The notes under the pieces: generated by a model
Seen by the model: the letters and a program-made list of their open reading frames with translations, nothing else
What the model was told of the DNA's origin: nothing
The model's database searches: none
Shown: positions 1 to 64,000 of the stretch, in pieces
Layout: every line of letters begins with the position of its first letter
Position numbering within the stretch: position 1 is the stretch's first letter
Position numbers and translations under genes: made by a program
Assembly: GCA_035519495.1 (NCBI GenBank)
Contig: DATIWE010000074.1
Span: forward strand, 12,323-76,322
Source of the DNA: Actinomycetota bacterium
GTDB taxonomy: Bacteria; Actinomycetota; UBA4738; HRBIN12
DNA: 64,000 bases
Direction of reading: 5' to 3'

Positions 1-15
1 GGATACCAGAGCCGC

Positions 16-777
16 TCAGAAGCCGGGCAGGTGCCGGCGGAACAGCAGGTACCCGGTGGCGGCGCCGGCGTCCAGCAGGAAGTGGGCCACCACGAACGGC
101 CACGTCCGGCGCCACCGCAGGAAGAGCACGCCGAACAGCAGGCCCATGAGGAAGTTGCCTGCGAAGCCGCCCCACCCCTGGTACAGGTGGTAGCCGCCGC
201 GCAGCACGGCGCTGGCCAGGACGGCCGCCGCCGGCGACCACCCCATCTGGCGTAGGCGCGTCAAGAGGTAGGCCAGGACGATGATCTCTTCGAGGAGCGC
301 CGCGCCGGCGGCATTCATGAAGACCGCGGGGTACGTCCACCAGTGGTCGGGCGGCGGCGCAGGGATCACGAACCGGTTCACGCCGAGGTGCACGGCCCCG
401 AGGTAGATCGCGATCCCGCCGGCCGCGACCACCAGGAACAACAGGGATCCGGCGGCAAGATCCCAGCCCGGACGATCGCCGGCCAGGCCGATCGCGGCCA
501 CGCCCTCGCCGTCGCGGCGCACGAGGTAGACGACGAGGAAGACCGGCGCCAGCCCGAACACGAACCCCAGGAACTGGTTCACGAACAGGGGGTTCTGGTC
601 GGCGGCCGCGACGACCGCGCCCTTCAGCGGCGCCTGGAACAGCGAGACGATCGCGTACGCGGCGCTCGCGAGCAGCGACAGCGCCAGCACCACGAGCACT
701 TCCTCGGCGAGGGTGCGACGCTCCGCGGGCGCCGGCGGGGTTGGGGCGAGCTGCATCGCGGCAAGCGTAGTGGCCAT
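16..777 (-). CDS. CPBP family intramembrane glutamic endopeptidase (CAAX protease-like)
   Basis: Last 253 codons of ORF 16..1857, with ATG at 775-777. Polytopic hydrophobic protein with family-type motifs LLEEIIVLAY, GGYHLYQG and AHFLLD. The upstream part of the ORF is Arg/Pro-rich antisense of the neighbouring gene. Confidence 0.75.
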   Translation of the reverse strand: MATTLAAMQLAPTPPAPAERRTLAEEVLVVLALSLLASAAYAIVSLFQAPLKGAVVAAADQNPLFVNQFLGFVFGLAPVFLVVYLVRRDGEGVAAIGLAGDRPGWDLAAGSLLFLVVAAGGIAIYLGAVHLGVNRFVIPAPPPDHWWTYPAVFMNAAGAALLEEIIVLAYLLTRLRQMGWSPAAAVLASAVLRGGYHLYQGWGGFAGNFLMGLLFGVLFLRWRRTWPFVVAHFLLDAGAATGYLLFRRHLPGF

Positions 778-819
778 CGGGTACGGGTTCGCCCGGGGAG
801 CGACTAGGGTTCGCGTGCG

Positions 820-2034
820 ATGAGCGCCAGGGATGCGGACCTCGTGATCGTCGGCGCGGGCACCGTCGGCGGCTGGGCGTCGGTGTTCGCGCGCGAGGCC
901 GGCCTGTCCGTGATCGTCCTGGAACGCGACCGGGTCGGGCAGGGCGCGTCGGGCCGCGCGGCCGGCATGGTGCGCGCGCAGGGCGGCACGCCGGACACCG
1001 TCCGCCTCGGTGCCTGGTCGATCGGCTTCTACGGGGGACAAGACGAGCGGTACGGCGTCGATTCGGGCTTCGTCGGCCGTGGCTACGTGATCCTCGCCGC
1101 GACGGCGCGCGACGAGCGCACGGCCCGGGAGCGGATCGCGATGCAGCGCGGGGTCGGTCTCGACGTGCGGTGGGCCGACGCCGCCGAGGTGCGGCGGATG
1201 ATCCCGGCGATGGGCGAGGTCGGCTACCGCGGCGGCTCGTACGTCGCGACGGACGGCTGGATCGATCCGCCCAGGAACGTCCGTGCCTACTCGCTCGCGA
1301 TGCAGCGCGCCGGCGTGGAGCTGCGCGAGGGATGCGCGTTCGTCGGCGTGCGGATGCGGGCGGGGCGTCGCGGACATCGCACGGTGACGGGCGTGCACAC
1401 GACCGACGGCACGATCGCGACGCCACGGGTCCTGCTGACCGGCGGTCCGGCGATGCAGTCGGTGGCGGCCGCGGCGGGCGCCCGCGCCTGGGTCGGGTAC
1501 GCGCGGCACCAGGTCGCAGTGACGGAAGCCTCGCCGGATCTGTACGGCGACACGACGGCGATGGCGTTCGACATCGGCGCCGGGATCTACTGGCGGCCCG
1601 AGGAGGGCGGCCTGCTCTGGGGCATGTCGAACCCCGAGGAGACGCCGGGGCCCGGCCGCGCGATCGACTGGGCCTACCTGCGCCGGATGGAGCGCCGCCT
1701 GCACCGCCTGCTGCCGGTCACGCGCGACCTCGGCCTGAAGAAGGTGTGGGCGGCGACGATCGAGTACACGCCGGACCACTTCCCGCTCACCGGCCCGCTC
1801 GTGCTGCGGGACGGGACCGAGGTCGACGGCGCGTCGATCGCGAGCGCCTGCGGGCACGGCATGATGTGGGGCCCGGCCGTGTCGCGGATCGCGGTCGACC
1901 TGGCGCTCGGTGGGTCCACCGACGTCGTCGAACGCGTCGAGGACTTCCGGATGGATCGGTTCGACGACGACGGGAACCCGCCGTTCGTGGACCCCGTGGC
2001 GCTGCCGTTCCCCGTCCGGGTGGACGAGGCGTAG
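820..2034 (+). CDS. FAD-dependent oxidoreductase (DAO family, sarcosine oxidase beta / D-amino-acid oxidase-like)
   Basis: 404 aa. N-terminal dinucleotide-binding motif DLVIVGAGTVGGWAS..VLER, followed by GASGRAAGMV. Family-like C-terminal GHGMMWGP. Confidence 0.8.
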   Translation: MSARDADLVIVGAGTVGGWASVFAREAGLSVIVLERDRVGQGASGRAAGMVRAQGGTPDTVRLGAWSIGFYGGQDERYGVDSGFVGRGYVILAATARDERTARERIAMQRGVGLDVRWADAAEVRRMIPAMGEVGYRGGSYVATDGWIDPPRNVRAYSLAMQRAGVELREGCAFVGVRMRAGRRGHRTVTGVHTTDGTIATPRVLLTGGPAMQSVAAAAGARAWVGYARHQVAVTEASPDLYGDTTAMAFDIGAGIYWRPEEGGLLWGMSNPEETPGPGRAIDWAYLRRMERRLHRLLPVTRDLGLKKVWAATIEYTPDHFPLTGPLVLRDGTEVDGASIASACGHGMMWGPAVSRIAVDLALGGSTDVVERVEDFRMDRFDDDGNPPFVDPVALPFPVRVDEA

Positions 2035-2044
2035 CGCGCACGAC

Positions 2045-2755
2045 TCAGCCGAGTGCGACGTCGACGAGGATCAGCTCGGAGGTCGCGGCCGCGACGATCG
2101 CGATCCCGTCCGGCTCGTCGGTGATCTGCGCCGCCGAGCCGGTGACCATCCGCGCGCCGTTCACCTCGACGTCGCCCTCGATCACGTAGAGGTACGCGCC
2201 GCGGCCGACCGGGAGCGGATGTCCGATGCGCGCGCCGGCGTTCAGGTGCGACACGAACACGTGGGCGTCCTGGTGCACGAGGACCGCGTCGCCGCCGGCG
2301 CCGCTGATCACGCGGAGCAGACGGTCGGTGCGATCCTGCACGGTGAAGACCTTCTGCTCGACGCCCGGCGTGAGGCCACGTTCGGACGGCATGATCCATA
2401 GCTGGATGAAACGCATCGGCTCGGTCTCCGACGCGTTCTGCTCCGAGTGCCATGCGCCGCTGCCGAGCGTCATCCGCTGGACCGATCCTGCCGGTAGGGG
2501 GCCCGGCGCGCCGCCGACGTCGTCCTGATGCCGGAACGATCCCTCGACGACGTACGTGAGCCCCTCGATGTCCCGATGCGGATGCATCGGCCAGATCGCG
2601 CCGGGGATCAGGCGGTCGTCGTTGAAGACCCGGAGCGTGCCGAACGACGTGTACTCCGGATCGGCATACGAGTCGAACGAATAGTGCCACCGGGCGCGGA
2701 ACCAGCCGCCCTCCACGTCGGAGATCTGGTCGTCGGTGCGGACCTTGACCGGCAC
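2045..2755 (-). CDS. pirin family protein
   Basis: 236 aa with GTG start. Cupin metal-site region WPMHPHRDIEGLTYVVEG and a two-cupin pirin layout. Confidence 0.85.
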   Translation of the reverse strand: MPVKVRTDDQISDVEGGWFRARWHYSFDSYADPEYTSFGTLRVFNDDRLIPGAIWPMHPHRDIEGLTYVVEGSFRHQDDVGGAPGPLPAGSVQRMTLGSGAWHSEQNASETEPMRFIQLWIMPSERGLTPGVEQKVFTVQDRTDRLLRVISGAGGDAVLVHQDAHVFVSHLNAGARIGHPLPVGRGAYLYVIEGDVEVNGARMVTGSAAQITDEPDGIAIVAAATSELILVDVALG

Positions 2756-2759
2756 GCCG

Positions 2760-2993
2760 CTAGAGCTGCAGGACCGGACACGTGAGCGTGCGCGTGATCC
2801 CGTCGAGCGCCTGGATCGGCATCACGGTTCCCTTCGCGAGCAGGTCGAGGTCCTCCGCCTCTGCCTTGGCCACGACGTCGTAGGGACCGGTCACCGGGTC
2901 GACCGCAACGACGCCGGCGATGTCGCCGATCTGCGTCGTGACCTGGCCGGCCTTGCCCACCTCCGTTTGGATCAAGATGTAGGCGCTGACCAT
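2760..2993 (-). CDS. Lrp/AsnC ligand-binding-domain small protein
   Basis: 77 aa. The pattern YILIQTEVGKAGQV..IAGVVAVDPVTGPYDVVAKAEAEDLDLL is typical of stand-alone AsnC-type RAM domains. It lies 5 nt upstream of the pirin gene on the same strand. Confidence 0.7.
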   Translation of the reverse strand: MVSAYILIQTEVGKAGQVTTQIGDIAGVVAVDPVTGPYDVVAKAEAEDLDLLAKGTVMPIQALDGITRTLTCPVLQL

Positions 2994-3091
2994 CGTCGGA
3001 GCCTCCTCTCGACGCCGCGTTCCGCCGTCCCGCGGGGGACCATCGTCGAGAGGGGTCGGGCTTTCCGCAAACCCGCAGGTCGCACCGTTCG

Positions 3092-3955
3092 TTAGGCCGT
3101 CGGGGCGTCGCGGTCGCGGATGCCGGCGAGCCCGGCCTCGACGAGCGCGTCATCGCCGGTGGTGAGCCCGTGCACCACATCGTGGAACGGCATCAACACG
3201 AACCGGAACGCGGCGCGCGCGCGGAACGACGGGTCCGGCGCGCCGCCGTACCCGGCGAGCACGCGCTCCCCGTCGGCCGGGCGCGCGCGCAGCATCCAGG
3301 CCAGGTCGGCGGCGGGATCGCCGATCGCCAGCTCCTCCCAGTCCAGCACCCCGGCCAGGTCGCCGTCGGGCGACACGAGGATGTGCTCGGGACCGATGTC
3401 GCCGTGCGTCAGGCACGGCGCGTACCGGCGCGTCGCGTGGTCCGCGAGGAACGCGTCCATCCGCTCCCCGAGCCGCCGCGCCGTCGCGGGCTCGAGGAGC
3501 GGGAGGACCCGCTCGCGCAGTACCGCGAGCCTCTCGTCGAACAGGTCGGAGACGGTCGCCGCGCTCATCCCGCGGAGCCCGAGGATCTCCGGAGCGACGG
3601 CGTGCAGGTCGTACAGGAAGCGGCCGAGCCGTTCGGGCCACACGCCGTCCGACGCGGCGCCGAGCGGCGCGCCCTTGAGCTTCCGGTAGCCCATCACGAC
3701 GGGCTCCTCCGACACCAGCGTGGGGACCGGCACCGCCGCGGGGAGCTCGCGCGCGAGCTCCGGCAACAGACGCATCTGCGCGCGCAGCCGGTCGGCGGCG
3801 TACGCCGAACGCGGCAGCTGCACGATCGTGTCGCCGTTCACTTCGTACGTGAAGACCGTCCACCCGTCGCCGATCGGCTCGAACGACGCGATCGCGAGAC
3901 CGGGGAAGGCGCGGGAGACGAGCGCCCGGTGCTCGGCGACGAGCGTGCCGCTCAC
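3092..3955 (-). CDS. aminoglycoside phosphotransferase (APH) family kinase
   Basis: 287 aa from a GTG that overlaps the MFS stop (GTGA at 3952-3955). Catalytic loop THGDIGPEHILV plus metal-binding VLDWEE. Confidence 0.8.
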   Translation of the reverse strand: MSGTLVAEHRALVSRAFPGLAIASFEPIGDGWTVFTYEVNGDTIVQLPRSAYAADRLRAQMRLLPELARELPAAVPVPTLVSEEPVVMGYRKLKGAPLGAASDGVWPERLGRFLYDLHAVAPEILGLRGMSAATVSDLFDERLAVLRERVLPLLEPATARRLGERMDAFLADHATRRYAPCLTHGDIGPEHILVSPDGDLAGVLDWEELAIGDPAADLAWMLRARPADGERVLAGYGGAPDPSFRARAAFRFVLMPFHDVVHGLTTGDDALVEAGLAGIRDRDAPTA

Positions 3956-5151
3956 ACGCTCTGCGCTTCGGTGGCGTCGGCCTCGGGTTCCTCGAGCGAC
4001 GGCACCGCGAGCGCGAACCACGCGACGATCGCGCCCGCGAGCGCGAGGAGGAACGCCCCGAGGTACAGCCGCGGCGCGCCGAGCCGCTGGTAGACGAGAC
4101 CGCCGAGCCCCGCCCCGAGGATCGGGCCCAGCCCGAACCACACCATCTGGCTGATGGAGTTCCCGGTGGAGTAGAGCGACGGCGGCACCAGCCGGCCGAC
4201 GATCACCACGCTCGTGGTGAACAGCAGGCTGAACCCGACGCCCTCCAGGACGGTGATCAACGACAGGAGCGTGGGGTTGGACACCGCGCCCCACAGCAGG
4301 AACGCGGTCCCGTACACCAGGCAGCCGGCGACGTAGACCGTACGCAGCCCGAGGCGCCGTTGGAGCCGGGGCGAGCTCCGCATCGTCGGCACCTCGATCA
4401 GCCCGCCGAGCGCGGCGCCGAGGCCGATCAGCAGCGGACCGCCGCCGGCGTCCTCGATGCGCGGGCCGATGAAGTACCAGGCCGCGTTGAAGCCGGTCCA
4501 GACCAGCAACGCGGCGGCGAGGAACCCCCACAGGCGCGGCGCCGCGCGGAACACCGCGCCGACGGCGCCGAGCCGCCCGTGATCCTCGAGGACGTGCGGG
4601 CGGTCGCGTTCGAGGGTCACGGTCCAGGCGAGCACCAACAGCATCGTGATCGCACAGATCGGCATCGCCCAGCGGATGCCGGCGTGCTGGAGCAGCGCGC
4701 CGAACAGGAGGCACCCGGCCGCGTACGTCATGCTCTCCCACCCGCGGATCCGTCCGTACTCCGACATCCGATCGCGGCCGAGATGCTCGAGCACGATCGC
4801 GTCGAGGTTCGGCCCCTGCGCCACGAAGAACACGGAATGCACGGCCATCACGACGACGACCGCGGTGAGACCGGTCACGGCGTTCATCACGCCGGCCGCC
4901 ACGGCCGCGCCGATCAGCCCGATCTGCAGCACGCTCAGACGGCCGAGCCGGGTGTCCGCGACGTGCCCCCAGGCCGGGTTCGTCAGCATCCGCGCCGCGG
5001 CCGCGATCGCCAGCACCAGCCCGATCTCGCCCTCGTCCAGATGCTGGAAGTCGCGAAGGTACAGAGCCAGGAACGGGAAGAAGATCGCGACCGCGAACCC
5101 GTACAGCAGGAACATCCCTTGCAGCGCGGTGGCGACGGGCGGACGGCGCAT
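3952..5151 (-). CDS. MFS transporter
   Basis: 399 aa from ATG 5149-5151. About 12 hydrophobic spans. The N-terminal 290 codons of ORF 3952..6027 were rejected as Arg/Gly-rich and overlapping the aldolase-like gene. Confidence 0.8.
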   Translation of the reverse strand: MRRPPVATALQGMFLLYGFAVAIFFPFLALYLRDFQHLDEGEIGLVLAIAAAARMLTNPAWGHVADTRLGRLSVLQIGLIGAAVAAGVMNAVTGLTAVVVVMAVHSVFFVAQGPNLDAIVLEHLGRDRMSEYGRIRGWESMTYAAGCLLFGALLQHAGIRWAMPICAITMLLVLAWTVTLERDRPHVLEDHGRLGAVGAVFRAAPRLWGFLAAALLVWTGFNAAWYFIGPRIEDAGGGPLLIGLGAALGGLIEVPTMRSSPRLQRRLGLRTVYVAGCLVYGTAFLLWGAVSNPTLLSLITVLEGVGFSLLFTTSVVIVGRLVPPSLYSTGNSISQMVWFGLGPILGAGLGGLVYQRLGAPRLYLGAFLLALAGAIVAWFALAVPSLEEPEADATEAQSV

Positions 5152-5183
5152 CCCCCTCACGCTCCCAGTGCCCGCAGGGCGAG

Positions 5184-6041
5184 TCAACCAGCTGCGGCGG
5201 CGTCGAAGACGCCGGCGCAGCGACGGTAGGCCGACGCGATCGCGGCGACGGCGTCGCCGCGATCGCCCCCCTCGGTCCACCGGCGCAGCGGCTCCCACCA
5301 GATCGAACGGCCGATCGCGAACCCGACGTACCCCTCGACGCCGGCCGCCGCGCGCAGCCAGCGATCCACGGCCTCGGCGTCGGCGCCGCGGCCGAGCACG
5401 AGGCACGGCGAGCCGGCGACGCGCGCGACGGCCTCGCAGTCCTGCCGTTGGTCGAGCCCTTCGAGCTTCCACAGGTCGGGGTGGATGCCGTCGGTGCGCA
5501 GCTCCTCGATCGCGTCGACCATGAGCGTGGGCCGCGCGACGAGGTCGTACGCGGGCCCCACCTGCGACGGCTCCGGCGGCACCAGCAGCTCCAGGAGCGT
5601 GGCCCGACCGGTCGCGAGACAATGGTCGAAGAACGCGTGCAACGTCGTCCGCTGGCGCGCGTTCATGGCTCGGTCGCCGGCCGGGTTGTAGCGCACCAGG
5701 ACCTTCGCCCATGTGGGATGCAGGCGATCCAGGCGCGTCTGCCAGTCCTCGTGCTCGAACGCGAGCTCCGCGCGGCCGCTCGCCTCGACGGGCACCGCGA
5801 CCGGGATGCCGGCCGCGTGCGCGGCGGCGATCACGTCGGCGCCGTACGTCGCGTCGACGAGGGCCGCCGGCTCCCCGGCGAACCCGCCGCCCAGGCCGCG
5901 GACGAGCCCGTCCCAGATCACCCGCTTCGCCTCGCGCGCCCGCCGGCCGTCGTCCTCGGATGGGTCCCCCTCGACGCCGAAGAACGCCGTCATCAGCGAC
6001 CGGCGGTGATCGAACGCGAGCATGCACAGGGAGCCGGGCAT
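5184..6041 (-). CDS. class I aldolase-like TIM-barrel protein (DUF2090 / IolC C-terminal-domain-like; 2-deoxy-5-keto-D-gluconate-6-phosphate aldolase domain)
   Basis: 285 aa. N-terminal MLAFDHRRS and an overall resemblance to the DUF2090 domain fused to IolC kinases. The family call is from memory and has not been searched. Confidence 0.55.
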   Translation of the reverse strand: MPGSLCMLAFDHRRSLMTAFFGVEGDPSEDDGRRAREAKRVIWDGLVRGLGGGFAGEPAALVDATYGADVIAAAHAAGIPVAVPVEASGRAELAFEHEDWQTRLDRLHPTWAKVLVRYNPAGDRAMNARQRTTLHAFFDHCLATGRATLLELLVPPEPSQVGPAYDLVARPTLMVDAIEELRTDGIHPDLWKLEGLDQRQDCEAVARVAGSPCLVLGRGADAEAVDRWLRAAAGVEGYVGFAIGRSIWWEPLRRWTEGGDRGDAVAAIASAYRRCAGVFDAAAAG

Positions 6042-6079
6042 CGGGCGGATGCTACCCAGCCGGCCCTAGACTCCGCCCA

Positions 6080-7393
6080 GTGATCAAGATCGCGATCATC
6101 GGCGCGGGCAGCGTGGAGTTCACCCGCAACATCCTGACCGACCTCTGCTCCACCGAGGAGCTGCGAGGGTCGGTCCACGTCGCCCTGCACGACATCGACC
6201 CCGAACGGCTGGCCTACGCCGAGCGCGCGGCGGCCCAGGTCGTCGAGCGCCTCGGCGCCGGCCAGACGATCACCGCGCACGCGGACCGCCGCGAGGCCTT
6301 CGTCGGCGCGGACTACCTGATCAACGAGATCCAGGTGGGCGGCTACGCGGCGACGGTCACCGACTTCGACATCCCGAAGCGCTACGGCCTCCGGCAGACG
6401 ATCGCCGACACGATCGGCATCGGCGGCATCATGCGCGGACTCCGGACGATCCCCGTGATGATCGAGATGGGCGACGAGATGGCCGAGCTCTGCCCAGACG
6501 GACTGCTGCTGAACTACACGAACCCGATGGCGATGGTCCCCTGGGGGATCTGGGCCGGCTCGCGCTGGCCGGCCGCGCGCACGATCGGCGTGTGCCACAG
6601 CGTGCGCGATACCCACACGTTCCTGGCCGAGACCGTCGGCGTGCCGGAGGAGCGGGTGGCGTTCCGCACCGCCGGGTTCAACCACCAATGCTTCGTGTAC
6701 ACGTTCGCGGATCGCGAGACCGGCGAGGATCTCTACCCGCGCCTGCGACGGATCGTCGAGGACGATCCCGAGGGGCTCGGGCGGCGCGTGCGCGTCGAGC
6801 TCTTCCGGCGCTTCGGCTACTTCCCCACCGAATCCTCCGAGCACAGCGCCGAGTACGTGCCGTGGATCCTGCACCACGACGACGAGGTCGCGTGGTTCCG
6901 CTCCGAGATCGACGAGTACATCCGGCGCAGCGACGAGAACCTCCGCGAGTGGGAGGAGCTGAAGGCCGAGCTCGACGCGGGGAAGGACATCCAGCTCGAG
7001 CGCAACGACGAGCTCGCGTCGCAGTTCGTGTTCGCGCTGGAGACCGGGACGCCGATGGAGCTCTACGGCAACGTCCGCAACGACGCGCTGATCGACGGGC
7101 TCCCCGACGACGCGTGCGTCGAGGTCCCGTGCGTCGTGGCCGACGGCGCGGTCCAGCCCCAGCGGATCGGCGCGATCCCGCCGCAATGCCTCGCGCTGAA
7201 CCGCACGTTCCTGAACGTCGTCGAGCTGACGGTCCGCGCGGTCCTCGAGGGCTCGCGCGACCTCGTGTACCAGGCCGCGCTCCTGGACCCGAACACCGCC
7301 GCCACGCTCACGACCCGGCAGATCGCCGCGATGGTCGACGACCTGCTGGCCGCGCACGGCGAGCTGATCCCCGAGGCGATCCGGCGGGGCTGA
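6080..7393 (+). CDS. glycoside hydrolase family 4 (NAD-dependent alpha-glucosidase/alpha-galactosidase)
   Basis: 437 aa from GTG 6080. NAD motif [14 protein letters not shown]4 signatures NYTNPMAMV and GVCHSV. Confidence 0.85.
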
Positions 7394-8508
7394 TGCGCGC
7401 GCTGGTCAAGCACGCCGACGAGGTCGGGATCCGCCTGGAGGACGTGCCGGAGCCCGAGGTCGGCATCAACGACGTCGCGATCCACGTCGAGCGCGCCGGC
7501 ATCTGCGGCACCGACGTCCACATCTGGGAGTGGAACGCGTGGGCCCGCTCGGCCGTGACGCCGCCGCTCGTGGTCGGCCACGAGTTCGTCGGGCGGATCG
7601 CGTCGGTCGGCTCGAACGTCAGCGACTTCCACCCCGGCGATCGCGTGAGCGGTGAGGGCCATGTGGTCTGCGGCCGCTGCCGTCACTGCCTGGCCGGCCG
7701 ACGCCACCTGTGCGCGAACAGCCGCGGCGTCGGCGTGCAGCGGCCCGGCGCGTTCGCCGACACGATCGTGCTGCCGGTGACGAACGTCTGGAAGCACGCG
7801 GACGACGTCGATCCGGAGGTCGCCGCGATCTTCGATCCGTTCGGCAACGCGGTCCATACCGCGCTGTCCACCGAGGTGCTCGGCGAGGACGTCCTGATCA
7901 CCGGCGCCGGGCCGATCGGCTGCATGGCGGCGGCCGTCGTGCGGCACGCCGGCGCGCGGTTCGTGGTGGTCAGCGAGCCGAACCCGTACCGGCGCGCCCT
8001 GGCCGAGCGGATGGGCGCGACGATGGTGATCGACCCGGCCGCGCGCGACCTGCACGACGTCGAGACGGAGCTCGGGATGGTCGAGGGCTTCGACGTGGGG
8101 CTCGAGATGTCGGGGAACGCGTCGGCGCTGCGATCGATGATCGACACGATGGCGCACGGCGGCAGGATCGCGATGCTCGGGATCCCGTCGGAGCCGATCG
8201 CGATCGACTGGAACAAGGTCGTGTTCGACATGCTGACGATCAAGGGGATCTACGGCCGGGAGATGTACGAGACCTGGTACCAGATGACCGTGATGCTCCA
8301 GTCGGGTCTGGACGTGAAGCCGGTGATCACGCACCGCTTCGGGGTGGACCGCTACGAGGAGGCGTTCGCGGTGGCCGCCTCCGGCGAGAGCGGCAAGGTC
8401 CTGCTGGAGTGGGACGTCGCCTCATCCTCGTCGCGTGGCTGGCCCCCGCCGAGGGATCGGAGGGCCGTCGGCCGGTTTGACACAGACCGAGGACCGGGTG
8501 AGGGTTGA
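7393..8508 (+). CDS. tdh: L-threonine 3-dehydrogenase (Zn-dependent MDR) with ~30-aa C-terminal extension
   Basis: Near-colinear with classical Tdh: [59 protein letters not shown]. The ATG overlaps the GH4 stop (TGATG). Confidence 0.85.
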
Positions 8509-8556
8509 ATGACCATCGGCCACCATCAGCGGGGCCGGCCTCGTAAAGGAGAGAAC

Positions 8557-9090
8557 ATGGGGAGCTATGACAACCTGAACCTCGTTCTGTACGTGGCGTC
8601 CTACGGCGACGCCGCCACGGCCAAGCAGGACTACCAGTCGCTCAAGAGCTTCGATGACACGGTCGTCGTGGCCTCGGTCGTGCTCGACAGGGACGCCGAG
8701 GGCAAGGTGAAGGTCGAGGAGCACGGCGGCGGGCAGGTCGCGGCCGGCGCGACGCTCGGTGGGGTCGCCGGCCTCGTCGTCGGACTGTTCGCCCCGCCGC
8801 TGCTGGGCGCGATGGCCGTCGGTGCGGTCGCCGGTGGGGTGGCGGGCAAGATAGCGAAGCGCCACGACGAGAAGAAGATCGCCTCCAGCCTCGATGAGGC
8901 ACAGTGGCTGCCGGCGAACTCCTCGGCGATCGTCGCGGTCGTGGACGACCGGTACCTGGACAAGATCGACTCCGCCGTCGACCACGCCACGAAGAAGGTC
9001 AACAAGGCGATCGACAAGGGCGACTACGACGACGTCGTGAAGGCCATCAACGAGGGCGGCGAGAAGATCGTCGACGCCGTCGACTCGTAA
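8557..9090 (+). CDS. DUF1269-like membrane protein (N-terminal alpha/beta domain + Gly-zipper membrane segment)
   Basis: ATG 8557 is preceded by AAGGAG. Glycine-zipper segment GATLGGVAGLVVGLFAPPLLGAMAVGAVAGGVAG. Paralog of 62872..63381. Confidence 0.6.
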   Translation: MGSYDNLNLVLYVASYGDAATAKQDYQSLKSFDDTVVVASVVLDRDAEGKVKVEEHGGGQVAAGATLGGVAGLVVGLFAPPLLGAMAVGAVAGGVAGKIAKRHDEKKIASSLDEAQWLPANSSAIVAVVDDRYLDKIDSAVDHATKKVNKAIDKGDYDDVVKAINEGGEKIVDAVDS

Positions 9091-9119
9091 CGACCCGCCA
9101 GCAGTACCGATCGCAGGAT

Positions 9120-9147
9120 GGATGGCCGAGCGAGAGCTCGGCCATCC
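9120..9147. terminator. perfect 12-bp stem / 4-nt loop hairpin between convergent genes
   Basis: GGATGGCCGAGC-GAGA-GCTCGGCCATCC followed by TCTT. It lies 30 nt after the stop at 9090 and 47 nt from the convergent stop at 9194. Confidence 0.6.
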
Positions 9148-9193
9148 TCTTGATGCCCGGGCCGGTCATCCGTAACTGATCGGGGCCCGCCCC

Positions 9194-9697
9194 TCAGCGC
9201 AGCCGCTTCACCCAGATCGTCAGCCGGTCCACGAGGTGCACGCCGGGCCGGTCCGGATCCGACCAGCCGCCCAGGTAGATCCCGCCGCGATCGACGTAGC
9301 CGAGCGAGCGGTAGAGCGCGCGGGCCGGCGCGAAGTCCTCACCGGTGCCCGTATCCAACATGACGCCGGGCCACCCAGCATCGCGCGCCACGCTCTCGAG
9401 GGCGAGCATCAGCTCGCGACCGATCCCGCGGCGCCGGTACGGCTCCTCGACGACGAGGTAGTCGACGAGGGGAAGGCCGCGCGACTCGACAAGCTCCTCG
9501 GGCGATCGGTCGGCGTCGAGCACGAGGCCGCCGTAGCCCACCGGCGTGCCCTCGACCCACGCGACGAGCCACACGACGTCGCCCCTCTCGTGCTCGCGGA
9601 GCCGGCGTCGAAGTGCGTCCGGCTCCTCGGACGGGATCCCGGCGATCACGCGATCCAGGTCCTCGGCCGCGAACGGACGGATGTCCGGGGGATTCAC
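9194..9697 (-). CDS. GNAT family N-acetyltransferase
   Basis: 167 aa from a GTG that overlaps the amidohydrolase stop (GTGA at 9694-9697). Acetyl-CoA motif VEEPYRRRGIGRELM. Confidence 0.8.
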   Translation of the reverse strand: MNPPDIRPFAAEDLDRVIAGIPSEEPDALRRRLREHERGDVVWLVAWVEGTPVGYGGLVLDADRSPEELVESRGLPLVDYLVVEEPYRRRGIGRELMLALESVARDAGWPGVMLDTGTGEDFAPARALYRSLGYVDRGGIYLGGWSDPDRPGVHLVDRLTIWVKRLR

Positions 9698-10746
9698 GGC
9701 GCGAGGCCGGGGATCAGCCGGCGCGCGTTCCCCCCGTAGAGCGCCGCGAGCACGTCCGGCGGCAGGTCGAGCCCGTCGATCGTCCAGCGGCCCTGCGGCG
9801 GCACCGGCTCGGCCGCGTAGTCGAAGCACTCGTCGGCGGTCTCGAAGAACCGGCGGTGGATCTCGTACGTCGCCGCCGCGACCGGCACGTCGTCGGTCCC
9901 GAACACGAACCGGCCGGCGTGCCGCACCAGCAACGCCCGCGCCGCGCGCGGCACCCGGCCGAGCTCGGCGATCCGCGCCGCGACGTCGGCGTTCGCGTTC
10001 GGATACGTGTCGAGGATCCGCCCGACCCACGCGAGGTCCTCGGCGCAGCCGAGGACGTGCGCACCGATGATCGTGACGTCGGACCGCCGCGCGATCAGCG
10101 CCTCCAGCTCGTCCAAGAGCCGCTCGAACACCGGGAACCTCTCGCGGTCGCCGAACCACCAGTCGGGGTGTTCGAGCAGCTCCTCGACCCGTTCGTTGTG
10201 CTGATCGAGCGGCTCGAAGAACGCCGCCGGGTCGGCCGTGTGGATCGTGACGGGGATGGCCGCCTCGGCGCAGGCGTCCCAGACCGGATCGAGCCTCGGA
10301 TCGTCGGGTCCGACGAGCCGGTCCTGCGGATCGCGCAGGTGCAGCCCGAGGTCCTTCCAGACCTTGAGGCCCTTCGCGCCTCGCGCGGCCGCGTCGGCGA
10401 CGTCGGCGCCGAGGCCAGCCCAGTCACCCTCGGCGATGCGCGACCGGTCGAGCTGCGTGAAGGTCGCGAACCGCCCCGGGTGCGCGCGGTCGTACCGGTC
10501 GAGGTTCGCCTCGAGCTGGCCAGCGAGGCCGTCGAGGTTCACGACCGCGGCGACCCCGACCTCGTCCATCGTGGCGAGCAGCCGGCCCACGTCGGGCGCG
10601 CTCCACCCCTCCGTGAGCCACCGGCCGAGATGCTGGTGCGCGTCGACGATCGGCACTGGCGGTCGCGGCAGCAGCTCGGCCCGCAGCGCCCGCACCGCCC
10701 GGCGCGGCACGAAGTCCCGCAGGCGCAGCTCGCCGAGATCGTCCAT
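9694..10746 (-). CDS. amidohydrolase family protein (PF04909-type metal-dependent hydrolase)
   Basis: 350 aa. N-terminal metal motif IVDAHQHLG, then internal VTIHTAD and late FGTDDVP, typical of amidohydrolase_2. Confidence 0.75.
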   Translation of the reverse strand: MDDLGELRLRDFVPRRAVRALRAELLPRPPVPIVDAHQHLGRWLTEGWSAPDVGRLLATMDEVGVAAVVNLDGLAGQLEANLDRYDRAHPGRFATFTQLDRSRIAEGDWAGLGADVADAAARGAKGLKVWKDLGLHLRDPQDRLVGPDDPRLDPVWDACAEAAIPVTIHTADPAAFFEPLDQHNERVEELLEHPDWWFGDRERFPVFERLLDELEALIARRSDVTIIGAHVLGCAEDLAWVGRILDTYPNANADVAARIAELGRVPRAARALLVRHAGRFVFGTDDVPVAAATYEIHRRFFETADECFDYAAEPVPPQGRWTIDGLDLPPDVLAALYGGNARRLIPGLAP

Positions 10747-10747
10747 C

Positions 10748-11506
10748 TCAGACCGTCTCCACCGACACGCCGGCCTGCCGGATCGCGCGTAGGGCGCGCG
10801 CGTCGGCGCGGCGATCGGTGATCAGCTCATCCACGCGCTCGACCGGGCAGATCCGGGCGAACGCGACGAGCCCGATCTTCGAGGAGTCCGCGACCACGAT
10901 CACGCGTCGCGCGCGCTCGATCAGCGCGAGGTTCGTGGCGGCCTCGACCTCGTGGTGGGTCGTGCAGCCGGAGACGGCGTCGATGCCGTCGACCCCGATG
11001 CACGCCAGATCGAGGTTCAGCACGGCCAGCGCCTGCTCGGCCGCGGGGCCGACCAGCTCGTAGGACTCGGGGCGGGCGACGCCGCCGGTCACCACCAGCT
11101 TGAGGTTCGGGCGGATCGCGAGCTCGCTCGCGATGTTGAGCGCGTTCGTGACGACGGTGAGGTGCTCGCGGTCGACCAGCTCGCGCGCGACCTCGGTGCA
11201 CGTCGTACCGCCCGTGAGGCCGACCGCCATGCCGTCGGTCACCCGGGCTGCGACCGCGCGCGCGATCCGCCGCTTCTCCTCCTGGTGCCGCGCCGACTTG
11301 TAGCGCAGCGGCAACTCGTACAGGACGCCGTGCGAGACCGCCCCGCCGTGGGTCCGGGTGAGCAGGCGCTGCTCCTCGAGCCGCTCGAGGTCCCGGCGGA
11401 TCGTGGCGGCGGAGACGTCGAGCCGGCCGGCGAGGTCGGCGACCTCGACCGTTCCGTCGGAGGAGATCTCCTCGAGGATCGCGGTGAGGCGCTCGGCCTG
11501 GTGCAC
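10748..11506 (-). CDS. DeoR/GlpR family transcriptional regulator
   Basis: GTG at 11504-11506. N-terminal wHTH VADLAGRLDVSAATIRRDLERLEEQRLL. C-terminal sugar-phosphate-binding DeoR_C-like domain. Confidence 0.85.
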   Translation of the reverse strand: MHQAERLTAILEEISSDGTVEVADLAGRLDVSAATIRRDLERLEEQRLLTRTHGGAVSHGVLYELPLRYKSARHQEEKRRIARAVAARVTDGMAVGLTGGTTCTEVARELVDREHLTVVTNALNIASELAIRPNLKLVVTGGVARPESYELVGPAAEQALAVLNLDLACIGVDGIDAVSGCTTHHEVEAATNLALIERARRVIVVADSSKIGLVAFARICPVERVDELITDRRADARALRAIRQAGVSVETV

Positions 11507-11527
11507 GAGCGGAGCATAGCCGGGCCA

Positions 11528-11573
11528 TGCGCGTTCTTGCACGTTCTGGGTTGACTCCGAACACGAACGCGCA
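11528..11573. promoter_or_regulatory. candidate DeoR operator (inverted repeat) in the divergent intergenic region
   Basis: TGCGCGTTC (11528-11536) and GAACGCGCA (11565-11573) form 9-bp inverted arms. Inner CGTTC/GAAC half-site repeats are also present. Confidence 0.35.
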
Positions 11574-11580
11574 CTAGCGT
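11551..11580 (+). promoter_or_regulatory. candidate sigma-70-type promoter giving a leaderless or near-leaderless SIS-operon transcript
   Basis: TTGACT, an 18-nt spacer, then TAGCGT (TANNNT). The GTG start at 11589 lies 8 nt after the -10 element. Confidence 0.35.
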
Positions 11581-11588
11581 GCGGAGCG

Positions 11589-12485
11589 GTGTCCGACATC
11601 GCGGAGGAGATCGCGTCTCAGCCCTCGGTGTGGCACCGCGCCTCGGACATGGCCGCCGGATCGGGGCCGGCGCTCCCCCAGCCGGGCGAGCGTGTGCTGG
11701 CGGTGGGCTGCGGCACCTCGTGGTTCGTGTCCCAGGCGTACGCGGCGCTGCGCGAGGACGCCGGCGCCGGCGAGACCGACGCCGCCACCGCGACCGAGCT
11801 GCCGCCCGAGCGCACCTACGACCGCGTCGTCGTGATCAGCCGCAGCGGGACGACCACCGAGGTCGTCGACGCGCTGGCCGCCCTCCGCGATCGCGACGTC
11901 ACCACCACCGCCATCACCGCCGTGCTCGGCTCACCGGTCGCCCAGTTGGCGCGCCGTTCGCTCGTCCTGGACTTCGCCGACGAACGTTCGGTGGTCCAGA
12001 CGCGGTTCGCGACCGGCGCGCTCGCGTTGCTGCGCGCGCACCTGGGCGAGGACCTCGACCGTGCGATCTCCGACGCCGGCGTGGCGCTGGCCGACCAGCT
12101 GCCGGTCGAGCCATCGCGGTTCGATCATTTCGTCTTCCTGGGCCACCGGTGGACGGTCGGCCTCGCCCACGAGGCCGCGTTGAAGATGCGCGAGGCGGCG
12201 CAGGCACACACCGAGTCCTATCCCGCGATGGAGTACCGCCACGGCCCGGTGAGCGTGGCCGGGCCTGGCTCCCTCGTGTGGATCCTCAGCACCCCCGATC
12301 CGACCATCGCCGACGACGTTCGCGCCACCGGCGCCACGGTCCTTGAGGCCACGTTCGACCCGATGGCCGAATTGCTACGTATCCAACGGATGGCCGTCGC
12401 GCTCAGCGAAGCGCGCGGCCTTGACCCCGACCATCCGCGCCACCTGACCCGCTCGGTGGTGCTGCAGCAGGAGGGAACCGGATGA
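11589..12485 (+). CDS. SIS domain sugar-phosphate isomerase/deaminase-like protein
   Basis: 298 aa. SIS motifs VLAVGCGTSWFVSQAY and VVISRSGTTTE. The stop overlaps the next start (ATGA). Confidence 0.8.
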   Translation: MSDIAEEIASQPSVWHRASDMAAGSGPALPQPGERVLAVGCGTSWFVSQAYAALREDAGAGETDAATATELPPERTYDRVVVISRSGTTTEVVDALAALRDRDVTTTAITAVLGSPVAQLARRSLVLDFADERSVVQTRFATGALALLRAHLGEDLDRAISDAGVALADQLPVEPSRFDHFVFLGHRWTVGLAHEAALKMREAAQAHTESYPAMEYRHGPVSVAGPGSLVWILSTPDPTIADDVRATGATVLEATFDPMAELLRIQRMAVALSEARGLDPDHPRHLTRSVVLQQEGTG

Positions 12486-13792
12486 AGCGTGCAGCGATCG
12501 TGCTCGCGGCGGTGGCGTTGGTCGCCGCGGCCTGTTCCAGCGGCGGCTCCGCGTCGTCGCAGACCTCGGCCGGCGCCCCGGTGCACATCACGCTGTGGCA
12601 CGGCTACGGCAACGTGATCGCCGCCAACGGCCAGACGAACTACGAGGCGAAGTCCCTCAACGACCTGGTCAACGCGTTCAACGCCTCGCATCCGGACGTC
12701 CAGGTCGACGCGAAGTACGTGGGCAGCAACGACAACGCGTACCAGAAGCTGACCGTCGCGCTGCAGGGTGGCGACCCGCCGGACGTGACGTACCAGTACG
12801 GGACCTCGCTGGCCGCACTGGCCGACGCGCCCGGCATCATCGACCTGACCGACACCGTCAAGGGCGACGGCTGGAACTGGAACGACTTCTACCCCGGCGA
12901 GCAGGCGGCCGCGACCGTCGACGGCCACGTGTACGGCGTGCCCGCGCTGGTGGACAACCTCGCGATCGTCTACAACAAGGCCCTGTTCGACGCGGCCGGC
13001 CTCAGCTACCCCACGGCCGACTGGACGTGGAGCGACTTCGCGGCCGCCGCGAAGGCGCTGACCAACCCCGCGACGAAGCAGTTCGGCCTCGCCTTCCCGG
13101 CAGACGCCAGCGAGGACACCGTGTGGCACTTCGACGCGATGCTTTGGGAGGGCGGCGGCGACATCCTGAACGCGGACAACACGCAGGCCATGTTCAACTC
13201 CGCAGCCGGCGTCCAGGCGCTCACGACGCTCCAGCAGATGGCCGTGACCGACAAGAGCATGTACCTCGACCTGCAGAACACGAAGATCGACGACCTGTTC
13301 AACAGCGGCCACGTCGGCATGGTCCTGACAGGCCCGTGGGCGCTCTCGAGCTACCCGGACGTCCACTACGGCGTGCAGATCATGCCGGCGTACCCCGGCG
13401 GCAGCCACCAGACGATCTCGGGACCCGACATGTGGGTGATGTTCGACAACGGGGACGCGCGGAAGGCCGCGACGCTCGAGTTCATGCAGTGGTTCACGGC
13501 GGCCGCCCAGGTCCAGGCCGACTCGATGACCAGCGGGCACCTGCCCACGCGCGCGAGCGTCGTGGCCGAGCCGGGCTTCGTGAAGGCGTTCGGCAAGAAG
13601 TTCCCCGGGGAAGACGTGTTCGCGGAGAACCTGAAGAACGTCGCGAAGGCGCGCCCGACGTTGCAGACCTACGATCAGATCTCGCAGATCATGGGGCAGG
13701 CGATCGTGAAGGCGTTGCTGGGGCAGGCCGATCCGAAGCAGGCGTTGGACGACGCCGCGAACCAAGTGAACCAGGTCCTGGCAGGCGGCTAG
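12482..13792 (+). CDS. ABC transporter sugar-binding lipoprotein
   Basis: 436 aa. Lipoprotein signal MKRAAIVLAAVALVAAACSSGG. Family 1 extracellular solute-binding protein features. Confidence 0.85.
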   Translation: MKRAAIVLAAVALVAAACSSGGSASSQTSAGAPVHITLWHGYGNVIAANGQTNYEAKSLNDLVNAFNASHPDVQVDAKYVGSNDNAYQKLTVALQGGDPPDVTYQYGTSLAALADAPGIIDLTDTVKGDGWNWNDFYPGEQAAATVDGHVYGVPALVDNLAIVYNKALFDAAGLSYPTADWTWSDFAAAAKALTNPATKQFGLAFPADASEDTVWHFDAMLWEGGGDILNADNTQAMFNSAAGVQALTTLQQMAVTDKSMYLDLQNTKIDDLFNSGHVGMVLTGPWALSSYPDVHYGVQIMPAYPGGSHQTISGPDMWVMFDNGDARKAATLEFMQWFTAAAQVQADSMTSGHLPTRASVVAEPGFVKAFGKKFPGEDVFAENLKNVAKARPTLQTYDQISQIMGQAIVKALLGQADPKQALDDAANQVNQVLAGG

Positions 13793-13803
13793 GCTCCCGA
13801 GCC

Positions 13804-14739
13804 ATGGCCACCGCCGCGGCGTCGGTCCGTCCTCCCGGTCGGCTCCGGCGTGCGGTGGCGTCCGACCACGTGGCGGGGTGGATGTTCGTCCTGCCGTCGG
13901 TGCTGCTGATCGTGCTGTTCGGGCTGATCCCCGTCGTGTGGGGCTTCGTGCTGTCCTTGCAGAAGGCCGGGCTGATCTCGCCGAGCCGCCCGTTCACCGG
14001 ACTGTCGAACTACCAGCACATCGCGAGCGATCCGCTGGCGCGCACGGCCGCCGTGAACGCCGCGTATTACACGTTCCTGTTCGTGCCGATCTCGATCGTG
14101 CTGGCGCTGTTCCTGGCGATCGCCCTGAACCAGAAGATCCGCTTGATCCGCTTCTACCGGCTGGCGGTGTTCATCCCGGTCGCCGTCTCGACGATCGCCA
14201 CCGGGATCATGTTCCTGTGGCTTTTCGACAAGGAGTTCGGCCTGGCGAACTTCCTGTTCTCGAAGGTGGGGCTCGGGCCGTTCGGGTACTTCGACTCACC
14301 GCAGGGCGCGATGCCGGCGCTCGTCGTGATGACGGTCTGGGGCTGGCTCGGGTTCGACACGATCGTGTACCTCGCGGCGCTGCAAGGGGTCCCGGCCGAG
14401 CTGATCGAGGCCGCGGCGGTCGACGGCGCCGGCCGCTGGTCGCAGTTCCGCAACGTCGTGCTGCCGCTGCTCGGCCCCGCGACGCTGCTGCTGGTGGTCT
14501 GGTCGACGATCAGCGCGCTCCAGCTGTTCGACGAGGTGTACTTCGTGACGCACGGCGGCCCGCTGAACCGGACGTTCGTCCCGGTCTTCTACATCTACCG
14601 GCTCGCGTTCACCAGCTCGTACGGGTTCTCGAAGGCCGGCTACGCGGCGGCCCTCGCCTACGTGCTGTTCCTGGTGATCCTCGCGCTGACGCTGATCCAG
14701 TTCTGGCTGGGCAACCGGGTGGTGCATTACTCCTCATGA
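13804..14739 (+). CDS. carbohydrate ABC transporter permease
   Basis: ATG 13804. Six hydrophobic spans. EAA loop IEAAAVDGAGRWSQFRNVVLP. Confidence 0.85.
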   Translation: MATAAASVRPPGRLRRAVASDHVAGWMFVLPSVLLIVLFGLIPVVWGFVLSLQKAGLISPSRPFTGLSNYQHIASDPLARTAAVNAAYYTFLFVPISIVLALFLAIALNQKIRLIRFYRLAVFIPVAVSTIATGIMFLWLFDKEFGLANFLFSKVGLGPFGYFDSPQGAMPALVVMTVWGWLGFDTIVYLAALQGVPAELIEAAAVDGAGRWSQFRNVVLPLLGPATLLLVVWSTISALQLFDEVYFVTHGGPLNRTFVPVFYIYRLAFTSSYGFSKAGYAAALAYVLFLVILALTLIQFWLGNRVVHYSS

Positions 14740-15647
14740 GCATCGCGGTCACCGATCGGACGGCGCCGGGCGCGGTCGATACGCAGACCCTCCCGGGCGA
14801 GACCGGGATGGTCGAGCGACCGCGCGCCCGGTGGCTGCCGTTCAGCCCATGGCACCTGCTGCTGATGCCGACGGCGATCGTGATGCTGATCCCGCTCGTG
14901 TGGATGCTGGCGACATCGCTCGAGACGATCGGGCAGACGCGCCACTTCCCGCCGATCCTGTGGCCGGGCCGGTTCCAGTGGAGCAACTACACCGCGACCC
15001 TGCGGGCGGCGCCGTTCGCCCGCTGGTTCTGGAACACCACGGTGGTCACGACGGTGGTGGTGCTGTCGAACCTGCTGCTGTGCTCGCTCGCCGCGTACGC
15101 GTTCGCGCGCATCAGGTTCCTGGGCAAGCAGGTCACGTACTTCCTGCTGCTCGCGACGTTGATGGTTCCGTTGCAGGTGGTCCTGATCCCGACGTTCCTG
15201 ATCGTGAAGCGGATGGGGCTGATCGATCACCTCGGCGCGCTGATCGTGCCGAACCTCGCGAACGTGTTCGGCGTCTTCATGCTCACGCAGTTCTTCCGGA
15301 CGTTGCCGATCGAGCTGGAGGAGGCCGCCCGGATCGACGGCGCCTCGCGCCTGAAGATCCTGTTCACGATCGTGCTGCCCCTGTCCCTGCCGGCGCTGGC
15401 GACCCTCGCGGTCATCCAATTCCTGTGGACCTGGAACGACTTCCTGTGGCCGCTCGTCACGATCATCAACAACACGAACGCGTTCACGATCCAGCTGGGG
15501 CTGCAGAACTTCCAGGGCGCGCACGCGACCGACTGGAACCTGCTGATGGCCGGCAACGTGATGGCGACGCTCCCGATGCTGATCCTGTTCCTGGCCGCCC
15601 AACGGTGGTTCGTCCGGGGCATCGCGACGCAGGGGCTGAAGGGCTGA
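14736..15647 (+). CDS. carbohydrate ABC transporter permease
   Basis: ATG 14736 overlaps the previous stop (ATGA). EAA loop LEEAARIDGASRLKILFTIVLP. Confidence 0.85.
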   Translation: MSIAVTDRTAPGAVDTQTLPGETGMVERPRARWLPFSPWHLLLMPTAIVMLIPLVWMLATSLETIGQTRHFPPILWPGRFQWSNYTATLRAAPFARWFWNTTVVTTVVVLSNLLLCSLAAYAFARIRFLGKQVTYFLLLATLMVPLQVVLIPTFLIVKRMGLIDHLGALIVPNLANVFGVFMLTQFFRTLPIELEEAARIDGASRLKILFTIVLPLSLPALATLAVIQFLWTWNDFLWPLVTIINNTNAFTIQLGLQNFQGAHATDWNLLMAGNVMATLPMLILFLAAQRWFVRGIATQGLKG

Positions 15648-15648
15648 C

Positions 15649-16779
15649 ATGGCCGGCGTCGTGTTCGATCACGTCACGAAGGTGTTCCCGGAGGGGACCG
15701 TCGCGGTCGACGACCTGTCGCTCGACGTCGCCGACGGCGAGTTCCTGATCCTCGTGGGACCGAGTGGCTGCGGCAAGACGACGGCGCTGCGGATGGTGGC
15801 GGGCCTCGAGAAGATCAGCGCCGGCGACATCCGGGTGGGCGACGTGCGCATCAACGACGTGCCGCCCAAGGACCGCGACGTGGCGATGGTCTTCCAGAAC
15901 TACGCCCTGTACCCACACATGACCGTCGAGAAGAACCTCGCGTTCGGGCTTCGGCAGCGGCACATGCCCCGGCACGAGGTCACGCTGCGCGTGAGCGGCG
16001 TCGCGGAGATGCTCGGCCTCCATGATCTCTTGCACCGCAGGCCGGGTCAGCTCTCCGGCGGCCAGCGCCAGCGCGTCGCGATGGGTCGCGCGCTCGTCCG
16101 CGAGCCGAAGGCGTTCCTGCTGGACGAGCCGCTGTCGAACCTGGACGCGAAGCTGCGTGTGCAGATGCGCGCCGAGCTGAAGCGGCTGCATCATCGCTTC
16201 GGCGTCACCACGATCTACGTCACGCACGATCAGGTCGAGGCGATGACGCTGGGCGATCGCATCGCGGTGATGACCGGCGGCCGGCTCCAGCAGCTCGGGC
16301 CGCCGCAGGACGTCTACGACCACCCGGCGAACGTGTTCGTGGCCGGGTTCATCGGGAGTCCGCCCATGAACCTGTTCGCCGCGGACGTGCGCGACGGCTC
16401 CGTGACGGCGGGGCAGCTGGCGTTCACGCGTACCGGCGTCCCGAACGGCGCCACGATCGTCGGCGTGCGACCGGAGGCGATGCGCGTCAACGGCGCGGCC
16501 GACGTGCACACGACGGTGCGCGTCGAGGTGGTCGAGCCGCTCGGCGACGACGTGATCGTCCACGGGACCGTCGACGCGCGGGCGGCCGAGAGCGGCGCCG
16601 AGGAGGAGGACGCGCTGCTGTTGGCGGACGGCGTCGACACGGCCCGCGCGGCCGTGAGCATGCGCGTCGATCCGGCCACCGGCGTGCGCGTCGGCGATGA
16701 GGTGCCCGTCTCCATCGACCCGGCGAGGATCCACCTCTTCGACGCGACGACGGGCGTCGCGATCCCGGCCGGCTCCTAG
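15649..16779 (+). CDS. ABC transporter ATP-binding protein (MalK/UgpC type)
   Basis: Walker A GPSGCGKTT, signature LSGGQRQRV, Walker B FLLDEPLS. C-terminal MalK-like regulatory domain. Confidence 0.9.
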   Translation: MAGVVFDHVTKVFPEGTVAVDDLSLDVADGEFLILVGPSGCGKTTALRMVAGLEKISAGDIRVGDVRINDVPPKDRDVAMVFQNYALYPHMTVEKNLAFGLRQRHMPRHEVTLRVSGVAEMLGLHDLLHRRPGQLSGGQRQRVAMGRALVREPKAFLLDEPLSNLDAKLRVQMRAELKRLHHRFGVTTIYVTHDQVEAMTLGDRIAVMTGGRLQQLGPPQDVYDHPANVFVAGFIGSPPMNLFAADVRDGSVTAGQLAFTRTGVPNGATIVGVRPEAMRVNGAADVHTTVRVEVVEPLGDDVIVHGTVDARAAESGAEEEDALLLADGVDTARAAVSMRVDPATGVRVGDEVPVSIDPARIHLFDATTGVAIPAGS

Positions 16780-17717
16780 TCCGGAGCCGTCTCCCGGAGC
16801 GCCGCGAGCGCTTCCTCCATCGTCACCTGGCCGTCGACGCCGCCCGCCACTCGCGTCGACAGCGCCCCGCAGACGTTCGCGATCGCCAGCGCATGCTCCA
16901 GCGAGGCCTCGCCCAACCACGCGGCCAGGAACCCCGCATCGAACGCGTCGCCCGCGCCGGTCGTGTCCAGCACCGTCGTGGCCACGGCGGGAGCCCGCAC
17001 CATGGCACCGGACCCGCCGGCGATGGCGCCGCGCGGGCCCTCCTTCACGACCACGAGGCCGGCCCGCATCGCCAGGCTCCGCACGGCGGCCTCGACGTCG
17101 GAGGTCCGCGCGATCCGCGCCGCCTCGATCGCGTTCGGCAGGAAGATGTCCGTCTTCGCCAAGACGTCGAGCAACCCGCCGTCCCACGCGTCGCTCGGAT
17201 CCCAGTTCGGGTCGATCGACGTCGTGCCGCCCGCCTCGTGCACCCGGTCGAAGATGTCGGGCAGGTCGGGCCGGAGCGCCGTCTGGAGGAAGTACGAGCT
17301 GACGTGCACGTGGCGCGCCGACGCGAGCACCCCCGGATCGATCGCCGCCGCCGTCAGCGCGCCGATCGTCCCCGGCACGGTCAGCATGCCGCGATCGTCC
17401 GGCTGCGACAGCACGACCGTCAGCCCGGTCGGCCGCTCCGGATCGGTGACGACGCCGCGGACGTCCACGCCCCGCCGGGTGAGCTCCTCACGCAGGAAGC
17501 GGCCGAAGAGGTCGTCGCCAACCACGCCGCAGATGCCGACCGTGAGGCCCAGGCGCGCTGCGCCGCACGCGAGGATCGCGCCCGACCCGCCCACCGTGAG
17601 GTACGCCTCGTCGAGGAGCCGCTCGGCCTGTCCGAACGCGGGCGCGACGTTCTCCCCGCGGAGCACGAGATCGGGATTCACGTCGCCGAGCACGAGCACA
17701 TCGAAGCTGCCGGGCAT
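16776..17717 (-). CDS. PfkB family carbohydrate kinase
   Basis: 313 aa. DVLVLGDVNPD start and C-terminal DTTGAGDAFDAGF. Its stop overlaps the convergent ATPase stop in the palindrome CTAG. Confidence 0.85.
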   Translation of the reverse strand: MPGSFDVLVLGDVNPDLVLRGENVAPAFGQAERLLDEAYLTVGGSGAILACGAARLGLTVGICGVVGDDLFGRFLREELTRRGVDVRGVVTDPERPTGLTVVLSQPDDRGMLTVPGTIGALTAAAIDPGVLASARHVHVSSYFLQTALRPDLPDIFDRVHEAGGTTSIDPNWDPSDAWDGGLLDVLAKTDIFLPNAIEAARIARTSDVEAAVRSLAMRAGLVVVKEGPRGAIAGGSGAMVRAPAVATTVLDTTGAGDAFDAGFLAAWLGEASLEHALAIANVCGALSTRVAGGVDGQVTMEEALAALRETAPD

Positions 17718-17771
17718 CGGCGCAGCCTACCGTTCCGGGAGATGCCCCGATCCCTGAGCTAGGGTTGCGGC

Positions 17772-18350
17772 GTGGGCATCACCATCTTCCTCGTCATCGC
17801 CGTCGTGGTCGTGGCGCTCGTGTTCGCGCAGCGGCTGAACGCGCGACGCCTGCTGCGCGATGAGCGGCGGTCGACGACGAGCCCGTCGGCCCCATCGCCG
17901 AGCCCGAGCACGGCCGCCGGCTCATCGGACGAGATCACGGCTCGGATCGAGGACGAGGTCGAACGGATGGGGATCACCGTGGCGCCCGAGGAGATCAAGC
18001 GGATCGCCGACCAGATCCGGGCGGCGAAGGCGAGCGGCGAAGGGCCCGACGTGGAGCCGGAGCAGCTCGTCGACGACGGCGCCGTGGCGTCGCCCGGCGG
18101 CATCGTGCGAGCGCGAGCCGTGGTCGTGTCGGTCCGTGGCGGCACGGTCCCGGTCGAGTTGGACGTCGACGTGCCCGGTCAAGGGACGCGTCGCGTCACG
18201 GTGAACGTCGCGGTGCCCGAGGGCCGGTGGAGGTCGCTCGCCGCCGGCACGTCCCTCCCCGTGCGCGTCGATCCCGACGACCCGACCGCGGTTTCGGTCG
18301 ACTGGGGTGCGGCCGACGACGCCCCCGAGCAGGATCGGTCAGCCCAGTGA
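17772..18350 (+). CDS. hypothetical single-pass membrane protein
   Basis: GTG start. N-terminal TM ITIFLVIAVVVVALVFA, a Ser/Pro linker, and a C-terminal beta-rich region. High GC3. No family recognised. Confidence 0.55.
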   Translation: MGITIFLVIAVVVVALVFAQRLNARRLLRDERRSTTSPSAPSPSPSTAAGSSDEITARIEDEVERMGITVAPEEIKRIADQIRAAKASGEGPDVEPEQLVDDGAVASPGGIVRARAVVVSVRGGTVPVELDVDVPGQGTRRVTVNVAVPEGRWRSLAAGTSLPVRVDPDDPTAVSVDWGAADDAPEQDRSAQ

Positions 18351-18854
18351 TGCCTCCTGGGTGCGCCACACCCGTTCGCCCGCGATGATCTCGTCGGTCA
18401 CGTGCAAGCCGAGGTGTCGGGCCACCCCCTCCGACGCCTCGTGGCCGTCCCGGATCGACGCGGCGAACGCGCCGATGCCGTTCGTCGCGAGCCGGTCCAT
18501 GACCCCGCGCGCGGCCTCGGTCGCGTAGCCGCGACGCTGGTGCTCCACGCCGACGACCCAGGCCAACCAGGCCACCCGTCCGTGGATCGTCGCCGCGAGG
18601 TGGGCGACGGGCCGGCCGTCGTCCGTCCGCGCGATCCAGTTGAGCCAGCGTTCGTCGGCGTCGGACCCGGGACCACGGATCCACGACGCGATCCGCGCGC
18701 GCACCACCGCCACGTTCTCGGGTGACGGCTCGTGCATGGCCGCTCCGATCGCGGGGTCTCGCATGATCGCGAAGAGGTCCTCGGCGTCGGCCGGCCGCAT
18801 CGGCCGGAGCGACAGACGATCGGTCTCGATCGGTCGGGAGAGGGCGTCCGACAT
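18339..18854 (-). CDS. GNAT family N-acetyltransferase (RimJ/RimL-like)
   Basis: Start taken at MSDALSRPIETDRLSLRPM (typical RimJ-like N-terminus). Motif VGVEHQRRGYATEAA. Confidence 0.8.
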   Translation of the reverse strand: MSDALSRPIETDRLSLRPMRPADAEDLFAIMRDPAIGAAMHEPSPENVAVVRARIASWIRGPGSDADERWLNWIARTDDGRPVAHLAATIHGRVAWLAWVVGVEHQRRGYATEAARGVMDRLATNGIGAFAASIRDGHEASEGVARHLGLHVTDEIIAGERVWRTQEASLG

Positions 18855-18874
18855 CGGCCGCCGTTCCGTTACGT

Positions 18875-18976
18875 TCAGCCTTCTTTGACGAAGAACCACC
18901 AGATCGCGTACCCGACCAGGCAGACGCCGAGGATCAGGAACCCGAGGATGACGATCCCGCCGAACGACGCGATCAC
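18875..18976 (-). CDS. possible 33-aa hydrophobic micro-protein
   Basis: GTG..TGA encoding VIASFGGIVILGFLILGVCLVGYAIWWFFVKEG. Almost every codon ends in G/C. It lies 20 nt upstream of the GNAT gene. It is absent from the track because it is under 60 aa. Confidence 0.35.
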   Translation of the reverse strand: MIASFGGIVILGFLILGVCLVGYAIWWFFVKEG

Positions 18977-19081
18977 GACAGCCGGCCTGTCATCGGAACC
19001 TTCCCATCGAGCACGCCCCGACGATACAGGAGTCGGGGACGTCGTTCCCGATGGTTCGATCGGGTCGGGCGAGCGGGCGCA

Positions 19082-20020
19082 TCAGACCATCCGAACCTCG
19101 GCGCGCGCGGCCAACTCCTGCGCGCGCGCCGGATCCAGTCGACCGCCGCCCGGGATCTCCGCGTTCGCGGTCGCGGCGCCCAACGCGATCGCGAGCGACG
19201 CATCCCAGTCCTCGCCACGGTCGAGCCCGGCGACCAGACCCGCGAGGAACGCGTCGCCGCTGCCGACCGGGTAACGGCCTCGCACGTAGAGCATCCCTTC
19301 GTAGAGGGTGCCGTCGGGCGCGGCCAGCACGACGCCCTCGGCGCCGCGCGTCACCACCCCGGCGTGACCGTCGCCGCCGGCCAACTGCCGGAGCTTGCGC
19401 GCCGCCGCCATCGATTCCTCCTGCCGCGCGGTCGGGACCCCGAGCAGCTCCCGCGCCTCGGTCGTGTTGACCTTCACCACGTCGGGATGCGCCTCCAGCG
19501 CGAGCCGCAGCCGTTCGCCGTCGCAGTCGACCGCCACCCGCACGCCGGCCTCGCGCGCCTCGGCGACCAGCTCGCGGTAGCCCTCGTCGGGCACGCCGCG
19601 GGGCAGCGAGCCACTGATCGTGAGCCAGGCGCCGGGCGCGAAGCGCGACGCCGCGGCATGCATCAGCTCGACCCACGCCGCGGTCGGCACGATCGACCCG
19701 TGCTCGTAGAACTCGGTGAGGCCGCCGGTCTCGCGATCGGCGACCGACAGCGAGGATCGGTTCTCGCCGTGCGTCCACACGAAAGAGCCGGCGACGCCTT
19801 CGGCGGCGAGCTGCTCCTCGAGCCAGGCGCCGGCGTGACCGCGGAGCAGGGCGACGGCCGCCGCATCGGCGCCGAGCGCGCGGGCGGCGCGGGCGACGTT
19901 CAGCCCCTTGCCGCCGGCGGTCTGCACGAATCCGGCCGGCCGGTGGATGTCACCGCGCACCAGGCGTTCGATCTCGAAGAGGCGGTCGATCGACGGGTTC
20001 GCCGCGAGGCAGACGATCAC
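19082..20020 (-). CDS. 1-phosphofructokinase family hexose-phosphate kinase (PfkB; FruK/LacC-like)
   Basis: 312 aa. NPSIDR, GGKGLNVARA, PVGSGDAFLAG. Confidence 0.85.
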   Translation of the reverse strand: MIVCLAANPSIDRLFEIERLVRGDIHRPAGFVQTAGGKGLNVARAARALGADAAAVALLRGHAGAWLEEQLAAEGVAGSFVWTHGENRSSLSVADRETGGLTEFYEHGSIVPTAAWVELMHAAASRFAPGAWLTISGSLPRGVPDEGYRELVAEAREAGVRVAVDCDGERLRLALEAHPDVVKVNTTEARELLGVPTARQEESMAAARKLRQLAGGDGHAGVVTRGAEGVVLAAPDGTLYEGMLYVRGRYPVGSGDAFLAGLVAGLDRGEDWDASLAIALGAATANAEIPGGGRLDPARAQELAARAEVRMV

Positions 20021-20037
20021 CCGCCTACGATACCGGC

Positions 20038-20553
20038 ATGCCGCCGCGCATCGAACTGCTCGAGGGCGACCTCACCGAGCAGGATGTGGACGCCATCGTG
20101 AACGCGGCGAACAGCTCCCTGCGCGGCGGCGGCGGCGTGGACGGCGCGATCCACCGGCGTGGAGGGCCGACGATCCTGGAGGCGTGCCGGCAGATCCGCG
20201 CGACGTCGCACCCCGAGGGCTTGCCGACCGGGGAGGCCGTAGCCACGACGGGCGGCGACCTCCCCGCGCGCTGGGTGATCCATACCGTCGGGCCCGTCTA
20301 CGCCGCCGAACGCGAGCCCGCGGCGCTGCTGGCCCGGTGCCATACGTCGTCGCTCCGGGTGGCCGACGAGCTCGGCGCCGCCGTCGTGGCGTTCCCGGCC
20401 ATCTCGACCGGCGTCTACGGCTACCCGGTCCAGGAGGCCGCCGAGGTCGCGATCGGCGCCGTTCGGACCGCGGAGACACGGGTCGAGGAGGTCCGGTTCG
20501 TGCTGTTCGGCCCCCAGGCGTTTGCAGCCTTTCGGCGGGCGCTCGACGCGTGA
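20038..20553 (+). CDS. macro domain protein, O-acetyl-ADP-ribose deacetylase (YmdB-like)
   Basis: 171 aa. AIVNAANSSLRGGGGVDGAIH and AFPAISTGVYGYP. Confidence 0.85.
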   Translation: MPPRIELLEGDLTEQDVDAIVNAANSSLRGGGGVDGAIHRRGGPTILEACRQIRATSHPEGLPTGEAVATTGGDLPARWVIHTVGPVYAAEREPAALLARCHTSSLRVADELGAAVVAFPAISTGVYGYPVQEAAEVAIGAVRTAETRVEEVRFVLFGPQAFAAFRRALDA

Positions 20554-20577
20554 GCCACTGGTATCTTGCAGGTGCAA

Positions 20578-20913
20578 ATGGCCGGCGACCTGACCAGCGT
20601 GAACGGCGTCTTCGAGCGGCTCGGACAGATCCAGCTCGTGGATTGCCGCGAGCCCTACGAGTGGGAGGCGGGCCGCGTCGAAGGCGCGGTCCATATCCCG
20701 CTGAACTCGGTGATGGCGGGCTCGATGGGTGATCTCGACACGTCGAAGCCGGTCGCGGTGATCTGCCGCAGCGGCAACCGCTCGGAGCTCGCCACGATGA
20801 TGCTCCAGGCCCGCGGGTTCGAGGCCTACAACGTCGAGGGCGGCATGGAAGCCTGGGCGGCCGCCGGTCTGCCGTTCAGCGCCCCGGACGGCGCGCCCGG
20901 CCGGGTCGCGTAG
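20578..20913 (+). CDS. rhodanese-like domain protein
   Basis: ATG 20578 chosen over TTG 20566. Active-site loop VAVICRSGNRSE. Confidence 0.8.
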   Translation: MAGDLTSVNGVFERLGQIQLVDCREPYEWEAGRVEGAVHIPLNSVMAGSMGDLDTSKPVAVICRSGNRSELATMMLQARGFEAYNVEGGMEAWAAAGLPFSAPDGAPGRVA

Positions 20914-20926
20914 CGCAAGCCTCGGC

Positions 20927-21358
20927 TCAAGGGCGCCAACGCCGGTACACCGGATCGGGCTCGTACGTCGTGCCGACGGCCTCCTCCACCGAGCACGCGT
21001 AGGACATCAGCGCGAACGTGGGCACGTACGGCCGGGCACGGACCGCCGGGTCGTCCTCGCCGATCTGCTCCATCCACCCGCGGACCAGGAACTCTCCGCC
21101 CAGGCCGTCGTGGTCCTCCGGATCCTGCGCCGAGTGCATCGCGTAGCGCGCGTCGCGCTCCAGCTCGGCGACCTTCGGACTGGTCGCGCGGAACGACACG
21201 CAGAGCAGGCCGGTCGCGAACCACGGCGAGACGGGATGCAGCCGGGGCGACCCGTCGCGCATCAGCGTCGCGTGGAAGACCACGTGCCCCTCGAAGCGCC
21301 GGCGGCCGTTCGCCGCCAGCTCGGGGTCGCCGCGCTCGAGCTCCGCCCAGGTCGCCAT
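20927..21358 (-). CDS. pyridoxamine 5-prime-phosphate oxidase family protein
   Basis: 143 aa. The split-barrel PNPOx-like pattern is a weak by-eye call. High GC3. Confidence 0.5.
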   Translation of the reverse strand: MATWAELERGDPELAANGRRRFEGHVVFHATLMRDGSPRLHPVSPWFATGLLCVSFRATSPKVAELERDARYAMHSAQDPEDHDGLGGEFLVRGWMEQIGEDDPAVRARPYVPTFALMSYACSVEEAVGTTYEPDPVYRRWRP

Positions 21359-21378
21359 GGCCGACGTAGCCTAGGCCG

Positions 21379-22830
21379 ATGGCCGACCTGGACGCCGCAC
21401 GCCGTGAACTCGAGGCGGCGCTCGGCGCCGAGGACGTCCTGACCGATCCACTGGCGCTCCGGCTGTACGCGCGCGACGCCTCGATGGTCGAGGGATCGGC
21501 GGGCATCGTCGCGTTCCCCACGTCGGTCGAGCAGGTGGTCGGCGCGATGACGATCGCCGCCGAGCACGGCCTGAACGTCGTCCCGCGCGGCTCGGGCACG
21601 GGCCTCGCCGGCGGTTCGACCCCGATCGACGACGCGCTCGTCCTGGTCACCTCGAAGATGAAGCGGATCGGCGAGGTGCGCGTCGAGGACCGCCTGGCAT
21701 GGATCGAGCCGGGCGTGTTCAACCTCGACGTGTCGACGCATCTTGGGCCGACCGGCTTCACCTACGCGCCCGACCCCTCCAGCCAGCAGGTCTCCTCGAT
21801 CGGGGGCAACGTCAACACGAACGCCGGCGGGCCGCACTGCCTCGCCTACGGCGTGACCAGCGCGCACGTCCTGGCGCTCGACGTGGTGCTCCCCGACGGG
21901 CACCTCGAGCGGTTCGGCTCCGAGGGCCCGGCGGCGCCCGGCTACGACCTCCGCGGCTTCGTGGTCGGATCCGAGGGGACGCTCGGCGTCGTGGTGGGGA
22001 TCTGCATCCGGCTCACGCCGGTCGCGCCGGCGGTCCGCACGATGCTGCTGGACTTCACGACGGTCGACGACTGCGCGCGCACCGTTTCCGCGATCGTTGC
22101 GAGCGGCGTCGTGCCGGCCGCCATGGAGATGATGGACCAGGGCATCGTCCGGGCCGCCGAGGACTTCGCGCACGCCGGCTACCCGACGGACGCGGCCGCC
22201 GTCCTGCTGGTCGAGGTCGACGGCCTGGAGGCCGGGGTCGCCGCGCAGGCGCGCGAGGTCGAGGCCGCGGCCACCGAGCACGGCGTTCGGACGATCCGTA
22301 TCGCGGCCGACGGTGGAGAACGAGCGTTGCTCTGGAAGGGCCGCAAGTCGGCGTTCGGCGCGGTCGCGAAGATCGCGCCGCATTACCACCTGCACGATTG
22401 CGTGGTGCCCCGCGCCCGCCTGGCGCAGATGCTCACCGGCGTCTACGCGATCGCCCGCAAGCACGACCTGATCGTGACGAACGTCTTCCACGCGGGCGAC
22501 GGCAACCTGCATCCGCTGTTCTCGTTCGATCGCAGCGTGCCGGGGACGCTCGAGCGCGTGCTCGCCGCCTCCGACGAGCTGGTGCGCCTCTGCGTCGATG
22601 CCGGCGGCGCGCTGTCCGGCGAACATGGCATCGGGCTCGAGAAGCGCGACTTCATGCCGCTCGTGTTCTCGAAGGACGACCTGGACGCGCAGGCGTGCTT
22701 GCGGTCCGCGTTCGATCCCGAGGGAAGGATGAACCCGCGCAAGGTGCTGCCCGACGGGGCACGCTGCGGCGACTTCGCGGCGGCGGCGCTCGGCCGGAAC
22801 GGCGCGCTGCCGGAGGGCACGTGGATCTGA
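21379..22830 (+). CDS. glcD: FAD-linked oxidase, glycolate oxidase subunit GlcD
   Basis: 483 aa. PCMH-type FAD domain with VVPRGSGTGLAGGS. C-terminal GEHGIGLEKR. Confidence 0.8.
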   Translation: MADLDAARRELEAALGAEDVLTDPLALRLYARDASMVEGSAGIVAFPTSVEQVVGAMTIAAEHGLNVVPRGSGTGLAGGSTPIDDALVLVTSKMKRIGEVRVEDRLAWIEPGVFNLDVSTHLGPTGFTYAPDPSSQQVSSIGGNVNTNAGGPHCLAYGVTSAHVLALDVVLPDGHLERFGSEGPAAPGYDLRGFVVGSEGTLGVVVGICIRLTPVAPAVRTMLLDFTTVDDCARTVSAIVASGVVPAAMEMMDQGIVRAAEDFAHAGYPTDAAAVLLVEVDGLEAGVAAQAREVEAAATEHGVRTIRIAADGGERALLWKGRKSAFGAVAKIAPHYHLHDCVVPRARLAQMLTGVYAIARKHDLIVTNVFHAGDGNLHPLFSFDRSVPGTLERVLAASDELVRLCVDAGGALSGEHGIGLEKRDFMPLVFSKDDLDAQACLRSAFDPEGRMNPRKVLPDGARCGDFAAAALGRNGALPEGTWI

Positions 22831-23855
22831 TCCATCCGCACGACGCCGGCGCCGTGTGCGAGGCGCTGCGCGAGGCGAGCGCGGCTGGCACCCGTGTGCT
22901 GCCCGTCGGCGGGCGGCAGCACCTCGACAAGGGCAACCCGTGCGAGATCGACGCCGAGCTGTGGACGACGCTCCTGGACGGGATCGAGGCCTACGACCCC
23001 GCGGAGATGCTCGTCGTGGTGCGGGCGGGCACGCGCGTGGGCGATCTCCGCCGCGAGCTGGAGGCGAATGGCCAGGAGTGGCCGGTCGACGTGGCCGACG
23101 ACGCGACGGTCGGCGGCGCGATCGCGGCCGGCGTCGCCACGCCGCGGCAGCTGCGCGTCGGGATGCTGCGCGACACCGTCGTCGAGATGGAGGTCGCGAC
23201 CGGCGACGGCCGACTGGTCAAGAGCGGCGCCCGCACCGTGAAGAACGTGACCGGCTTCGATGTGCATCGCCTGTTGACCGGATCGCTCGGGACCCTCGGC
23301 GTGATCACGCAAGTCGCGTTGAAGTTGCGCCCCATCCCGAGGCAGAGGAGGACCCTCGTCACCAGCGAGGGCGGACCTGCACTCGGCAACCAACTCCTCC
23401 ATGGAGTTCCGTTACCCACTGCCGTGGTCGCCGAGGAACATCGCGTCGCCGTCCGCCTGGAAGGCTGGCCCGAGGAAGTGGAAGAGCAGACGGCGGCCGC
23501 GAGGAAGATCGTTGCCTGCGAGGAACTGGATGCGCCGTTCCCCGAACCGATCTTCCCGGACTCCCCGATCGTCGTTGAAGTTGCTGTGCCACCCTCCCGC
23601 CTCGAGGCGGCCCTCGAAGGACGAACGTCGTGGCGCGCACTCATGGGGATCGGTCTGGCGTGGGTGCCGGTCATGGACGCCGACGATCTGGCCTCGCTGC
23701 GAGAAGCGGTGAAGACCGAGCGAGGCATCGCGCCGGTGATCCGCGGCCCCGGCGGCCTGGGCGCCGCACCGGTCCCCGCCCCGGACGTGCAACGCCGGAT
23801 CAAGGCGGCGCTCGACCCGGCCGGGATCCTCGCGCCCCGCCGCGCCTGGATCTAG
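22821..23855 (+). CDS. glcE: FAD-binding glycolate oxidase subunit GlcE
   Basis: GTG 22821 overlaps the glcD 3-prime end by 10 nt. VLPVGGRQHLDKG and VKNVTGFDVHRLLTGSLGTLGVIT. Confidence 0.7.
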   Translation: MDLIHPHDAGAVCEALREASAAGTRVLPVGGRQHLDKGNPCEIDAELWTTLLDGIEAYDPAEMLVVVRAGTRVGDLRRELEANGQEWPVDVADDATVGGAIAAGVATPRQLRVGMLRDTVVEMEVATGDGRLVKSGARTVKNVTGFDVHRLLTGSLGTLGVITQVALKLRPIPRQRRTLVTSEGGPALGNQLLHGVPLPTAVVAEEHRVAVRLEGWPEEVEEQTAAARKIVACEELDAPFPEPIFPDSPIVVEVAVPPSRLEAALEGRTSWRALMGIGLAWVPVMDADDLASLREAVKTERGIAPVIRGPGGLGAAPVPAPDVQRRIKAALDPAGILAPRRAWI

Positions 23856-23865
23856 CGGGGGCAGC

Positions 23866-24510
23866 TCATGCGGCGAGCGGATGCTCGTCGGGTCCCGGTT
23901 CGACATGGCCCGGCGGCGCCGAATGATCAGCCATCGACGCCGACAACACGTAGAGCGCGCCCGCGATGACCGGTGGGGAGCTGACCACCACCAGGGACGC
24001 GAAGCCGAGGGAACCCCCGATGCTGGAGACGAGGATGGGGATGATGCCGAGGACGAGCAGCATCCAGCCGGCGATCCTCGTCCGCTTGAGCCCGAGCGCG
24101 GCGATCGCGGCGGACATCGCGAACACGACGATCGCGCGGATGGGCCCGTGATGGTCCTCGAACGAACGCCACCCTTGTGGGTCGATCGCGAACCAGACGC
24201 TCACGCCGATCACCACCGCGATCAGGACGCTGAAGATCCGGACCGCCAGGTCCGGTCGGTACCAGGCAACGAGCACGCCCGCGATGAGGGGCGCCGCCCA
24301 GAGCGCGACGAGGGCCGCCGCCTCCCAGCCGCCCGGGTCCGTGAACGTCTCGCCGACGATGAACGCCCCGAAGAGGAACGTGATCAGGGCCATCAGCATG
24401 AAGCCCGCCCGCCGAAGGAAGCGGGCGCGAGACGCACGATCCCGGTGCCACACGAAGGAAACGACGAGGATGAGCGCGATCACCACGACCAACGGGAAGC
24501 CAACGATCAT
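23866..24510 (-). CDS. hypothetical polytopic membrane protein
   Basis: 214 aa with about 6 hydrophobic spans. ATG preceded by GGGAGG. Divergent from the LuxR gene. Confidence 0.65.
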   Translation of the reverse strand: MIVGFPLVVVIALILVVSFVWHRDRASRARFLRRAGFMLMALITFLFGAFIVGETFTDPGGWEAAALVALWAAPLIAGVLVAWYRPDLAVRIFSVLIAVVIGVSVWFAIDPQGWRSFEDHHGPIRAIVVFAMSAAIAALGLKRTRIAGWMLLVLGIIPILVSSIGGSLGFASLVVVSSPPVIAGALYVLSASMADHSAPPGHVEPGPDEHPLAA

Positions 24511-24684
24511 GTCGCACCTCCCCGGGTCGAGGACCCAGCTCTATGGAAGCACGTGCGGGTCATCAGCGATATCGCCGGACGGCCCGCGTTCAGGAGGACG
24601 ACCGCCGAGCTCCGCGCCGAGAGCTGGAGACATCCGGACGCGGGTGGTAGCTGGCAGACTGAGGCAACGACCACGGAGGCATAT

Positions 24685-26322
24685 GTGGCCACGCCGATCA
24701 CCGACGTTGAAGATGCCCGCGACGCGTTCGCGCGCGGGGAGTGGGCCGAGGCCTACGAGCGGTACGCGAGCGCCGATGTCGCACACCTGAGCCCGGCCGA
24801 CCTCGAGGCGTTCGCCGATTCGGCGTGGTGGACGTCCCGGCAGGTCGAGTCGTTCTCGATCCGGCAGCGTGCCTGCACGTCCTACGAGGAGGCCGGCGAT
24901 CCGGAGGCCGCCGCTCGGTGCTCGTCCCGCCTGTGCATCGAACACGCCCTCCGGGGCGACACGGCCGCCTCGGCGGGCTGGTTGATGCGAGCCCAGCGTC
25001 TGGTGGAAGGGAGCTCCGAGTCCCGCGATGCCGGGTTCGTCATGATCGTGCGGGCACACATCGCGATCTTCCGCGGGGATCCGGCGACCTCGATCGAGCT
25101 GGCCCAACGCGCGGCGGGCATCGGTCGCCGCCTGCGCGATCTCGACCTCACGGTGATGGGGGTGCAGGTCGAGGGCCTGGCGCGGCTGGCCTCGGGGGAC
25201 CTCACCGGAGGGATGGCGCTGCTCGATGAAGCGATGACCTCCGTGGTCGCGGGCGAGCTCACGCCGTACACCACCGGCATCGTCTACTGCAACGTGCTCG
25301 AGGCGTGCCTGCGTACCGCGGACCTCGGCCGCGCCCGCGAGTGGAACGACGCCGCGAGCGCCTGGTGCGACGCACTCCCGCCGGGCGCTCCGTTCCCGGG
25401 GATCTGCCGGGTGAACCGGATCCAGATCGCCGATCTGGGCGGCGCATGGCCGGAGGCGGAGGCGGAGGCGATCCTCGCCTCCCACGACCTCCTCGAGCTG
25501 TTCCCGCACGGCGCGGCGGTGGCGTTCTACGAGACCGGCGAGATGCGGCGTCGCTGCGGCGACCTCGCGGCCGCGGAGGAAGCCTTCCGGAGGGCCCACG
25601 AGCTCGGGATGGATCCGCAACCGGGTCTGGCGCTCCTTCGGCACGCACAGGGCAGACCCGATCCCGCCGTCACCGCGCTCCGACTGGCGATGGATGCCGA
25701 TCCCGGCGACGGGCTCCGCCGCGCCCGACTGCTGGCGGCCGTGATCGAGGTCGCGCTCGACGCCGGTAGGCCCGAGACGATCCACGGCGCGCTCGAAGAA
25801 CTCGACGGCCTGTCGGCCGCCATCGACGCGCCGGCGATCCACGCCCTGGCGGCGACCGCCCACGGGTGGGTGGAGCTCGCGGACGACGCGATCCCCGCGG
25901 CGTTGGGGTCGTTCAGGACGGCGACGGCGACCTGGCAGGACCTCGGACTCCCCTACGAGACGGCCCAGGCGCGCTTGGGGTACGGGCTCGCGCTCCGCGC
26001 CGCCGGCGACGAGGACGGCGCGACGCTCGAGCTCGGCGCGGCGCGCGCGGCCTTCGAGCGGCTCGGCGCCGCCCCGGACGCGGCGAGGGCCGCCGGGGCG
26101 CTCCGAGGCGCCGAGGCTGACATGCTCCCCGCCGGGTTGTCGGCTCGCGAGGCGGAGGTCCTCCGAGAGGTCGCCTCCGGCAAGTCGAACCGCGAGATCG
26201 CGGCCTCGCTGGTGATCAGCGAGCACACGGTGGCCCGTCACCTGCAGAACATCTTCGCGAAGGCCGGCGTGTCCTCACGCTCGGCCGCCACCGCGTTCGC
26301 GTTCGAGCACGGCCTGGCGTGA
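24685..26322 (+). CDS. LuxR family transcriptional regulator with TPR-like helical N-terminal region
   Basis: C-terminal HTH LSAREAEVLREVASGKSNREIAASLVISEHTVARHLQNIFAKAGV. GTG 24685 was chosen because codons upstream (24553-24684) are poor in GC3. There is no receiver or AAA domain. Confidence 0.75.
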   Translation: MATPITDVEDARDAFARGEWAEAYERYASADVAHLSPADLEAFADSAWWTSRQVESFSIRQRACTSYEEAGDPEAAARCSSRLCIEHALRGDTAASAGWLMRAQRLVEGSSESRDAGFVMIVRAHIAIFRGDPATSIELAQRAAGIGRRLRDLDLTVMGVQVEGLARLASGDLTGGMALLDEAMTSVVAGELTPYTTGIVYCNVLEACLRTADLGRAREWNDAASAWCDALPPGAPFPGICRVNRIQIADLGGAWPEAEAEAILASHDLLELFPHGAAVAFYETGEMRRRCGDLAAAEEAFRRAHELGMDPQPGLALLRHAQGRPDPAVTALRLAMDADPGDGLRRARLLAAVIEVALDAGRPETIHGALEELDGLSAAIDAPAIHALAATAHGWVELADDAIPAALGSFRTATATWQDLGLPYETAQARLGYGLALRAAGDEDGATLELGAARAAFERLGAAPDAARAAGALRGAEADMLPAGLSAREAEVLREVASGKSNREIAASLVISEHTVARHLQNIFAKAGVSSRSAATAFAFEHGLA

Positions 26323-26454
26323 GCACCGACGACGCCGCACTCCGATGGTCCGTCTTCACCATCGAACCTGCCACGAAGGTTGGTTGGTCCTGTCGATGAG
26401 CTTGGTCCTCTCCCACGCATAACGTCCTTCCGTCGGCAGCGGAAGGAGACGGCG

Positions 26455-27576
26455 ATGGACACCGAACGGACCGAGACCGTCATCATCGGCGGGAGTCAGG
26501 CGGGGCTGGCGGTGGGCTACCACCTCGCCCAGCGTGGACGCGACATGGTGATCCTCGAGGGGAGCGAGCGGATCGGGGACGCCTGGCGGAACCGGTGGGA
26601 CTCCCTGCACCTGTTCACCCCTGCGCGGCACGACTCGCTCCCTGGCTGGGCGTTCCCCGCGAAGGGGTGGTCGTTCCCGTCGAAGGACGAGATGGGCGAC
26701 TACCTCGAGGCGTACGCGACGAAGTTCCGGCTCCCCGTCCGAACCGGCGTCCGCGTGGACCGCGTCTCCCGGCGGGGCGACGGCTACCTGGTGGAGGGCG
26801 GCGGCCGACGCTGGGAGGCGGCGAACGTCGTCGTCGCGACCGGCCCGTATCAGACGCCGAAGGTGCCGGGGTTCGCGGCGGCGCTGCACCCCGACATCCG
26901 CCAGTTCCACTCCAGCGCGTACCGCAGGCCGTCGCAGTTCGCCGACGGATCGGTCCTCGTGATCGGCGCCGGCAACTCGGGCGTCGAGATCGCGCTCGAG
27001 GCCGCGCGGACCGGGCACCGGACCACGCTCGCCGGCCGTCACCCGGGCAACATCCCGTTCGATATCGAGGGCACCGCGTCGCGGCTGTTCATGGAACGCT
27101 TCGTCCTGCGCTTCCTGTTCCACCGGGTGTTCACGCTGCACACGCCGATCGGCCGCCGCGTCGAGCCGAAGTTCCGCGCGCACGGCGGGGCATTGATCCG
27201 TGTGAAGCCGAAGCAGCTGGATGCCGCGGGGATCCAGCGGACCGGCCGTGTGACCGGGACGCAGGACGGGCGGCCGGTGCTCGAGGACGGCCGCGTCCTC
27301 GACGTCGGCACGGTGGCATGGGCGACCGGATTCGGCCGAGACTTCTCGTGGATCGACACCGGGCCGCTGCGTCCGGACGGCGAGCCGTCGCACGAGCGCG
27401 GCGTGGTGGAGGACCGGCCGGGCATGTACTTCGTCGGCCTGCACTTCCTCCACGCGATGTCGTCGTCGATGGTCCACGGGGTCTCGCGAGACGCCGAGCA
27501 CATCGCACGGCACATCGCCGAGGACCCGCGGACGACGCGGTCACCGCAGCTGGCCGCCTCGCCGGCCGGAACCTAG
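26455..27576 (+). CDS. flavin-containing monooxygenase-like NAD(P)/FAD oxidoreductase (CzcO/COG2072 type)
   Basis: ATG preceded by GGAAGGAG. Two dinucleotide motifs, IIGGSQAGLAVG and VIGAGNSGVEIA. Confidence 0.8.
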   Translation: MDTERTETVIIGGSQAGLAVGYHLAQRGRDMVILEGSERIGDAWRNRWDSLHLFTPARHDSLPGWAFPAKGWSFPSKDEMGDYLEAYATKFRLPVRTGVRVDRVSRRGDGYLVEGGGRRWEAANVVVATGPYQTPKVPGFAAALHPDIRQFHSSAYRRPSQFADGSVLVIGAGNSGVEIALEAARTGHRTTLAGRHPGNIPFDIEGTASRLFMERFVLRFLFHRVFTLHTPIGRRVEPKFRAHGGALIRVKPKQLDAAGIQRTGRVTGTQDGRPVLEDGRVLDVGTVAWATGFGRDFSWIDTGPLRPDGEPSHERGVVEDRPGMYFVGLHFLHAMSSSMVHGVSRDAEHIARHIAEDPRTTRSPQLAASPAGT

Positions 27577-27599
27577 ATCCGGCGGACGGGGAGAGCGGC

Positions 27600-28766
27600 T
27601 CAGCCCGGTCGCAGCGCCGAGCGGAGCCGCTCCCCCGCCGCCTCCAGCGTCTCGAGCTTCTTGCAGAACGCGAACCGCACCACCTCGCGCCCGAGCTCGG
27701 GCCGTGAGAAGAACGACGATCCCGGCACGACCGCGACCCCGATGTCCTCCACGAACCGCGTCGCGGTCGCGACGTCGTCCCCGAGGCCGAGGTCCGCGAT
27801 GCTCGCCATCACGTAGTAGGCGCCCTCGGGCGCCGCGACGCCGAGCCCCGCCTCCTCCAGCACGCGGAGCATCACGTCGCGGCGCTCGGCGTATTCCTTC
27901 ACCATCGTGGCGTAGTACGTCTCGGGCAGGGCCAGCGCCGCGATCCCCGCGATCTGCAGCGGTGCGGCGGCGGCCACGGTCAGGAAGTCGTGCGTCGAGC
28001 GGATCCCCGCCATCAGCGCCGGCTGCGCGACCGCCCAGCCGACCCGCCACCCCGTGACCGAGTACGACTTCGAGAGGGCGCTGACCGTGACCGTCCGCTC
28101 GCGCATGCCGGGGAGCGTCGCGATCGGCACGTGTTCGCGGCCGTCGTACGTGATGTGCTCGTAGATCTCGTCGGTGATCGCGATCGCGTCGTGCTCGATG
28201 CAGAGCTCGGCGATCATGGTGAGCTCCTCGACCGTGAACACCTTCCCGGTCGGGTTGTGCGGCGAGTTCACGATGACGGCGCGGGTCTTCGGTCCGAACG
28301 CCGCGCGGAGCTCCTCGGGATCGAACGCCCACTCGGGCTGGCGGAGCGTCACGTACTTCAGGGTGGCGCCGGCCAGGATCGCGTCGGGGGAATAGCTCTC
28401 GTAGAACGGCTCGAAGACCACCGCCTCGTCGTCCTCGTCGAGCAGGCCGAGGAACGACGACGCGACCGCCTCGGTCGAACCGCACGTGACGCAGATCTCC
28501 GTCTCGGGGTCGGCGTCGATCCCGTAGCGCTCGGCGTAACTGGCCGCGATCGCCTGTCGGAAGGCCGGCACGCCCCACGTGATCGGGTACTGGTTGTGGT
28601 CCTCGGCGATCGCGCGACGGGCCGCCTCCTTCACTTCCGGTGGTGCCGGGAAGTCGGGGAACCCCTGGCTGAGGTTGATCGCGCCGTGGAGGTCCGAGAG
28701 CCGCGTCATCTCGCGGATCACGGACTCGGTGAACGAGGACGACTTGATCGACGCGCGCAGCTTCAT
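27600..28766 (-). CDS. class I/II PLP-dependent aminotransferase
   Basis: 388 aa. SPHNPTGKVF and the PLP-lysine region SALSKSYSVTGWRVGW. Confidence 0.85.
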   Translation of the reverse strand: MKLRASIKSSSFTESVIREMTRLSDLHGAINLSQGFPDFPAPPEVKEAARRAIAEDHNQYPITWGVPAFRQAIAASYAERYGIDADPETEICVTCGSTEAVASSFLGLLDEDDEAVVFEPFYESYSPDAILAGATLKYVTLRQPEWAFDPEELRAAFGPKTRAVIVNSPHNPTGKVFTVEELTMIAELCIEHDAIAITDEIYEHITYDGREHVPIATLPGMRERTVTVSALSKSYSVTGWRVGWAVAQPALMAGIRSTHDFLTVAAAAPLQIAGIAALALPETYYATMVKEYAERRDVMLRVLEEAGLGVAAPEGAYYVMASIADLGLGDDVATATRFVEDIGVAVVPGSSFFSRPELGREVVRFAFCKKLETLEAAGERLRSALRPG

Positions 28767-28792
28767 GGGGGCTCAGCCTACGCGGAACGTGA

Positions 28793-28821
28793 GGGCGGCC
28801 CCGCCGGAGGCGGGGCCGCCC
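28793..28821 (-). terminator. GC-rich hairpin (13-bp stem, 3-nt loop) downstream of the ACT gene
   Basis: GGGCGGCCCCGCC-GGA-GGCGGGGCCGCCC. It lies 29 nt after the ACT-gene stop and 26 nt before the aminotransferase start. No U-tract. Confidence 0.45.
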
Positions 28822-28849
28822 TGGGATGGGACCGCGCGAGGCGGACGGA

Positions 28850-29239
28850 TCACATCATCTGCTTCATCAGCTCCAGGACCTTCGCGTTGTTGTCCGTCAC
28901 GATGACCGGCCGCGAGTCCGTCGCCAAGTAGATCGCGCGGACGTTAACGCCGGCGTTCGCGATCGAGCGCGCCATCGCGCCCATCGTGCCGGGCTCGTCG
29001 CTGTCCGGAACGGTCGGGCCGACGATCGCCTCGGCCTCCCCCTCCACCTTGACGCCCGCGCCCTCGAGCGCGGCGCGCGCAGCTCCGCCGTCTTCGACGC
29101 ACACGTGCACGATGCCCCGGCCCTCGGACCCGATGCCGCAGAGGCCTTCGATATTGATTCCGGCGTTCCCGAGCGCCTCGCCGATGGCGGCCAGACCGCC
29201 CGGCTTGTCCTCCACGGAGATCGTCAGATCCGTCGACAT
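28850..29239 (-). CDS. ACT domain-containing protein (tandem ACT)
   Basis: 129 aa. Two repeats of the type V.DKPGGLA.I...L...GINI. Confidence 0.65.
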   Translation of the reverse strand: MSTDLTISVEDKPGGLAAIGEALGNAGINIEGLCGIGSEGRGIVHVCVEDGGAARAALEGAGVKVEGEAEAIVGPTVPDSDEPGTMGAMARSIANAGVNVRAIYLATDSRPVIVTDNNAKVLELMKQMM

Positions 29240-29362
29240 GCCTGCCCTTCCTTCCTATCCAGGGTGCTCTGGGATACGCCACCCGCGCCGTCCGGTCAAA
29301 TCGAGCCGCCGAGCATGCGATATGCGACCATCCGGTACCGACGAACGAGAGAGGGGATCGCG

Positions 29363-29620
29363 ATGCGTCAGCCGGACGGCGGAGGGTCGGGGTCGAACGC
29401 CAAGATGAGCGGCGGAGCGATCGCCTCGCTCACCGGCCTCGGCGTCCTGGTCATCTTCATGATCCAAAACACCGCGGAGACGACGTTCCACTTCCTGATC
29501 TGGAACTTCACATGGCCGCTGTGGCTCTACACGATCGTGGTGGCGGTGTTCGGCGCGATCGTCTGGCTCGGGCTCGGCGTCCTGCGCCGGCATCGCCGCC
29601 GCAAGGCCCGGCGAAGCTGA
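29363..29620 (+). CDS. LapA/DUF1049 family membrane protein
   Basis: ATG 29363 after GAGAGAGGGG. NTAETTFHFLIWNFTWPLWLYTIVVAVFGAIVW followed by a basic tail. Confidence 0.65.
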   Translation: MRQPDGGGSGSNAKMSGGAIASLTGLGVLVIFMIQNTAETTFHFLIWNFTWPLWLYTIVVAVFGAIVWLGLGVLRRHRRRKARRS

Positions 29621-29623
29621 CGG

Positions 29624-30406
29624 CTACACGTTGGACCGGATCCTGCCCCCGTCGATCTGGTACACGGCGCCGGTGATGTAGGCGGCCCGCTCCGAGGCAA
29701 GGAAAGCCACCAGGCTCCCGACCTCGTCCGGATCGCCGAGACGTCCCGCGGGGATCGTCGCGGCGACGTGCGCCTGGATCGTCGCGTCGTCCACGCCGGG
29801 AGGTCCGACCAAGCTGTGGCGGATACGGTCGGTGAGGAAGATCCCCGGGAGCACGAGGTTGATCGTGATGCCGTCTTTCGCGAGGTCCGGCATGATCGCC
29901 TTCATCAGCCCGGCGATCCCGGGCCGGGTCCCGTTCGACAGATCGATGTTGTCCACGGGCTCCTTCACCGAACTGGACTGGATCCCCACGATGCGCCCCC
30001 ACTTCTTCTCGCGCATGTGCGGCACGACCTCGCGAACGAAGCGCACGAAGTTCAGGGTGACGACCGCGAAGGCCTCGAGCCAGTCCTCGTCCGTGAAGTC
30101 GCCGAACCGGCCCGGCTTGGGTCCACCCGAGTTATCGACCAGCACGTCGACGCCGCCGAACCGCTCGACCGTTGCCGCGACGACGTCCCGGACCCCCTCC
30201 GCGGTCGAGAGGTCGGCCGCGACGGCGAGCACGTCGGCGTGGGTCTCGCCACGGACCTCTTCCGCGGTCGCCTCCAGATCCGCTTCGGTCCGCGCGCAGA
30301 TCGTGACCCGCGCGCCTTCGCGAGCGAGCGCGAGTGCCGACGCCTTGCCGAGCCCCTTGCTGGATGCCGCGACCAGCGCGACCTTGCCGTTCAGACCCAG
30401 ATCCAC
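29624..30406 (-). CDS. SDR family oxidoreductase
   Basis: 260 aa. Cofactor motif GKVALVAASSKGLGKA. Classical SDR length. Confidence 0.85.
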   Translation of the reverse strand: MDLGLNGKVALVAASSKGLGKASALALAREGARVTICARTEADLEATAEEVRGETHADVLAVAADLSTAEGVRDVVAATVERFGGVDVLVDNSGGPKPGRFGDFTDEDWLEAFAVVTLNFVRFVREVVPHMREKKWGRIVGIQSSSVKEPVDNIDLSNGTRPGIAGLMKAIMPDLAKDGITINLVLPGIFLTDRIRHSLVGPPGVDDATIQAHVAATIPAGRLGDPDEVGSLVAFLASERAAYITGAVYQIDGGRIRSNV

Positions 30407-30423
30407 GGAACCTCCCCGGGTGC

Positions 30424-30705
30424 TCAGTGCTTCCGCAGACGATCCATCTCGTGCCGGATCTTGTCCTCGTCCTCGTCGCTCCGGAAGAAGACGTCCCAGG
30501 CGTTAACGGCGACCGCGATCCCCCATCCCACGATCACGAAGACCGGCCAGAAGGAGCCACGGCTGCCGCTTGCCCAGATCACGACCAGGAACACGTTCAC
30601 CGCGAGGTAGACGAGGAGATGGACGACGAAGTCCCGGCGGCGCTTCAGCCGTTCGATGGCCCTGCCCCGCAGGGCCTCGTCCCCGGTCGGATCCGCGGCG
30701 CCCAT
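30424..30705 (-). CDS. 2TM domain-containing protein
   Basis: 93 aa. RRRDFVVHLLVYLAVNVFLVVIW..FWPVFVIVGWGIAVAVNAW. Confidence 0.7.
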   Translation of the reverse strand: MGAADPTGDEALRGRAIERLKRRRDFVVHLLVYLAVNVFLVVIWASGSRGSFWPVFVIVGWGIAVAVNAWDVFFRSDEDEDKIRHEMDRLRKH

Positions 30706-30846
30706 CGAACGGCGAAACTACCCCCGCCCCCTCGCGCGGTGCAATGGCTCCCCGGCGCATCTCGGATGAAGGGAAGGGGAACTCCTCGAGCGTTCCGCTC
30801 GCCGCTTCGGCTACCGTCCGGCTGACCGAGGAAGGAGACCGCTCGG

Positions 30847-31233
30847 ATGCCCATCGAACCCGCAGCCGACCATCCGACGTTCGAGCTGGGCGGGAACGCG
30901 ATCACGAGCTATATCGCGCCGGATCGCGGCGGCGTCGAGTGCGTCCTGTACCGGGTTGACACGCCGCCCGGCGTCGGGCTCCCGCCCCACCACCACGACC
31001 GTCTCGACACGTTCCTGGTCGTCGCGGGCGGCGGGCTGTGGCACATGGACGACGACGCCACCGAGCGCGCGACCGGGGACTCCGTCGTCGTGCCGGTCGG
31101 CGTCCGCCACTACCTCGAAGCGGGGCCGGAGGGCTGCTCCTTCCTCGTGACGATGCTCGTCGACACGAAGATGTTCCTGGACGACGGCACGGTGTTCGTG
31201 CCGTCGTGGGTGGGTTCCGAGCACCGATCCTGA
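30847..31233 (+). CDS. cupin domain protein
   Basis: 128 aa. Metal motif PPHHHDRLDTFLVVAGG..VVVPVGVRHY. Confidence 0.7.
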   Translation: MPIEPAADHPTFELGGNAITSYIAPDRGGVECVLYRVDTPPGVGLPPHHHDRLDTFLVVAGGGLWHMDDDATERATGDSVVVPVGVRHYLEAGPEGCSFLVTMLVDTKMFLDDGTVFVPSWVGSEHRS

Positions 31234-31248
31234 AAGCGAGGTCCCTCG

Positions 31249-31758
31249 ATGGGTGACGTGAAACGGTTCGATGCATCGCAAGGCCCGCGGATCGTCGGCC
31301 CACGCGACGGCCCCTCCGTCGAGCTCGCGGCGATCTCCGCCCGTTTCATGGTGTGGGGCGAGGAGTCGGGCGGCGGGTTCGCGCTGGTCGAGCACCCGAT
31401 CCCGCCGCGCACCCTCGCTGCGCCGATCCACCGTCACTCGCGCGAGGACGAGTACAGCTACGTCCTCGAGGGCAGGCTCGGCGCGCTGCTCGGCGACGAT
31501 GTCGTCTACGCGGAAGCGGGCGATCTCGCCTTCAAGCCGCGCGATCAGTGGCACACGTTCTGGAACGCCGGCGACACCGAGTGCCGGATCCTCGAGATCA
31601 TCTCGCCGGCGACGTTCGAGCACTACTTCGAGGGGTTGCCGCCCGATCCGGCGGCGCGACCGGCTCATGCCGCGGCGTACGGACTCGAGACCGACCTGGA
31701 TCGCGTGGAAGGGCTCTGCCGGGAGCACGGCCTGCGGTTCCCGCCGCTGATCCCGTGA
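31249..31758 (+). CDS. cupin domain protein
   Basis: 169 aa. PIHRHSREDEYSYVLEG..FKPRDQWHTFWN. Confidence 0.7.
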   Translation: MGDVKRFDASQGPRIVGPRDGPSVELAAISARFMVWGEESGGGFALVEHPIPPRTLAAPIHRHSREDEYSYVLEGRLGALLGDDVVYAEAGDLAFKPRDQWHTFWNAGDTECRILEIISPATFEHYFEGLPPDPAARPAHAAAYGLETDLDRVEGLCREHGLRFPPLIP

Positions 31759-31762
31759 GGCG

Positions 31763-31975
31763 TCACTCCGGTCGGCGGAGCGACACCACCATGTTGACGA
31801 CGCGGGTCGCGAGTACTTCCTCGCCGGGCTGCAGGTCGGCGGGGACGCTCTCGGGCCCGAGCCGCGCTTGCGCGACCGAGCGGTCCCGGTACGCGATCGT
31901 CACGTCCTGGTAGCGCACACCGTGCAGGTCGAACGGGCGAACCTCGACGACGACGGCTTCCTGCTCGCCGAGCAC
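31763..31975 (-). CDS. hypothetical 70-aa protein
   Basis: GTG at 31973-31975, 2 nt after the VOC stop. GC3 very high. No family recognised. Confidence 0.4.
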   Translation of the reverse strand: MLGEQEAVVVEVRPFDLHGVRYQDVTIAYRDRSVAQARLGPESVPADLQPGEEVLATRVVNMVVSLRRPE

Positions 31976-31977
31976 GG

Positions 31978-32367
31978 CTACCCGTCGGGTGGACGGGGCG
32001 CCAGCACGCAGAACTCGTTGCCCTCGGGGTCGGCCAGGACGACCCACGGCTCCTCGCCGGTCTGCCCGATCTCGGCGTGGGTCGCGCCGAGGGCAATCAA
32101 GCGGTCGACCGTGACCTGCTGATCCGCGGGACGCAGGTCGAGGTGCAGCCGGTTCTTCACGACCTTCTCGTCCGGCACCTTCACGAACAACAGATCGGGC
32201 GACACGTCGGTCTCGGGACTCCCCTCCGGCGGCTCGAGCGCGCACTCGGCGTCGCTCGAGAAGGTCACGCGCCAGCCGAGCGCCGCGGCCCAGAAGCGCG
32301 CGAGCCCGTGCGGGTCCGCACAGTCGATGACGACGCACTGGATCCGGATCGGCGGCTCGGTCGGCAT
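31978..32367 (-). CDS. VOC (glyoxalase/bleomycin-resistance fold) family protein
   Basis: 129 aa. IQCVVIDCADPHGLARFWAAALGW..HLDL..DPEGNEFCV. Confidence 0.8.
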   Translation of the reverse strand: MPTEPPIRIQCVVIDCADPHGLARFWAAALGWRVTFSSDAECALEPPEGSPETDVSPDLLFVKVPDEKVVKNRLHLDLRPADQQVTVDRLIALGATHAEIGQTGEEPWVVLADPEGNEFCVLAPRPPDG

Positions 32368-32430
32368 GCGTGCAGGCTACACACTCACCCGGCGACGTCG
32401 AGCGCCGACAGCGCCTGGCGGAACCACCCT

Positions 32431-32850
32431 GTGGATGGCGTTGATCCCGACGTGTTCGCGGGACGTGACCCCGCCAGGCGACAAGCCTGGGAAGGACGAC
32501 TCGACGCCAGATCGAGGAGACGCGTCGAAGGCGCGATCAAGAACGGGGACAGGCTCGATGAACCTGTCCTCGAGCCACTCGTCTACGGCTTGATCGCACG
32601 GAGACGGAGGCAGCATCGCTGGCGGGTGCTGCATGCCGTGATCTTGTTCGTCGTCGGTGTCCGGGGCCTGGCAACGACCGTCATCCGGCCGAGTCCGCTC
32701 GGCTGGTTTCTGGATCGCTCTTCTCGTCATCCTCGCCACGGTCGTCCCGTTCAAGCTCCGATCGGAACGTCGAGCTCTGGACAGAGCGGAGGAAGCGCAA
32801 ACAACCACGCCCTCGTAGCCTTACGGTGTGGTATCACCCGGCGGACGTAG
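32431..32850 (+). pseudogene. possible frameshifted small two-TM membrane protein gene
   Basis: Frame A (GTG 32431) has reasonable GC3 up to about 32700, then degrades. The +1 frame continues with a clean TM and tail GFWIALLVILATVVPFKLRSERRALDRAEEAQTTTPS ending at TAG 32816-32818. Confidence 0.3.
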
Positions 32851-32859
32851 CATCCGGTC

Positions 32860-33741
32860 GTGGCAGGAACCGGACACGACGCGCGTCATGTCCTCACCGA
32901 CGGACGCGTCATCGAGTACTGGGAGGGGGGCGACCCCGACGGGCGCGGTGTGATCCTCCATCCCGGTACCCCCGTCACGCGGGTGTTGGGACGCTGGGGC
33001 CACGACGCCGCCGTCTCCGCCGGGGTGCGGCTGGTGGCAGTGAGCCGTCCCGGGTACGGGGGCTCGACGACCATCGAGACGCCGGGCCTTTCGGCCGTCG
33101 GACGAGACACCGCCGCCCTCGCCGCGCATCTCGGCCTCGACGGATACGCCGTCTTCGGGACCTCGGGAGGAGGGCCGTTCGCCGTGGCCACCGCGATCGC
33201 CGACCCGGGCGGCATCCGCGCCCTGGGCGTGGTGGGCGGCGTCGGACCGTGGCGCCAGCTGGACGAGGCGACATCCCTCCTCGAGGACCGCGCGTTGCTC
33301 GCGCTCCTGGATGCCGGAGACATCGCGGCCGCATGGGCCGGGCTCTCTCGGCAGACGGAGGAGGAGCTGGGCGGCCTTTCCCCGGACGACGCCGTCGAGG
33401 TGATGTTCGCCGGCGAGGAGAGCTGGCTGCTCCACGACGAGCGGTACCGTGCGATCTGGACCGACAACATGCGCGTGGTGTTGGACAACCTCGACGGCTA
33501 CGTGTCCGACAACCTCGCGTGGGGCGGCATCTGGGACGTCGACCCGCGCGACGTCGAGACACCGAGCCTCCTGTGGTACGGCGAAGAGGACGAGCACTGT
33601 CCTCCCATCACCCACGGGCGGTGGTACGCCGACCGGATCTCGGGCTCGCAGCTGATCGTGTTCCCCGGCGAGGGGCACTTCGATGTGATCGACACCCACT
33701 GGCCCGAGGTGCTGGCCGGTCTCCTCCGCATCTGGAACTGA
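32860..33741 (+). CDS. alpha/beta hydrolase
   Basis: 293 aa with GTG start. Nucleophile elbow VFGTSGGGP. C-terminal GEGHF His region. Confidence 0.8.
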   Translation: MAGTGHDARHVLTDGRVIEYWEGGDPDGRGVILHPGTPVTRVLGRWGHDAAVSAGVRLVAVSRPGYGGSTTIETPGLSAVGRDTAALAAHLGLDGYAVFGTSGGGPFAVATAIADPGGIRALGVVGGVGPWRQLDEATSLLEDRALLALLDAGDIAAAWAGLSRQTEEELGGLSPDDAVEVMFAGEESWLLHDERYRAIWTDNMRVVLDNLDGYVSDNLAWGGIWDVDPRDVETPSLLWYGEEDEHCPPITHGRWYADRISGSQLIVFPGEGHFDVIDTHWPEVLAGLLRIWN

Positions 33742-33825
33742 GACCGGCCCGCCCAGCTTCTGACGGGCTTGACGGTCGCGGCAACCGCCGTCAAGTATCC
33801 GATCGATCTTATCGAGAGGAGTCTC

Positions 33826-34911
33826 ATGATCGACGCAGATACGCAGCGCGACGAACTCGTTGGCCGGTTGTTCTCCGCGGGCCTCGGGATGGCGGAGGTG
33901 TTGACCGTCTACCTGGGCGACACCCTCGGGCTCTACAGGGCCATCGAACGAGCGGGCTCGATGACGCCCCCCGAGTTGGCGAACGCAACAGGGATCTTCG
34001 AGCGATACGCGAGGGAGTGGCTCGAGCAACAGGCCGCCGCCGGGATCCTGTCCGTCGACGACGTGTCGGCGCTCGCCGACGCACGCCGGTACCACCTCCC
34101 GCCGGGTCACATCGAGCCGCTCCTGGATCCCGAGAGCCCGTACTCGATCGCGCCGTTCTGCAAGTCGTTCGTCGCGGTATCCGGGGTCATGCCGGAGCTC
34201 GTCACCGCCTTCCGATCCGGAGGACCGGTCGACTGGAGTGCGTACGGCCGCGACATGATCGAGGCACAGGGTGACTTCAACCGGCCGTGGCTCGTCGGTT
34301 CGCTCGGCACGGAGTACCTCCCCTCGATCCCCGACATCCATGCACGGCTCATGAGCGACGGAGGCACGAGCATCGCCGACGTCGCGTGCGGCGTCGGCTG
34401 GGCCGCCATCTCGCTCGCCCGGGCGTATCCCAGCATCACCGTCGACGGCTTCGACCTCGACGAGGCATCGATCGAGATCGCGTCGCAGAACGCGGAAGCC
34501 GCCGGCGTCGCCGATCGGGTGCACTTCGAGGTGAAGGACGCCGCCGATCCCTCGCTCGAGGCCGGATACGACCTCGCGCTGGTGGTGGAGGCGATCCATG
34601 ATCTGTCGCAGCCCGTTCCGGTGTTGCGCTCGATCAGGGAGATGCTCAAGCCCGGCGGAACCCTGATCGTTGCCGACGAGCGAACCGAGGAGTCGTTCAC
34701 GGCCCCCGCCAGCGAGACGGAGCGACTCTTCTACGCCTACAGCGTCCTGTGCTGCCTGCCGTCTGCCATGGACGACCACACATCGGCCGCCACCGGCACG
34801 GTCATGCGAAGGACGACCTTCGAGGCGTACGCGAGAGAGGCCGGCTTCGACAGCGTCTCGGTCCTGCCGATCGAGCATGACTTCCTTCGCTTCTACCGTC
34901 TCGATCGGTAA
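33826..34911 (+). CDS. class I SAM-dependent methyltransferase with N-terminal winged-helix-like domain
   Basis: ATG 33826 after GAGAGGAG. SAM motif I IADVACGVGWAA. Post-I acidic residue in VDGFDLD. Confidence 0.8.
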   Translation: MIDADTQRDELVGRLFSAGLGMAEVLTVYLGDTLGLYRAIERAGSMTPPELANATGIFERYAREWLEQQAAAGILSVDDVSALADARRYHLPPGHIEPLLDPESPYSIAPFCKSFVAVSGVMPELVTAFRSGGPVDWSAYGRDMIEAQGDFNRPWLVGSLGTEYLPSIPDIHARLMSDGGTSIADVACGVGWAAISLARAYPSITVDGFDLDEASIEIASQNAEAAGVADRVHFEVKDAADPSLEAGYDLALVVEAIHDLSQPVPVLRSIREMLKPGGTLIVADERTEESFTAPASETERLFYAYSVLCCLPSAMDDHTSAATGTVMRRTTFEAYAREAGFDSVSVLPIEHDFLRFYRLDR

Positions 34912-34921
34912 CCGGAGCCCG

Positions 34922-36259
34922 ATGGAGGGGTCGGCCAGGGAACGTCGGGCGGCCGGGCGCGCGCTCCGCGCGACGGTCCCTCGATCCGCGCACGCCGATT
35001 GGAGCCCGCCACCCGGCCGGCCCGACCCGTTCGACGTCCTCGAGCGCCAAGCGTTGTCGCGTGTGCCGGAGCTGACACCGATCCGCTACGCCCGCATGGC
35101 GGAGTCGCCGTTCGCGTTCTTCCGGGGCGCCGCGGCGGTCATGGCCACCGACCTCGCCGCGACGCCCGACACCGGGATCCGCGTGCAGGCGTGCGGTGAC
35201 GCGCACGTCGACAACTTCGGCCTGTTCGCGAGCCCCGAGCGGAACCTCGTGTTCGACATCAACGATTTCGACGAAACGATCCCCGGTCCCTGGGAATGGG
35301 ACGTCAAGCGCCTCTGCGGGAGCCTGCACGTCGTCGCGCGCCAACGAGGCTTCTCGCGAGCGGCGTGCGACGGTGTGGTCCTCGCGGCGGCGCGCAGCTA
35401 TCGCGAGCGGGTCACCCAGTACTCCTCGTGGCGCGTGCTCGATCTCTGGTACGAGCGAACGGAGATCAAGGAGGTGATCGAACACTTCCCGAAGCGGTAC
35501 CGCTCACACGTTCGACGCGACGTCAGGCGGGCCCGGCACAAGGACCACCTCCGCGCGGTCGGGAAGCTGACGGAGATCGTCGACGGGCGGCGCCGCTTCA
35601 TCGAGGATCCACCGTTGATCGTGCACGTCGGCGACACGGAGTACGACGACGATGACGTCGCCGGAGTGATCGCCAGCTACCGGGCCAACCTCTCCGACGA
35701 CCGGCGGCACATGTTCGACCGGTACCGGTTGCTCGATGTGGCACGGAAGGTCGTCGGCGTCGGGAGCGTGGGGACACGGTGCTGGGTGGCGCTCCTCGAG
35801 GGTCGGGACGATCCCGAGCGCGATCTCATCGTGCTGCAGGTCAAGGAGGCGCAGCCCTCCGTGCTGGAGCCTTTCGTCGGAACCTCGCCGGTCGCGCATC
35901 AGGGCCAGCGGGTCGTCGCCGGCCAGCGGCTCATCCAGGCCGCGGGCGACGTCTTCCTGAGTTGGACGGAGGGCCCGAGGAGCGGTCACCAGTACTACGT
36001 TCGCCAGCTCTGGGACTCCAAGGGGCAGGGCGACCCGATGGTCATGGACCTCGACCACCTGAGCTATCACGGTGCGCTGTGTGCGTGGATCCTCGCGCGC
36101 TCGCACGCGCGGACGGGCGATGCCCTCCAGATCTCGGGCTACCTGGGCGCGGGATCGACGTTCGACGACGCCATCGCCGGCTTCGCCCGCCGGTACGCGG
36201 TGACGAACGAGTCGGATCACGCCGCGTTCCGCGACACCATCGCGAGCAAGGGGTCGTGA
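34922..36259 (+). CDS. DUF2252 domain protein (kinase-like), copy 1
   Basis: 445 aa. PFAFFRGAA, ACGDAHVDNFG, VFDINDFDE, VVGVGSVGTRCW. The start is 10 nt after the methyltransferase stop. Confidence 0.85.
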   Translation: MEGSARERRAAGRALRATVPRSAHADWSPPPGRPDPFDVLERQALSRVPELTPIRYARMAESPFAFFRGAAAVMATDLAATPDTGIRVQACGDAHVDNFGLFASPERNLVFDINDFDETIPGPWEWDVKRLCGSLHVVARQRGFSRAACDGVVLAAARSYRERVTQYSSWRVLDLWYERTEIKEVIEHFPKRYRSHVRRDVRRARHKDHLRAVGKLTEIVDGRRRFIEDPPLIVHVGDTEYDDDDVAGVIASYRANLSDDRRHMFDRYRLLDVARKVVGVGSVGTRCWVALLEGRDDPERDLIVLQVKEAQPSVLEPFVGTSPVAHQGQRVVAGQRLIQAAGDVFLSWTEGPRSGHQYYVRQLWDSKGQGDPMVMDLDHLSYHGALCAWILARSHARTGDALQISGYLGAGSTFDDAIAGFARRYAVTNESDHAAFRDTIASKGS

Positions 36260-36289
36260 CGAGGATCGGGGGACGCGCTTCGCTCCCGT

Positions 36290-37393
36290 TCACTCAAGGA
36301 CGGTCGTCGGCGCCGCGGCAGGATCGCCCTCGCCGGACAACGCCACGCGCGTGCGGATGAACCGACCTTTCCGGCGAAGCGCCGGCCGTTCGATCGCGAA
36401 CCACGACACCAAGACGGCGGCCGCCGTGAGCGCGTACTCGAACCCGAGCCTCGCGAAGAACGGGAGGGCGACCGCGCTCAGCGCCGCCACGATCGGCCAG
36501 TGGTACAGGTAGATCCCGTAGGAGACACGCCCGACCGCGGCCGCCGGACGCCACGCGAGCGCGCGTGCGATCGTCCCGCCCGGCAAGGCCACCAGGTGCG
36601 CGATCAGCGCCGCGGTCGCGACCGCCACGACGGTCGTCACGCCGTAGTCGCTCCACGTCCAGGGTGAGCGAACCATCGAGAGCAGGATGAACGCGCCGGC
36701 CAGCGTGAGCAGCCCCGCAACGCCGACCCAGGGACGGTCGGCGGCGCGGACCACGCGGTCGGGCTCGCGCGTGAAGACGATCGCGAGGATCGCGCCGATC
36801 ACCAGACAATCGGCTCGCGACGTCGTCCAGACGCTGAAGTTGAGCGTCGACGGCACGAACGGCGTCAGGACCGCCCGGAAGATGACGAGTCCGATCATCA
36901 CCTTCACCAGCACGGACACCGCGTCCGTCCGCCTCGCGAGCACCACCACGACGAACGGCCACAGCAGGTAGAACTGCTCCTCGATCGCGAGGCTCCACGT
37001 ATGCGACAGGAAGCCGAGGCTCACGCCGGCGGCCTCGACCCAGTTCCCGATGTAGAGCGCGACGGGAGGAACCGCGCGGGTGAGCGGGATGCCACCGTGG
37101 TTCGAACCGGTGAGGACCACCAGCACCACGCAGAGCGCGATCGCGCCGCCGAGCCCGGGGAGCAGACGCAGCGCCCGGCGCGCGTAGAACGCCCGGCGAT
37201 CGATCGCGTCGTTCGCCGCCAGCTCGCCGAGCAGCAGCGTCGTGATCAGGAAGCCGCTCAACGTGAAGAAGATCTCGACCCCGATGTAGCCGCCCGCGAC
37301 GTGGCGCAGGGAATGGAACACCACGACCATCACGATCGCGATCGCGCGCACGCCGTCGAGCGACCTGCTGCGCGGTCTCCGTTCGGTATCCAT
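36290..37393 (-). CDS. acyltransferase 3 family membrane protein
   Basis: ATG 37391-37393. LDGVRAIAIVMVVVFH and about 10 TM spans. Confidence 0.8.
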   Translation of the reverse strand: MDTERRPRSRSLDGVRAIAIVMVVVFHSLRHVAGGYIGVEIFFTLSGFLITTLLLGELAANDAIDRRAFYARRALRLLPGLGGAIALCVVLVVLTGSNHGGIPLTRAVPPVALYIGNWVEAAGVSLGFLSHTWSLAIEEQFYLLWPFVVVVLARRTDAVSVLVKVMIGLVIFRAVLTPFVPSTLNFSVWTTSRADCLVIGAILAIVFTREPDRVVRAADRPWVGVAGLLTLAGAFILLSMVRSPWTWSDYGVTTVVAVATAALIAHLVALPGGTIARALAWRPAAAVGRVSYGIYLYHWPIVAALSAVALPFFARLGFEYALTAAAVLVSWFAIERPALRRKGRFIRTRVALSGEGDPAAAPTTVLE

Positions 37394-37495
37394 CGGGCCT
37401 CTCGTCGCCGGTTCCCTGTCCCGAAGGTATCGGGCGTGGCCAACGTTCGGGTTGAGGAACCACGGGAACCTGGTTGAACGCCGTAGCATCCACCC

Positions 37496-38803
37496 ATGGC
37501 CGATCCGGCGACGGAGCTCCCCCTCGGCACCGAGCTCCCGGAAGGGACCCGGTTCATCGGCGCCCCGACCGGGATCGAGCCCGGATGGCTACCCGGGCGA
37601 GCCGCGCCGAGCGCGACGGACCTCAACAGCTGCGTCGCGTGCGGGCTCTGCCTGCCGCACTGCCCGACGTACCGGCTGACCGGCGAAGAGTCGGCGTCGC
37701 CGCGCGGGCGGATCGCGGCGATGCGGGCCGTGCAGGACGGCGTCGCGACGCCGGATGGGACGTTCGAGCGGTTCATGGACCTCTGCCTGGTATGCCGGGC
37801 GTGCGAGGACGTCTGCCCGTCGCACGTGCCGTTCGGCCGGATGATGGAGGCCGCGCGCGAACAGATCGAGCCGGAGCGGTCGCGCCGGTCGCGGCTCGTC
37901 CGCTGGCTGGGGTACCACTGGGTGCTCCCCCATCCGACGCTCGTCCGGGCCGCGGCCGCCGCGCAACCGATCGTCCGGCCGTTCCTGCCGGCGCGCACGC
38001 GGCGGCTCTTGCCGCGATCGACCAGCCCGTTCGCGCGGCTGCCGGCATCCAGCGAACCCTCACCGGACGTCGAGATGCGCGGGACCGTTGCACTCCTGGC
38101 CGGCTGCGTGCAGGACCGCTGGTTCCATCGGGTGAACCTCGCCACGATCCGCGTGCTGACCGGCAACGGCTGGCGGGTGCGGGTGCCGAGGTCCCAAGCG
38201 TGCTGCGGCGCGCTCGCGGCGCACAACGGGCGGCTCAGCGTCGCGCGTCGCCTCGCGTCGCGCGCCCGGCACGCGTTCGCCGACGCGGACGTCGTCGTCG
38301 TGAACGCCGCCGGCTGTTCGGCGCACATGAGGTCCTACGGGGAGCTGCGCCCGGGCACGGAGCTTCCCGTGAAGGATCTGCTGGAGTTCCTCGACGAGGA
38401 GGGACCCACCGCGGAGCTCGGGGAGCTGGACGCGACGGTCGCGTACCACGACGCGTGCCACGCGCTGCGCGCGCAGAAGATCTACAGCCAGCCGCGCGCG
38501 CTTCTCGGCCGGATCCCGGGACTTCGGCTCGTGGAGGTGCCCGACGGCGACCGGTGCTGCGGCGCGGCAGGGATCTACAACATCACGGAGCCTGAGACGG
38601 CCGGCGAACTAGGGAGCGCGAAGGCCGAGTCGGTCGCGTCCACCGGCGCGACGATCGTCGCCTCCGCGAACCCCGGGTGCTCGATGCAGCTCGCGGCCCA
38701 CCTCGCCGCGCTGGGGAGCGCCGTGGAGATCGTCCACCCGGTCGAGCTGCTGGACCGCGCGATGACGTCGGCCCGGTTCACCAGCTCGGCTGGCTCGCGC
38801 TGA
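37496..38803 (+). CDS. glcF: (Fe-S)-binding glycolate oxidase subunit GlcF
   Basis: 435 aa. Two ferredoxin-type clusters, CVACGLCLPHCPTY and CLVCRACEDVCPS. Two CCG-domain motifs, ACCGALAAH and RCCGAAGIY. Confidence 0.75.
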   Translation: MADPATELPLGTELPEGTRFIGAPTGIEPGWLPGRAAPSATDLNSCVACGLCLPHCPTYRLTGEESASPRGRIAAMRAVQDGVATPDGTFERFMDLCLVCRACEDVCPSHVPFGRMMEAAREQIEPERSRRSRLVRWLGYHWVLPHPTLVRAAAAAQPIVRPFLPARTRRLLPRSTSPFARLPASSEPSPDVEMRGTVALLAGCVQDRWFHRVNLATIRVLTGNGWRVRVPRSQACCGALAAHNGRLSVARRLASRARHAFADADVVVVNAAGCSAHMRSYGELRPGTELPVKDLLEFLDEEGPTAELGELDATVAYHDACHALRAQKIYSQPRALLGRIPGLRLVEVPDGDRCCGAAGIYNITEPETAGELGSAKAESVASTGATIVASANPGCSMQLAAHLAALGSAVEIVHPVELLDRAMTSARFTSSAGSR

Positions 38804-39278
38804 GCGCCGCGCGCCCGGTGCACCGCTCGCCCGAGCCGTAGAACGTCTCGGCGTTGTCCGTCAGGCGGAGGTAGAAGCACGCGCCCGGCCGCGCCTGCAC
38901 GGCGGCCGCCCACGCGCCGGCCGACGCCGCGACGCTCAGGTCGTCGAGGCTGGTCGAGGGGGCGTCGGCGCCGTGGAAGCGCATCGCCGGCAGCACCGTG
39001 GCGAGCCCCGCGGGATCGGCGTCCGCGAAGGACCCGGTCGTGGTGCGGATCTGCTGTGCCGCCCCCTGCGCGAGCGTCAGGTTGTGCTCCGCGGTGCCGA
39101 TCTGGTCGCCGAGCGGCTTGTTCGCGAAGATCTCGCCGACGAGGATCACGCACGCCAGGCCGATCGTGATGATGACCACCCAGAAGCCGCGGTTCGACCG
39201 CCGGACCGGGACGGGCTCGCCGGCCAGCTCGAGCTCGTAGGCGTCCAGGATCTCGTCGTCGTCGCCCGGCGCTTCCAC
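38778..39278 (-). CDS. single-pass membrane protein, Cys-pair C-terminal domain family (paralog P1)
   Basis: GTG 39276-39278, 23 nt after the VWA stop. TM FWVVIITIGLACVILVGEIF. C-terminus GACFYLRLTDNAETFYGSGERCTGRAALSASQPSW is shared with P2 and P3. Confidence 0.65.
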   Translation of the reverse strand: MEAPGDDDEILDAYELELAGEPVPVRRSNRGFWVVIITIGLACVILVGEIFANKPLGDQIGTAEHNLTLAQGAAQQIRTTTGSFADADPAGLATVLPAMRFHGADAPSTSLDDLSVAASAGAWAAAVQARPGACFYLRLTDNAETFYGSGERCTGRAALSASQPSW

Positions 39279-39301
39279 GTTCCGGCCAGGGTACCTGTTC
39301 C

Positions 39302-40465
39302 TCAGGAACCGATCGCCGCGGCGAGTTCCTCGAGGCTCTCGAGGTTGTGCCCGGACAGGAACACATCGATGCTCGGCAGCGCCGCCGACATCCCGCGCGC
39401 CAGCGGCTCGTAGCGGGGCGACCCTTTCAGGGGGTTCGCCCAGATCACCCGGTGCGCCAGCCGGCGCATACGCGCCATCTGCGTGCGGAGCAGGCCAGGA
39501 TCGCCGCGCTCGAGGCCGTCGGAGCACAGCACGACGACCGAGCCCCGCAGCGCCGCGCGCTGGCTCCAGCCGTCGAGCAGCGTCTTCAGTGACTCCCCGA
39601 TCCGCGTGCCCCCCTCCCAGTCCGCGACCACGCGGCCGATCTCGCGCATCGCGCGCTCGGGATCCTTCGAACGGAGCGTGCGCGTGACGCGCGTCAGCCG
39701 GGTGCCGAAGCAGAACACCTCGACCCGGCGGCCGGCCGCCATCGCCGCGAACCCGAACTGGAGAAGGGCCCGCGAGTACGGCGCCATCGAGCCGCTGATG
39801 TCCAGGATCAGCACGAGGGGACGCGAGCGGGTGCGCCGCGACCGGTACGCGCGATCGAACGGCTCACCCTGCGTGCGGAGCGACCGCCGGAGCGTCCGCC
39901 GGATGTCGAACGACGCGCCCTTCGGCGCCGGCCGGGTCCGCCGCGTCCGTTCGATCGGCACCTTCACGGTGAGGTCGCGGATCATCCGCGCGACCCGGCG
40001 GCGCTCCTCCTCGCTCAGCTCGGCGAAGGACTTCGACCGGAGCACCTCCACGGCGGAGGCAACGATGCGGATCGACGCCTCGTCGCCGGGCTCGGGCTCC
40101 TCGTCGTCGCCGGCGCCCCGCCACGACGCGGCGGTCTGCCCGACGGTGATCTCGAGGCCCCCCGGCAGCTCATCCGCCTCCGGCGGCGGGACCGGCAGTT
40201 GGAGCTCGATCATCAGACCCGCGTCACCACCGCCGAACGAGCGGTACCACGCGTCGAACGCCTCGTCGTAGGTCTCGATGTCGGCGCGGCTCGCGACGAG
40301 CGTCGTGCGGCCGGCCCAGTAGAGCGACCCGCGATCGGTCAGGCCGAGGGCCCCGACCGCGCGGCAGAACGTGAGGATCCTGCCGGTGCCGACCGGCAGG
40401 CCACGCGCGCGCAGGTCGCGACCGAACGCGACGAGCGGCGCGAGCGGGCCTCCGGGCTCAGGCAT
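39302..40465 (-). CDS. coxE: VWA domain protein, CoxE-like
   Basis: 387 aa. MIDAS motif VLILDISGSM. Overlaps the MoxR gene by 8 nt. Confidence 0.8.
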   Translation of the reverse strand: MPEPGGPLAPLVAFGRDLRARGLPVGTGRILTFCRAVGALGLTDRGSLYWAGRTTLVASRADIETYDEAFDAWYRSFGGGDAGLMIELQLPVPPPEADELPGGLEITVGQTAASWRGAGDDEEPEPGDEASIRIVASAVEVLRSKSFAELSEEERRRVARMIRDLTVKVPIERTRRTRPAPKGASFDIRRTLRRSLRTQGEPFDRAYRSRRTRSRPLVLILDISGSMAPYSRALLQFGFAAMAAGRRVEVFCFGTRLTRVTRTLRSKDPERAMREIGRVVADWEGGTRIGESLKTLLDGWSQRAALRGSVVVLCSDGLERGDPGLLRTQMARMRRLAHRVIWANPLKGSPRYEPLARGMSAALPSIDVFLSGHNLESLEELAAAIGS

Positions 40466-41345
40466 CCTCCCCGACCACCTCGGCCAGCCGCGCGACCACC
40501 AGCTCCTGGTCCTCGTGGTCCTTCACGACCGAGCCGAGCGTGTCGGCGGCGGCGCCGGCGTCAAGCCGGTCGGCGCCGAGGAACGCCAACGCATTCGCCC
40601 AGTCGATCGTCTCGGCCACGCCGGGAAGCTTCGCGAGGTCGAGCGAGCGCAGGCGCGCCACCGCCTCCGCGACGTCGCGTGCGAGCTCCGGGCCCACGTG
40701 CGGCGCGCGCGTGCGCACGATCTCGACCTCGCGGTCCAGATCGGGATGGTCGATCCAGTGGTAGAGGCAGCGGCGTTTCAACGCGTCGTGCAGCTCGCGG
40801 GTCCGGTTCGACGTGATCACGACGGCCGGCGGCGTGAGCGCCTGGACCTGGCCGATCTCCGGGATCGTGACCGCGAACTCCGAGAGGATCTCCAGCAGGA
40901 ACGCCTCGAACTCGTCGTCGGCCCGGTCGAGTTCGTCGACGAGGAGCACGGCCTGGTCCCCGGCGCGGATCGCCGCCAGCAGCGGCCGCTCGACCAGGAA
41001 CGCCGGCCCGAAGAGGTCCTCGACGTGCTGCTCGGCAGTGAGGGCGTCCATCGCCCGCACGGCGATCAGTTGGCGCGCGTAGTTCCACTCGTAGAGGGCC
41101 TGGGACGCGTCGATCCCCTCGTAGCACTGCAGGCGGATCAGCCGGCGGCCGAGCAGGTCCCCGAGGACCTTCGCGACCTCGGTCTTGCCGACGCCCGCCT
41201 CGCCCTCGAGCAGCAGCGGCTTGTGCAGGGACAGCGACAGGTAGATCGCGGTGCTCAGGCCGCGATCGGCCAGATACGCGTGGCGCCCCAACGACTCCCG
41301 CAGGTCGTCGACGCTCGAGAACGGCAGCTCGGCCATCGCGCCCAA
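40458..41345 (-). CDS. coxD: MoxR family AAA+ ATPase, CoxD-like
   Basis: 295 aa. Walker A GEAGVGKTEVAK and Walker B LLVDELDRA. Confidence 0.85.
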   Translation of the reverse strand: MGAMAELPFSSVDDLRESLGRHAYLADRGLSTAIYLSLSLHKPLLLEGEAGVGKTEVAKVLGDLLGRRLIRLQCYEGIDASQALYEWNYARQLIAVRAMDALTAEQHVEDLFGPAFLVERPLLAAIRAGDQAVLLVDELDRADDEFEAFLLEILSEFAVTIPEIGQVQALTPPAVVITSNRTRELHDALKRRCLYHWIDHPDLDREVEIVRTRAPHVGPELARDVAEAVARLRSLDLAKLPGVAETIDWANALAFLGADRLDAGAAADTLGSVVKDHEDQELVVARLAEVVGEDA

Positions 41346-41352
41346 GCGTACG

Positions 41353-42240
41353 TCAGACGTTCGGTTGGCGGCTCGCCGGCGCGGGCGCGACCGGCATCGG
41401 CGGGATCGCGATCCCCCGCTCGGCCATCCGCTGCCCCATCCGCTCCCGCAGCAGGCGCTCGCACTGGACGCGGTGGCTCGGCAGGGTCTCGGCGGTCACC
41501 CGGATCACCTCGGCGACATCGGTCAGCTGCGTCACGCCGAGCACCTTCGGCCGTTCCCGGAACCAGTCCTCGAATGGCTGCTCGTGCTCCAGTTCGTCGA
41601 ACAGCTCCTCCAGGACCTGGCGCACCTGGTCGGGATCAACGGAGAGCGCCACGCGGAGATCGACGATCGCGCGGCCCCAGCCGCGCGTGCGGTTGTTCGT
41701 GATCACGATGGCGCCGTTCGGCACCATCGAGAGCGTCCCATCGAACTGCCGCACCGCGCTCGTGCGGATCGACAGCAGCTCGACGGTGCCCGACACGGTC
41801 CCGTTCGTCGTCGTGAGGTCGACGACGTCGCCGACGTCGTACTGCCCCTCGAGGAAGATGAACAACCCGCTGATCGTGTCTTTCACGAGCGTCTGCGCGC
41901 CGAACCCGAGCGCGACGCCGGCGATCCCGGCCGAGGCGACGATTGCCGCCGTGTTCACCCCGAGCGAGCTCAGGAACTCGAGCACGAACACGAACCAGGC
42001 GATCACCACGAGGACGCCCGCGATCAAGCCGACGACCGTGGCCACCCGACGATCGCGCCGTCCCTCGTGGTCGTCGCCGGCGGAGGCCGCGCGCCTGCGG
42101 AACCGGCGGACGTAGTGCCGCGTGATCGCCGTCAGGGCGATCGCGAGGAGGAGCGTGACGGCCAACCCGACCCCGTTCTCTTTCCACCACGAGGCGGAGA
42201 ACAGCGGGATCTGAACGTCCAGCGCCAGGAGCGCGGTCAT
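41353..42240 (-). CDS. mechanosensitive ion channel (MscS) family protein
   Basis: 295 aa. TM helices followed by the MscS beta-domain core GQYDVGDVVDL..GTVELLSIRTSAVRQFDGTLSMVPNG. Confidence 0.85.
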   Translation of the reverse strand: MTALLALDVQIPLFSASWWKENGVGLAVTLLLAIALTAITRHYVRRFRRRAASAGDDHEGRRDRRVATVVGLIAGVLVVIAWFVFVLEFLSSLGVNTAAIVASAGIAGVALGFGAQTLVKDTISGLFIFLEGQYDVGDVVDLTTTNGTVSGTVELLSIRTSAVRQFDGTLSMVPNGAIVITNNRTRGWGRAIVDLRVALSVDPDQVRQVLEELFDELEHEQPFEDWFRERPKVLGVTQLTDVAEVIRVTAETLPSHRVQCERLLRERMGQRMAERGIAIPPMPVAPAPASRQPNV

Positions 42241-42286
42241 CCGCCGACCCTACCAAGCGGCGCGAGCCGCCCGGGGATGCCTCCGC

Positions 42287-43105
42287 CTACTCCATCGCCT
42301 CCACCAGCGCGCGACGCACGAGGACCTTCACGAGCTCGCGCCGGTACTCGTCGCTCCCGAAGGAGTCCGACGGGGGTGCGGTGCCTTCGTCCGCGTGCGC
42401 CGCCGCGGCCGCCGGATCCGAGCCGGCCAGCACGGCCGCCTCGACGCCGGCCGCACGCATCGGCGTGAGCCCCATGTTCGTGAGGCCGACGTGCACCCCG
42501 CCGTTGGATCGCACCGCGGCGACGCCGACGACCGCCCAGTCCTGGGCGCGCCGCTGGAACTTCAGGTAGCTCCAGCCGGCGGTCGCCTTCGGCACGCGGA
42601 TCTCGGTGAGCACTTCGTTCGGCGCCAGCGCCGTCTCGAACAACGAGGTGAAGAAGGCGTCGGCCGCGATCGTCCGCGAGCCGGCCGGCCCCTGCGCCGT
42701 GAACTCGGCGTCGAGCGCGAGCAGCACGCTCGGGAGGTCGGACGCCGGGTCGCCGTGTGCGACCGAGCCGCCGATCGTGCCCATGTGCCGCACCTGCGGG
42801 TCGCCGATCTGCGCCGCCGTGAACGCGACGATCGGACAGAGCTGCTCGAGCGCCTCGCTGTTCGCGAGGTCGTGGTGACGCGTGAGCGCCCCGATCGCGA
42901 TCCGATCGCCGTCCTCGCGGACGTACGAGAGGTCGGACATCCTCCCGATGTCGACCAACATCGCCGGACGGGCGATGCGCAGGCGCATCGCCGGCAGCAG
43001 CGAGTGCCCGCCGGCCAGGACCTTCGCGTCCTCGTTCGAGCCCAGGAGCGAGATCGCCTCCTCGACCGAGCCGGCCCGCGCGTAGTCGAAGGCCGCCGGG
43101 ATCAT
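42287..43105 (-). CDS. coxM: xanthine dehydrogenase family FAD-binding subunit M (CoxM-like)
   Basis: 272 aa. KVLAGGHSLLPAMRLR. The start overlaps the large-subunit stop (ATGA). Confidence 0.85.
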   Translation of the reverse strand: MIPAAFDYARAGSVEEAISLLGSNEDAKVLAGGHSLLPAMRLRIARPAMLVDIGRMSDLSYVREDGDRIAIGALTRHHDLANSEALEQLCPIVAFTAAQIGDPQVRHMGTIGGSVAHGDPASDLPSVLLALDAEFTAQGPAGSRTIAADAFFTSLFETALAPNEVLTEIRVPKATAGWSYLKFQRRAQDWAVVGVAAVRSNGGVHVGLTNMGLTPMRAAGVEAAVLAGSDPAAAAAHADEGTAPPSDSFGSDEYRRELVKVLVRRALVEAME

Positions 43106-45462
43106 GCCAAGGCTCCTTTCGCCTCGCGGATCGCTCGCCAGACGCGTTCGGGCGACGCCGGCTTACCGACATCGGTGACACCGAGGTGCGACAGCGCGTC
43201 GACCACCGCGTTGATCACCGTCGGCGGCGACGCGATCGTGCCGGCCTCGCCGATCCCCTTGACGCCCAGCGGGTTCGTCGATGACGGCGTCTCCTGGGAG
43301 TTGTCGGTGATCATGTGCGGGATCTCCATCGCGCTGGGGATCAGGTACTGCGTCATCGACGAGGTCATCAGGTTCCCCAGGTCGTCGTAGATCGCTTCCT
43401 CGTAGAGCGCCTCGGCGACACCCTGCGCCACGCCCCCGTGCACCTGCCCCTCCACGATCATCGGGTTGATGACCGTGCCGCAGTCGTCCACGGCCACGTA
43501 TCGAAGGATGTCCGTGTGGCCGGTTTCGGTGTCGACCTCGACCACGCAGGCATGCGCGCCGGAGGGCCAGGTGAAGTTCTTCGGGTCGTAGACGGCCGTC
43601 GCGTGCAGGCTCGGCTCCACGCCGTCGGGCAGCGCGTGCGCATGCCACGCCGACAGCGCGATCTCGGGGATCGTGCGCGCCTTGTCCGGCGCACCCTTCA
43701 CCCGGAACGATCCGTCGCTCCAGTCGAGGTCGTCCTCGGACACCTCGAGCTCGTGGGCCGCGATCGTTCGCGCCTTCTCCTTCACCTTCTCCATCGCGTA
43801 GTGGATCGCCACGCCGCCGACGGACAGCGACCGCGACCCGTACGTGTCCATGCCGAGCGGCGTGATCATCGTGTCGCCGTGCAGGACCGTGACCTTGTCG
43901 GGGTCCACGCCGAGCCCGTCGGCCACGATCTGCGCCCAGGAGGTTTCGTGACCCTGGCCGTGTGGCGAGGTCCCGGTCTTCAAGATCACCTCGCCGAGCG
44001 GCAGGCACTCGATCGTGGCGCCGTCCCAGCCGCCGGCCGCGTAGCGGAGCGCGCCGAGGATGTTCGACGGCGCGAGGCCGCACATCTCGATGTACGTCGT
44101 GATCCCGATCCCGAGCTGCTTCACGTCGCCGCGGTCGCGGCGCGTCCGCTGCTCGGCGCGCATCGCGTCGTAGTCGACCAGCTCGAGCGCCTTGTCCAGG
44201 AGCGGCTCGAAGTTGCCGGAGTCGACCGACAGCCCGCAGATGAAGGGCGTCGCCTCATCGAAGGGGGGATGCAGGTTGATGCGCCGCACCTCCGCGGGGT
44301 CCTTGCCGACCTTCCGCGCCAGCGCGTCCATCGCGCGCTCGACCACGTAGGTCGCCTCCGGCCGGCCGGCGCCGCGGTACGCGTCGGTCGGCGTGGTGTT
44401 CGTGAGCACGCCGCGGAACTCGTACCAGTAGGTCTGCGGGTCGTAGGGCCCCATGTACACCCAGCCGCCGAGCTCGGGGATGCCTGGTGTCAGCAGCTGG
44501 TAGTAGGCGCCCATGTCCGCCAGCTCGACGAACTTCATCCCGATGAGCTTGCCGTCCTTGTCGGCGGCGAGCGTGACGTCGTGCAGCACCCCGCGGCCGT
44601 GGATCGTGCCGACGTAGTTCTCGCCCCGCCCCTCGATCCACTTCACCGGCACGCCCAGCTTCTTCGCCAGGCCCAGCGCGAGCGCCTCCTCGGCGTAGAC
44701 GTTCAGCTTCGAACCGAACCCCCCGCCTACGTCCGGCGCGATCACGCGGAGCTTCTGCTCCGCGATCCCGGTTACGCCCGAGAGCGTGACCTTCACGATG
44801 TGCGGGATCTGCGTGGACGACACGAGGGTGTACTCGCCCATCGACTGCACGCCGTAGGCGAGACAGCCGCGCGGCTCGATCGCGTTCGGGATCAGCCGCG
44901 GCTGGATGTAGCGCTCCGTCACGATCACCGGCGCGGTGTCGAACACGCCCTGGTCGCCGGCGCCGCCGTGGACCCAGTGGACCGTGACGTTCGTGCCCAG
45001 GTCCTCGTGGATGAGCGTCGCGCCGTCGGCGGCCGCCTCCTCGATGTCGGTGATCGCCGGCAACACGGTGGCGCGCACGGAGACGGCCTCCGCCGCGTCG
45101 ATGGCCTGCTCGCGCGATGCCGCGACGACCACCGCAACCGCGTCCCCGGCGAACCGGATCTTGTCCTTCGTGAGCGCGTAGTGGACCGGCACCTTGATGT
45201 CCTCGGTGATCGGCCAGACGAACGGCAGCGCGCCAAGGTCGAGGTCGTCGGCGGTGAACACACCGACCACGCCCGGCATCGCCGCCGCGGCCGTCGTGTC
45301 GACCGCCTCGATCGTGGCGTGGACGTACGGCGGGCGGACCATCGCCATCCACACCATGCCGGGCATCGTCCAGTCGTCGATGTACCGCGCCTGTCCCGTC
45401 AGCAGGTCCGGGTCCTCCTTGCGGAGGACCGGCTGCCCGATGAACCGCTCCGTGGAGACCAT
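43102..45462 (-). CDS. coxL: molybdopterin-binding large subunit, form II CoxL-like (substrate unknown)
   Basis: 786 aa. The active-site loop reads AYRGAGR, not the AYxCSFR of bona fide CO dehydrogenases. Confidence 0.85.
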   Translation of the reverse strand: MVSTERFIGQPVLRKEDPDLLTGQARYIDDWTMPGMVWMAMVRPPYVHATIEAVDTTAAAAMPGVVGVFTADDLDLGALPFVWPITEDIKVPVHYALTKDKIRFAGDAVAVVVAASREQAIDAAEAVSVRATVLPAITDIEEAAADGATLIHEDLGTNVTVHWVHGGAGDQGVFDTAPVIVTERYIQPRLIPNAIEPRGCLAYGVQSMGEYTLVSSTQIPHIVKVTLSGVTGIAEQKLRVIAPDVGGGFGSKLNVYAEEALALGLAKKLGVPVKWIEGRGENYVGTIHGRGVLHDVTLAADKDGKLIGMKFVELADMGAYYQLLTPGIPELGGWVYMGPYDPQTYWYEFRGVLTNTTPTDAYRGAGRPEATYVVERAMDALARKVGKDPAEVRRINLHPPFDEATPFICGLSVDSGNFEPLLDKALELVDYDAMRAEQRTRRDRGDVKQLGIGITTYIEMCGLAPSNILGALRYAAGGWDGATIECLPLGEVILKTGTSPHGQGHETSWAQIVADGLGVDPDKVTVLHGDTMITPLGMDTYGSRSLSVGGVAIHYAMEKVKEKARTIAAHELEVSEDDLDWSDGSFRVKGAPDKARTIPEIALSAWHAHALPDGVEPSLHATAVYDPKNFTWPSGAHACVVEVDTETGHTDILRYVAVDDCGTVINPMIVEGQVHGGVAQGVAEALYEEAIYDDLGNLMTSSMTQYLIPSAMEIPHMITDNSQETPSSTNPLGVKGIGEAGTIASPPTVINAVVDALSHLGVTDVGKPASPERVWRAIREAKGALA

Positions 45463-45471
45463 CGTTCCCCC

Positions 45472-45948
45472 TCAGGCCCGGGCGCCGCTGGTCTGGCCGG
45501 CGGCGTCCAGGATCGACTCGACGATGTTCTGGTAGCCGGTGCACCGGCAGAGGTTGCCCTCGAGCGCCTCGCGGACCTCTTCCTCGGTGGGCGAGGGGTT
45601 CTCCTTCAGGAAGCTCGACGCCGCCATGATCATCCCGGGCGTGCAGTACCCGCACTGCAGCCCGTGGTGGCGGTGGAACGACTCCTGCAACGGGCTGAGC
45701 TCGCCGTCGGTCGCGACGGCCTCGATCGTCGTGACCTCGCGGCCGTCGGCCTGCACGGCCAGCAGGGTGCACGACTTCACGGACTCACCGTCGAGATGAA
45801 CGGTGCAGCTGCCGCACGAGGAGGTGTCGCACCCCACGTTCGTGCCGGTGAGCCCGAGCTGTTCGCGGAGGAAGTAGACGAGGAGGGTCCGGGGCTCGAC
45901 GTCGGCCTGGTGGTGCGCCCCGTTCACGGTGAGGGACACGTGCGTCAC
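45472..45948 (-). CDS. coxS: (2Fe-2S)-binding small subunit (CoxS-like)
   Basis: 158 aa. [24 protein letters not shown]. Confidence 0.9.
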
Positions 45949-46044
45949 TGGGCAGTCCTCCTTCGCTCGAGAGGAACCGTCTTGGCTGAGCGGCGAGCGT
46001 AATACGGACGCGCAGAGTGCGCGACCCGGTCGCCGGGAAGCCGT

Positions 46045-46668
46045 CTACCAGGAGGGATCGGCCGCCGCGAGCGCGGCGCGGCCGGTGCAGGTATCGCCCG
46101 TGCCGTAAGAGGTCCCGCCGCCGGCGTCGAGGAGCACCCAGTAGCAGGTGCCGGACGGGGCCATCGCCGCCGCCGCCCACGCCGATCCCGTGGCGTCGAC
46201 GCTGATGATCGACGGAGCGGTCGAGGGGCCGTCGACGAACACGAGCGAAGGCTGCATCCGGGCGAGCGCCGCTGCATCGGCGGTCGCGAGCGACGAATGG
46301 CTCGACAGGACGGACCGCGCCTGCGCGAGCGCCGCCTCGGCGTTCGCGCGCGCCTGCTCGTCGAGCAAGGTGGTCACGCCGGCCGGCAGCGCGCCGCCGG
46401 TGATGTCGTGGCTCTGCGCGGCCTCGGCTTGGGCGGCCAGCTGTTGCGCCCGGGCCTCATCCTGCGTCCGGATCCGCGCCTCCAGGCCGGCCCGCCGGGC
46501 ATCCGCGTTGCGCTGCTCCGTCACGACGAACGTCGCGAACGCACCGGCCAACACGGCCAGCAGCAGCCCCACCCCGGCGAGCCGCACCAGGAACGGGTCC
46601 AGGTGGCGCCGGGGCATGACGGGCGCGACGATGCTGAAGGTGTCGTTCATCCCCATGTTCATCCCCAT
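46045..46668 (-). CDS. single-pass membrane protein, Cys-pair C-terminal domain family (paralog P2)
   Basis: 207 aa, start uncertain among four in-frame ATGs (MGMNMGMN). TM LAGVGLLLAVLAGAFATFVV. C-terminus GTCYWVLLDAGGGTSYGTGDTCTGRAALAAADPSW. Confidence 0.65.
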   Translation of the reverse strand: MGMNMGMNDTFSIVAPVMPRRHLDPFLVRLAGVGLLLAVLAGAFATFVVTEQRNADARRAGLEARIRTQDEARAQQLAAQAEAAQSHDITGGALPAGVTTLLDEQARANAEAALAQARSVLSSHSSLATADAAALARMQPSLVFVDGPSTAPSIISVDATGSAWAAAAMAPSGTCYWVLLDAGGGTSYGTGDTCTGRAALAAADPSW

Positions 46669-46704
46669 CCGGAGCTATCGGCAGGTGGGCGCCGAGCCTG
46701 AGGG

Positions 46705-47265
46705 TCAGGCGTTGGGCCAGGAGGAGGCGCTCGCCGAGGAAGCAGCCTGGCCCGAGCACGCCGTGCCCGTGCCGTAGCGGACCGTCGAGCCCGCATCGAA
46801 CGCGTAGAAACAGGTGCCCGAGGCAGACCGCACCGCGATGCCGACGCCCCCGCCCGAAGCGGCCACGCTCACGACGTCGGGGCCCGTCGAGGGAGCCGCC
46901 GTGTACGTGAAGGTCGGCTCGAACGCCTTCATCGCGCCCGGGTCGATCCCCTGGAACGAGCCAGACTCGGCGTACAGCTGCTGCGCGGCGCTCACCGCTT
47001 CGTGCGCGGCCAGCTGGGCCTGGACGTCCTGCGCCGTGCCGATCTGCGCCACCGCGGTCGCGTTCGCCGCGCCGATCGCCTCGCCGCCGCGATGCATGAG
47101 CGTCATGAAGCCGACGATCGCAACCACGACGAGGAGGGCGCAGAGGCCGACGACGAGCGCGAGGGTCCGCGATCCCGGCCTCGAGCCCGACGGCCCACGC
47201 ACCGGCCGCGCTTTCGGGAGCGGGCGCTTCCGCGCCGGTTCGCCCAGCGAGAAGGAATCGTCCAT
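46705..47265 (-). CDS. single-pass membrane protein, Cys-pair C-terminal domain family (paralog P3)
   Basis: Only the last 186 codons of the 661-aa ORF, with ATG at 47263-47265. TM LALVVGLCALLVVVAIVGF. C-terminus GTCFYAFDAGSTVRYGTGTACSGQAASSASASSW. Confidence 0.65.
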   Translation of the reverse strand: MDDSFSLGEPARKRPLPKARPVRGPSGSRPGSRTLALVVGLCALLVVVAIVGFMTLMHRGGEAIGAANATAVAQIGTAQDVQAQLAAHEAVSAAQQLYAESGSFQGIDPGAMKAFEPTFTYTAAPSTGPDVVSVAASGGGVGIAVRSASGTCFYAFDAGSTVRYGTGTACSGQAASSASASSWPNA

Positions 47266-47319
47266 CGCTGCAGGTATCGGACCTCCGCCCGGGTTCCTGA
47301 ACCCCGGTACCATCGCCTG

Positions 47320-48462
47320 GTGAGCGAGATCGCAGATGTCCTGGAGGCGATCGAGTCGCTTTCGGCGAAGGGCGAGCGCATGGCGCTCGCGACGATCGTC
47401 GCGGTCCGCGGCTCCACGTACCGCCGTCCCGGCGCACGGCTGCTGGTGCCCGAGGACGGCGCGCCGATCGGCAACATCAGCGGCGGCTGCCTCGAGGGCG
47501 ACGTCGCGGACATGGCGCGGATCGTGATGGACGAAGGCAGGGCCCGGCTGGCCGGCTGGGACCTCACGGCCGACGACGACGCGGTCTGGGGCCTCGGGCT
47601 CGGGTGTAACGGCGCCATCGAGGTGTTCATCGAACCCGCCGATCGTGCGGCGGAGGTCGCGAACGCCCTCCGAACCGCGCTCGAGGACGAACACCCGATC
47701 TGCGTGGTCGTCGTCCTCGAGTCCGACGCGCCGGACGTGGCACCGGGCTCGCGCGTGGTGGTCCGGTTCGACGGCGAGGTCCAGGGCTCGCTCGGCTCGC
47801 CGGCCGCTGACATCGAGGCGGTCGCCGCGGCTCGGGAACTGCTCGCCGCCGAGCGCTCCGAGATCCGGCTGTTCACCGGCGGGGTCAAGGCGTTCGTCGA
47901 GGTGCTGGAGCCGCCCCTCCGGCTCCTGATCTGCGGGGCCGGCCACGACGCGATCCCGCTCGTGCGGACCGCGGCCGTGCTCGGCTGGAACGCGATCGTC
48001 GCCGACGACCGTCCCGCGTTCCTCACGGACGAGCGCTATCCCGGCGCGCACGCGTTCGTGGCCCTCGACGACCCGGACGACGTGGCGGAGGCGGCACCGA
48101 TCGACGGCCGCACGTTCGTCGTCGTGATGACGCACAACTTCCTCAAGGACAAGGCCTACCTGCGCAGCCTCCTCGGCTCCCCGGCCCCGTACATCGCGAT
48201 GCTCGGGCCGGCGGCGCGGACGCAGCGCCTCCTGATGGAGCTCTCGGACGAGGGCGTCGTCGTCACCGACGAGCAGCGCGCGCGGATCCACGGCCCCGCG
48301 GGCCTCGACCTCGGCTCGGAGGGGCCCGAGGAGATCGCCGGCGCGATCGTCGCGGAGATCGTCGCGGTGAAGCGCGGGCGCGGTGGCGGTTTCCTCCGCG
48401 AGCGGCCCGGCCCGATCCACGACCGGCCCCGCCCCGGCACGGAGGCGCGCGTCGCCGGATAG
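47320..48462 (+). CDS. XdhC family molybdoenzyme maturation protein
   Basis: GTG 47320. N-terminal XdhC_CoxI motif ATIVAVRGSTYRRPGARLLV..GGCLE. Central Rossmann LLICGAGHDAIPL. Confidence 0.85.
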   Translation: MSEIADVLEAIESLSAKGERMALATIVAVRGSTYRRPGARLLVPEDGAPIGNISGGCLEGDVADMARIVMDEGRARLAGWDLTADDDAVWGLGLGCNGAIEVFIEPADRAAEVANALRTALEDEHPICVVVVLESDAPDVAPGSRVVVRFDGEVQGSLGSPAADIEAVAAARELLAAERSEIRLFTGGVKAFVEVLEPPLRLLICGAGHDAIPLVRTAAVLGWNAIVADDRPAFLTDERYPGAHAFVALDDPDDVAEAAPIDGRTFVVVMTHNFLKDKAYLRSLLGSPAPYIAMLGPAARTQRLLMELSDEGVVVTDEQRARIHGPAGLDLGSEGPEEIAGAIVAEIVAVKRGRGGGFLRERPGPIHDRPRPGTEARVAG

Positions 48463-48471
48463 GCTCACGCC

Positions 48472-49128
48472 ATGCTCATCGAGAACGAGTTCACCGTGAA
48501 ACGCCCGGTCGACGAGGTCTGGTCCTACCTCCTCGACGTCGAGAGGATCGCGCCCTGCATGCCGGGCGCCGAGCTGACCGAGACGATCGACGACCACACG
48601 TGGAACGGCAAGGTCAACATGGCGTTCGGTCCGGTGAAGATGGCCTTCGCCGGATCCGTGTCGATGGAGGAACGCGACGACGCCGCGCACCGGGTCGCGC
48701 TGAAGGCCAAGGGCACCGAGCAGAAGGGCAAGGGGGCCGCGAACGCGACGGTCACCTCGTGGCTCGAGCCGATCGACGGCGGGACGAAGGTGTCGATGCA
48801 GGCCGACATCACGCTCACCGGCGCGGCCGCGCAGATGTCTCGCGGCCTCTTGCCCGAGGTCTCGAGGCGGCTGACGCAGCAGTTCGCCGACTGCCTCGAA
48901 GAGAGCCTCGCCGCGAACGCGTCGCCCGCCGCTGCATCGCCGGCGGGTGCCTCGGCGCCGACCGACGGCGTCGCGGCATCCTCCGAGGCGGCCGCCGCGC
49001 AGAAGCCCGGGGCTCCCGTTGCCGCGAAGCCAGTCGGCGGCATCCGCCTCGGCCTCGCCGCGATCTGGTCGATGATCGCCGGGTTCTTCCGCAAGCTCTT
49101 CGGCGGAGGCGCGAAAGAAGCCTCGTGA
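48472..49128 (+). CDS. coxG: SRPBCC-fold CoxG family protein with Ala/Pro linker and C-terminal hydrophobic tail
   Basis: 218 aa. The CoxG-like N-terminal 150 aa begin FTVKRPVDEVWSYLLDVERIAPCMPGA, followed by a low-complexity linker and the tail GIRLGLAAIWSMIAGFFRKLF. Confidence 0.75.
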   Translation: MLIENEFTVKRPVDEVWSYLLDVERIAPCMPGAELTETIDDHTWNGKVNMAFGPVKMAFAGSVSMEERDDAAHRVALKAKGTEQKGKGAANATVTSWLEPIDGGTKVSMQADITLTGAAAQMSRGLLPEVSRRLTQQFADCLEESLAANASPAAASPAGASAPTDGVAASSEAAAAQKPGAPVAAKPVGGIRLGLAAIWSMIAGFFRKLFGGGAKEAS

Positions 49129-49685
49129 TCTCCGGCATCGTCCTGGCGGCCGGGACCGGGTCGCGGTTCGGCGCCACCAAGCAACTCGTCGAGGTCGACG
49201 GACGCCCGCTGTTCCTGCACGCGATCGACGCGCTCCGGGACGCGGGCGTCGGCGAGCTGATCCTGGTCACGGGACATGACGCGGAGGCGGTCGAGGCGGC
49301 GGCCCCTCCGGACGTTGCGGTCGTGCGGAACGCCGCGTTCCGAGACGGGCAGTCGACGTCGCTCGCGGCGGCGCTACACGCGGTCGCCGATGACAGCGAG
49401 GGCGCCGTGGTCCTCATGGCCGACCAGCCCGGCGTTCGCGCCGACGACGTCCGGGCCTTGACCGCGCGGTTCCGCGCCGAGAACGCCAGGATCGTCCGGC
49501 TCCGCTACGCCGATGGGCCGGGGCCGGCGCTGCTCTCCCGCGAGATCTACGCCGAAGCCGGCCACCTCCACGGCGACGCCGGCGCGCGCCTGCTCATGGC
49601 CTCGCACCCGGACTGGGTGGACGAGGTGCCGATCGATCGCCCGAGGCCGCCCGACGTGGATACCCCGGACGACCTCCCCCGATGA
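49125..49685 (+). CDS. MobA-like nucleotidyltransferase (molybdenum cofactor cytidylyltransferase MocA-like)
   Basis: GTG overlaps the coxG stop (GTGA). GIVLAAGTGSRFG..K and LMADQP. Confidence 0.8.
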   Translation: MISGIVLAAGTGSRFGATKQLVEVDGRPLFLHAIDALRDAGVGELILVTGHDAEAVEAAAPPDVAVVRNAAFRDGQSTSLAAALHAVADDSEGAVVLMADQPGVRADDVRALTARFRAENARIVRLRYADGPGPALLSREIYAEAGHLHGDAGARLLMASHPDWVDEVPIDRPRPPDVDTPDDLPR

Positions 49686-49736
49686 GCCGCCGTGCTGACT
49701 ACGCTTCAGCGAACCGGACCGCAGGAGGGGATCGTC

Positions 49737-49916
49737 ATGCTCGGGGCACTGTTGATAGGGCTCGTCGTGTTCCTGGTCGCGACGTTCCCGGCCACGTGGC
49801 TGCTCATGTTGTTCCTCGGCAACGTGGGCGTGGGAACGTCGTACTGGGGAACGCTGCCGCTCGGCGTCGTCGTGTCGATGCTGCTGGGCGCCGCGTCGAG
49901 CAGAGGGAGGGCGTGA
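49737..49916 (+). CDS. hypothetical 59-aa two-TM membrane protein
   Basis: ATG after CAGGAGGGG. MLGALLIGLVVFLVATFPATWLLMLFLGNVG. Confidence 0.5.
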   Translation: MLGALLIGLVVFLVATFPATWLLMLFLGNVGVGTSYWGTLPLGVVVSMLLGAASSRGRA

Positions 49917-49918
49917 CG

Positions 49919-50116
49919 ATGATCGCAGGCGCGATCGCTTCGTGGCTGTACTGGACCCTGGTGATCATCATCTGGATCGCTATCGCGTTCTGGCCGGCGC
50001 GGGTCGCCGCCCGCAAGGGGCACAGTTTCTTCGGGTTCTTCCTCTTCAGCTTGATCTTCTTCCCGGCCGCGCTGATCGTTGCGTACGCGGTGAAGCCACG
50101 CGTGGAGATGATGTAA
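49919..50116 (+). CDS. hypothetical 65-aa two-TM membrane protein
   Basis: ATG 49919 after AGAGGGAGG (alternative GTG 49913 overlaps the previous stop). WTLVIIIWIAIAFWPARVAARKGHSFFGFFLFSLIFFPAALIVAY. Confidence 0.55.
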   Translation: MIAGAIASWLYWTLVIIIWIAIAFWPARVAARKGHSFFGFFLFSLIFFPAALIVAYAVKPRVEMM

Positions 50117-50180
50117 GGCCGTCAGACGAAGGAGCCGGCGCGTGCCAAGAAGCACCCGCCGGCTCCGACCAGAGCTCGAG

Positions 50181-50474
50181 TCAGTTCCCCAGGATCTTCG
50201 CCTTCTCGGCTGCGAACTCCTCGTCCGTCAGCGCTCCCGAGTCATGCAGCTTCGAGAGCTTCGCGATCTGGTCGTACGGATCTTCCGCGGGTGCGGCCGG
50301 AGCCGCCGGCGCGGCCGGCTGCGCTGCCTCCGCCGGCTGAGCTGCCGCGGCGTCCTGCGAGGCGTATTTCTTCTGCTGCCGACGGGCCGTGCGGCCCGAC
50401 ACCGCGGTCGCGGTCCCCGCGACCACCGCGGTCCTCGCGGCCACCCCTACGAGACCTGGTCCTCGACGCCTCAT
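50181..50474 (-). CDS. SHOCT domain-containing protein
   Basis: 97 aa. N-terminal Gly/Ala/Arg segment GLVGVAARTAVVAGTATAVSGR, an Ala/Pro linker, and C-terminal SHOCT motif IAKLSKLHDSGALTDEEFAAEKAKIL. Confidence 0.75.
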   Translation of the reverse strand: MRRRGPGLVGVAARTAVVAGTATAVSGRTARRQQKKYASQDAAAAQPAEAAQPAAPAAPAAPAEDPYDQIAKLSKLHDSGALTDEEFAAEKAKILGN

Positions 50475-50498
50475 GGTGGGTTCCCCTTCCTCTCGAGC

Positions 50499-50927
50499 TC
50501 AGATCGACTCGGCGTACTCCACGGCAGCTTCCACGACCTCGCGAGGAACGCGCTCGAGATCCCAAAGCTCGCCGCCCGCGTTTACGATCGCGTCGGCGAT
50601 CTTCGCGGCCCAGACGTCCTCCCACACGAGGAGTGCCACCGAGCTGTTCGGCTCGAGATCCTCGGCGACGGCCATGATGTCCTCGTCGTTCAGCAGACCG
50701 CCAGACTCGCTCCCGATCAGCTCCGAGAAGGCAGCGCCGACCTCAGACTCGAGGTCCTCGACCTCCATCGCTGCGGCGTCGCCGTTCGCGTCCTTGGCCA
50801 CGAACGCGAGATCGATGATGCGGATCGTGCCCGCTTCCACCTGCTCTTTGAGCGCCGGAACGATCTCTCCTGTGAACCGGTTCCCGGGGAACGCAACGAT
50901 CATGTACTCAACAGGTCCGATACCCAT
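50499..50927 (-). CDS. DUF6325 family protein, copy A
   Basis: 142 aa. PVEYMIVAFPGNRFTGEIVPAL..GTIRIIDLAFVAKDANGD. Paralog of 58133..58591. Confidence 0.7.
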   Translation of the reverse strand: MGIGPVEYMIVAFPGNRFTGEIVPALKEQVEAGTIRIIDLAFVAKDANGDAAAMEVEDLESEVGAAFSELIGSESGGLLNDEDIMAVAEDLEPNSSVALLVWEDVWAAKIADAIVNAGGELWDLERVPREVVEAAVEYAESI

Positions 50928-51358
50928 GGGCTCCCTCCCTTCCGTTCCTGGTCAGATCAGCGCGAGTCTCTCACGGGCCTACCCGGACCTGCACCCCGCG
51001 ACTCCCATCATCTCGGCTCCCATCGGGACGACGCACTCGCGGGCTCGTTCAGCGAGCAAGGCCATCCCCAACGCCGCCAGGCTGCGCGCGGTGGCGACGG
51101 GGTAGGGACGGCAGGCGGGTTCGACCGCTCCGGTCGAGGCACGGTGGTCTTCCTGCTCACGTTGCCGCTCGCGGACGTCGTGCTGGTCCTCGCCGCACGA
51201 CCCGTTCCGGCCCGGCTGAGCCTCTCGCGCTCTGTCGAGCCGTCCTCCTAGCTCCACGCGCGGCGTTTCATGCGGTTCGGACGATGACGCCCTTCCGGCG
51301 CACGATCTTTGATACGTATCGAGGGCATCCGACCGTGCCCAGGGAGAGGAGGCCTGAC

Positions 51359-51775
51359 ATGTCAGGTAGGGAGCCAAGTGCCGGTGCTGTTGGCTGGATC
51401 AGCTTCGCGGGGATCTTGTTGATCATAGGAGGCTCGTTCGCGATGCTGGCCGGCTTGGCCGGGATCATCAACCCCGACGCGTTCGTGGTCACGAAGGACA
51501 ACCTCGTCAAGGTGAGCACGAGCACGTGGGGATGGTGGCACCTCGTCATCGGGGCGATCGTGTTCTTCTCGGGCTTCGGCGTGTTCACCGGTAACGTGCT
51601 CGCACGGACGATCGGCGTGATCGCCGCGATCGTCAGCATGGTCTCGGCGTTCGTATGGATGCCCATCTACCCAATCTGGGGCATCACGATCGTCGCCATC
51701 GACTTCGCCGTCATCTGGGCGCTCACGGTGCACGGCCGCGACATCCAGAAGGCCGAGCAGATGGGAGCGATGTAG
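51359..51775 (+). CDS. DUF7144 family membrane protein
   Basis: ATG after GGGAGAGGAGG. GWISFAGILLIIGG..TWGWWHLVIGAIVFFSGFGVFTG..ARTIGVIAAIVSMV..PIYPIWGITIVAIDFAVIWAL. Confidence 0.7.
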   Translation: MSGREPSAGAVGWISFAGILLIIGGSFAMLAGLAGIINPDAFVVTKDNLVKVSTSTWGWWHLVIGAIVFFSGFGVFTGNVLARTIGVIAAIVSMVSAFVWMPIYPIWGITIVAIDFAVIWALTVHGRDIQKAEQMGAM

Positions 51776-51902
51776 CGAGAGCGACTCGCAGATCGCGCGC
51801 GTCGCCCCGCCGCTCCGTCTGCCCCACTTCGGGCGGACGGAGCGGGCGGCGCTCCGGGCAACGGTCCGTCCGAAACGTGGTGGGATGGAACGGAGGGGAA
51901 CG

Positions 51903-53351
51903 ATGGCCGCGAAGATGGTCGAACATCCCAGCGTGGAGGAACGGGAAGCACGCGGCAAAGCTGCGCGCCAGCAGGTTCCCCCTTCCAGCCACACCGGGTG
52001 GGCATCGGCCGCTGATCGGCCGGACCCGGTGGCGCTCCTGGAGGAGCAGAACGCGACCCGTGAGCCCGACCTCGTGCCCGTGCGCCACGGGCGGATGATG
52101 ATCTCGCCCTTCACGTTCTACCGGGGCGCGGCGAAGATCATGGCCGCCGACCTGAGGGACACCCCACGGTCAGGGCTGACGGCCCAGCTCTGCGGCGACG
52201 CTCACCTGTCGAACTTCGGTGTGTTCGCCTCACCCGAACGGAACCTCCTCTTCGACCTGAACGACTTCGACGAGACCCTGCCAGGCCCGTTCGAGTACGA
52301 CGTGGAGCGCATGTCCGCGAGCTTCACGATCGCCGCACGCAACAATGGGTTCACGAAAGCCGAGGCCCGCGACGCGACCCTCGCCTCGGTGAACGCCTAC
52401 CGGAAGGCGATGGCGGAGTTCGCGCGGATGGGCCAGATGGACATCTGGTACGCCCACCTTTCCGAGCAGCAGCTGATGGCGGCCCTCAAGAGCTTCGCTG
52501 CTGCACAAGAGGCTGCGGATAAGAGCAAGAAGGAGAAGAAGGCGGCGAAGGGAGAGGTGAAGACCGCGAAGAAGGCCGCCCAGAAGGCGCGCACCCGCGA
52601 CAGCCTCCAGGCGCTGTCGAAACTCGGTGAGCTCGTGGACGGTCGGTACCGGATCGTGAGCCAGCCGCCGATCATCGTGCCGGCGCGCGACTTCGAGGCG
52701 GCCTACGGCATGTCGCTGGACGAGGTCCAACAGGCCGTCCACGCGCAGTTCCGCGCGTACCGGTCGACCCTGCAGGATGACCGGCGCCACTTGCTCGAGC
52801 GCTTCGAGATCATCGACATGGCTCGCAAGGTCGTGGGTGTCGGTAGCGTCGGCACGCGGGCGTTCATCATCTTGCTCCAGGGACGCGACCAGAGCGATCC
52901 GCTGTTCCTGCAAGTGAAAGAGGCGACGGCGTCGGTGCTGGAGGACCATCTGCCGAAGAGTCGCTACAAGCAGCACGGCGAGCGCGTCGTCCAGGGTCAA
53001 CGGTTGATGCAGGCCGTGAGCGATATCTATCTCGGATGGACCAGAGGTGTGCAAGACAACCGGTACCTGTATTGGCGCCAGCTCCGTGACATGAAGGGGT
53101 CGGCCGCGATCGAGTCGATGAAACCTTCTACCCTCGCGTTCTACGCTCAGCAATGCGGATGGACGCTCGCTCGTGCGCACGCTCGTTCGGGAGATCCGAT
53201 CGCGATCGCCACGTACCTCGGCAAGGGCGATGCGTTCGACCGGTCGGTCACGGACTTCTCGGAGCGGTACGCAGACCAGAACGAGCAGGACTATCAGGCG
53301 TTCGTCGGGGCGATCCGGTCCGGTCGCCTGGAAGCCGTCGAGGGCGTCTGA
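51903..53351 (+). CDS. DUF2252 domain protein (kinase-like), copy 2
   Basis: ATG 51903 after GGAGG. PFTFYRGAA, CGDAHLSNFG, LFDLNDFDE, VVGVGSVGTRAF. Has a Lys-rich insert and visibly more A/T-ending codons than copies 1 and 3. Confidence 0.85.
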   Translation: MAAKMVEHPSVEEREARGKAARQQVPPSSHTGWASAADRPDPVALLEEQNATREPDLVPVRHGRMMISPFTFYRGAAKIMAADLRDTPRSGLTAQLCGDAHLSNFGVFASPERNLLFDLNDFDETLPGPFEYDVERMSASFTIAARNNGFTKAEARDATLASVNAYRKAMAEFARMGQMDIWYAHLSEQQLMAALKSFAAAQEAADKSKKEKKAAKGEVKTAKKAAQKARTRDSLQALSKLGELVDGRYRIVSQPPIIVPARDFEAAYGMSLDEVQQAVHAQFRAYRSTLQDDRRHLLERFEIIDMARKVVGVGSVGTRAFIILLQGRDQSDPLFLQVKEATASVLEDHLPKSRYKQHGERVVQGQRLMQAVSDIYLGWTRGVQDNRYLYWRQLRDMKGSAAIESMKPSTLAFYAQQCGWTLARAHARSGDPIAIATYLGKGDAFDRSVTDFSERYADQNEQDYQAFVGAIRSGRLEAVEGV

Positions 53352-53414
53352 GGGGGAACGCCACTCGCCCGACGTCCGAACCGGATCAGGTCCGCTGCGA
53401 TGCCGACCGGCCGA

Positions 53415-54266
53415 TCACTCCGGCGGCGCCTCCAGCGGGGCGTTCGAGGGATCTGCAACATCGAGCTTCACGTCGCCCTGGGCCGCCATCTTCCCCCTGA
53501 TCCCGCCGCCCTTCCCCCGCAAGATCCAGGCGAAGCCGACGGCCACGACCCCGCCGATGAAGGGGCCCACGATGTAGACCCACCAGTCGTGGTAATTCCC
53601 ACTCACGATCATCGGGCCGAGGGAGCGCGTGGGGTTCATCGATGTTCCGCTGATCGGGGCCGACCACAGGCCCGCCAGCGCGATATACGCCCCGACCCCG
53701 ATCGCGCCGAAGACCCCGACGTTCTGGGCACCCGAGGCTGTGCCGAGGATGGTGCTCAGCAAGCCGAGGGTCAGCACCGCTTCGAAGATGAGCGCCGTCG
53801 TGGCGGTGATGCCGGGTCCGGGCTCGGTCGTTCCGAGGCCCCCGATGTTGCCGAGCGTCGCGCGGAGGAACAGCACCGCGAGGATCGAGCCGATCAGCTG
53901 CACGATGACGTAGCCCGGTACCCGCTTCCATGGGAAGTCGCCACGCATCGCGAAGGCCACGGACACGACGGGATTGAAGTGGGCGCCCGAGACGGCGCCC
54001 ATGAACAGGATCATCGCCATGACCATCAACCCCGGCGCGGTCACCCGGACGGCGAGAGGGATCTGCCCACCGCTCTGGGCGTTGACGACCGCGCCGCCTG
54101 CCGCGACGAGCACCAGGAAGAACGTGCCGATGAACTCCGAGAACAATCGCCGACCCTCGAACTTCGGGTCGTAGAAATCCTTGAGCTCGCCGCCGATCCT
54201 CCTCTCGAAGGCTTCGATGACCCCGCCGCGGGCCTCCAACGCATCGCTCGATCCTCCGTCCGCCAC
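53415..54266 (-). CDS. MIP/aquaporin family channel with non-canonical NPV / NPT boxes (NIP/AqpN-like)
   Basis: 283 aa from GTG 54264-54266, preceded by AAAGGGGGG. SGAHFNPVVSVAFA and SGTSMNPTRSLGPM. Confidence 0.8.
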   Translation of the reverse strand: MADGGSSDALEARGGVIEAFERRIGGELKDFYDPKFEGRRLFSEFIGTFFLVLVAAGGAVVNAQSGGQIPLAVRVTAPGLMVMAMILFMGAVSGAHFNPVVSVAFAMRGDFPWKRVPGYVIVQLIGSILAVLFLRATLGNIGGLGTTEPGPGITATTALIFEAVLTLGLLSTILGTASGAQNVGVFGAIGVGAYIALAGLWSAPISGTSMNPTRSLGPMIVSGNYHDWWVYIVGPFIGGVVAVGFAWILRGKGGGIRGKMAAQGDVKLDVADPSNAPLEAPPE

Positions 54267-54430
54267 GACCGCCCCCCTTTTCGTCCCGGCGACTCTATAC
54301 CCACACGCCTGGACGACGTCTGCCGCCGACGCGTACCCGAACCGTGGCCGGATATGGTACGCAGAGGGTCCTCGAACTCGAACGGGGAGCGGCCGGGAGT
54401 GAACCATCGGATGAACGGACGGCGACGGCG

Positions 54431-55972
54431 GTGGATGAGCGTGAGGTGAAGTTGGCGGCGCCGCCGGCGTTCGCGATGCCGGATCTGTCGACGGCCGCGG
54501 AAGGCCTGGGCGTTGCGCCGGCGCCGCCCGAGCGCACGACCACGACCTATCACGACACGGCCGACCTCCGGCTCGCCCGGGCCGGCGCGAGCCTGCGCTT
54601 CCGGACCGGGCAGGGCTGGACCCTGAAGCTCCCCGGCGGGGAGCGCGGCGGGCTGCTGCGACGGCCCGAGTTCCTCTTCGAGGGCGCACCGGAAGAGGTC
54701 CCCGCCCCCGCGGCGAACCTCGTGCGAGGGATCATCCGGACGGCGCCGCTGGAACGCGTGGTCCGCCTCCGCACCGTGCGGCGCCGCTCGGTCCTGATGT
54801 CCGAGGACGGCACGGGACTCCTCGAGGTCGATGACGACGAGGTCTCGATCCTCGGGCCCGGGAACCGGATCGCCGGGCGCTTCCGCGAGCTCGAGGTGGA
54901 GCTCCTCACGGACGCGCCCGACGAGTCCCTCGCCCCGGTGGTGGCCCTGCTGCGCGCGGCGGGCGCGGGTGAGCCCGATCCGACCTCGAAGTACCTGCGC
55001 GCGCTCGGCTCGCGCGGCTCGCAGCCGCCGGACCTCGTCCCGGTCCGCGTGGCGAAGAAGGCGACCGCCGCCGACGTGATCCGGGCCGCGATCGTCGAGT
55101 CGGTCATGCAGCTGCTCGCCGCGGACCCGGTCGTCCGCCTCGACGAGGACATCGAGGGGGTCCACCGGATGCGCGTGGCGAGCCGCCGCCTGCGTTCGCA
55201 CCTTCGGACGTTCGCGTCGTTCACCGACGCCGAGTGGAACGTGTCGCTCCGGGAGGAGCTCGGGTGGCTCGGCTCGACCTTGGGCAGGAACCGCGACGCG
55301 GACGTGCTCCTGGAGCGACTCCGCGCCTTGACCGCGCAGGCCCGCGAGACGACCAACGCCGACCGGCTCCTCCGGGCCCTCGAAGCGGAGCGCGACGCCG
55401 CGCACGCGGCGGTGCTCGAGGCCCTCGGGAGCGATCGCTATCCTCCGCTGCTCGACCGGCTCGTCGACGCCGCCCGAGGACCCGCCTTCACGCCCGAGGC
55501 CGACGGGCCGGCGGCCGGGCTGCTCACCCCGGTGCAGGCGCAGTGGGCATCGCTGCGCCGGCGCGTGAAGTGCTCCGCGAAGCCACCGACCGACGAGCAG
55601 CTTCACCGCATCAGGATCCACGCGAAGCGCACGCGGTACGCGGCCGAGGCCCTCCTCCCCGTCGCGCGGAAGGACGCTCGGCGGTTCGCCGCGGCGGCCG
55701 CCGACCTCCAAGGGGTCCTGGGCGAGCAGCACGACGCGATCGTGATGCGCGGCTGGCTCCGGGCGCAGGCGACCGAGCGGAGCGCCGACCGCATGACCGC
55801 CTTCGTGGCGGGCGAGCTGGCCGGACTCGAGCAGGTCCGCGCCGAGGCGGCGCGCCAGCGGTGGCGTCGACGCTACGCCCGACTGACGACGGCGAAGGAG
55901 CCCGAGCGTTGGCTGAAGCGTCGGCGGCCGGCGAGGCCGGTCGAGGACGCGGCCGCACCGACATCGGACTGA
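54431..55972 (+). CDS. CYTH and CHAD domain-containing protein
   Basis: GTG 54431 gives N-terminus (M)DEREVKL with the CYTH ExExK motif. Also FRELEVELL. CHAD helices VHRMRVASRRLRSHLRTF and LHRIRIHAKRTRYAAE. Confidence 0.8.
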   Translation: MDEREVKLAAPPAFAMPDLSTAAEGLGVAPAPPERTTTTYHDTADLRLARAGASLRFRTGQGWTLKLPGGERGGLLRRPEFLFEGAPEEVPAPAANLVRGIIRTAPLERVVRLRTVRRRSVLMSEDGTGLLEVDDDEVSILGPGNRIAGRFRELEVELLTDAPDESLAPVVALLRAAGAGEPDPTSKYLRALGSRGSQPPDLVPVRVAKKATAADVIRAAIVESVMQLLAADPVVRLDEDIEGVHRMRVASRRLRSHLRTFASFTDAEWNVSLREELGWLGSTLGRNRDADVLLERLRALTAQARETTNADRLLRALEAERDAAHAAVLEALGSDRYPPLLDRLVDAARGPAFTPEADGPAAGLLTPVQAQWASLRRRVKCSAKPPTDEQLHRIRIHAKRTRYAAEALLPVARKDARRFAAAAADLQGVLGEQHDAIVMRGWLRAQATERSADRMTAFVAGELAGLEQVRAEAARQRWRRRYARLTTAKEPERWLKRRRPARPVEDAAAPTSD

Positions 55973-55999
55973 GGTCCGACGTCCGAGCGAGGAGGAACG

Positions 56000-57439
56000 A
56001 TGGGAACCGCAACGACCACGCGGCCGGAACGTCGGGCCAGCCCACGCCCCGGGCACCGCACGGGGGGAGAACGCGCCGCGCTCGGCAAGGCGGCCCGGAC
56101 CGGGTCGCCTCGCTCGAGCCACGGGACCTGGGAGCCGGCCGCGGACCGTCCGGATCCGATCGCTCTGCTCGAGGGGCAAGCGGCGACGCGGCTGCCGGAG
56201 CTCGTGCCCATCCGCTACGGCCGCATGCTGGCGACGCCGTTCACGTTCTACCGCGGCGCCGCGGTGATCATGGCGGCGGATCTGGCGGCCACCCCCCGGT
56301 CGGGGATCACGACGCAGGTCTGCGGCGACGCTCACTTGTCGAACTTCGGCCTGTTCGGCTCGCCGGAGCGCGAGCTCGTGTTCGACATCAACGACTTCGA
56401 CGAGACGCTCCCAGGCCCCTGGGAGTGGGACGTCAAGCGGCTCGCGGCGAGCCTGTCGATCGCCGGGCGGAACAACGCGTTCACCGACGCGGAGCGCAGC
56501 GACATCCTGCTCGCGTCGTTGCGCGAGTACCGCGAGGCGATCTGGGAGTTCGCCGGGATGCGGAACCTCGACGTCTGGTACGCGCACCTGCAGATCAAGG
56601 AAGGCCTCCCGCGCGTCCGCGAGGCGCTCGACAAGAAGAACGTGAAGGCCGCGGAACGCATCGTCGAGAAGGCCAAGACCAAGGACAGCCTGCAGGCGTT
56701 CTCGAAGCTCACCCGGATCGTCGACGGGTCGCCCCGCATCATCAGCGATCCGCCCCTGCTCGTCCCGGTCGACGAGATCCTCTCGCCGGCGGAGGCGGAG
56801 CGGTTCCTCGGCAGCGCCCACGACCTGATCCGCTCCTACCGGCGGACGCTGCTCGGGGATCGCCGCCGGCTGCTCGAGGATTTCCGGTTCACGGACATGG
56901 CCCGCAAGGTCGTCGGGGTGGGGAGCGTCGGGACGCGGGCGTGGGTCATCCTGATGATGGGCAAGGACCAGGACGACCCGCTCTTCCTGCAGGCGAAGGA
57001 GGCGCAGGCCTCGGTGCTCGAGCCGTACGTGGGCGCCAGCCGGTACGCGAATGCGGGGCAGCGCGTCGTCGAGGGGCAGCGGTTCATGCAGGCGGCCAGC
57101 GACATCTTCCTGGGCTGGCAGCGGACCGCCGGGATCGACGGCGTCGAGCGCGACTTCTACATCCGCCAGCTCCGCGACTGGAAGGGCTCGTGGGCGCCGG
57201 AGTCGATGGTGCCGTCCGTGATGACGCTCTACGGGCGGATGTGCTGCCGGACCCTCGCGCGGGCGCACGCCCGCTCGGGCGACCGGATCGCGATCGCCTC
57301 CTACCTGGGCAAGAGCGACGTCTTCGACCGGGCGATCGCCGCGTTCGCGGAGCTCTACGCGGACCAGAACGAGAAGGACCACGCCGCCCTCGCGAAGGCG
57401 GTGCGCTCCCGGAAGATCAAGGCGACCACCGGCGTGTGA
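56000..57439 (+). CDS. DUF2252 domain protein (kinase-like), copy 3
   Basis: 479 aa. ATG after GAGGAGGA, 27 nt after the CYTH-CHAD stop. PFTFYRGAA, CGDAHLSNFG, VFDINDFDE, VVGVGSVGTRAW. Confidence 0.9.
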   Translation: MGTATTTRPERRASPRPGHRTGGERAALGKAARTGSPRSSHGTWEPAADRPDPIALLEGQAATRLPELVPIRYGRMLATPFTFYRGAAVIMAADLAATPRSGITTQVCGDAHLSNFGLFGSPERELVFDINDFDETLPGPWEWDVKRLAASLSIAGRNNAFTDAERSDILLASLREYREAIWEFAGMRNLDVWYAHLQIKEGLPRVREALDKKNVKAAERIVEKAKTKDSLQAFSKLTRIVDGSPRIISDPPLLVPVDEILSPAEAERFLGSAHDLIRSYRRTLLGDRRRLLEDFRFTDMARKVVGVGSVGTRAWVILMMGKDQDDPLFLQAKEAQASVLEPYVGASRYANAGQRVVEGQRFMQAASDIFLGWQRTAGIDGVERDFYIRQLRDWKGSWAPESMVPSVMTLYGRMCCRTLARAHARSGDRIAIASYLGKSDVFDRAIAAFAELYADQNEKDHAALAKAVRSRKIKATTGV

Positions 57440-57555
57440 ACCTCCGTGAAGGAGACCCGCGCTCTCGAGGCCGGGGAATCATCCGAACGGGAGGATGCGG
57501 GGCAAGGACCTTCGTCCCTACGGTGTGCGGGACCGTCGGACGGAGGAGGCTCGTC

Positions 57556-58026
57556 ATGGCAGGCGACGCGATCGAGCAGGAGCTCGAGGACATCGAGGCG
57601 ATGTTCGTGCAGGTCGCCCAGGAGGCGACCGTCGAGGGGGGCGTGCTCACGCTCCACGACGTCGGAGCTTCGACGCTCTACTTCTCCGATCGCCCGAAGC
57701 GGGTGGTCGGACACGTCACCTCGTCCCAGTTCGTGGACATGTGGGACGAAGGTGACAACAGCTTCAAGCAGGACCCCCCGAACGCCGTGCTCGCGTTCCT
57801 GGAGCCGGGCGAGGACATGCCGGACGACGTGGTCGTCGTGATCCGCGACCCGCGGATGGAAGGCGCGTCGATCACGTACCGGATCGAACCGCTCGAGGGA
57901 GAGCCGCCCGCGCACGCGAAGGGCGGCGTGACGCTGTTCATCGACCCGTTCGGACGCCCGCTCAGCCCGGTGTCGGCCGCCGGCATGCACCGGCGCGAGC
58001 GCCGCCGCGTGCGTCGTCGCGTCTGA
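57556..58026 (+). CDS. hypothetical 156-aa protein with Arg-rich C-terminal tail
   Basis: ATG after GGAGGAGG. High GC3. Ends HRRERRRVRRRV. No family recognised. Confidence 0.6.
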   Translation: MAGDAIEQELEDIEAMFVQVAQEATVEGGVLTLHDVGASTLYFSDRPKRVVGHVTSSQFVDMWDEGDNSFKQDPPNAVLAFLEPGEDMPDDVVVVIRDPRMEGASITYRIEPLEGEPPAHAKGGVTLFIDPFGRPLSPVSAAGMHRRERRRVRRRV

Positions 58027-58132
58027 TGGGACGCGCAACCCGGTTGGGTCAACGGCTGCGGCGTTCGCCGGCGCGATCCGGCCCGGGCGCATCGAGGCGC
58101 TCGAGGATGGCTGAGGACGGAAGGAGATCCAG

Positions 58133-58591
58133 ATGACGGATACCGAGATCGACGAGTTCGGACCTGTCGACTACGTCGTGGTCGAGTTCCCCGCGGGCAG
58201 CAGCAACTTCACGGGAGAGATGGCCAAGGAGCTGAGCTCGCTCGTGGAGCGGGGGCTCATCCGGGTCCTCGATCTCCTCGTCCTGGCGAAGGACGCCGAA
58301 GGCAACCTCGAGGCGTTCGAGATCGACGATCTCGACGAGATGGACGAGCTGAGGGCGCTCGAGGCGCAGGTGGCCGAGATCTTGGCCGAGGAAGACGTCG
58401 TCAACCTCGCCGCCGCGATGGACGACGGGAGCACGGCCGGCGTGATCGTCTGGGAGAACTCCTGGGCGGCGCCGTTCGCCTCAGCCGCGCGCCGCTCGGG
58501 CGGTCAGTTGATCGCGTCGGGCAGGATCCCGATCCAGGCGATCGTCGCATCGTTGGAGGCCGAAGAGGCCGCGATGGAGGAAGGAGACTGA
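58133..58591 (+). CDS. DUF6325 family protein, copy B
   Basis: 152 aa. ATG after GGAAGGAG. PVDYVVVEFPAGSSNFTGEMAKEL..GLIRVLDLLVLAKDAEGN. Confidence 0.7.
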   Translation: MTDTEIDEFGPVDYVVVEFPAGSSNFTGEMAKELSSLVERGLIRVLDLLVLAKDAEGNLEAFEIDDLDEMDELRALEAQVAEILAEEDVVNLAAAMDDGSTAGVIVWENSWAAPFASAARRSGGQLIASGRIPIQAIVASLEAEEAAMEEGD

Positions 58592-58592
58592 T

Positions 58593-58748
58593 ATGCCCCT
58601 CAGGCCAGCACGTGCCGCTCGACGCGGCGTGGTCGGTGCCCCGGTGGCCCGGACAGCGGCCGTCGTCGGGACCGCGGCGGTCGTTACGCACGGGGTCAAC
58701 CGTCGCACGGATCGTCGCGACGACCGCAGGGACCGACGTCGGATCTGA
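58593..58748 (+). CDS. 51-aa Gly/Ala/Arg-rich peptide, homologous to the N-terminus of the SHOCT protein
   Basis: ATG 1 nt after the DUF6325 stop. MPLRPARAARRGVVGAPVARTAAVVGTAAVVTHGVNRRTDRRDDRRDRRRI. Not in the ORF track (under 60 aa). Confidence 0.55.
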   Translation: MPLRPARAARRGVVGAPVARTAAVVGTAAVVTHGVNRRTDRRDDRRDRRRI

Positions 58749-58753
58749 CCGCG

Positions 58754-59422
58754 ATGGACGGCATGAGCGCCGCACCGCAGCCGAAGATCCTGATCGTGTA
58801 CTACTCGCTCACCAAGCAGACCGGTCGGGTCGCGGACGTGATGACGCAAGCTCTCGAGGCACGGGGCTACGAGGTCACGGAGGCGCTGATCGAGTTCACC
58901 GACGAACGATGGGTCCCGAAGCTGTCTCAGTTCCCGATGGAACGCCCGATCCCCCAGATCGGATCGATCCTGATGGCGCAGCTCCGCCACAAGACCGGCG
59001 AGATCCGGATCCCGCCGGGGGCGGCGACGGGTGACTACGACCTGGTGCTCATCGTGTCTCCCACGTGGTGGTTCCAAACGAGCATGCCGATCCGGTCATA
59101 CCTCGAGTCGCCGGCGGCCAAGAACGTCCTGAGCGGGAAGCCTTTCGCGTGCGCTTCGGTCTCCCGCCGCTACTTCAGCATCAACCTCGGCCAGCAGCGG
59201 AAGCTTGCGGAGAAGGACGGCGGGCGGTTCATCGACCACACGCACTTCGTGGTCGCGGGAGGGCAGGTCAAGTCGATGCTGTCGTGGCTCGGCTACATGA
59301 AGCACGGCGAGGCGCAGGCGCACGTGATGGGACTGAAGATGCCGCCGCCCAACCTCCAACCGAACTTCGAAGAGCAAGCGCGCGGCTTCGTCAATGACGT
59401 GATCGGTCGGGCGCTCACGTGA
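58754..59422 (+). CDS. flavodoxin-like fold protein
   Basis: 222 aa. KILIVYYSLTKQTGRVADVM and DLVLIVSPTWWF are typical of flavodoxin_4-type proteins. Confidence 0.55.
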   Translation: MDGMSAAPQPKILIVYYSLTKQTGRVADVMTQALEARGYEVTEALIEFTDERWVPKLSQFPMERPIPQIGSILMAQLRHKTGEIRIPPGAATGDYDLVLIVSPTWWFQTSMPIRSYLESPAAKNVLSGKPFACASVSRRYFSINLGQQRKLAEKDGGRFIDHTHFVVAGGQVKSMLSWLGYMKHGEAQAHVMGLKMPPPNLQPNFEEQARGFVNDVIGRALT

Positions 59423-59457
59423 CCGTCCGACGGACCGCTCCGGGCGGCGGGAGCCGG

Positions 59458-60336
59458 CTACTTCGGCTTGGGGAGACCGATGTCCTTGGCGACGGCGAGG
59501 TCCCTCGCGTGGTCCGTCAACGTCCGGGCCAGCACCGCCGTCTCCTTGGCGCCCTTGCCGGCGAGGTACCGGCTCTTCGGCTTGTCGGCCATGACCGCCT
59601 TCGCGACCTCCCGCGCGAGGACCTCCGCCGGGGCGGGATCGGCGGCGGTCTTCTCGACGAACCGGCGGATCGCCGCGATCTGGTCCGCGTAGAGCCGATA
59701 CCCGTCGTCACCCAGCCGCTCTGCGGATCCATCGAGTTCGGCGAGGGTCTTGCCGAAGATGGCGGTGTCCGTGGCACCCGGATCGATCAACGACACGGGG
59801 ATCTTCCACTGCCTGAGCTCGAGCCGGAGCGCGTCACTCAGCGCCTCCATCCCGAACTTGGAAGCGCTGTACGCGCCATGGATCGGCAGCGCCAACCGTC
59901 CGCCGATCGAGCCGACGTTGACGATCCGTCCGTGTCCTCGCCGGATCAACGGGAGGAACGCCTGGGTGACGGCGACCTGTCCGATCAGGTTGACCTCGAG
60001 CTGCATGCGCAGATCCTCGATCGGCTGGAACTCGATGGGTGCCGGCTTCACGATGCCCGCGTTATTCACGAGTGCGGCGAGGCCGCGCTTGCCGACGGCG
60101 TCCGAGACGGTCTCGGCGGCTGCCGCGATCGAGGCTCCATCGGTGATGTCGATCACGACGTGTATCAGCCGCCCCCTCGCTCGCGACTCGAGCGCCGCTC
60201 CATCTCCGGGGCGACGCACGCCCGCGAAGACACGGAACCCTTCCGCCGCGAGGCGCAACGCCGATGCCGCACCGATACCCGTCGACGTCCCCGTGATGAA
60301 CACGCCGCCGCGCGTGCTCGACGATCGGCCGCTCAT
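59458..60336 (-). CDS. SDR family oxidoreductase
   Basis: Start taken at MSGRSS. VFITGTSTGIGAA and catalytic YSASKFGMEAL. Confidence 0.85.
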   Translation of the reverse strand: MSGRSSSTRGGVFITGTSTGIGAASALRLAAEGFRVFAGVRRPGDGAALESRARGRLIHVVIDITDGASIAAAAETVSDAVGKRGLAALVNNAGIVKPAPIEFQPIEDLRMQLEVNLIGQVAVTQAFLPLIRRGHGRIVNVGSIGGRLALPIHGAYSASKFGMEALSDALRLELRQWKIPVSLIDPGATDTAIFGKTLAELDGSAERLGDDGYRLYADQIAAIRRFVEKTAADPAPAEVLAREVAKAVMADKPKSRYLAGKGAKETAVLARTLTDHARDLAVAKDIGLPKPK

Positions 60337-60444
60337 GTGTGCCCTCCCCTCGGACGGAGCGCCCACTATAGGCTCGCTTCTGTCACCCGACCGCGTTCCG
60401 AAGTGAACCGAGACAGGTAGTCACCGACCACGAGGAGGCGAACC

Positions 60445-62853
60445 ATGAGTGAACCCGATCGCAGCAGTCTCCCGATCCGCAGGGAGCCCTTCGCGGGCGT
60501 GGCCAACAAGACGCTCGACGGCTCCACGCCCGACTGGAACCTCATCGGCCACCCCACACCACCCGACGGCGCGCCCAACGTGCTGCTCGTCCTGATCGAC
60601 GACGCGGGCTTCGGGAACCCCAGCACCTTCGGTGGCCCGATCCAGACACCGAACTACACCCGCATCGCAGCCGAGGGCCTGCGGTACAACCGCTTCCACG
60701 TCACGGCCCTGTGCTCCCCGACACGTGCCGCACTGCTGACGGGTCGCAACAACCACGCGGTGGGGTTCGGCTCGGTCGGTGAGTTCGCCGGCGGGTTCCC
60801 CGGCTACTCGGCATCGCTGCCGAGGGACTGCGCGCCGCTCCCTCGGATCTTGCGCGACAACGGCTACAGCACGTCCGCGTTCGGCAAGTGGCACCTGACG
60901 CCCGACGGGCAGCAGGGGCCGGCGGGTCCGTTCGATCGGTGGCCCAACGGCTGGGGGTTCGACTACTTCTACGGCTTCCTGGCCGGCGACTCGGGGCAAT
61001 GGGATCCCTGTCTGATCGAGAACCAGAAGGTGATCGGAACCCCGGAGGGGTTCTACGACGAGGAAGACCCGTACTACTTCCCGGATGCGATGGCCGATCG
61101 GGCGATCGAGTGGCTCCACGGCGTTCGCGCCCAGGATGCCGACAAGCCGTTCTTCCTCTACTTCTCGACCGGCTGCAGCCACGCGCCGCACCACGTCGCG
61201 CAGGCCTGGGCCGACAGGTACCGAGGCGCGTTCGATCAAGGTTGGGACCGGCTCAGGGAGGAGACGTTCGCACGGCAGAAGGAGCTCGGCGTCGTACCTG
61301 CCGAGGCCGAGTTGACGCCCCGGGATGACGCCTTCCCCGCCTGGGAGGACGTTCCCGAGCAGCTGAAGGCGTTCTACGCGCGCCAGATGGAGGTGTACGC
61401 CGGCTTCTCGGAGAACGCCGATCACAACGTGGGACGCGTTCTCGATGCGATCGACGAGCTCGGCGAGCTAGACGACACCGTGGTCATCTGGATCTGGGGC
61501 GACAACGGGGCCAGCATGGAGGGCACCGTCACGGGGTCGTTCAACGAGATGACGATGCAGAACGGCATCCCGCTGACCGATGAGATGCAGCTCCAGCTGG
61601 CCGAGCGGTTCGGCGGCATGGACAAGTGGGGCGCGCAGATCATGGACCCCCACTACGGCGCGGCATGGGCTTGGGCGGGGAACACGCCGTTCAAGTGGGG
61701 CAAGCAGGTCGGCTCGCACCTCGGAGGCACGAGGAACCCGATGGTCGTGCGGTGGCCGGAACGGATCACGGATGCCGGCGCGCTACGCTCGCAGTTCGGC
61801 CACGTGATCGATGTCGCTCCCACGATCCTCGAGCTCGCTGGGATCCCGCAGCCGGAGACGGTCGACGGGATCGAGCAGGAGCCGATGCACGGGACCAGCT
61901 TCGCGGCCACGCTCGCCGCCGCCGACGCACCGGAGTTCCGGACGCAGCAGTACTTCGAAACGATCGGCAACCGAGGCATGTACAAGGACGGTTGGTGGCT
62001 CGCGATGAAGACCGAGCGGATCCCGTGGGTCGTCACGCCCGACGCCTTGAAGCCGTACGCGCCGGGGGTCTGGGATCCGGACGCCGGCCCTGCAGAGCTC
62101 TATTACCTGCCGGACGACTTCACGCAGGCGCACGACCTCGCTGCCGAACACCCGGACAAGGTGCAGGAGCTGAAGGATCTATTCTGGACGGAGGCTGAGA
62201 GGTACAAGGTGCTGCCGCTGCTGGCCACCCTGTCGACGTTCTTCGGCATCCTCCCCCCGATCGATCAGCAGACGACATTCGAGTTCCGGGGCGACGTGCA
62301 GAACGTCCTATCGGGGATGATCCCGAGGATCTACAACCACTCGTATGCCATCTCGGCGGACCTGGTGGTGCCGGAGGGCGGCGCCGAGGGCGTGATCGTC
62401 GCGGAGTCGGATCACCTCGGCGGGTTCACCCTCTACGTGAAGGACGGGAAGCTCACCCACACCTACTCGATGATGGGTGTGTTCGTGTTCAAGCAGGTCG
62501 CGGAGGAGGACCTTCCGACCGGTGAGATCACCGTGCGGATGGAGTTCGCAGCCGATGAGGCGAAGCCGGCGACGGGCGGGGAGGTCACGTTGTTCATCGA
62601 CGACCGACCCGTCGGGAAGGGCCGGATGGATCACACGGTGCCGATCCGGTTCTCCGCCTACGCGGGGATGGACATCGGCCGTGATAACGGCGGTGTCGTC
62701 GACCTCGCGTACGAAGACCGCAAGCCGTTCGCCTTCACGGGCACGGTGAAGAAGGTCGTGTTCGACATCAAGCCGCACCTGTCGGACCAGGACGAGCTCG
62801 ACATCCACGCGGAGGCACATCGCGGACACGCCGCGCATGCTCTGTCCGGCTAG
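60445..62853 (+). CDS. arylsulfatase (formylglycine-dependent sulfatase family)
   Basis: 802 aa. NVLLVLIDDAGFG and the FGly motif CSPTRAALLTGRN. GKWHL. Confidence 0.9.
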   Translation: MSEPDRSSLPIRREPFAGVANKTLDGSTPDWNLIGHPTPPDGAPNVLLVLIDDAGFGNPSTFGGPIQTPNYTRIAAEGLRYNRFHVTALCSPTRAALLTGRNNHAVGFGSVGEFAGGFPGYSASLPRDCAPLPRILRDNGYSTSAFGKWHLTPDGQQGPAGPFDRWPNGWGFDYFYGFLAGDSGQWDPCLIENQKVIGTPEGFYDEEDPYYFPDAMADRAIEWLHGVRAQDADKPFFLYFSTGCSHAPHHVAQAWADRYRGAFDQGWDRLREETFARQKELGVVPAEAELTPRDDAFPAWEDVPEQLKAFYARQMEVYAGFSENADHNVGRVLDAIDELGELDDTVVIWIWGDNGASMEGTVTGSFNEMTMQNGIPLTDEMQLQLAERFGGMDKWGAQIMDPHYGAAWAWAGNTPFKWGKQVGSHLGGTRNPMVVRWPERITDAGALRSQFGHVIDVAPTILELAGIPQPETVDGIEQEPMHGTSFAATLAAADAPEFRTQQYFETIGNRGMYKDGWWLAMKTERIPWVVTPDALKPYAPGVWDPDAGPAELYYLPDDFTQAHDLAAEHPDKVQELKDLFWTEAERYKVLPLLATLSTFFGILPPIDQQTTFEFRGDVQNVLSGMIPRIYNHSYAISADLVVPEGGAEGVIVAESDHLGGFTLYVKDGKLTHTYSMMGVFVFKQVAEEDLPTGEITVRMEFAADEAKPATGGEVTLFIDDRPVGKGRMDHTVPIRFSAYAGMDIGRDNGGVVDLAYEDRKPFAFTGTVKKVVFDIKPHLSDQDELDIHAEAHRGHAAHALSG

Positions 62854-62871
62854 GACCGAGGAGGGATCCCG

Positions 62872-63381
62872 ATGGCGAAAGACCCTACGGACGTGCTGAT
62901 CGGTGGCTACCTGTCATCGAAGGCCGCGCACGAGGATTACGAGGCCGTCCTGAACTGCGGCGCCGACGTGATGGGCGCCGTGGTGGTGAGCAAGGACCTC
63001 GAGGGCAACCTGTCCGTCGAGCAGACCGACCACATGGTCAAGGAAGGCGCGGAGGGACTGGCTGCGGTCGGGTTCGCGGTCGGACTCTTCGCGCCCCCGC
63101 TGCTGGCGGCGACGGCGATCGGTGCGGTCGTCGGCGCGGGCGCCGGGAAGGTGCTGCACAAGAAGTCCGGCAGCAAGATCGAGGAGCAGGCGGGCGAGAC
63201 GATCCCCCTCGGCGGTGCCGGGCTGATCGTCGCCTACAAGCACGCGAACGCAGACACGATCGAGCCGAGCGTCACCCGCGCCATCAAGAAGGTGGTCGGG
63301 GAAGCGGAGGGTCGACACGTCGAGGCGCTGAAGGGCGCGCTCGCGGACGCTCAACGGAAGATGACAGAGGAGGGGGCCTAG
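62872..63381 (+). CDS. DUF1269-like membrane protein, paralog of 8557..9090
   Basis: 169 aa. ATG after GAGGAGGG. AVVVSKDLEGNLSV and Gly-zipper AAVGFAVGLFAPPLLAATAIGAVVGAGAG. Confidence 0.6.
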   Translation: MAKDPTDVLIGGYLSSKAAHEDYEAVLNCGADVMGAVVVSKDLEGNLSVEQTDHMVKEGAEGLAAVGFAVGLFAPPLLAATAIGAVVGAGAGKVLHKKSGSKIEEQAGETIPLGGAGLIVAYKHANADTIEPSVTRAIKKVVGEAEGRHVEALKGALADAQRKMTEEGA

Positions 63382-63452
63382 CCACCGGACGGGCTCCGCG
63401 GAGCCACGACGGCCAACAACGCCGCCGGTATCTCGGCGTGCTGGGTCAAGAC

Positions 63453-64000
63453 ATGTGGAACCTGATCGTCGAGGAATCCCCCTACATGATCGCCGCCATG
63501 CTGGCGGCGCCGATCGTGCTTGTGCTGTCCGGTCTGATCGCCGGGAAGGCCGAGCGCCCGGTCCGGAGCACGTCGATCTTCGTCCTCGGGGCGGTGATCC
63601 TCGATCTGATCTTCGCCGCCGTGATCCTATGGCTGCTCCACGTGGTGGGGATCAGCTCCGAGGACAACATCTCCGCCTGGATCGACACGCTCCTCGGTGT
63701 GCTCTTCCTGGTGATCGGGATCAAGGCGGCGATCGATCGCCCGACCGAGGAGGAGAAGGCGACCCAGCGGGCGCGGATGGAGAAGATCGCGGCCGCGAAG
63801 GCAACGAGCCTCCTGCTCGCCGGCGTCCTCGTCCAGATCGTCAACGCCGACGCCCTGGCGGTGTTCGGCAGCGGGCTGAAAGAGATCGCGATCACCACGC
63901 CCTACCCGACCGCGGCGACGATCGTCGTCGTGGTCCTCGTGTTCCTGTTCGTGATGTTGGTCCCCTACCACCTGCCGATCTGGCTGTACGTGGCATCGCC
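63453..64000 (+). CDS. GAP family (Sap-like) membrane protein, 3-prime partial at window end
   Basis: Open frame from ATG 63453 to the window edge, so absent from the ORF track. MWNLIVEESPYMIAAMLAAPIVLVL... has several TM spans and high GC3. Confidence 0.55.
   Translation, partial: MWNLIVEESPYMIAAMLAAPIVLVLSGLIAGKAERPVRSTSIFVLGAVILDLIFAAVILWLLHVVGISSEDNISAWIDTLLGVLFLVIGIKAAIDRPTEEEKATQRARMEKIAAAKATSLLLAGVLVQIVNADALAVFGSGLKEIAITTPYPTAATIVVVVLVFLFVMLVPYHLPIWLYVAS

Follow-up and report, generated by a model that had tools for sequence, protein, structure and literature searches.

Introduction

[quoted passage not shown] 2020, PMC7567727). The published MalT box, 5'-TCATCC-5nt-GGATGA-3', overlaps the -35 region, and its end lies 34.4 nt from the transcription start site (TSS). 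The genes of the region include SHOCT and DUF1269 members and, in A. missouriensis, DUF2252; their order is shuffled from strain to strain, and ppk2 is found in the MalT regions of Micromonosporaceae (PMC7567727). For E. coli, the same paper quotes the MalT box as 5'-GGGGA(T/G)GAGG-3', with the core GGA(T/G)GA. The ppk-pptA-nudix operon of Streptomyces is Pho-regulated (PMC8003754).

We analyzed a 64-kb stretch of actinobacterial DNA (the window), in which a sequence-only reading had proposed that six genes form one polyphosphate-linked stress module. Gene content, synteny statistics and the identity, position, conservation and enrichment of a promoter motif were observed directly; from these we infer operon boundaries, TSS, regulator and biochemical roles. 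The block is probably a composite within a larger island (about 49.9-63.4 kb) of poorly characterized genes, drawn from a pool that stays together, in freely changing order, in many Actinomycetota.

Results and discussion

The six-gene block

The block consists of six co-directional ORFs (54431-59422, + strand):

54431-55972, +, CYTH-CHAD (ORF1; Pfam CYTH 1.4e-12, CHAD 1.5e-54)
56000-57439, +, DUF2252 paralogue b, DUF2252b (ORF2; Pfam 6.5e-144, full length)
57556-58026, +, ORF3 (no Pfam family; large unnamed family)
58133-58591, +, DUF6325 paralogue b, DUF6325b (ORF4; Pfam 8.7e-12)
58593-58748, +, Arg-rich 51-aa peptide (ORF5; kept in relatives)
58754-59422, +, flavodoxin-like protein (ORF6; Flavodoxin_4 1.4e-4, below gathering thresholds)

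All six ORFs reported earlier, and the gaps of 27, 116, 106, 1 and 5 nt between them, were confirmed. A gene caller based on codon usage and trained on the lineage independently recovered five of the six with identical starts, and the Arg peptide scored below its threshold. The claim of a good ribosome-binding site at each ORF held for DUF2252b, ORF3, DUF6325b and the Arg peptide, which have strong Shine-Dalgarno sequences, but not for CYTH-CHAD and the flavodoxin-like gene, where these are weak.

CYTH-CHAD and its link to polyphosphate

Both domains of the proposed CYTH and CHAD fusion were found by Pfam, and the EREVK (ExExK) motif and His/Arg helices are present in ORF1 as quoted. The ExExK and tunnel Arg/Glu residues were invariant or at least 90% conserved across 16 CYTH-CHAD orthologues, and the CHAD part matched the CHAD crystal structure 6qv5 (7.5e-14). 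The protein is thus predicted to be a PptA/YgiF-type polyphosphate-binding triphosphate-tunnel enzyme. With its ExExK motif and basic His/Arg CHAD core, it presumably resembles the YgiF-type CYTH-CHAD protein of E. coli.

The suggested polyphosphate link of this protein was borne out by its orthologues, since PPK1 was present in 59/80 and a NUDIX/His-phosphatase gene in 76/80 CHAD-anchored loci. The usual order is ppk1, CYTH-CHAD, NUDIX, and orthologues at 45-59% identity lie exactly between ppk1 and NUDIX. This is the arrangement of the Streptomyces ppk-pptA-SLI_4382 operon (ppk1/CHAD phosin/NUDIX; Pho regulon, PMC8003754), whereas the window gene is flanked by an aquaporin and DUF2252 instead:

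53415-54266, -, MIP-family aquaporin (TIGR00861 9e-41; divergent from CYTH-CHAD)

There was no ppk1, ppx or NUDIX gene anywhere in the 64-kb window, and none neighboring CYTH-CHAD in the window or in close relatives. The divergent aquaporin noted earlier is indeed a MIP-family channel; its motifs are NPV/NPT in place of NPA/NPA, its start was set from the codon model and 282-aa orthologues, and it adjoins CYTH-CHAD in the relatives L083, L085, L086 and L169. The adjacency of CYTH-CHAD to a following DUF2252 gene is confined to close relatives of the source organism and was retained in the same four loci; the minus-strand MIP gene, CYTH-CHAD and DUF2252 are kept in close relatives, and everything after them varies. 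One 3.06-Mb contig carries pst-ppk1-CYTH-CHAD-NUDIX 1.35 Mb away from DUF2252. CYTH-CHAD has probably left the usual ppk1-CHAD-nudix operon in this narrow lineage and landed ahead of a DUF2252 kinase-like paralogue.

DUF2252b and its neighborhood

DUF2252b is 59% identical to paralogue a of the window, and no variation was seen in the motifs CGDAHLSN and DFD, the Gly-rich loop or K333. In Pfam the family belongs to the PKinase clan, its lobes being flipped (PMC9758233), and the structure search found no DUF2252 homologue with a solved structure. The assignment as kinase-like agrees with the Pfam match, the clan and the intact catalytic motifs, which suggest a circularly permuted protein-kinase-like enzyme. 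A third DUF2252 copy, at 35063-36259, had been missed by the sequence-only reading.

When co-occurrence within 10 kb was examined, CHAD was present in 2/80 and flavodoxin in 0/80 DUF2252-anchored loci, and DUF2252 was near CHAD in 3/80 CHAD-anchored loci; for CHAD and DUF2252, chance alone would give about 1-3%, close to these figures. DUF6325, SHOCT, DUF7144, aquaporin and DUF1269 were each present in 16-23 of the 80 DUF2252-anchored loci (called-gene counts).

These counts bear on the module proposed earlier, in which all six genes would form one operon, with CHAD as the tether to polyphosphate, DUF2252 as a kinase dependent on polyphosphate or nucleotides, and the Arg tails binding polyphosphate. 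Such a module would agree with the co-direction and short gaps, the retained CYTH-CHAD-DUF2252 order, the invariant Arg tails, the divergence of DUF2252 from ppx-ppk1-CHAD in L088/L089, and the ppk2 genes of Micromonosporaceae MalT regions (PMC7567727). However, CHAD and DUF2252 meet at about chance frequency, for each of ORF3, DUF6325 and the flavodoxin-like gene there is a close relative that lacks it, and the promoter evidence below also speaks against it: ORF3 has a conserved promoter of its own, CHAD lacks the activator box in all relatives, and the motif is almost absent from CHAD loci. We consider this one-operon module distinctly unlikely. What stands of it is that CYTH-CHAD is polyphosphate-linked and that the other genes are recurrent and co-regulated, but not a conserved joint module.

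The surrounding island

The block is flanked by two half-islands:

49913-53351, mixed strands, upstream half-island, with a small membrane protein (Pfam; recurrent with DUF2252 in 80 loci)
50181-50474, -, SHOCT partner (Pfam)
50499-50927, -, DUF6325a (Pfam)
about 51359-51775, DUF7144 (Pfam)
51885-53351, DUF2252a (Pfam)
59458-63381, mixed strands, downstream half-island: SDR (-), arylsulfatase, DUF1269 (NCBIfam)

The upstream SHOCT/DUF6325a/DUF7144/DUF2252a genes are a paralogous set that the first reading had overlooked, as it had the downstream sulfatase and DUF1269 genes.

The sulfatase-DUF1269 pair lies beside DUF2252 in L002, L044, L082, L083, L085, L169 and L170, and SDR and flavodoxin genes are again paired in L170-L173. 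Among close relatives, ORF3, DUF6325, the Arg peptide and the flavodoxin-like gene are present in some and missing from others. Gene order differed in every relative examined, and the intact six-gene order was present in none of L083-L086, L169 and L170. The variable genes share a pool with DUF2252, DUF1269, DUF7144, SHOCT, aquaporin, sulfatase and SDR genes.

The possibility exists that the adjacency is fortuitous, the genes having arrived independently through rearrangements of a region prone to recombination and sharing neither regulation nor function. The dissimilar gene orders fit this, as does the fact that no biochemical function is known for five of the six products. It is nevertheless very unlikely, as the pool families are found together much more often than chance predicts in different classes of Actinomycetota and have in common a specific, position-constrained cis element.

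ORF3 and the genes that follow it

The ORF3 family comprises 2509 homologues (4546 clusters at 50% identity) and has no Pfam model. ORF3 combines a beta-rich domain with a poly-Arg tail, and both the tail and the GRPLSPxS segment ahead of it are invariant; the AF2 model of ORF3 (pLDDT 78) gave no PDB fold match. Both Arg-rich tails quoted earlier are in the sequence and are conserved.

In relatives, the ORF3 domain is fused to STAS (P0433, P0382) or to GAF-GAF-PP2C/SpoIIE (P0395), and in some it ends in SHOCT. These fusions recall partner-switching modules (STAS antagonist/PP2C phosphatase), and DUF2252 and ORF3 might be a kinase-plus-substrate or sensor signaling pair of a similar kind, with the rest of the block as bystander regulon cargo. 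ORF3 occurs in 6/80 DUF2252-anchored loci and directly adjoins DUF2252 in all six, as it does in the window, L083 and L085; the intact catalytic motifs of DUF2252 and the invariant GRPLSPxS segment also fit such a pair. On the other hand, ORF3 has no DUF2252 neighbor in L001 and lies three genes away in L002, DUF2252b occurs without ORF3 in L086 and L169, and few of the 150 representatives listed carry such a fusion. In contrast to partner-switching modules, DUF2252 does not belong to the GHKL-type anti-sigma kinases, and no STAS, PP2C or anti-sigma kinase gene was present among the Pfam/NCBIfam-annotated genes at 49.7-63.4 kb. We regard the signaling pair as unlikely.

The DUF6325 assignment of the fourth ORF agreed with Pfam. 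The protein is acidic and soluble, and a weak local match suggests that it is distantly related to the DUF1269 protein of the window; its AF2 model (alpha/beta fold, pLDDT 69) had no significant PDB match. The Arg peptide is under purifying selection: compared with L169, L083 and L084 there are 21-25 nt changes, 14-18 of them in third positions of codons, and residues 1-35 are the same. L169 and L083 retain the peptide, in L084 a frameshift reads through it, and a 56-aa homologue follows DUF6325 in L170. The peptide aligns with the N-terminal ~45 aa of the SHOCT partners and thus appears to be the customary DUF6325 partner lacking SHOCT; it is predicted to be translationally coupled to DUF6325.

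For the last gene, the similarity to flavodoxins was seen (weak Flavodoxin_4 and PRK07116 matches; 979 homologues), but below gathering thresholds. It follows DUF6325 in L169, and in L170/L171 it overlaps an SDR gene beside DUF1269, DUF6325 and DUF2252, with a SpoIIAA-like gene after it.

A MalT-type box ahead of ORF3

A 17-bp dyad, TCAYCC-N5-GGRTGA, abutting or overlapping the -35 region, was found de novo upstream of pool genes. Cross-validation gave 115 motif matches, 110 of them intergenic, vs 2.9 +/- 0.9 in shuffles; 81% of sites pointed in the same direction as the gene downstream, and the median distance to the start codon was 80 nt. In 117 sites a TAnnnT peak occupied a fixed position, 43 nt past the start of the 25-nt PWM match, and a -10 hexamer at this distance would place the dyad center near -42. 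An RNA hairpin was ruled out by the lack of base-pair covariation, which argues for a DNA site. Sites and LAL genes tended to share a locus (OR 5.1, p = 0.003), and motif density was 8.9 per 100 kb in DUF2252 loci vs 0.5 per 100 kb in CHAD loci, where the motif is thus nearly absent.

The 64-kb window contains only two strong sites, before ORF3 and before DUF7144:

57479-57495, +, MalT (LAL activator) box TCATCC-GAACG-GGAGGA (PWM 26.8 bits; before ORF3)
57519-57524, +, predicted -10 hexamer TACGGT (43 nt past the 25-nt PWM-match start, 57476)
51268-51284, +, second MalT box TCATGC-GGTTC-GGACGA (PWM 26.0 bits; before DUF7144-DUF2252a)

The ORF3 box lies 56 nt before ORF3, next to the -35 region, and is identical in L083, L085 and L169, where the flanks vary; box and TACGGT are invariant in the four genomes. 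The TSS of ORF3 is predicted near 57531, and the same predicted promoter drives DUF6325 directly in L169. Since the second box overlaps the longest-ORF start at 51284, the real DUF7144 start would be the ATG at 51359, which is preceded by GGAGAGGAGG. No box lies ahead of CYTH-CHAD in the window or in any relative.

By its sequence, the dyad equals the published actinobacterial MalT box. The island resembles the MRLGR of Actinoplanes SE50/110 in this palindrome, its -35 overlap and its distance from the start site, in content (SHOCT, DUF1269, DUF2252 in A. missouriensis, membrane/transport and hypothetical genes) and in shuffled order. In Actinoplanes, LAL genes are embedded in or beside the region, whereas the window, which is from a distant lineage, has only two boxes and no LAL regulator gene within 64 kb; LAL genes were present only in the relatives L083, L084, L085, L169 and L170. 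The window has CYTH-CHAD, ORF3, DUF6325, flavodoxin-like and sulfatase genes, whereas the MRLGR has arginine-deiminase and peptidase genes. With the E. coli MalT box, the window site shares the core hexamer (right arm GGAGGA) and the -35 overlap, but in actinobacteria the repeats are inverted and separated by 5 nt, in E. coli they are direct, and the actinobacterial targets are unrelated to maltodextrin use.

Two probable transcription units

We consider it reasonably likely that the block holds two separate transcription units within a MalT-type island, and similarly that these take the place of a single polyphosphate operon. The first would be CYTH-CHAD and DUF2252b, probably co-transcribed, as the 27-nt gap, the strong Shine-Dalgarno sequence of DUF2252b and the absence of an activator box suggest. 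The second would comprise ORF3, DUF6325b, the Arg peptide and the flavodoxin-like gene, expressed from its own promoter, whose -35 region is overlapped by the TCATCC-N5-GGAGGA dyad centered near -42, a putative binding site of a MalT-like LAL activator. [quoted passage not shown] The 116-nt gap between DUF2252b and ORF3 contains no terminator-like structure, and read-through into ORF3 may occur. Membership of the DUF2252 family in the regulon would be partial, because the box was present in 35/80 DUF2252 loci and directly upstream of only 13 DUF2252 genes.

The MalT-type activator box has already been described in other actinobacteria. Islands of this kind occasionally include polyphosphate genes: L088 has ppx-ppk1-CHAD divergent from DUF2252, and L012 and L058 have PPK2-like genes. 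The island may therefore have a loose polyphosphate connection.

Gene content of the block and its surroundings

The six plus-strand ORFs at 54431-59422, separated by gaps of 27, 116, 106, 1, and 5 nt, were confirmed in the sequence. As proposed from the sequence alone, ORF1 is a CYTH-CHAD fusion (Pfam CYTH, 1.4e-12; CHAD, 1.5e-54), ORF2 a full-length DUF2252 protein (DUF2252b; PF10009, profile positions 1-391 of 392, 6.5e-144), and ORF4 a DUF6325 protein (DUF6325b; Pfam, 8.7e-12); the aquaporin on the opposite strand was identified as a MIP channel by NCBIfam. ORF3 and the 51-aa Arg peptide gave no Pfam matches, and ORF6 gave sub-threshold flavodoxin-like Pfam matches and one weak flavodoxin match in NCBIfam. 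Good ribosome-binding sites had been claimed for all six genes; the Shine-Dalgarno sequences were strong for four and weak for the CYTH-CHAD and flavodoxin-like genes. Five of the six, with the start codons assigned earlier, were recovered by a gene caller that scores codon log-odds and was trained on the DUF2252 genes of this lineage. The Arg peptide gene differs from its counterparts in the related loci L169, L083, and L084 at 21-25 nt, 14-18 of them at third-codon positions, and residues 1-35 of the peptide are identical in these relatives, a conservation pattern that marks it as a real gene.

The genes at 50.2-53.4 kb and 59.5-63.4 kb and the third DUF2252 at 35 kb, identified with Pfam/NCBIfam, had been absent from the sequence-only reading.

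Features of the window outside the block (MalT box, the promoter motif described below)
8509-9090 (+): DUF1269-like gene, distant from the island; no MalT box
35063-36259 (+): third DUF2252 paralogue, distant from the island and sharing 43-51% identity with the others; no MalT box
43102-49685: molybdenum hydroxylase cluster (CO/xanthine dehydrogenase-like) that includes XdhC, CoxG, and MocA-like genes, directly upstream of the island
50.2-53.4 kb: SHOCT (-), DUF6325 (-), DUF7144, and second DUF2252 genes
53415-54266 (-): MIP aquaporin
59.5-63.4 kb: SDR (-), sulfatase, and DUF1269 genes

The molybdenum hydroxylase cluster (43102-49685) is syntenic with positions 1-4233 of the related locus L086, and thus forms a conserved left border of a variable region. 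The sole Rfam match in 49-64 kb, ASdes sRNA at 51109-51191 (+), scored 21 bits against a gathering threshold of 40 and was taken as chance (E = 0.79).

Conservation of the gene neighbourhood

Eighty loci with flanks of +/-10 kb, one genome per species, were collected around DUF2252 genes of 58-69% identity from Solirubrobacterales, Thermoleophilia, Acidimicrobiia, and Actinomycetes, and queried with all window proteins. CYTH-CHAD was found by tblastn and phmmer in two of the 80 loci, each time 7-8 kb distant, and the flavodoxin-like gene in none. Among called genes the commonest neighbour was a MalT/LuxR-type large ATP-binding LuxR activator (LAL), present in 24/80 loci, followed by DUF1269 (23), the SHOCT partner of DUF6325 (18), DUF6325 (17), DUF7144 (17), aquaporin (16), PLDc_N-SHOCT (16), sulfatase (8), and ORF3 (6, directly adjacent every time). 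A tblastn search of 82 loci with the window proteins gave similar counts, except for DUF1269 (6), whose low count reflects its fast sequence divergence. PPK2, searched with a Walker-motif regular expression, was a neighbour in only 2/85 loci and was rejected as a recurrent one. Sulfatase and DUF1269 recur as a pair next to DUF2252; in one locus (L082, 11765-14662) their coding sequences share a few bases and were predicted as a single 969-aa ORF, so that the two may be fused there.

The converse set consisted of 80 metagenome loci anchored on CYTH-CHAD (45-59% identity). PPK1 lay directly upstream of CYTH-CHAD in 59/80 and a NUDIX or NUDIX-His-phosphatase gene directly downstream in 76/80, and DUF2252 occurred anywhere in the flank in three. 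One 3.06-Mb contig carries pstSCAB-ppk1-CYTH-CHAD-NUDIX-HisPhos 1.35 Mb away from its DUF2252 locus. [quoted passage not shown] Whereas the orthologues keep this ppk1/NUDIX linkage, the CYTH-CHAD gene of the window lacks it, and PPK1, PPX, and NUDIX-HisPhos had no matches across the 64 kb.

Gene order in the closest homologous loci
L083/L084 (ORF3 92% identical): MIP (-), CYTH-CHAD, DUF2252, ORF3, DUF6325, Arg peptide, sulfatase, DUF1269
L085 (ORF3 88%): MIP (-), CYTH-CHAD, DUF2252, ORF3, DUF7144, DUF2252, sulfatase, DUF1269
L086 (CHAD 83%): SHOCT (-), DUF6325 (-), MFS, MIP (-), CYTH-CHAD, DUF2252, LPG synthase
L169 (flavodoxin 87%): DUF7144, DUF2252, MIP (-), CHAD, DUF2252, DUF6325, Arg peptide, flavodoxin, sulfatase, DUF1269; ORF3 absent
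L170 (flavodoxin 78%): sulfatase, DUF1269, DUF2252, 55 aa, DUF6325, 56-aa Arg peptide homologue, DUF1269, SDR, flavodoxin, ..., LAL (-); CHAD absent
L087 (CHAD 67%): ppk1 and DUF2252 both absent nearby
L088/L089 (CHAD 59%): ppx-ppk1-CHAD-nudix and divergent DUF2252

The stable part is MIP (-)/CYTH-CHAD/DUF2252 alone, within a narrow clade only, and the remaining four genes of the block are interchangeable members of a wider gene pool. Outside that clade, CHAD and DUF2252 co-occur in 2-4% of loci, which is about chance level given 2-3 DUF2252 copies per 4-5 Mb genome. The idea of a six-family unit did not hold past close relatives (2/80, 0/80, and 3/80), and the order differs even among L083, L085, L086, L169, and L170.

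A promoter motif shared by the gene pool

K-mers enriched upstream of the pool genes, relative to the rest of the genes in those loci, gave GGGTGAT(GAC), and alignment of its instances revealed a dyad. The weight matrix refined by expectation maximisation was (A/T)TCAYCC-N5-GGRYGATG(C/A), and the consensus of 117 sites TCAYCC-N5-GGRYGA. In 85 loci (1.62 Mb) there were 151 matches of at least 18 bits, 144 of which fell in intergenic sequence, which makes up 17% of the total; 117 of these 144 point in the direction of the following gene and lie a median of 80 nt ahead of its start codon. In cross-validation, a matrix built from the odd-numbered loci found 115 matches in the 42 even-numbered ones, 110 of them intergenic, against 2.9 +/- 0.9 in shuffles. 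The density per 100 kb was 8.9 in the DUF2252 loci versus 0.5 in the CHAD-anchored loci.

A dyad of this kind could be an RNA hairpin. Its sole variable pair occurred as T-G (32), C-A (28), C-G (23), and T-A (21), with no covariation, which points to a protein-binding DNA site; the hairpin reading was rejected, C-A being as common as C-G and A-C/A-G occurring at a second pair. A TAnnnT hexamer peaks 42-43 nt past the start of the 25-nt matrix match, which places the dyad centre near -42 and its right arm on the -35 element; this spacing is class II activator geometry. The arms being only 5 nt apart and the -10 hexamer separate from them, the motif is also not the -35/-10 pair of an alternative sigma factor. 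Loci with an LAL gene carried the motif more often than loci lacking one (17/24 versus 18/56 loci, OR 5.1, p = 0.003).

The motif is the published MalT box of Actinoplanes sp. SE50/110, 5'-TCATCC-5nt-GGATGA-3', which in 17 promoters overlaps the -35 region, its end lying 34.4 +/- 1.0 nt from the TSS (PMC7567727). Those boxes lie within a 51-gene "maltose-regulated large genomic region", whose transcription is lost upon malT deletion and raised by malT overexpression, and whose gene order is shuffled between strains. The region holds SHOCT and DUF1269 genes, the A. missouriensis counterpart has DUF2252, and ppk2 is found in equivalent regions among other Micromonosporaceae (PMC7567727).

The regulatory logic of the island is probably that of the MalT/LAL regulon already described, and the block would be an instance of this regulon together with a displaced phosin gene, not a new polyphosphate machine. 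The joint polyphosphate (polyP)-linked stress module proposed earlier survives in part, one gene being truly polyP-related and the others a predicted co-regulated set; a conserved functional unit they are not. A polyP connection of the island has a low probability, kept alive by the occasional ppk2, ppk1, or CHAD genes in such regions. The regulon was previously known from Micromonosporaceae only. New here are boxes upstream of DUF2252, DUF1269, DUF6325, DUF7144, the ORF3 family, aquaporins, and ion channels, and their hosts among Solirubrobacterales, Thermoleophilia, Acidimicrobiia, and several Actinomycetes. Through a single regulator and its box, many domains of unknown function could be induced and studied, and the main value of the block is as an entry point to these.

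Further box-preceded genes in L001-L085 encode cytochrome bd subunit I; K+, CLC, and Na+/H+ transport proteins; a DAGK-family lipid kinase; GH15 glucoamylase or trehalase; and SfLAP, CMD, and Amphi-Trp proteins. In L081, a box precedes a sensor kinase with a NarL-type regulator. The box targets look like a regulon for ion-homeostasis, membrane, and storage-carbohydrate adaptation.

Predicted promoters and transcription units in the window

Exactly two strong boxes were found in the 64 kb.

Predicted MalT boxes
51268-51284 (25-nt span 51265-51289): TCATGC-GGTTC-GGACGA, 26.0 bits; precedes DUF7144-DUF2252a
57479-57495: TCATCC-GAACG-GGAGGA, 26.8 bits; 56 nt before ORF3, counted from the end of the 25-nt matrix match

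The longest DUF7144 ORF (51284-51775, start at 51284) begins inside the first box. The true start is probably the ATG at 51359, after GGAGAGGAGG; the Pfam match of DUF7144 starts downstream of this ATG. For the second box, TACGGT at 57519-57524 occupies the expected -10 position, with a predicted TSS about 35-36 nt past the box. An alignment of the DUF2252-to-ORF3 spacers of the window, L083, and L085 and the L169 spacer between DUF2252 and DUF6325 showed an invariant box and -10 hexamer amid variable flanks; in L169 the ORF3-type predicted promoter is placed directly before DUF6325. No LAL gene was found within the 64 kb; relatives L083, L084, L085, L169, and L170 have one, and that of the window organism may be located outside the window.

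CYTH-CHAD has no box upstream of it in the window, L083, L085, L086, or L169. The aquaporin/CYTH-CHAD spacer (54267-54430) of these five relatives contains the conserved blocks GACTCTATACCC (54291-54302; -10-like on both strands) and GGATGTGGTACGCA, with GGATGAACGGATGG right before the start codon and CATCGGATGAACGGATGGCGAC, which comprises two GGATGR direct repeats, abutting the GTG start. On the minus strand of the spacer in the window, GTTCATCCGATGGTTCACTCC consists of two TTCAYYCC repeats 12 nt apart; these recall the 11-nt PHO-box repeats but are not equal to them.

Since a box stands before ORF3 and none before CYTH-CHAD, the block is read as two units: one would run from CYTH-CHAD to DUF2252b, and the other, from the MalT-box promoter, through ORF3, DUF6325b, the Arg peptide, and the flavodoxin-like gene. 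Read-through from the first into the second may occur. The window has no match to the SigB/SigF-type promoter GTTT-N13-18-GGGTA, a generic scan for sigma-70 promoters and terminators gave nothing beyond shuffles, and folding energies in the 116-nt and 106-nt gaps and the aquaporin-CHAD spacer were no better than shuffles for structured RNA or terminators.

Properties of the encoded proteins

CYTH residues E3, R4, E5, and K7 (ExExK) are kept in at least 90% of 16 orthologues, in all of which the tunnel residues R47, R56, R58, K66, E153, E155, and E157 and the CHAD residues H245, R248, R252, R255, H392, R395, K399, R400, and R402 are invariant. With these residues and the basic CHAD core retained, and the CHAD part matching crystal structure PDB 6qv5 (7.5e-14), CYTH-CHAD is likely a functional polyP-binding triphosphate-tunnel enzyme.

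DUF2252 is placed in the PKinase clan with its lobes flipped (PMC9758233). A catalytic-loop-like CGDAHLSN, DFD, a Gly-rich loop, and a Lys occur in permuted order, invariant in three paralogues or orthologues, which agrees with that placement. A PDB sequence search gave nothing useful for DUF2252 or DUF6325, and no solved DUF2252 relative.

The unnamed ORF3 family (2509 homologue matches; 4546 clusters at 50% identity) has no Pfam model and deserves attention for its size of more than 4500 clusters. Its predicted model is beta-rich (pLDDT 78); that of DUF6325 is alpha/beta with moderate confidence, and a PDB fold search found nothing significant for either (best TM about 0.3-0.4). The C-terminal GRPLSPxS-RRRxRRRxRRR segment of ORF3 is nearly invariant. 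Of the ORF3 relatives P0395, P0433, P0382, and P0389, P0433 and P0382 carry fusions to STAS and P0395 one to GAF-GAF-SpoIIE/PP2C. In five of ten longer relatives a linker and SHOCT domain replace the Arg tail. The STAS and GAF-PP2C partners are components of partner-switching stress signalling; together with SHOCT, these fusions hint that ORF3 may have a signalling or docking role. We consider it quite improbable that DUF2252 and the ORF3 domain form an unrecognised Actinomycetota signalling pair, in which ORF3 would be a phospho-acceptor or sensor (suggested by the STAS and GAF-PP2C fusions), its poly-Arg/SHOCT tail would dock on a polyanion, and CYTH-CHAD, recruited in this lineage, would serve the kinase as a source or sensor of polyP or triphosphate. 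If so, the widespread MalT-box regulon would gain a polyP-coupled stress-signalling branch.

The Arg peptide can be aligned to the first ~45 residues of the SHOCT proteins usually found 3' of DUF6325, including the upstream pair of the window, and by this alignment is a SHOCT-less variant of DUF6325's partner. DUF6325 and a small protein with a conserved R-rich/ARTAVVAGTA N-terminus and a C-terminal SHOCT domain or Arg-rich tail form a two-gene cassette, often translationally coupled, that likewise merits attention. It occurs twice in the window and in L009, L030, L031, L061, L078, L086, and L170.

DUF6325 cassettes in the window
50181-50927 (-): DUF6325a and SHOCT partner
58133-58748 (+): DUF6325b and Arg peptide

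DUF6325 is distantly related to DUF1269, and the cassette may be a split counterpart of the latter. The flavodoxin-like protein is well conserved and elsewhere accompanies SDR, DUF1269, sulfatase, and DUF6325. In the aquaporin, NPV and NPT replace both canonical NPA motifs; genes of this family rank with the most frequent neighbours of DUF2252 (16/80), some with an upstream MalT box.
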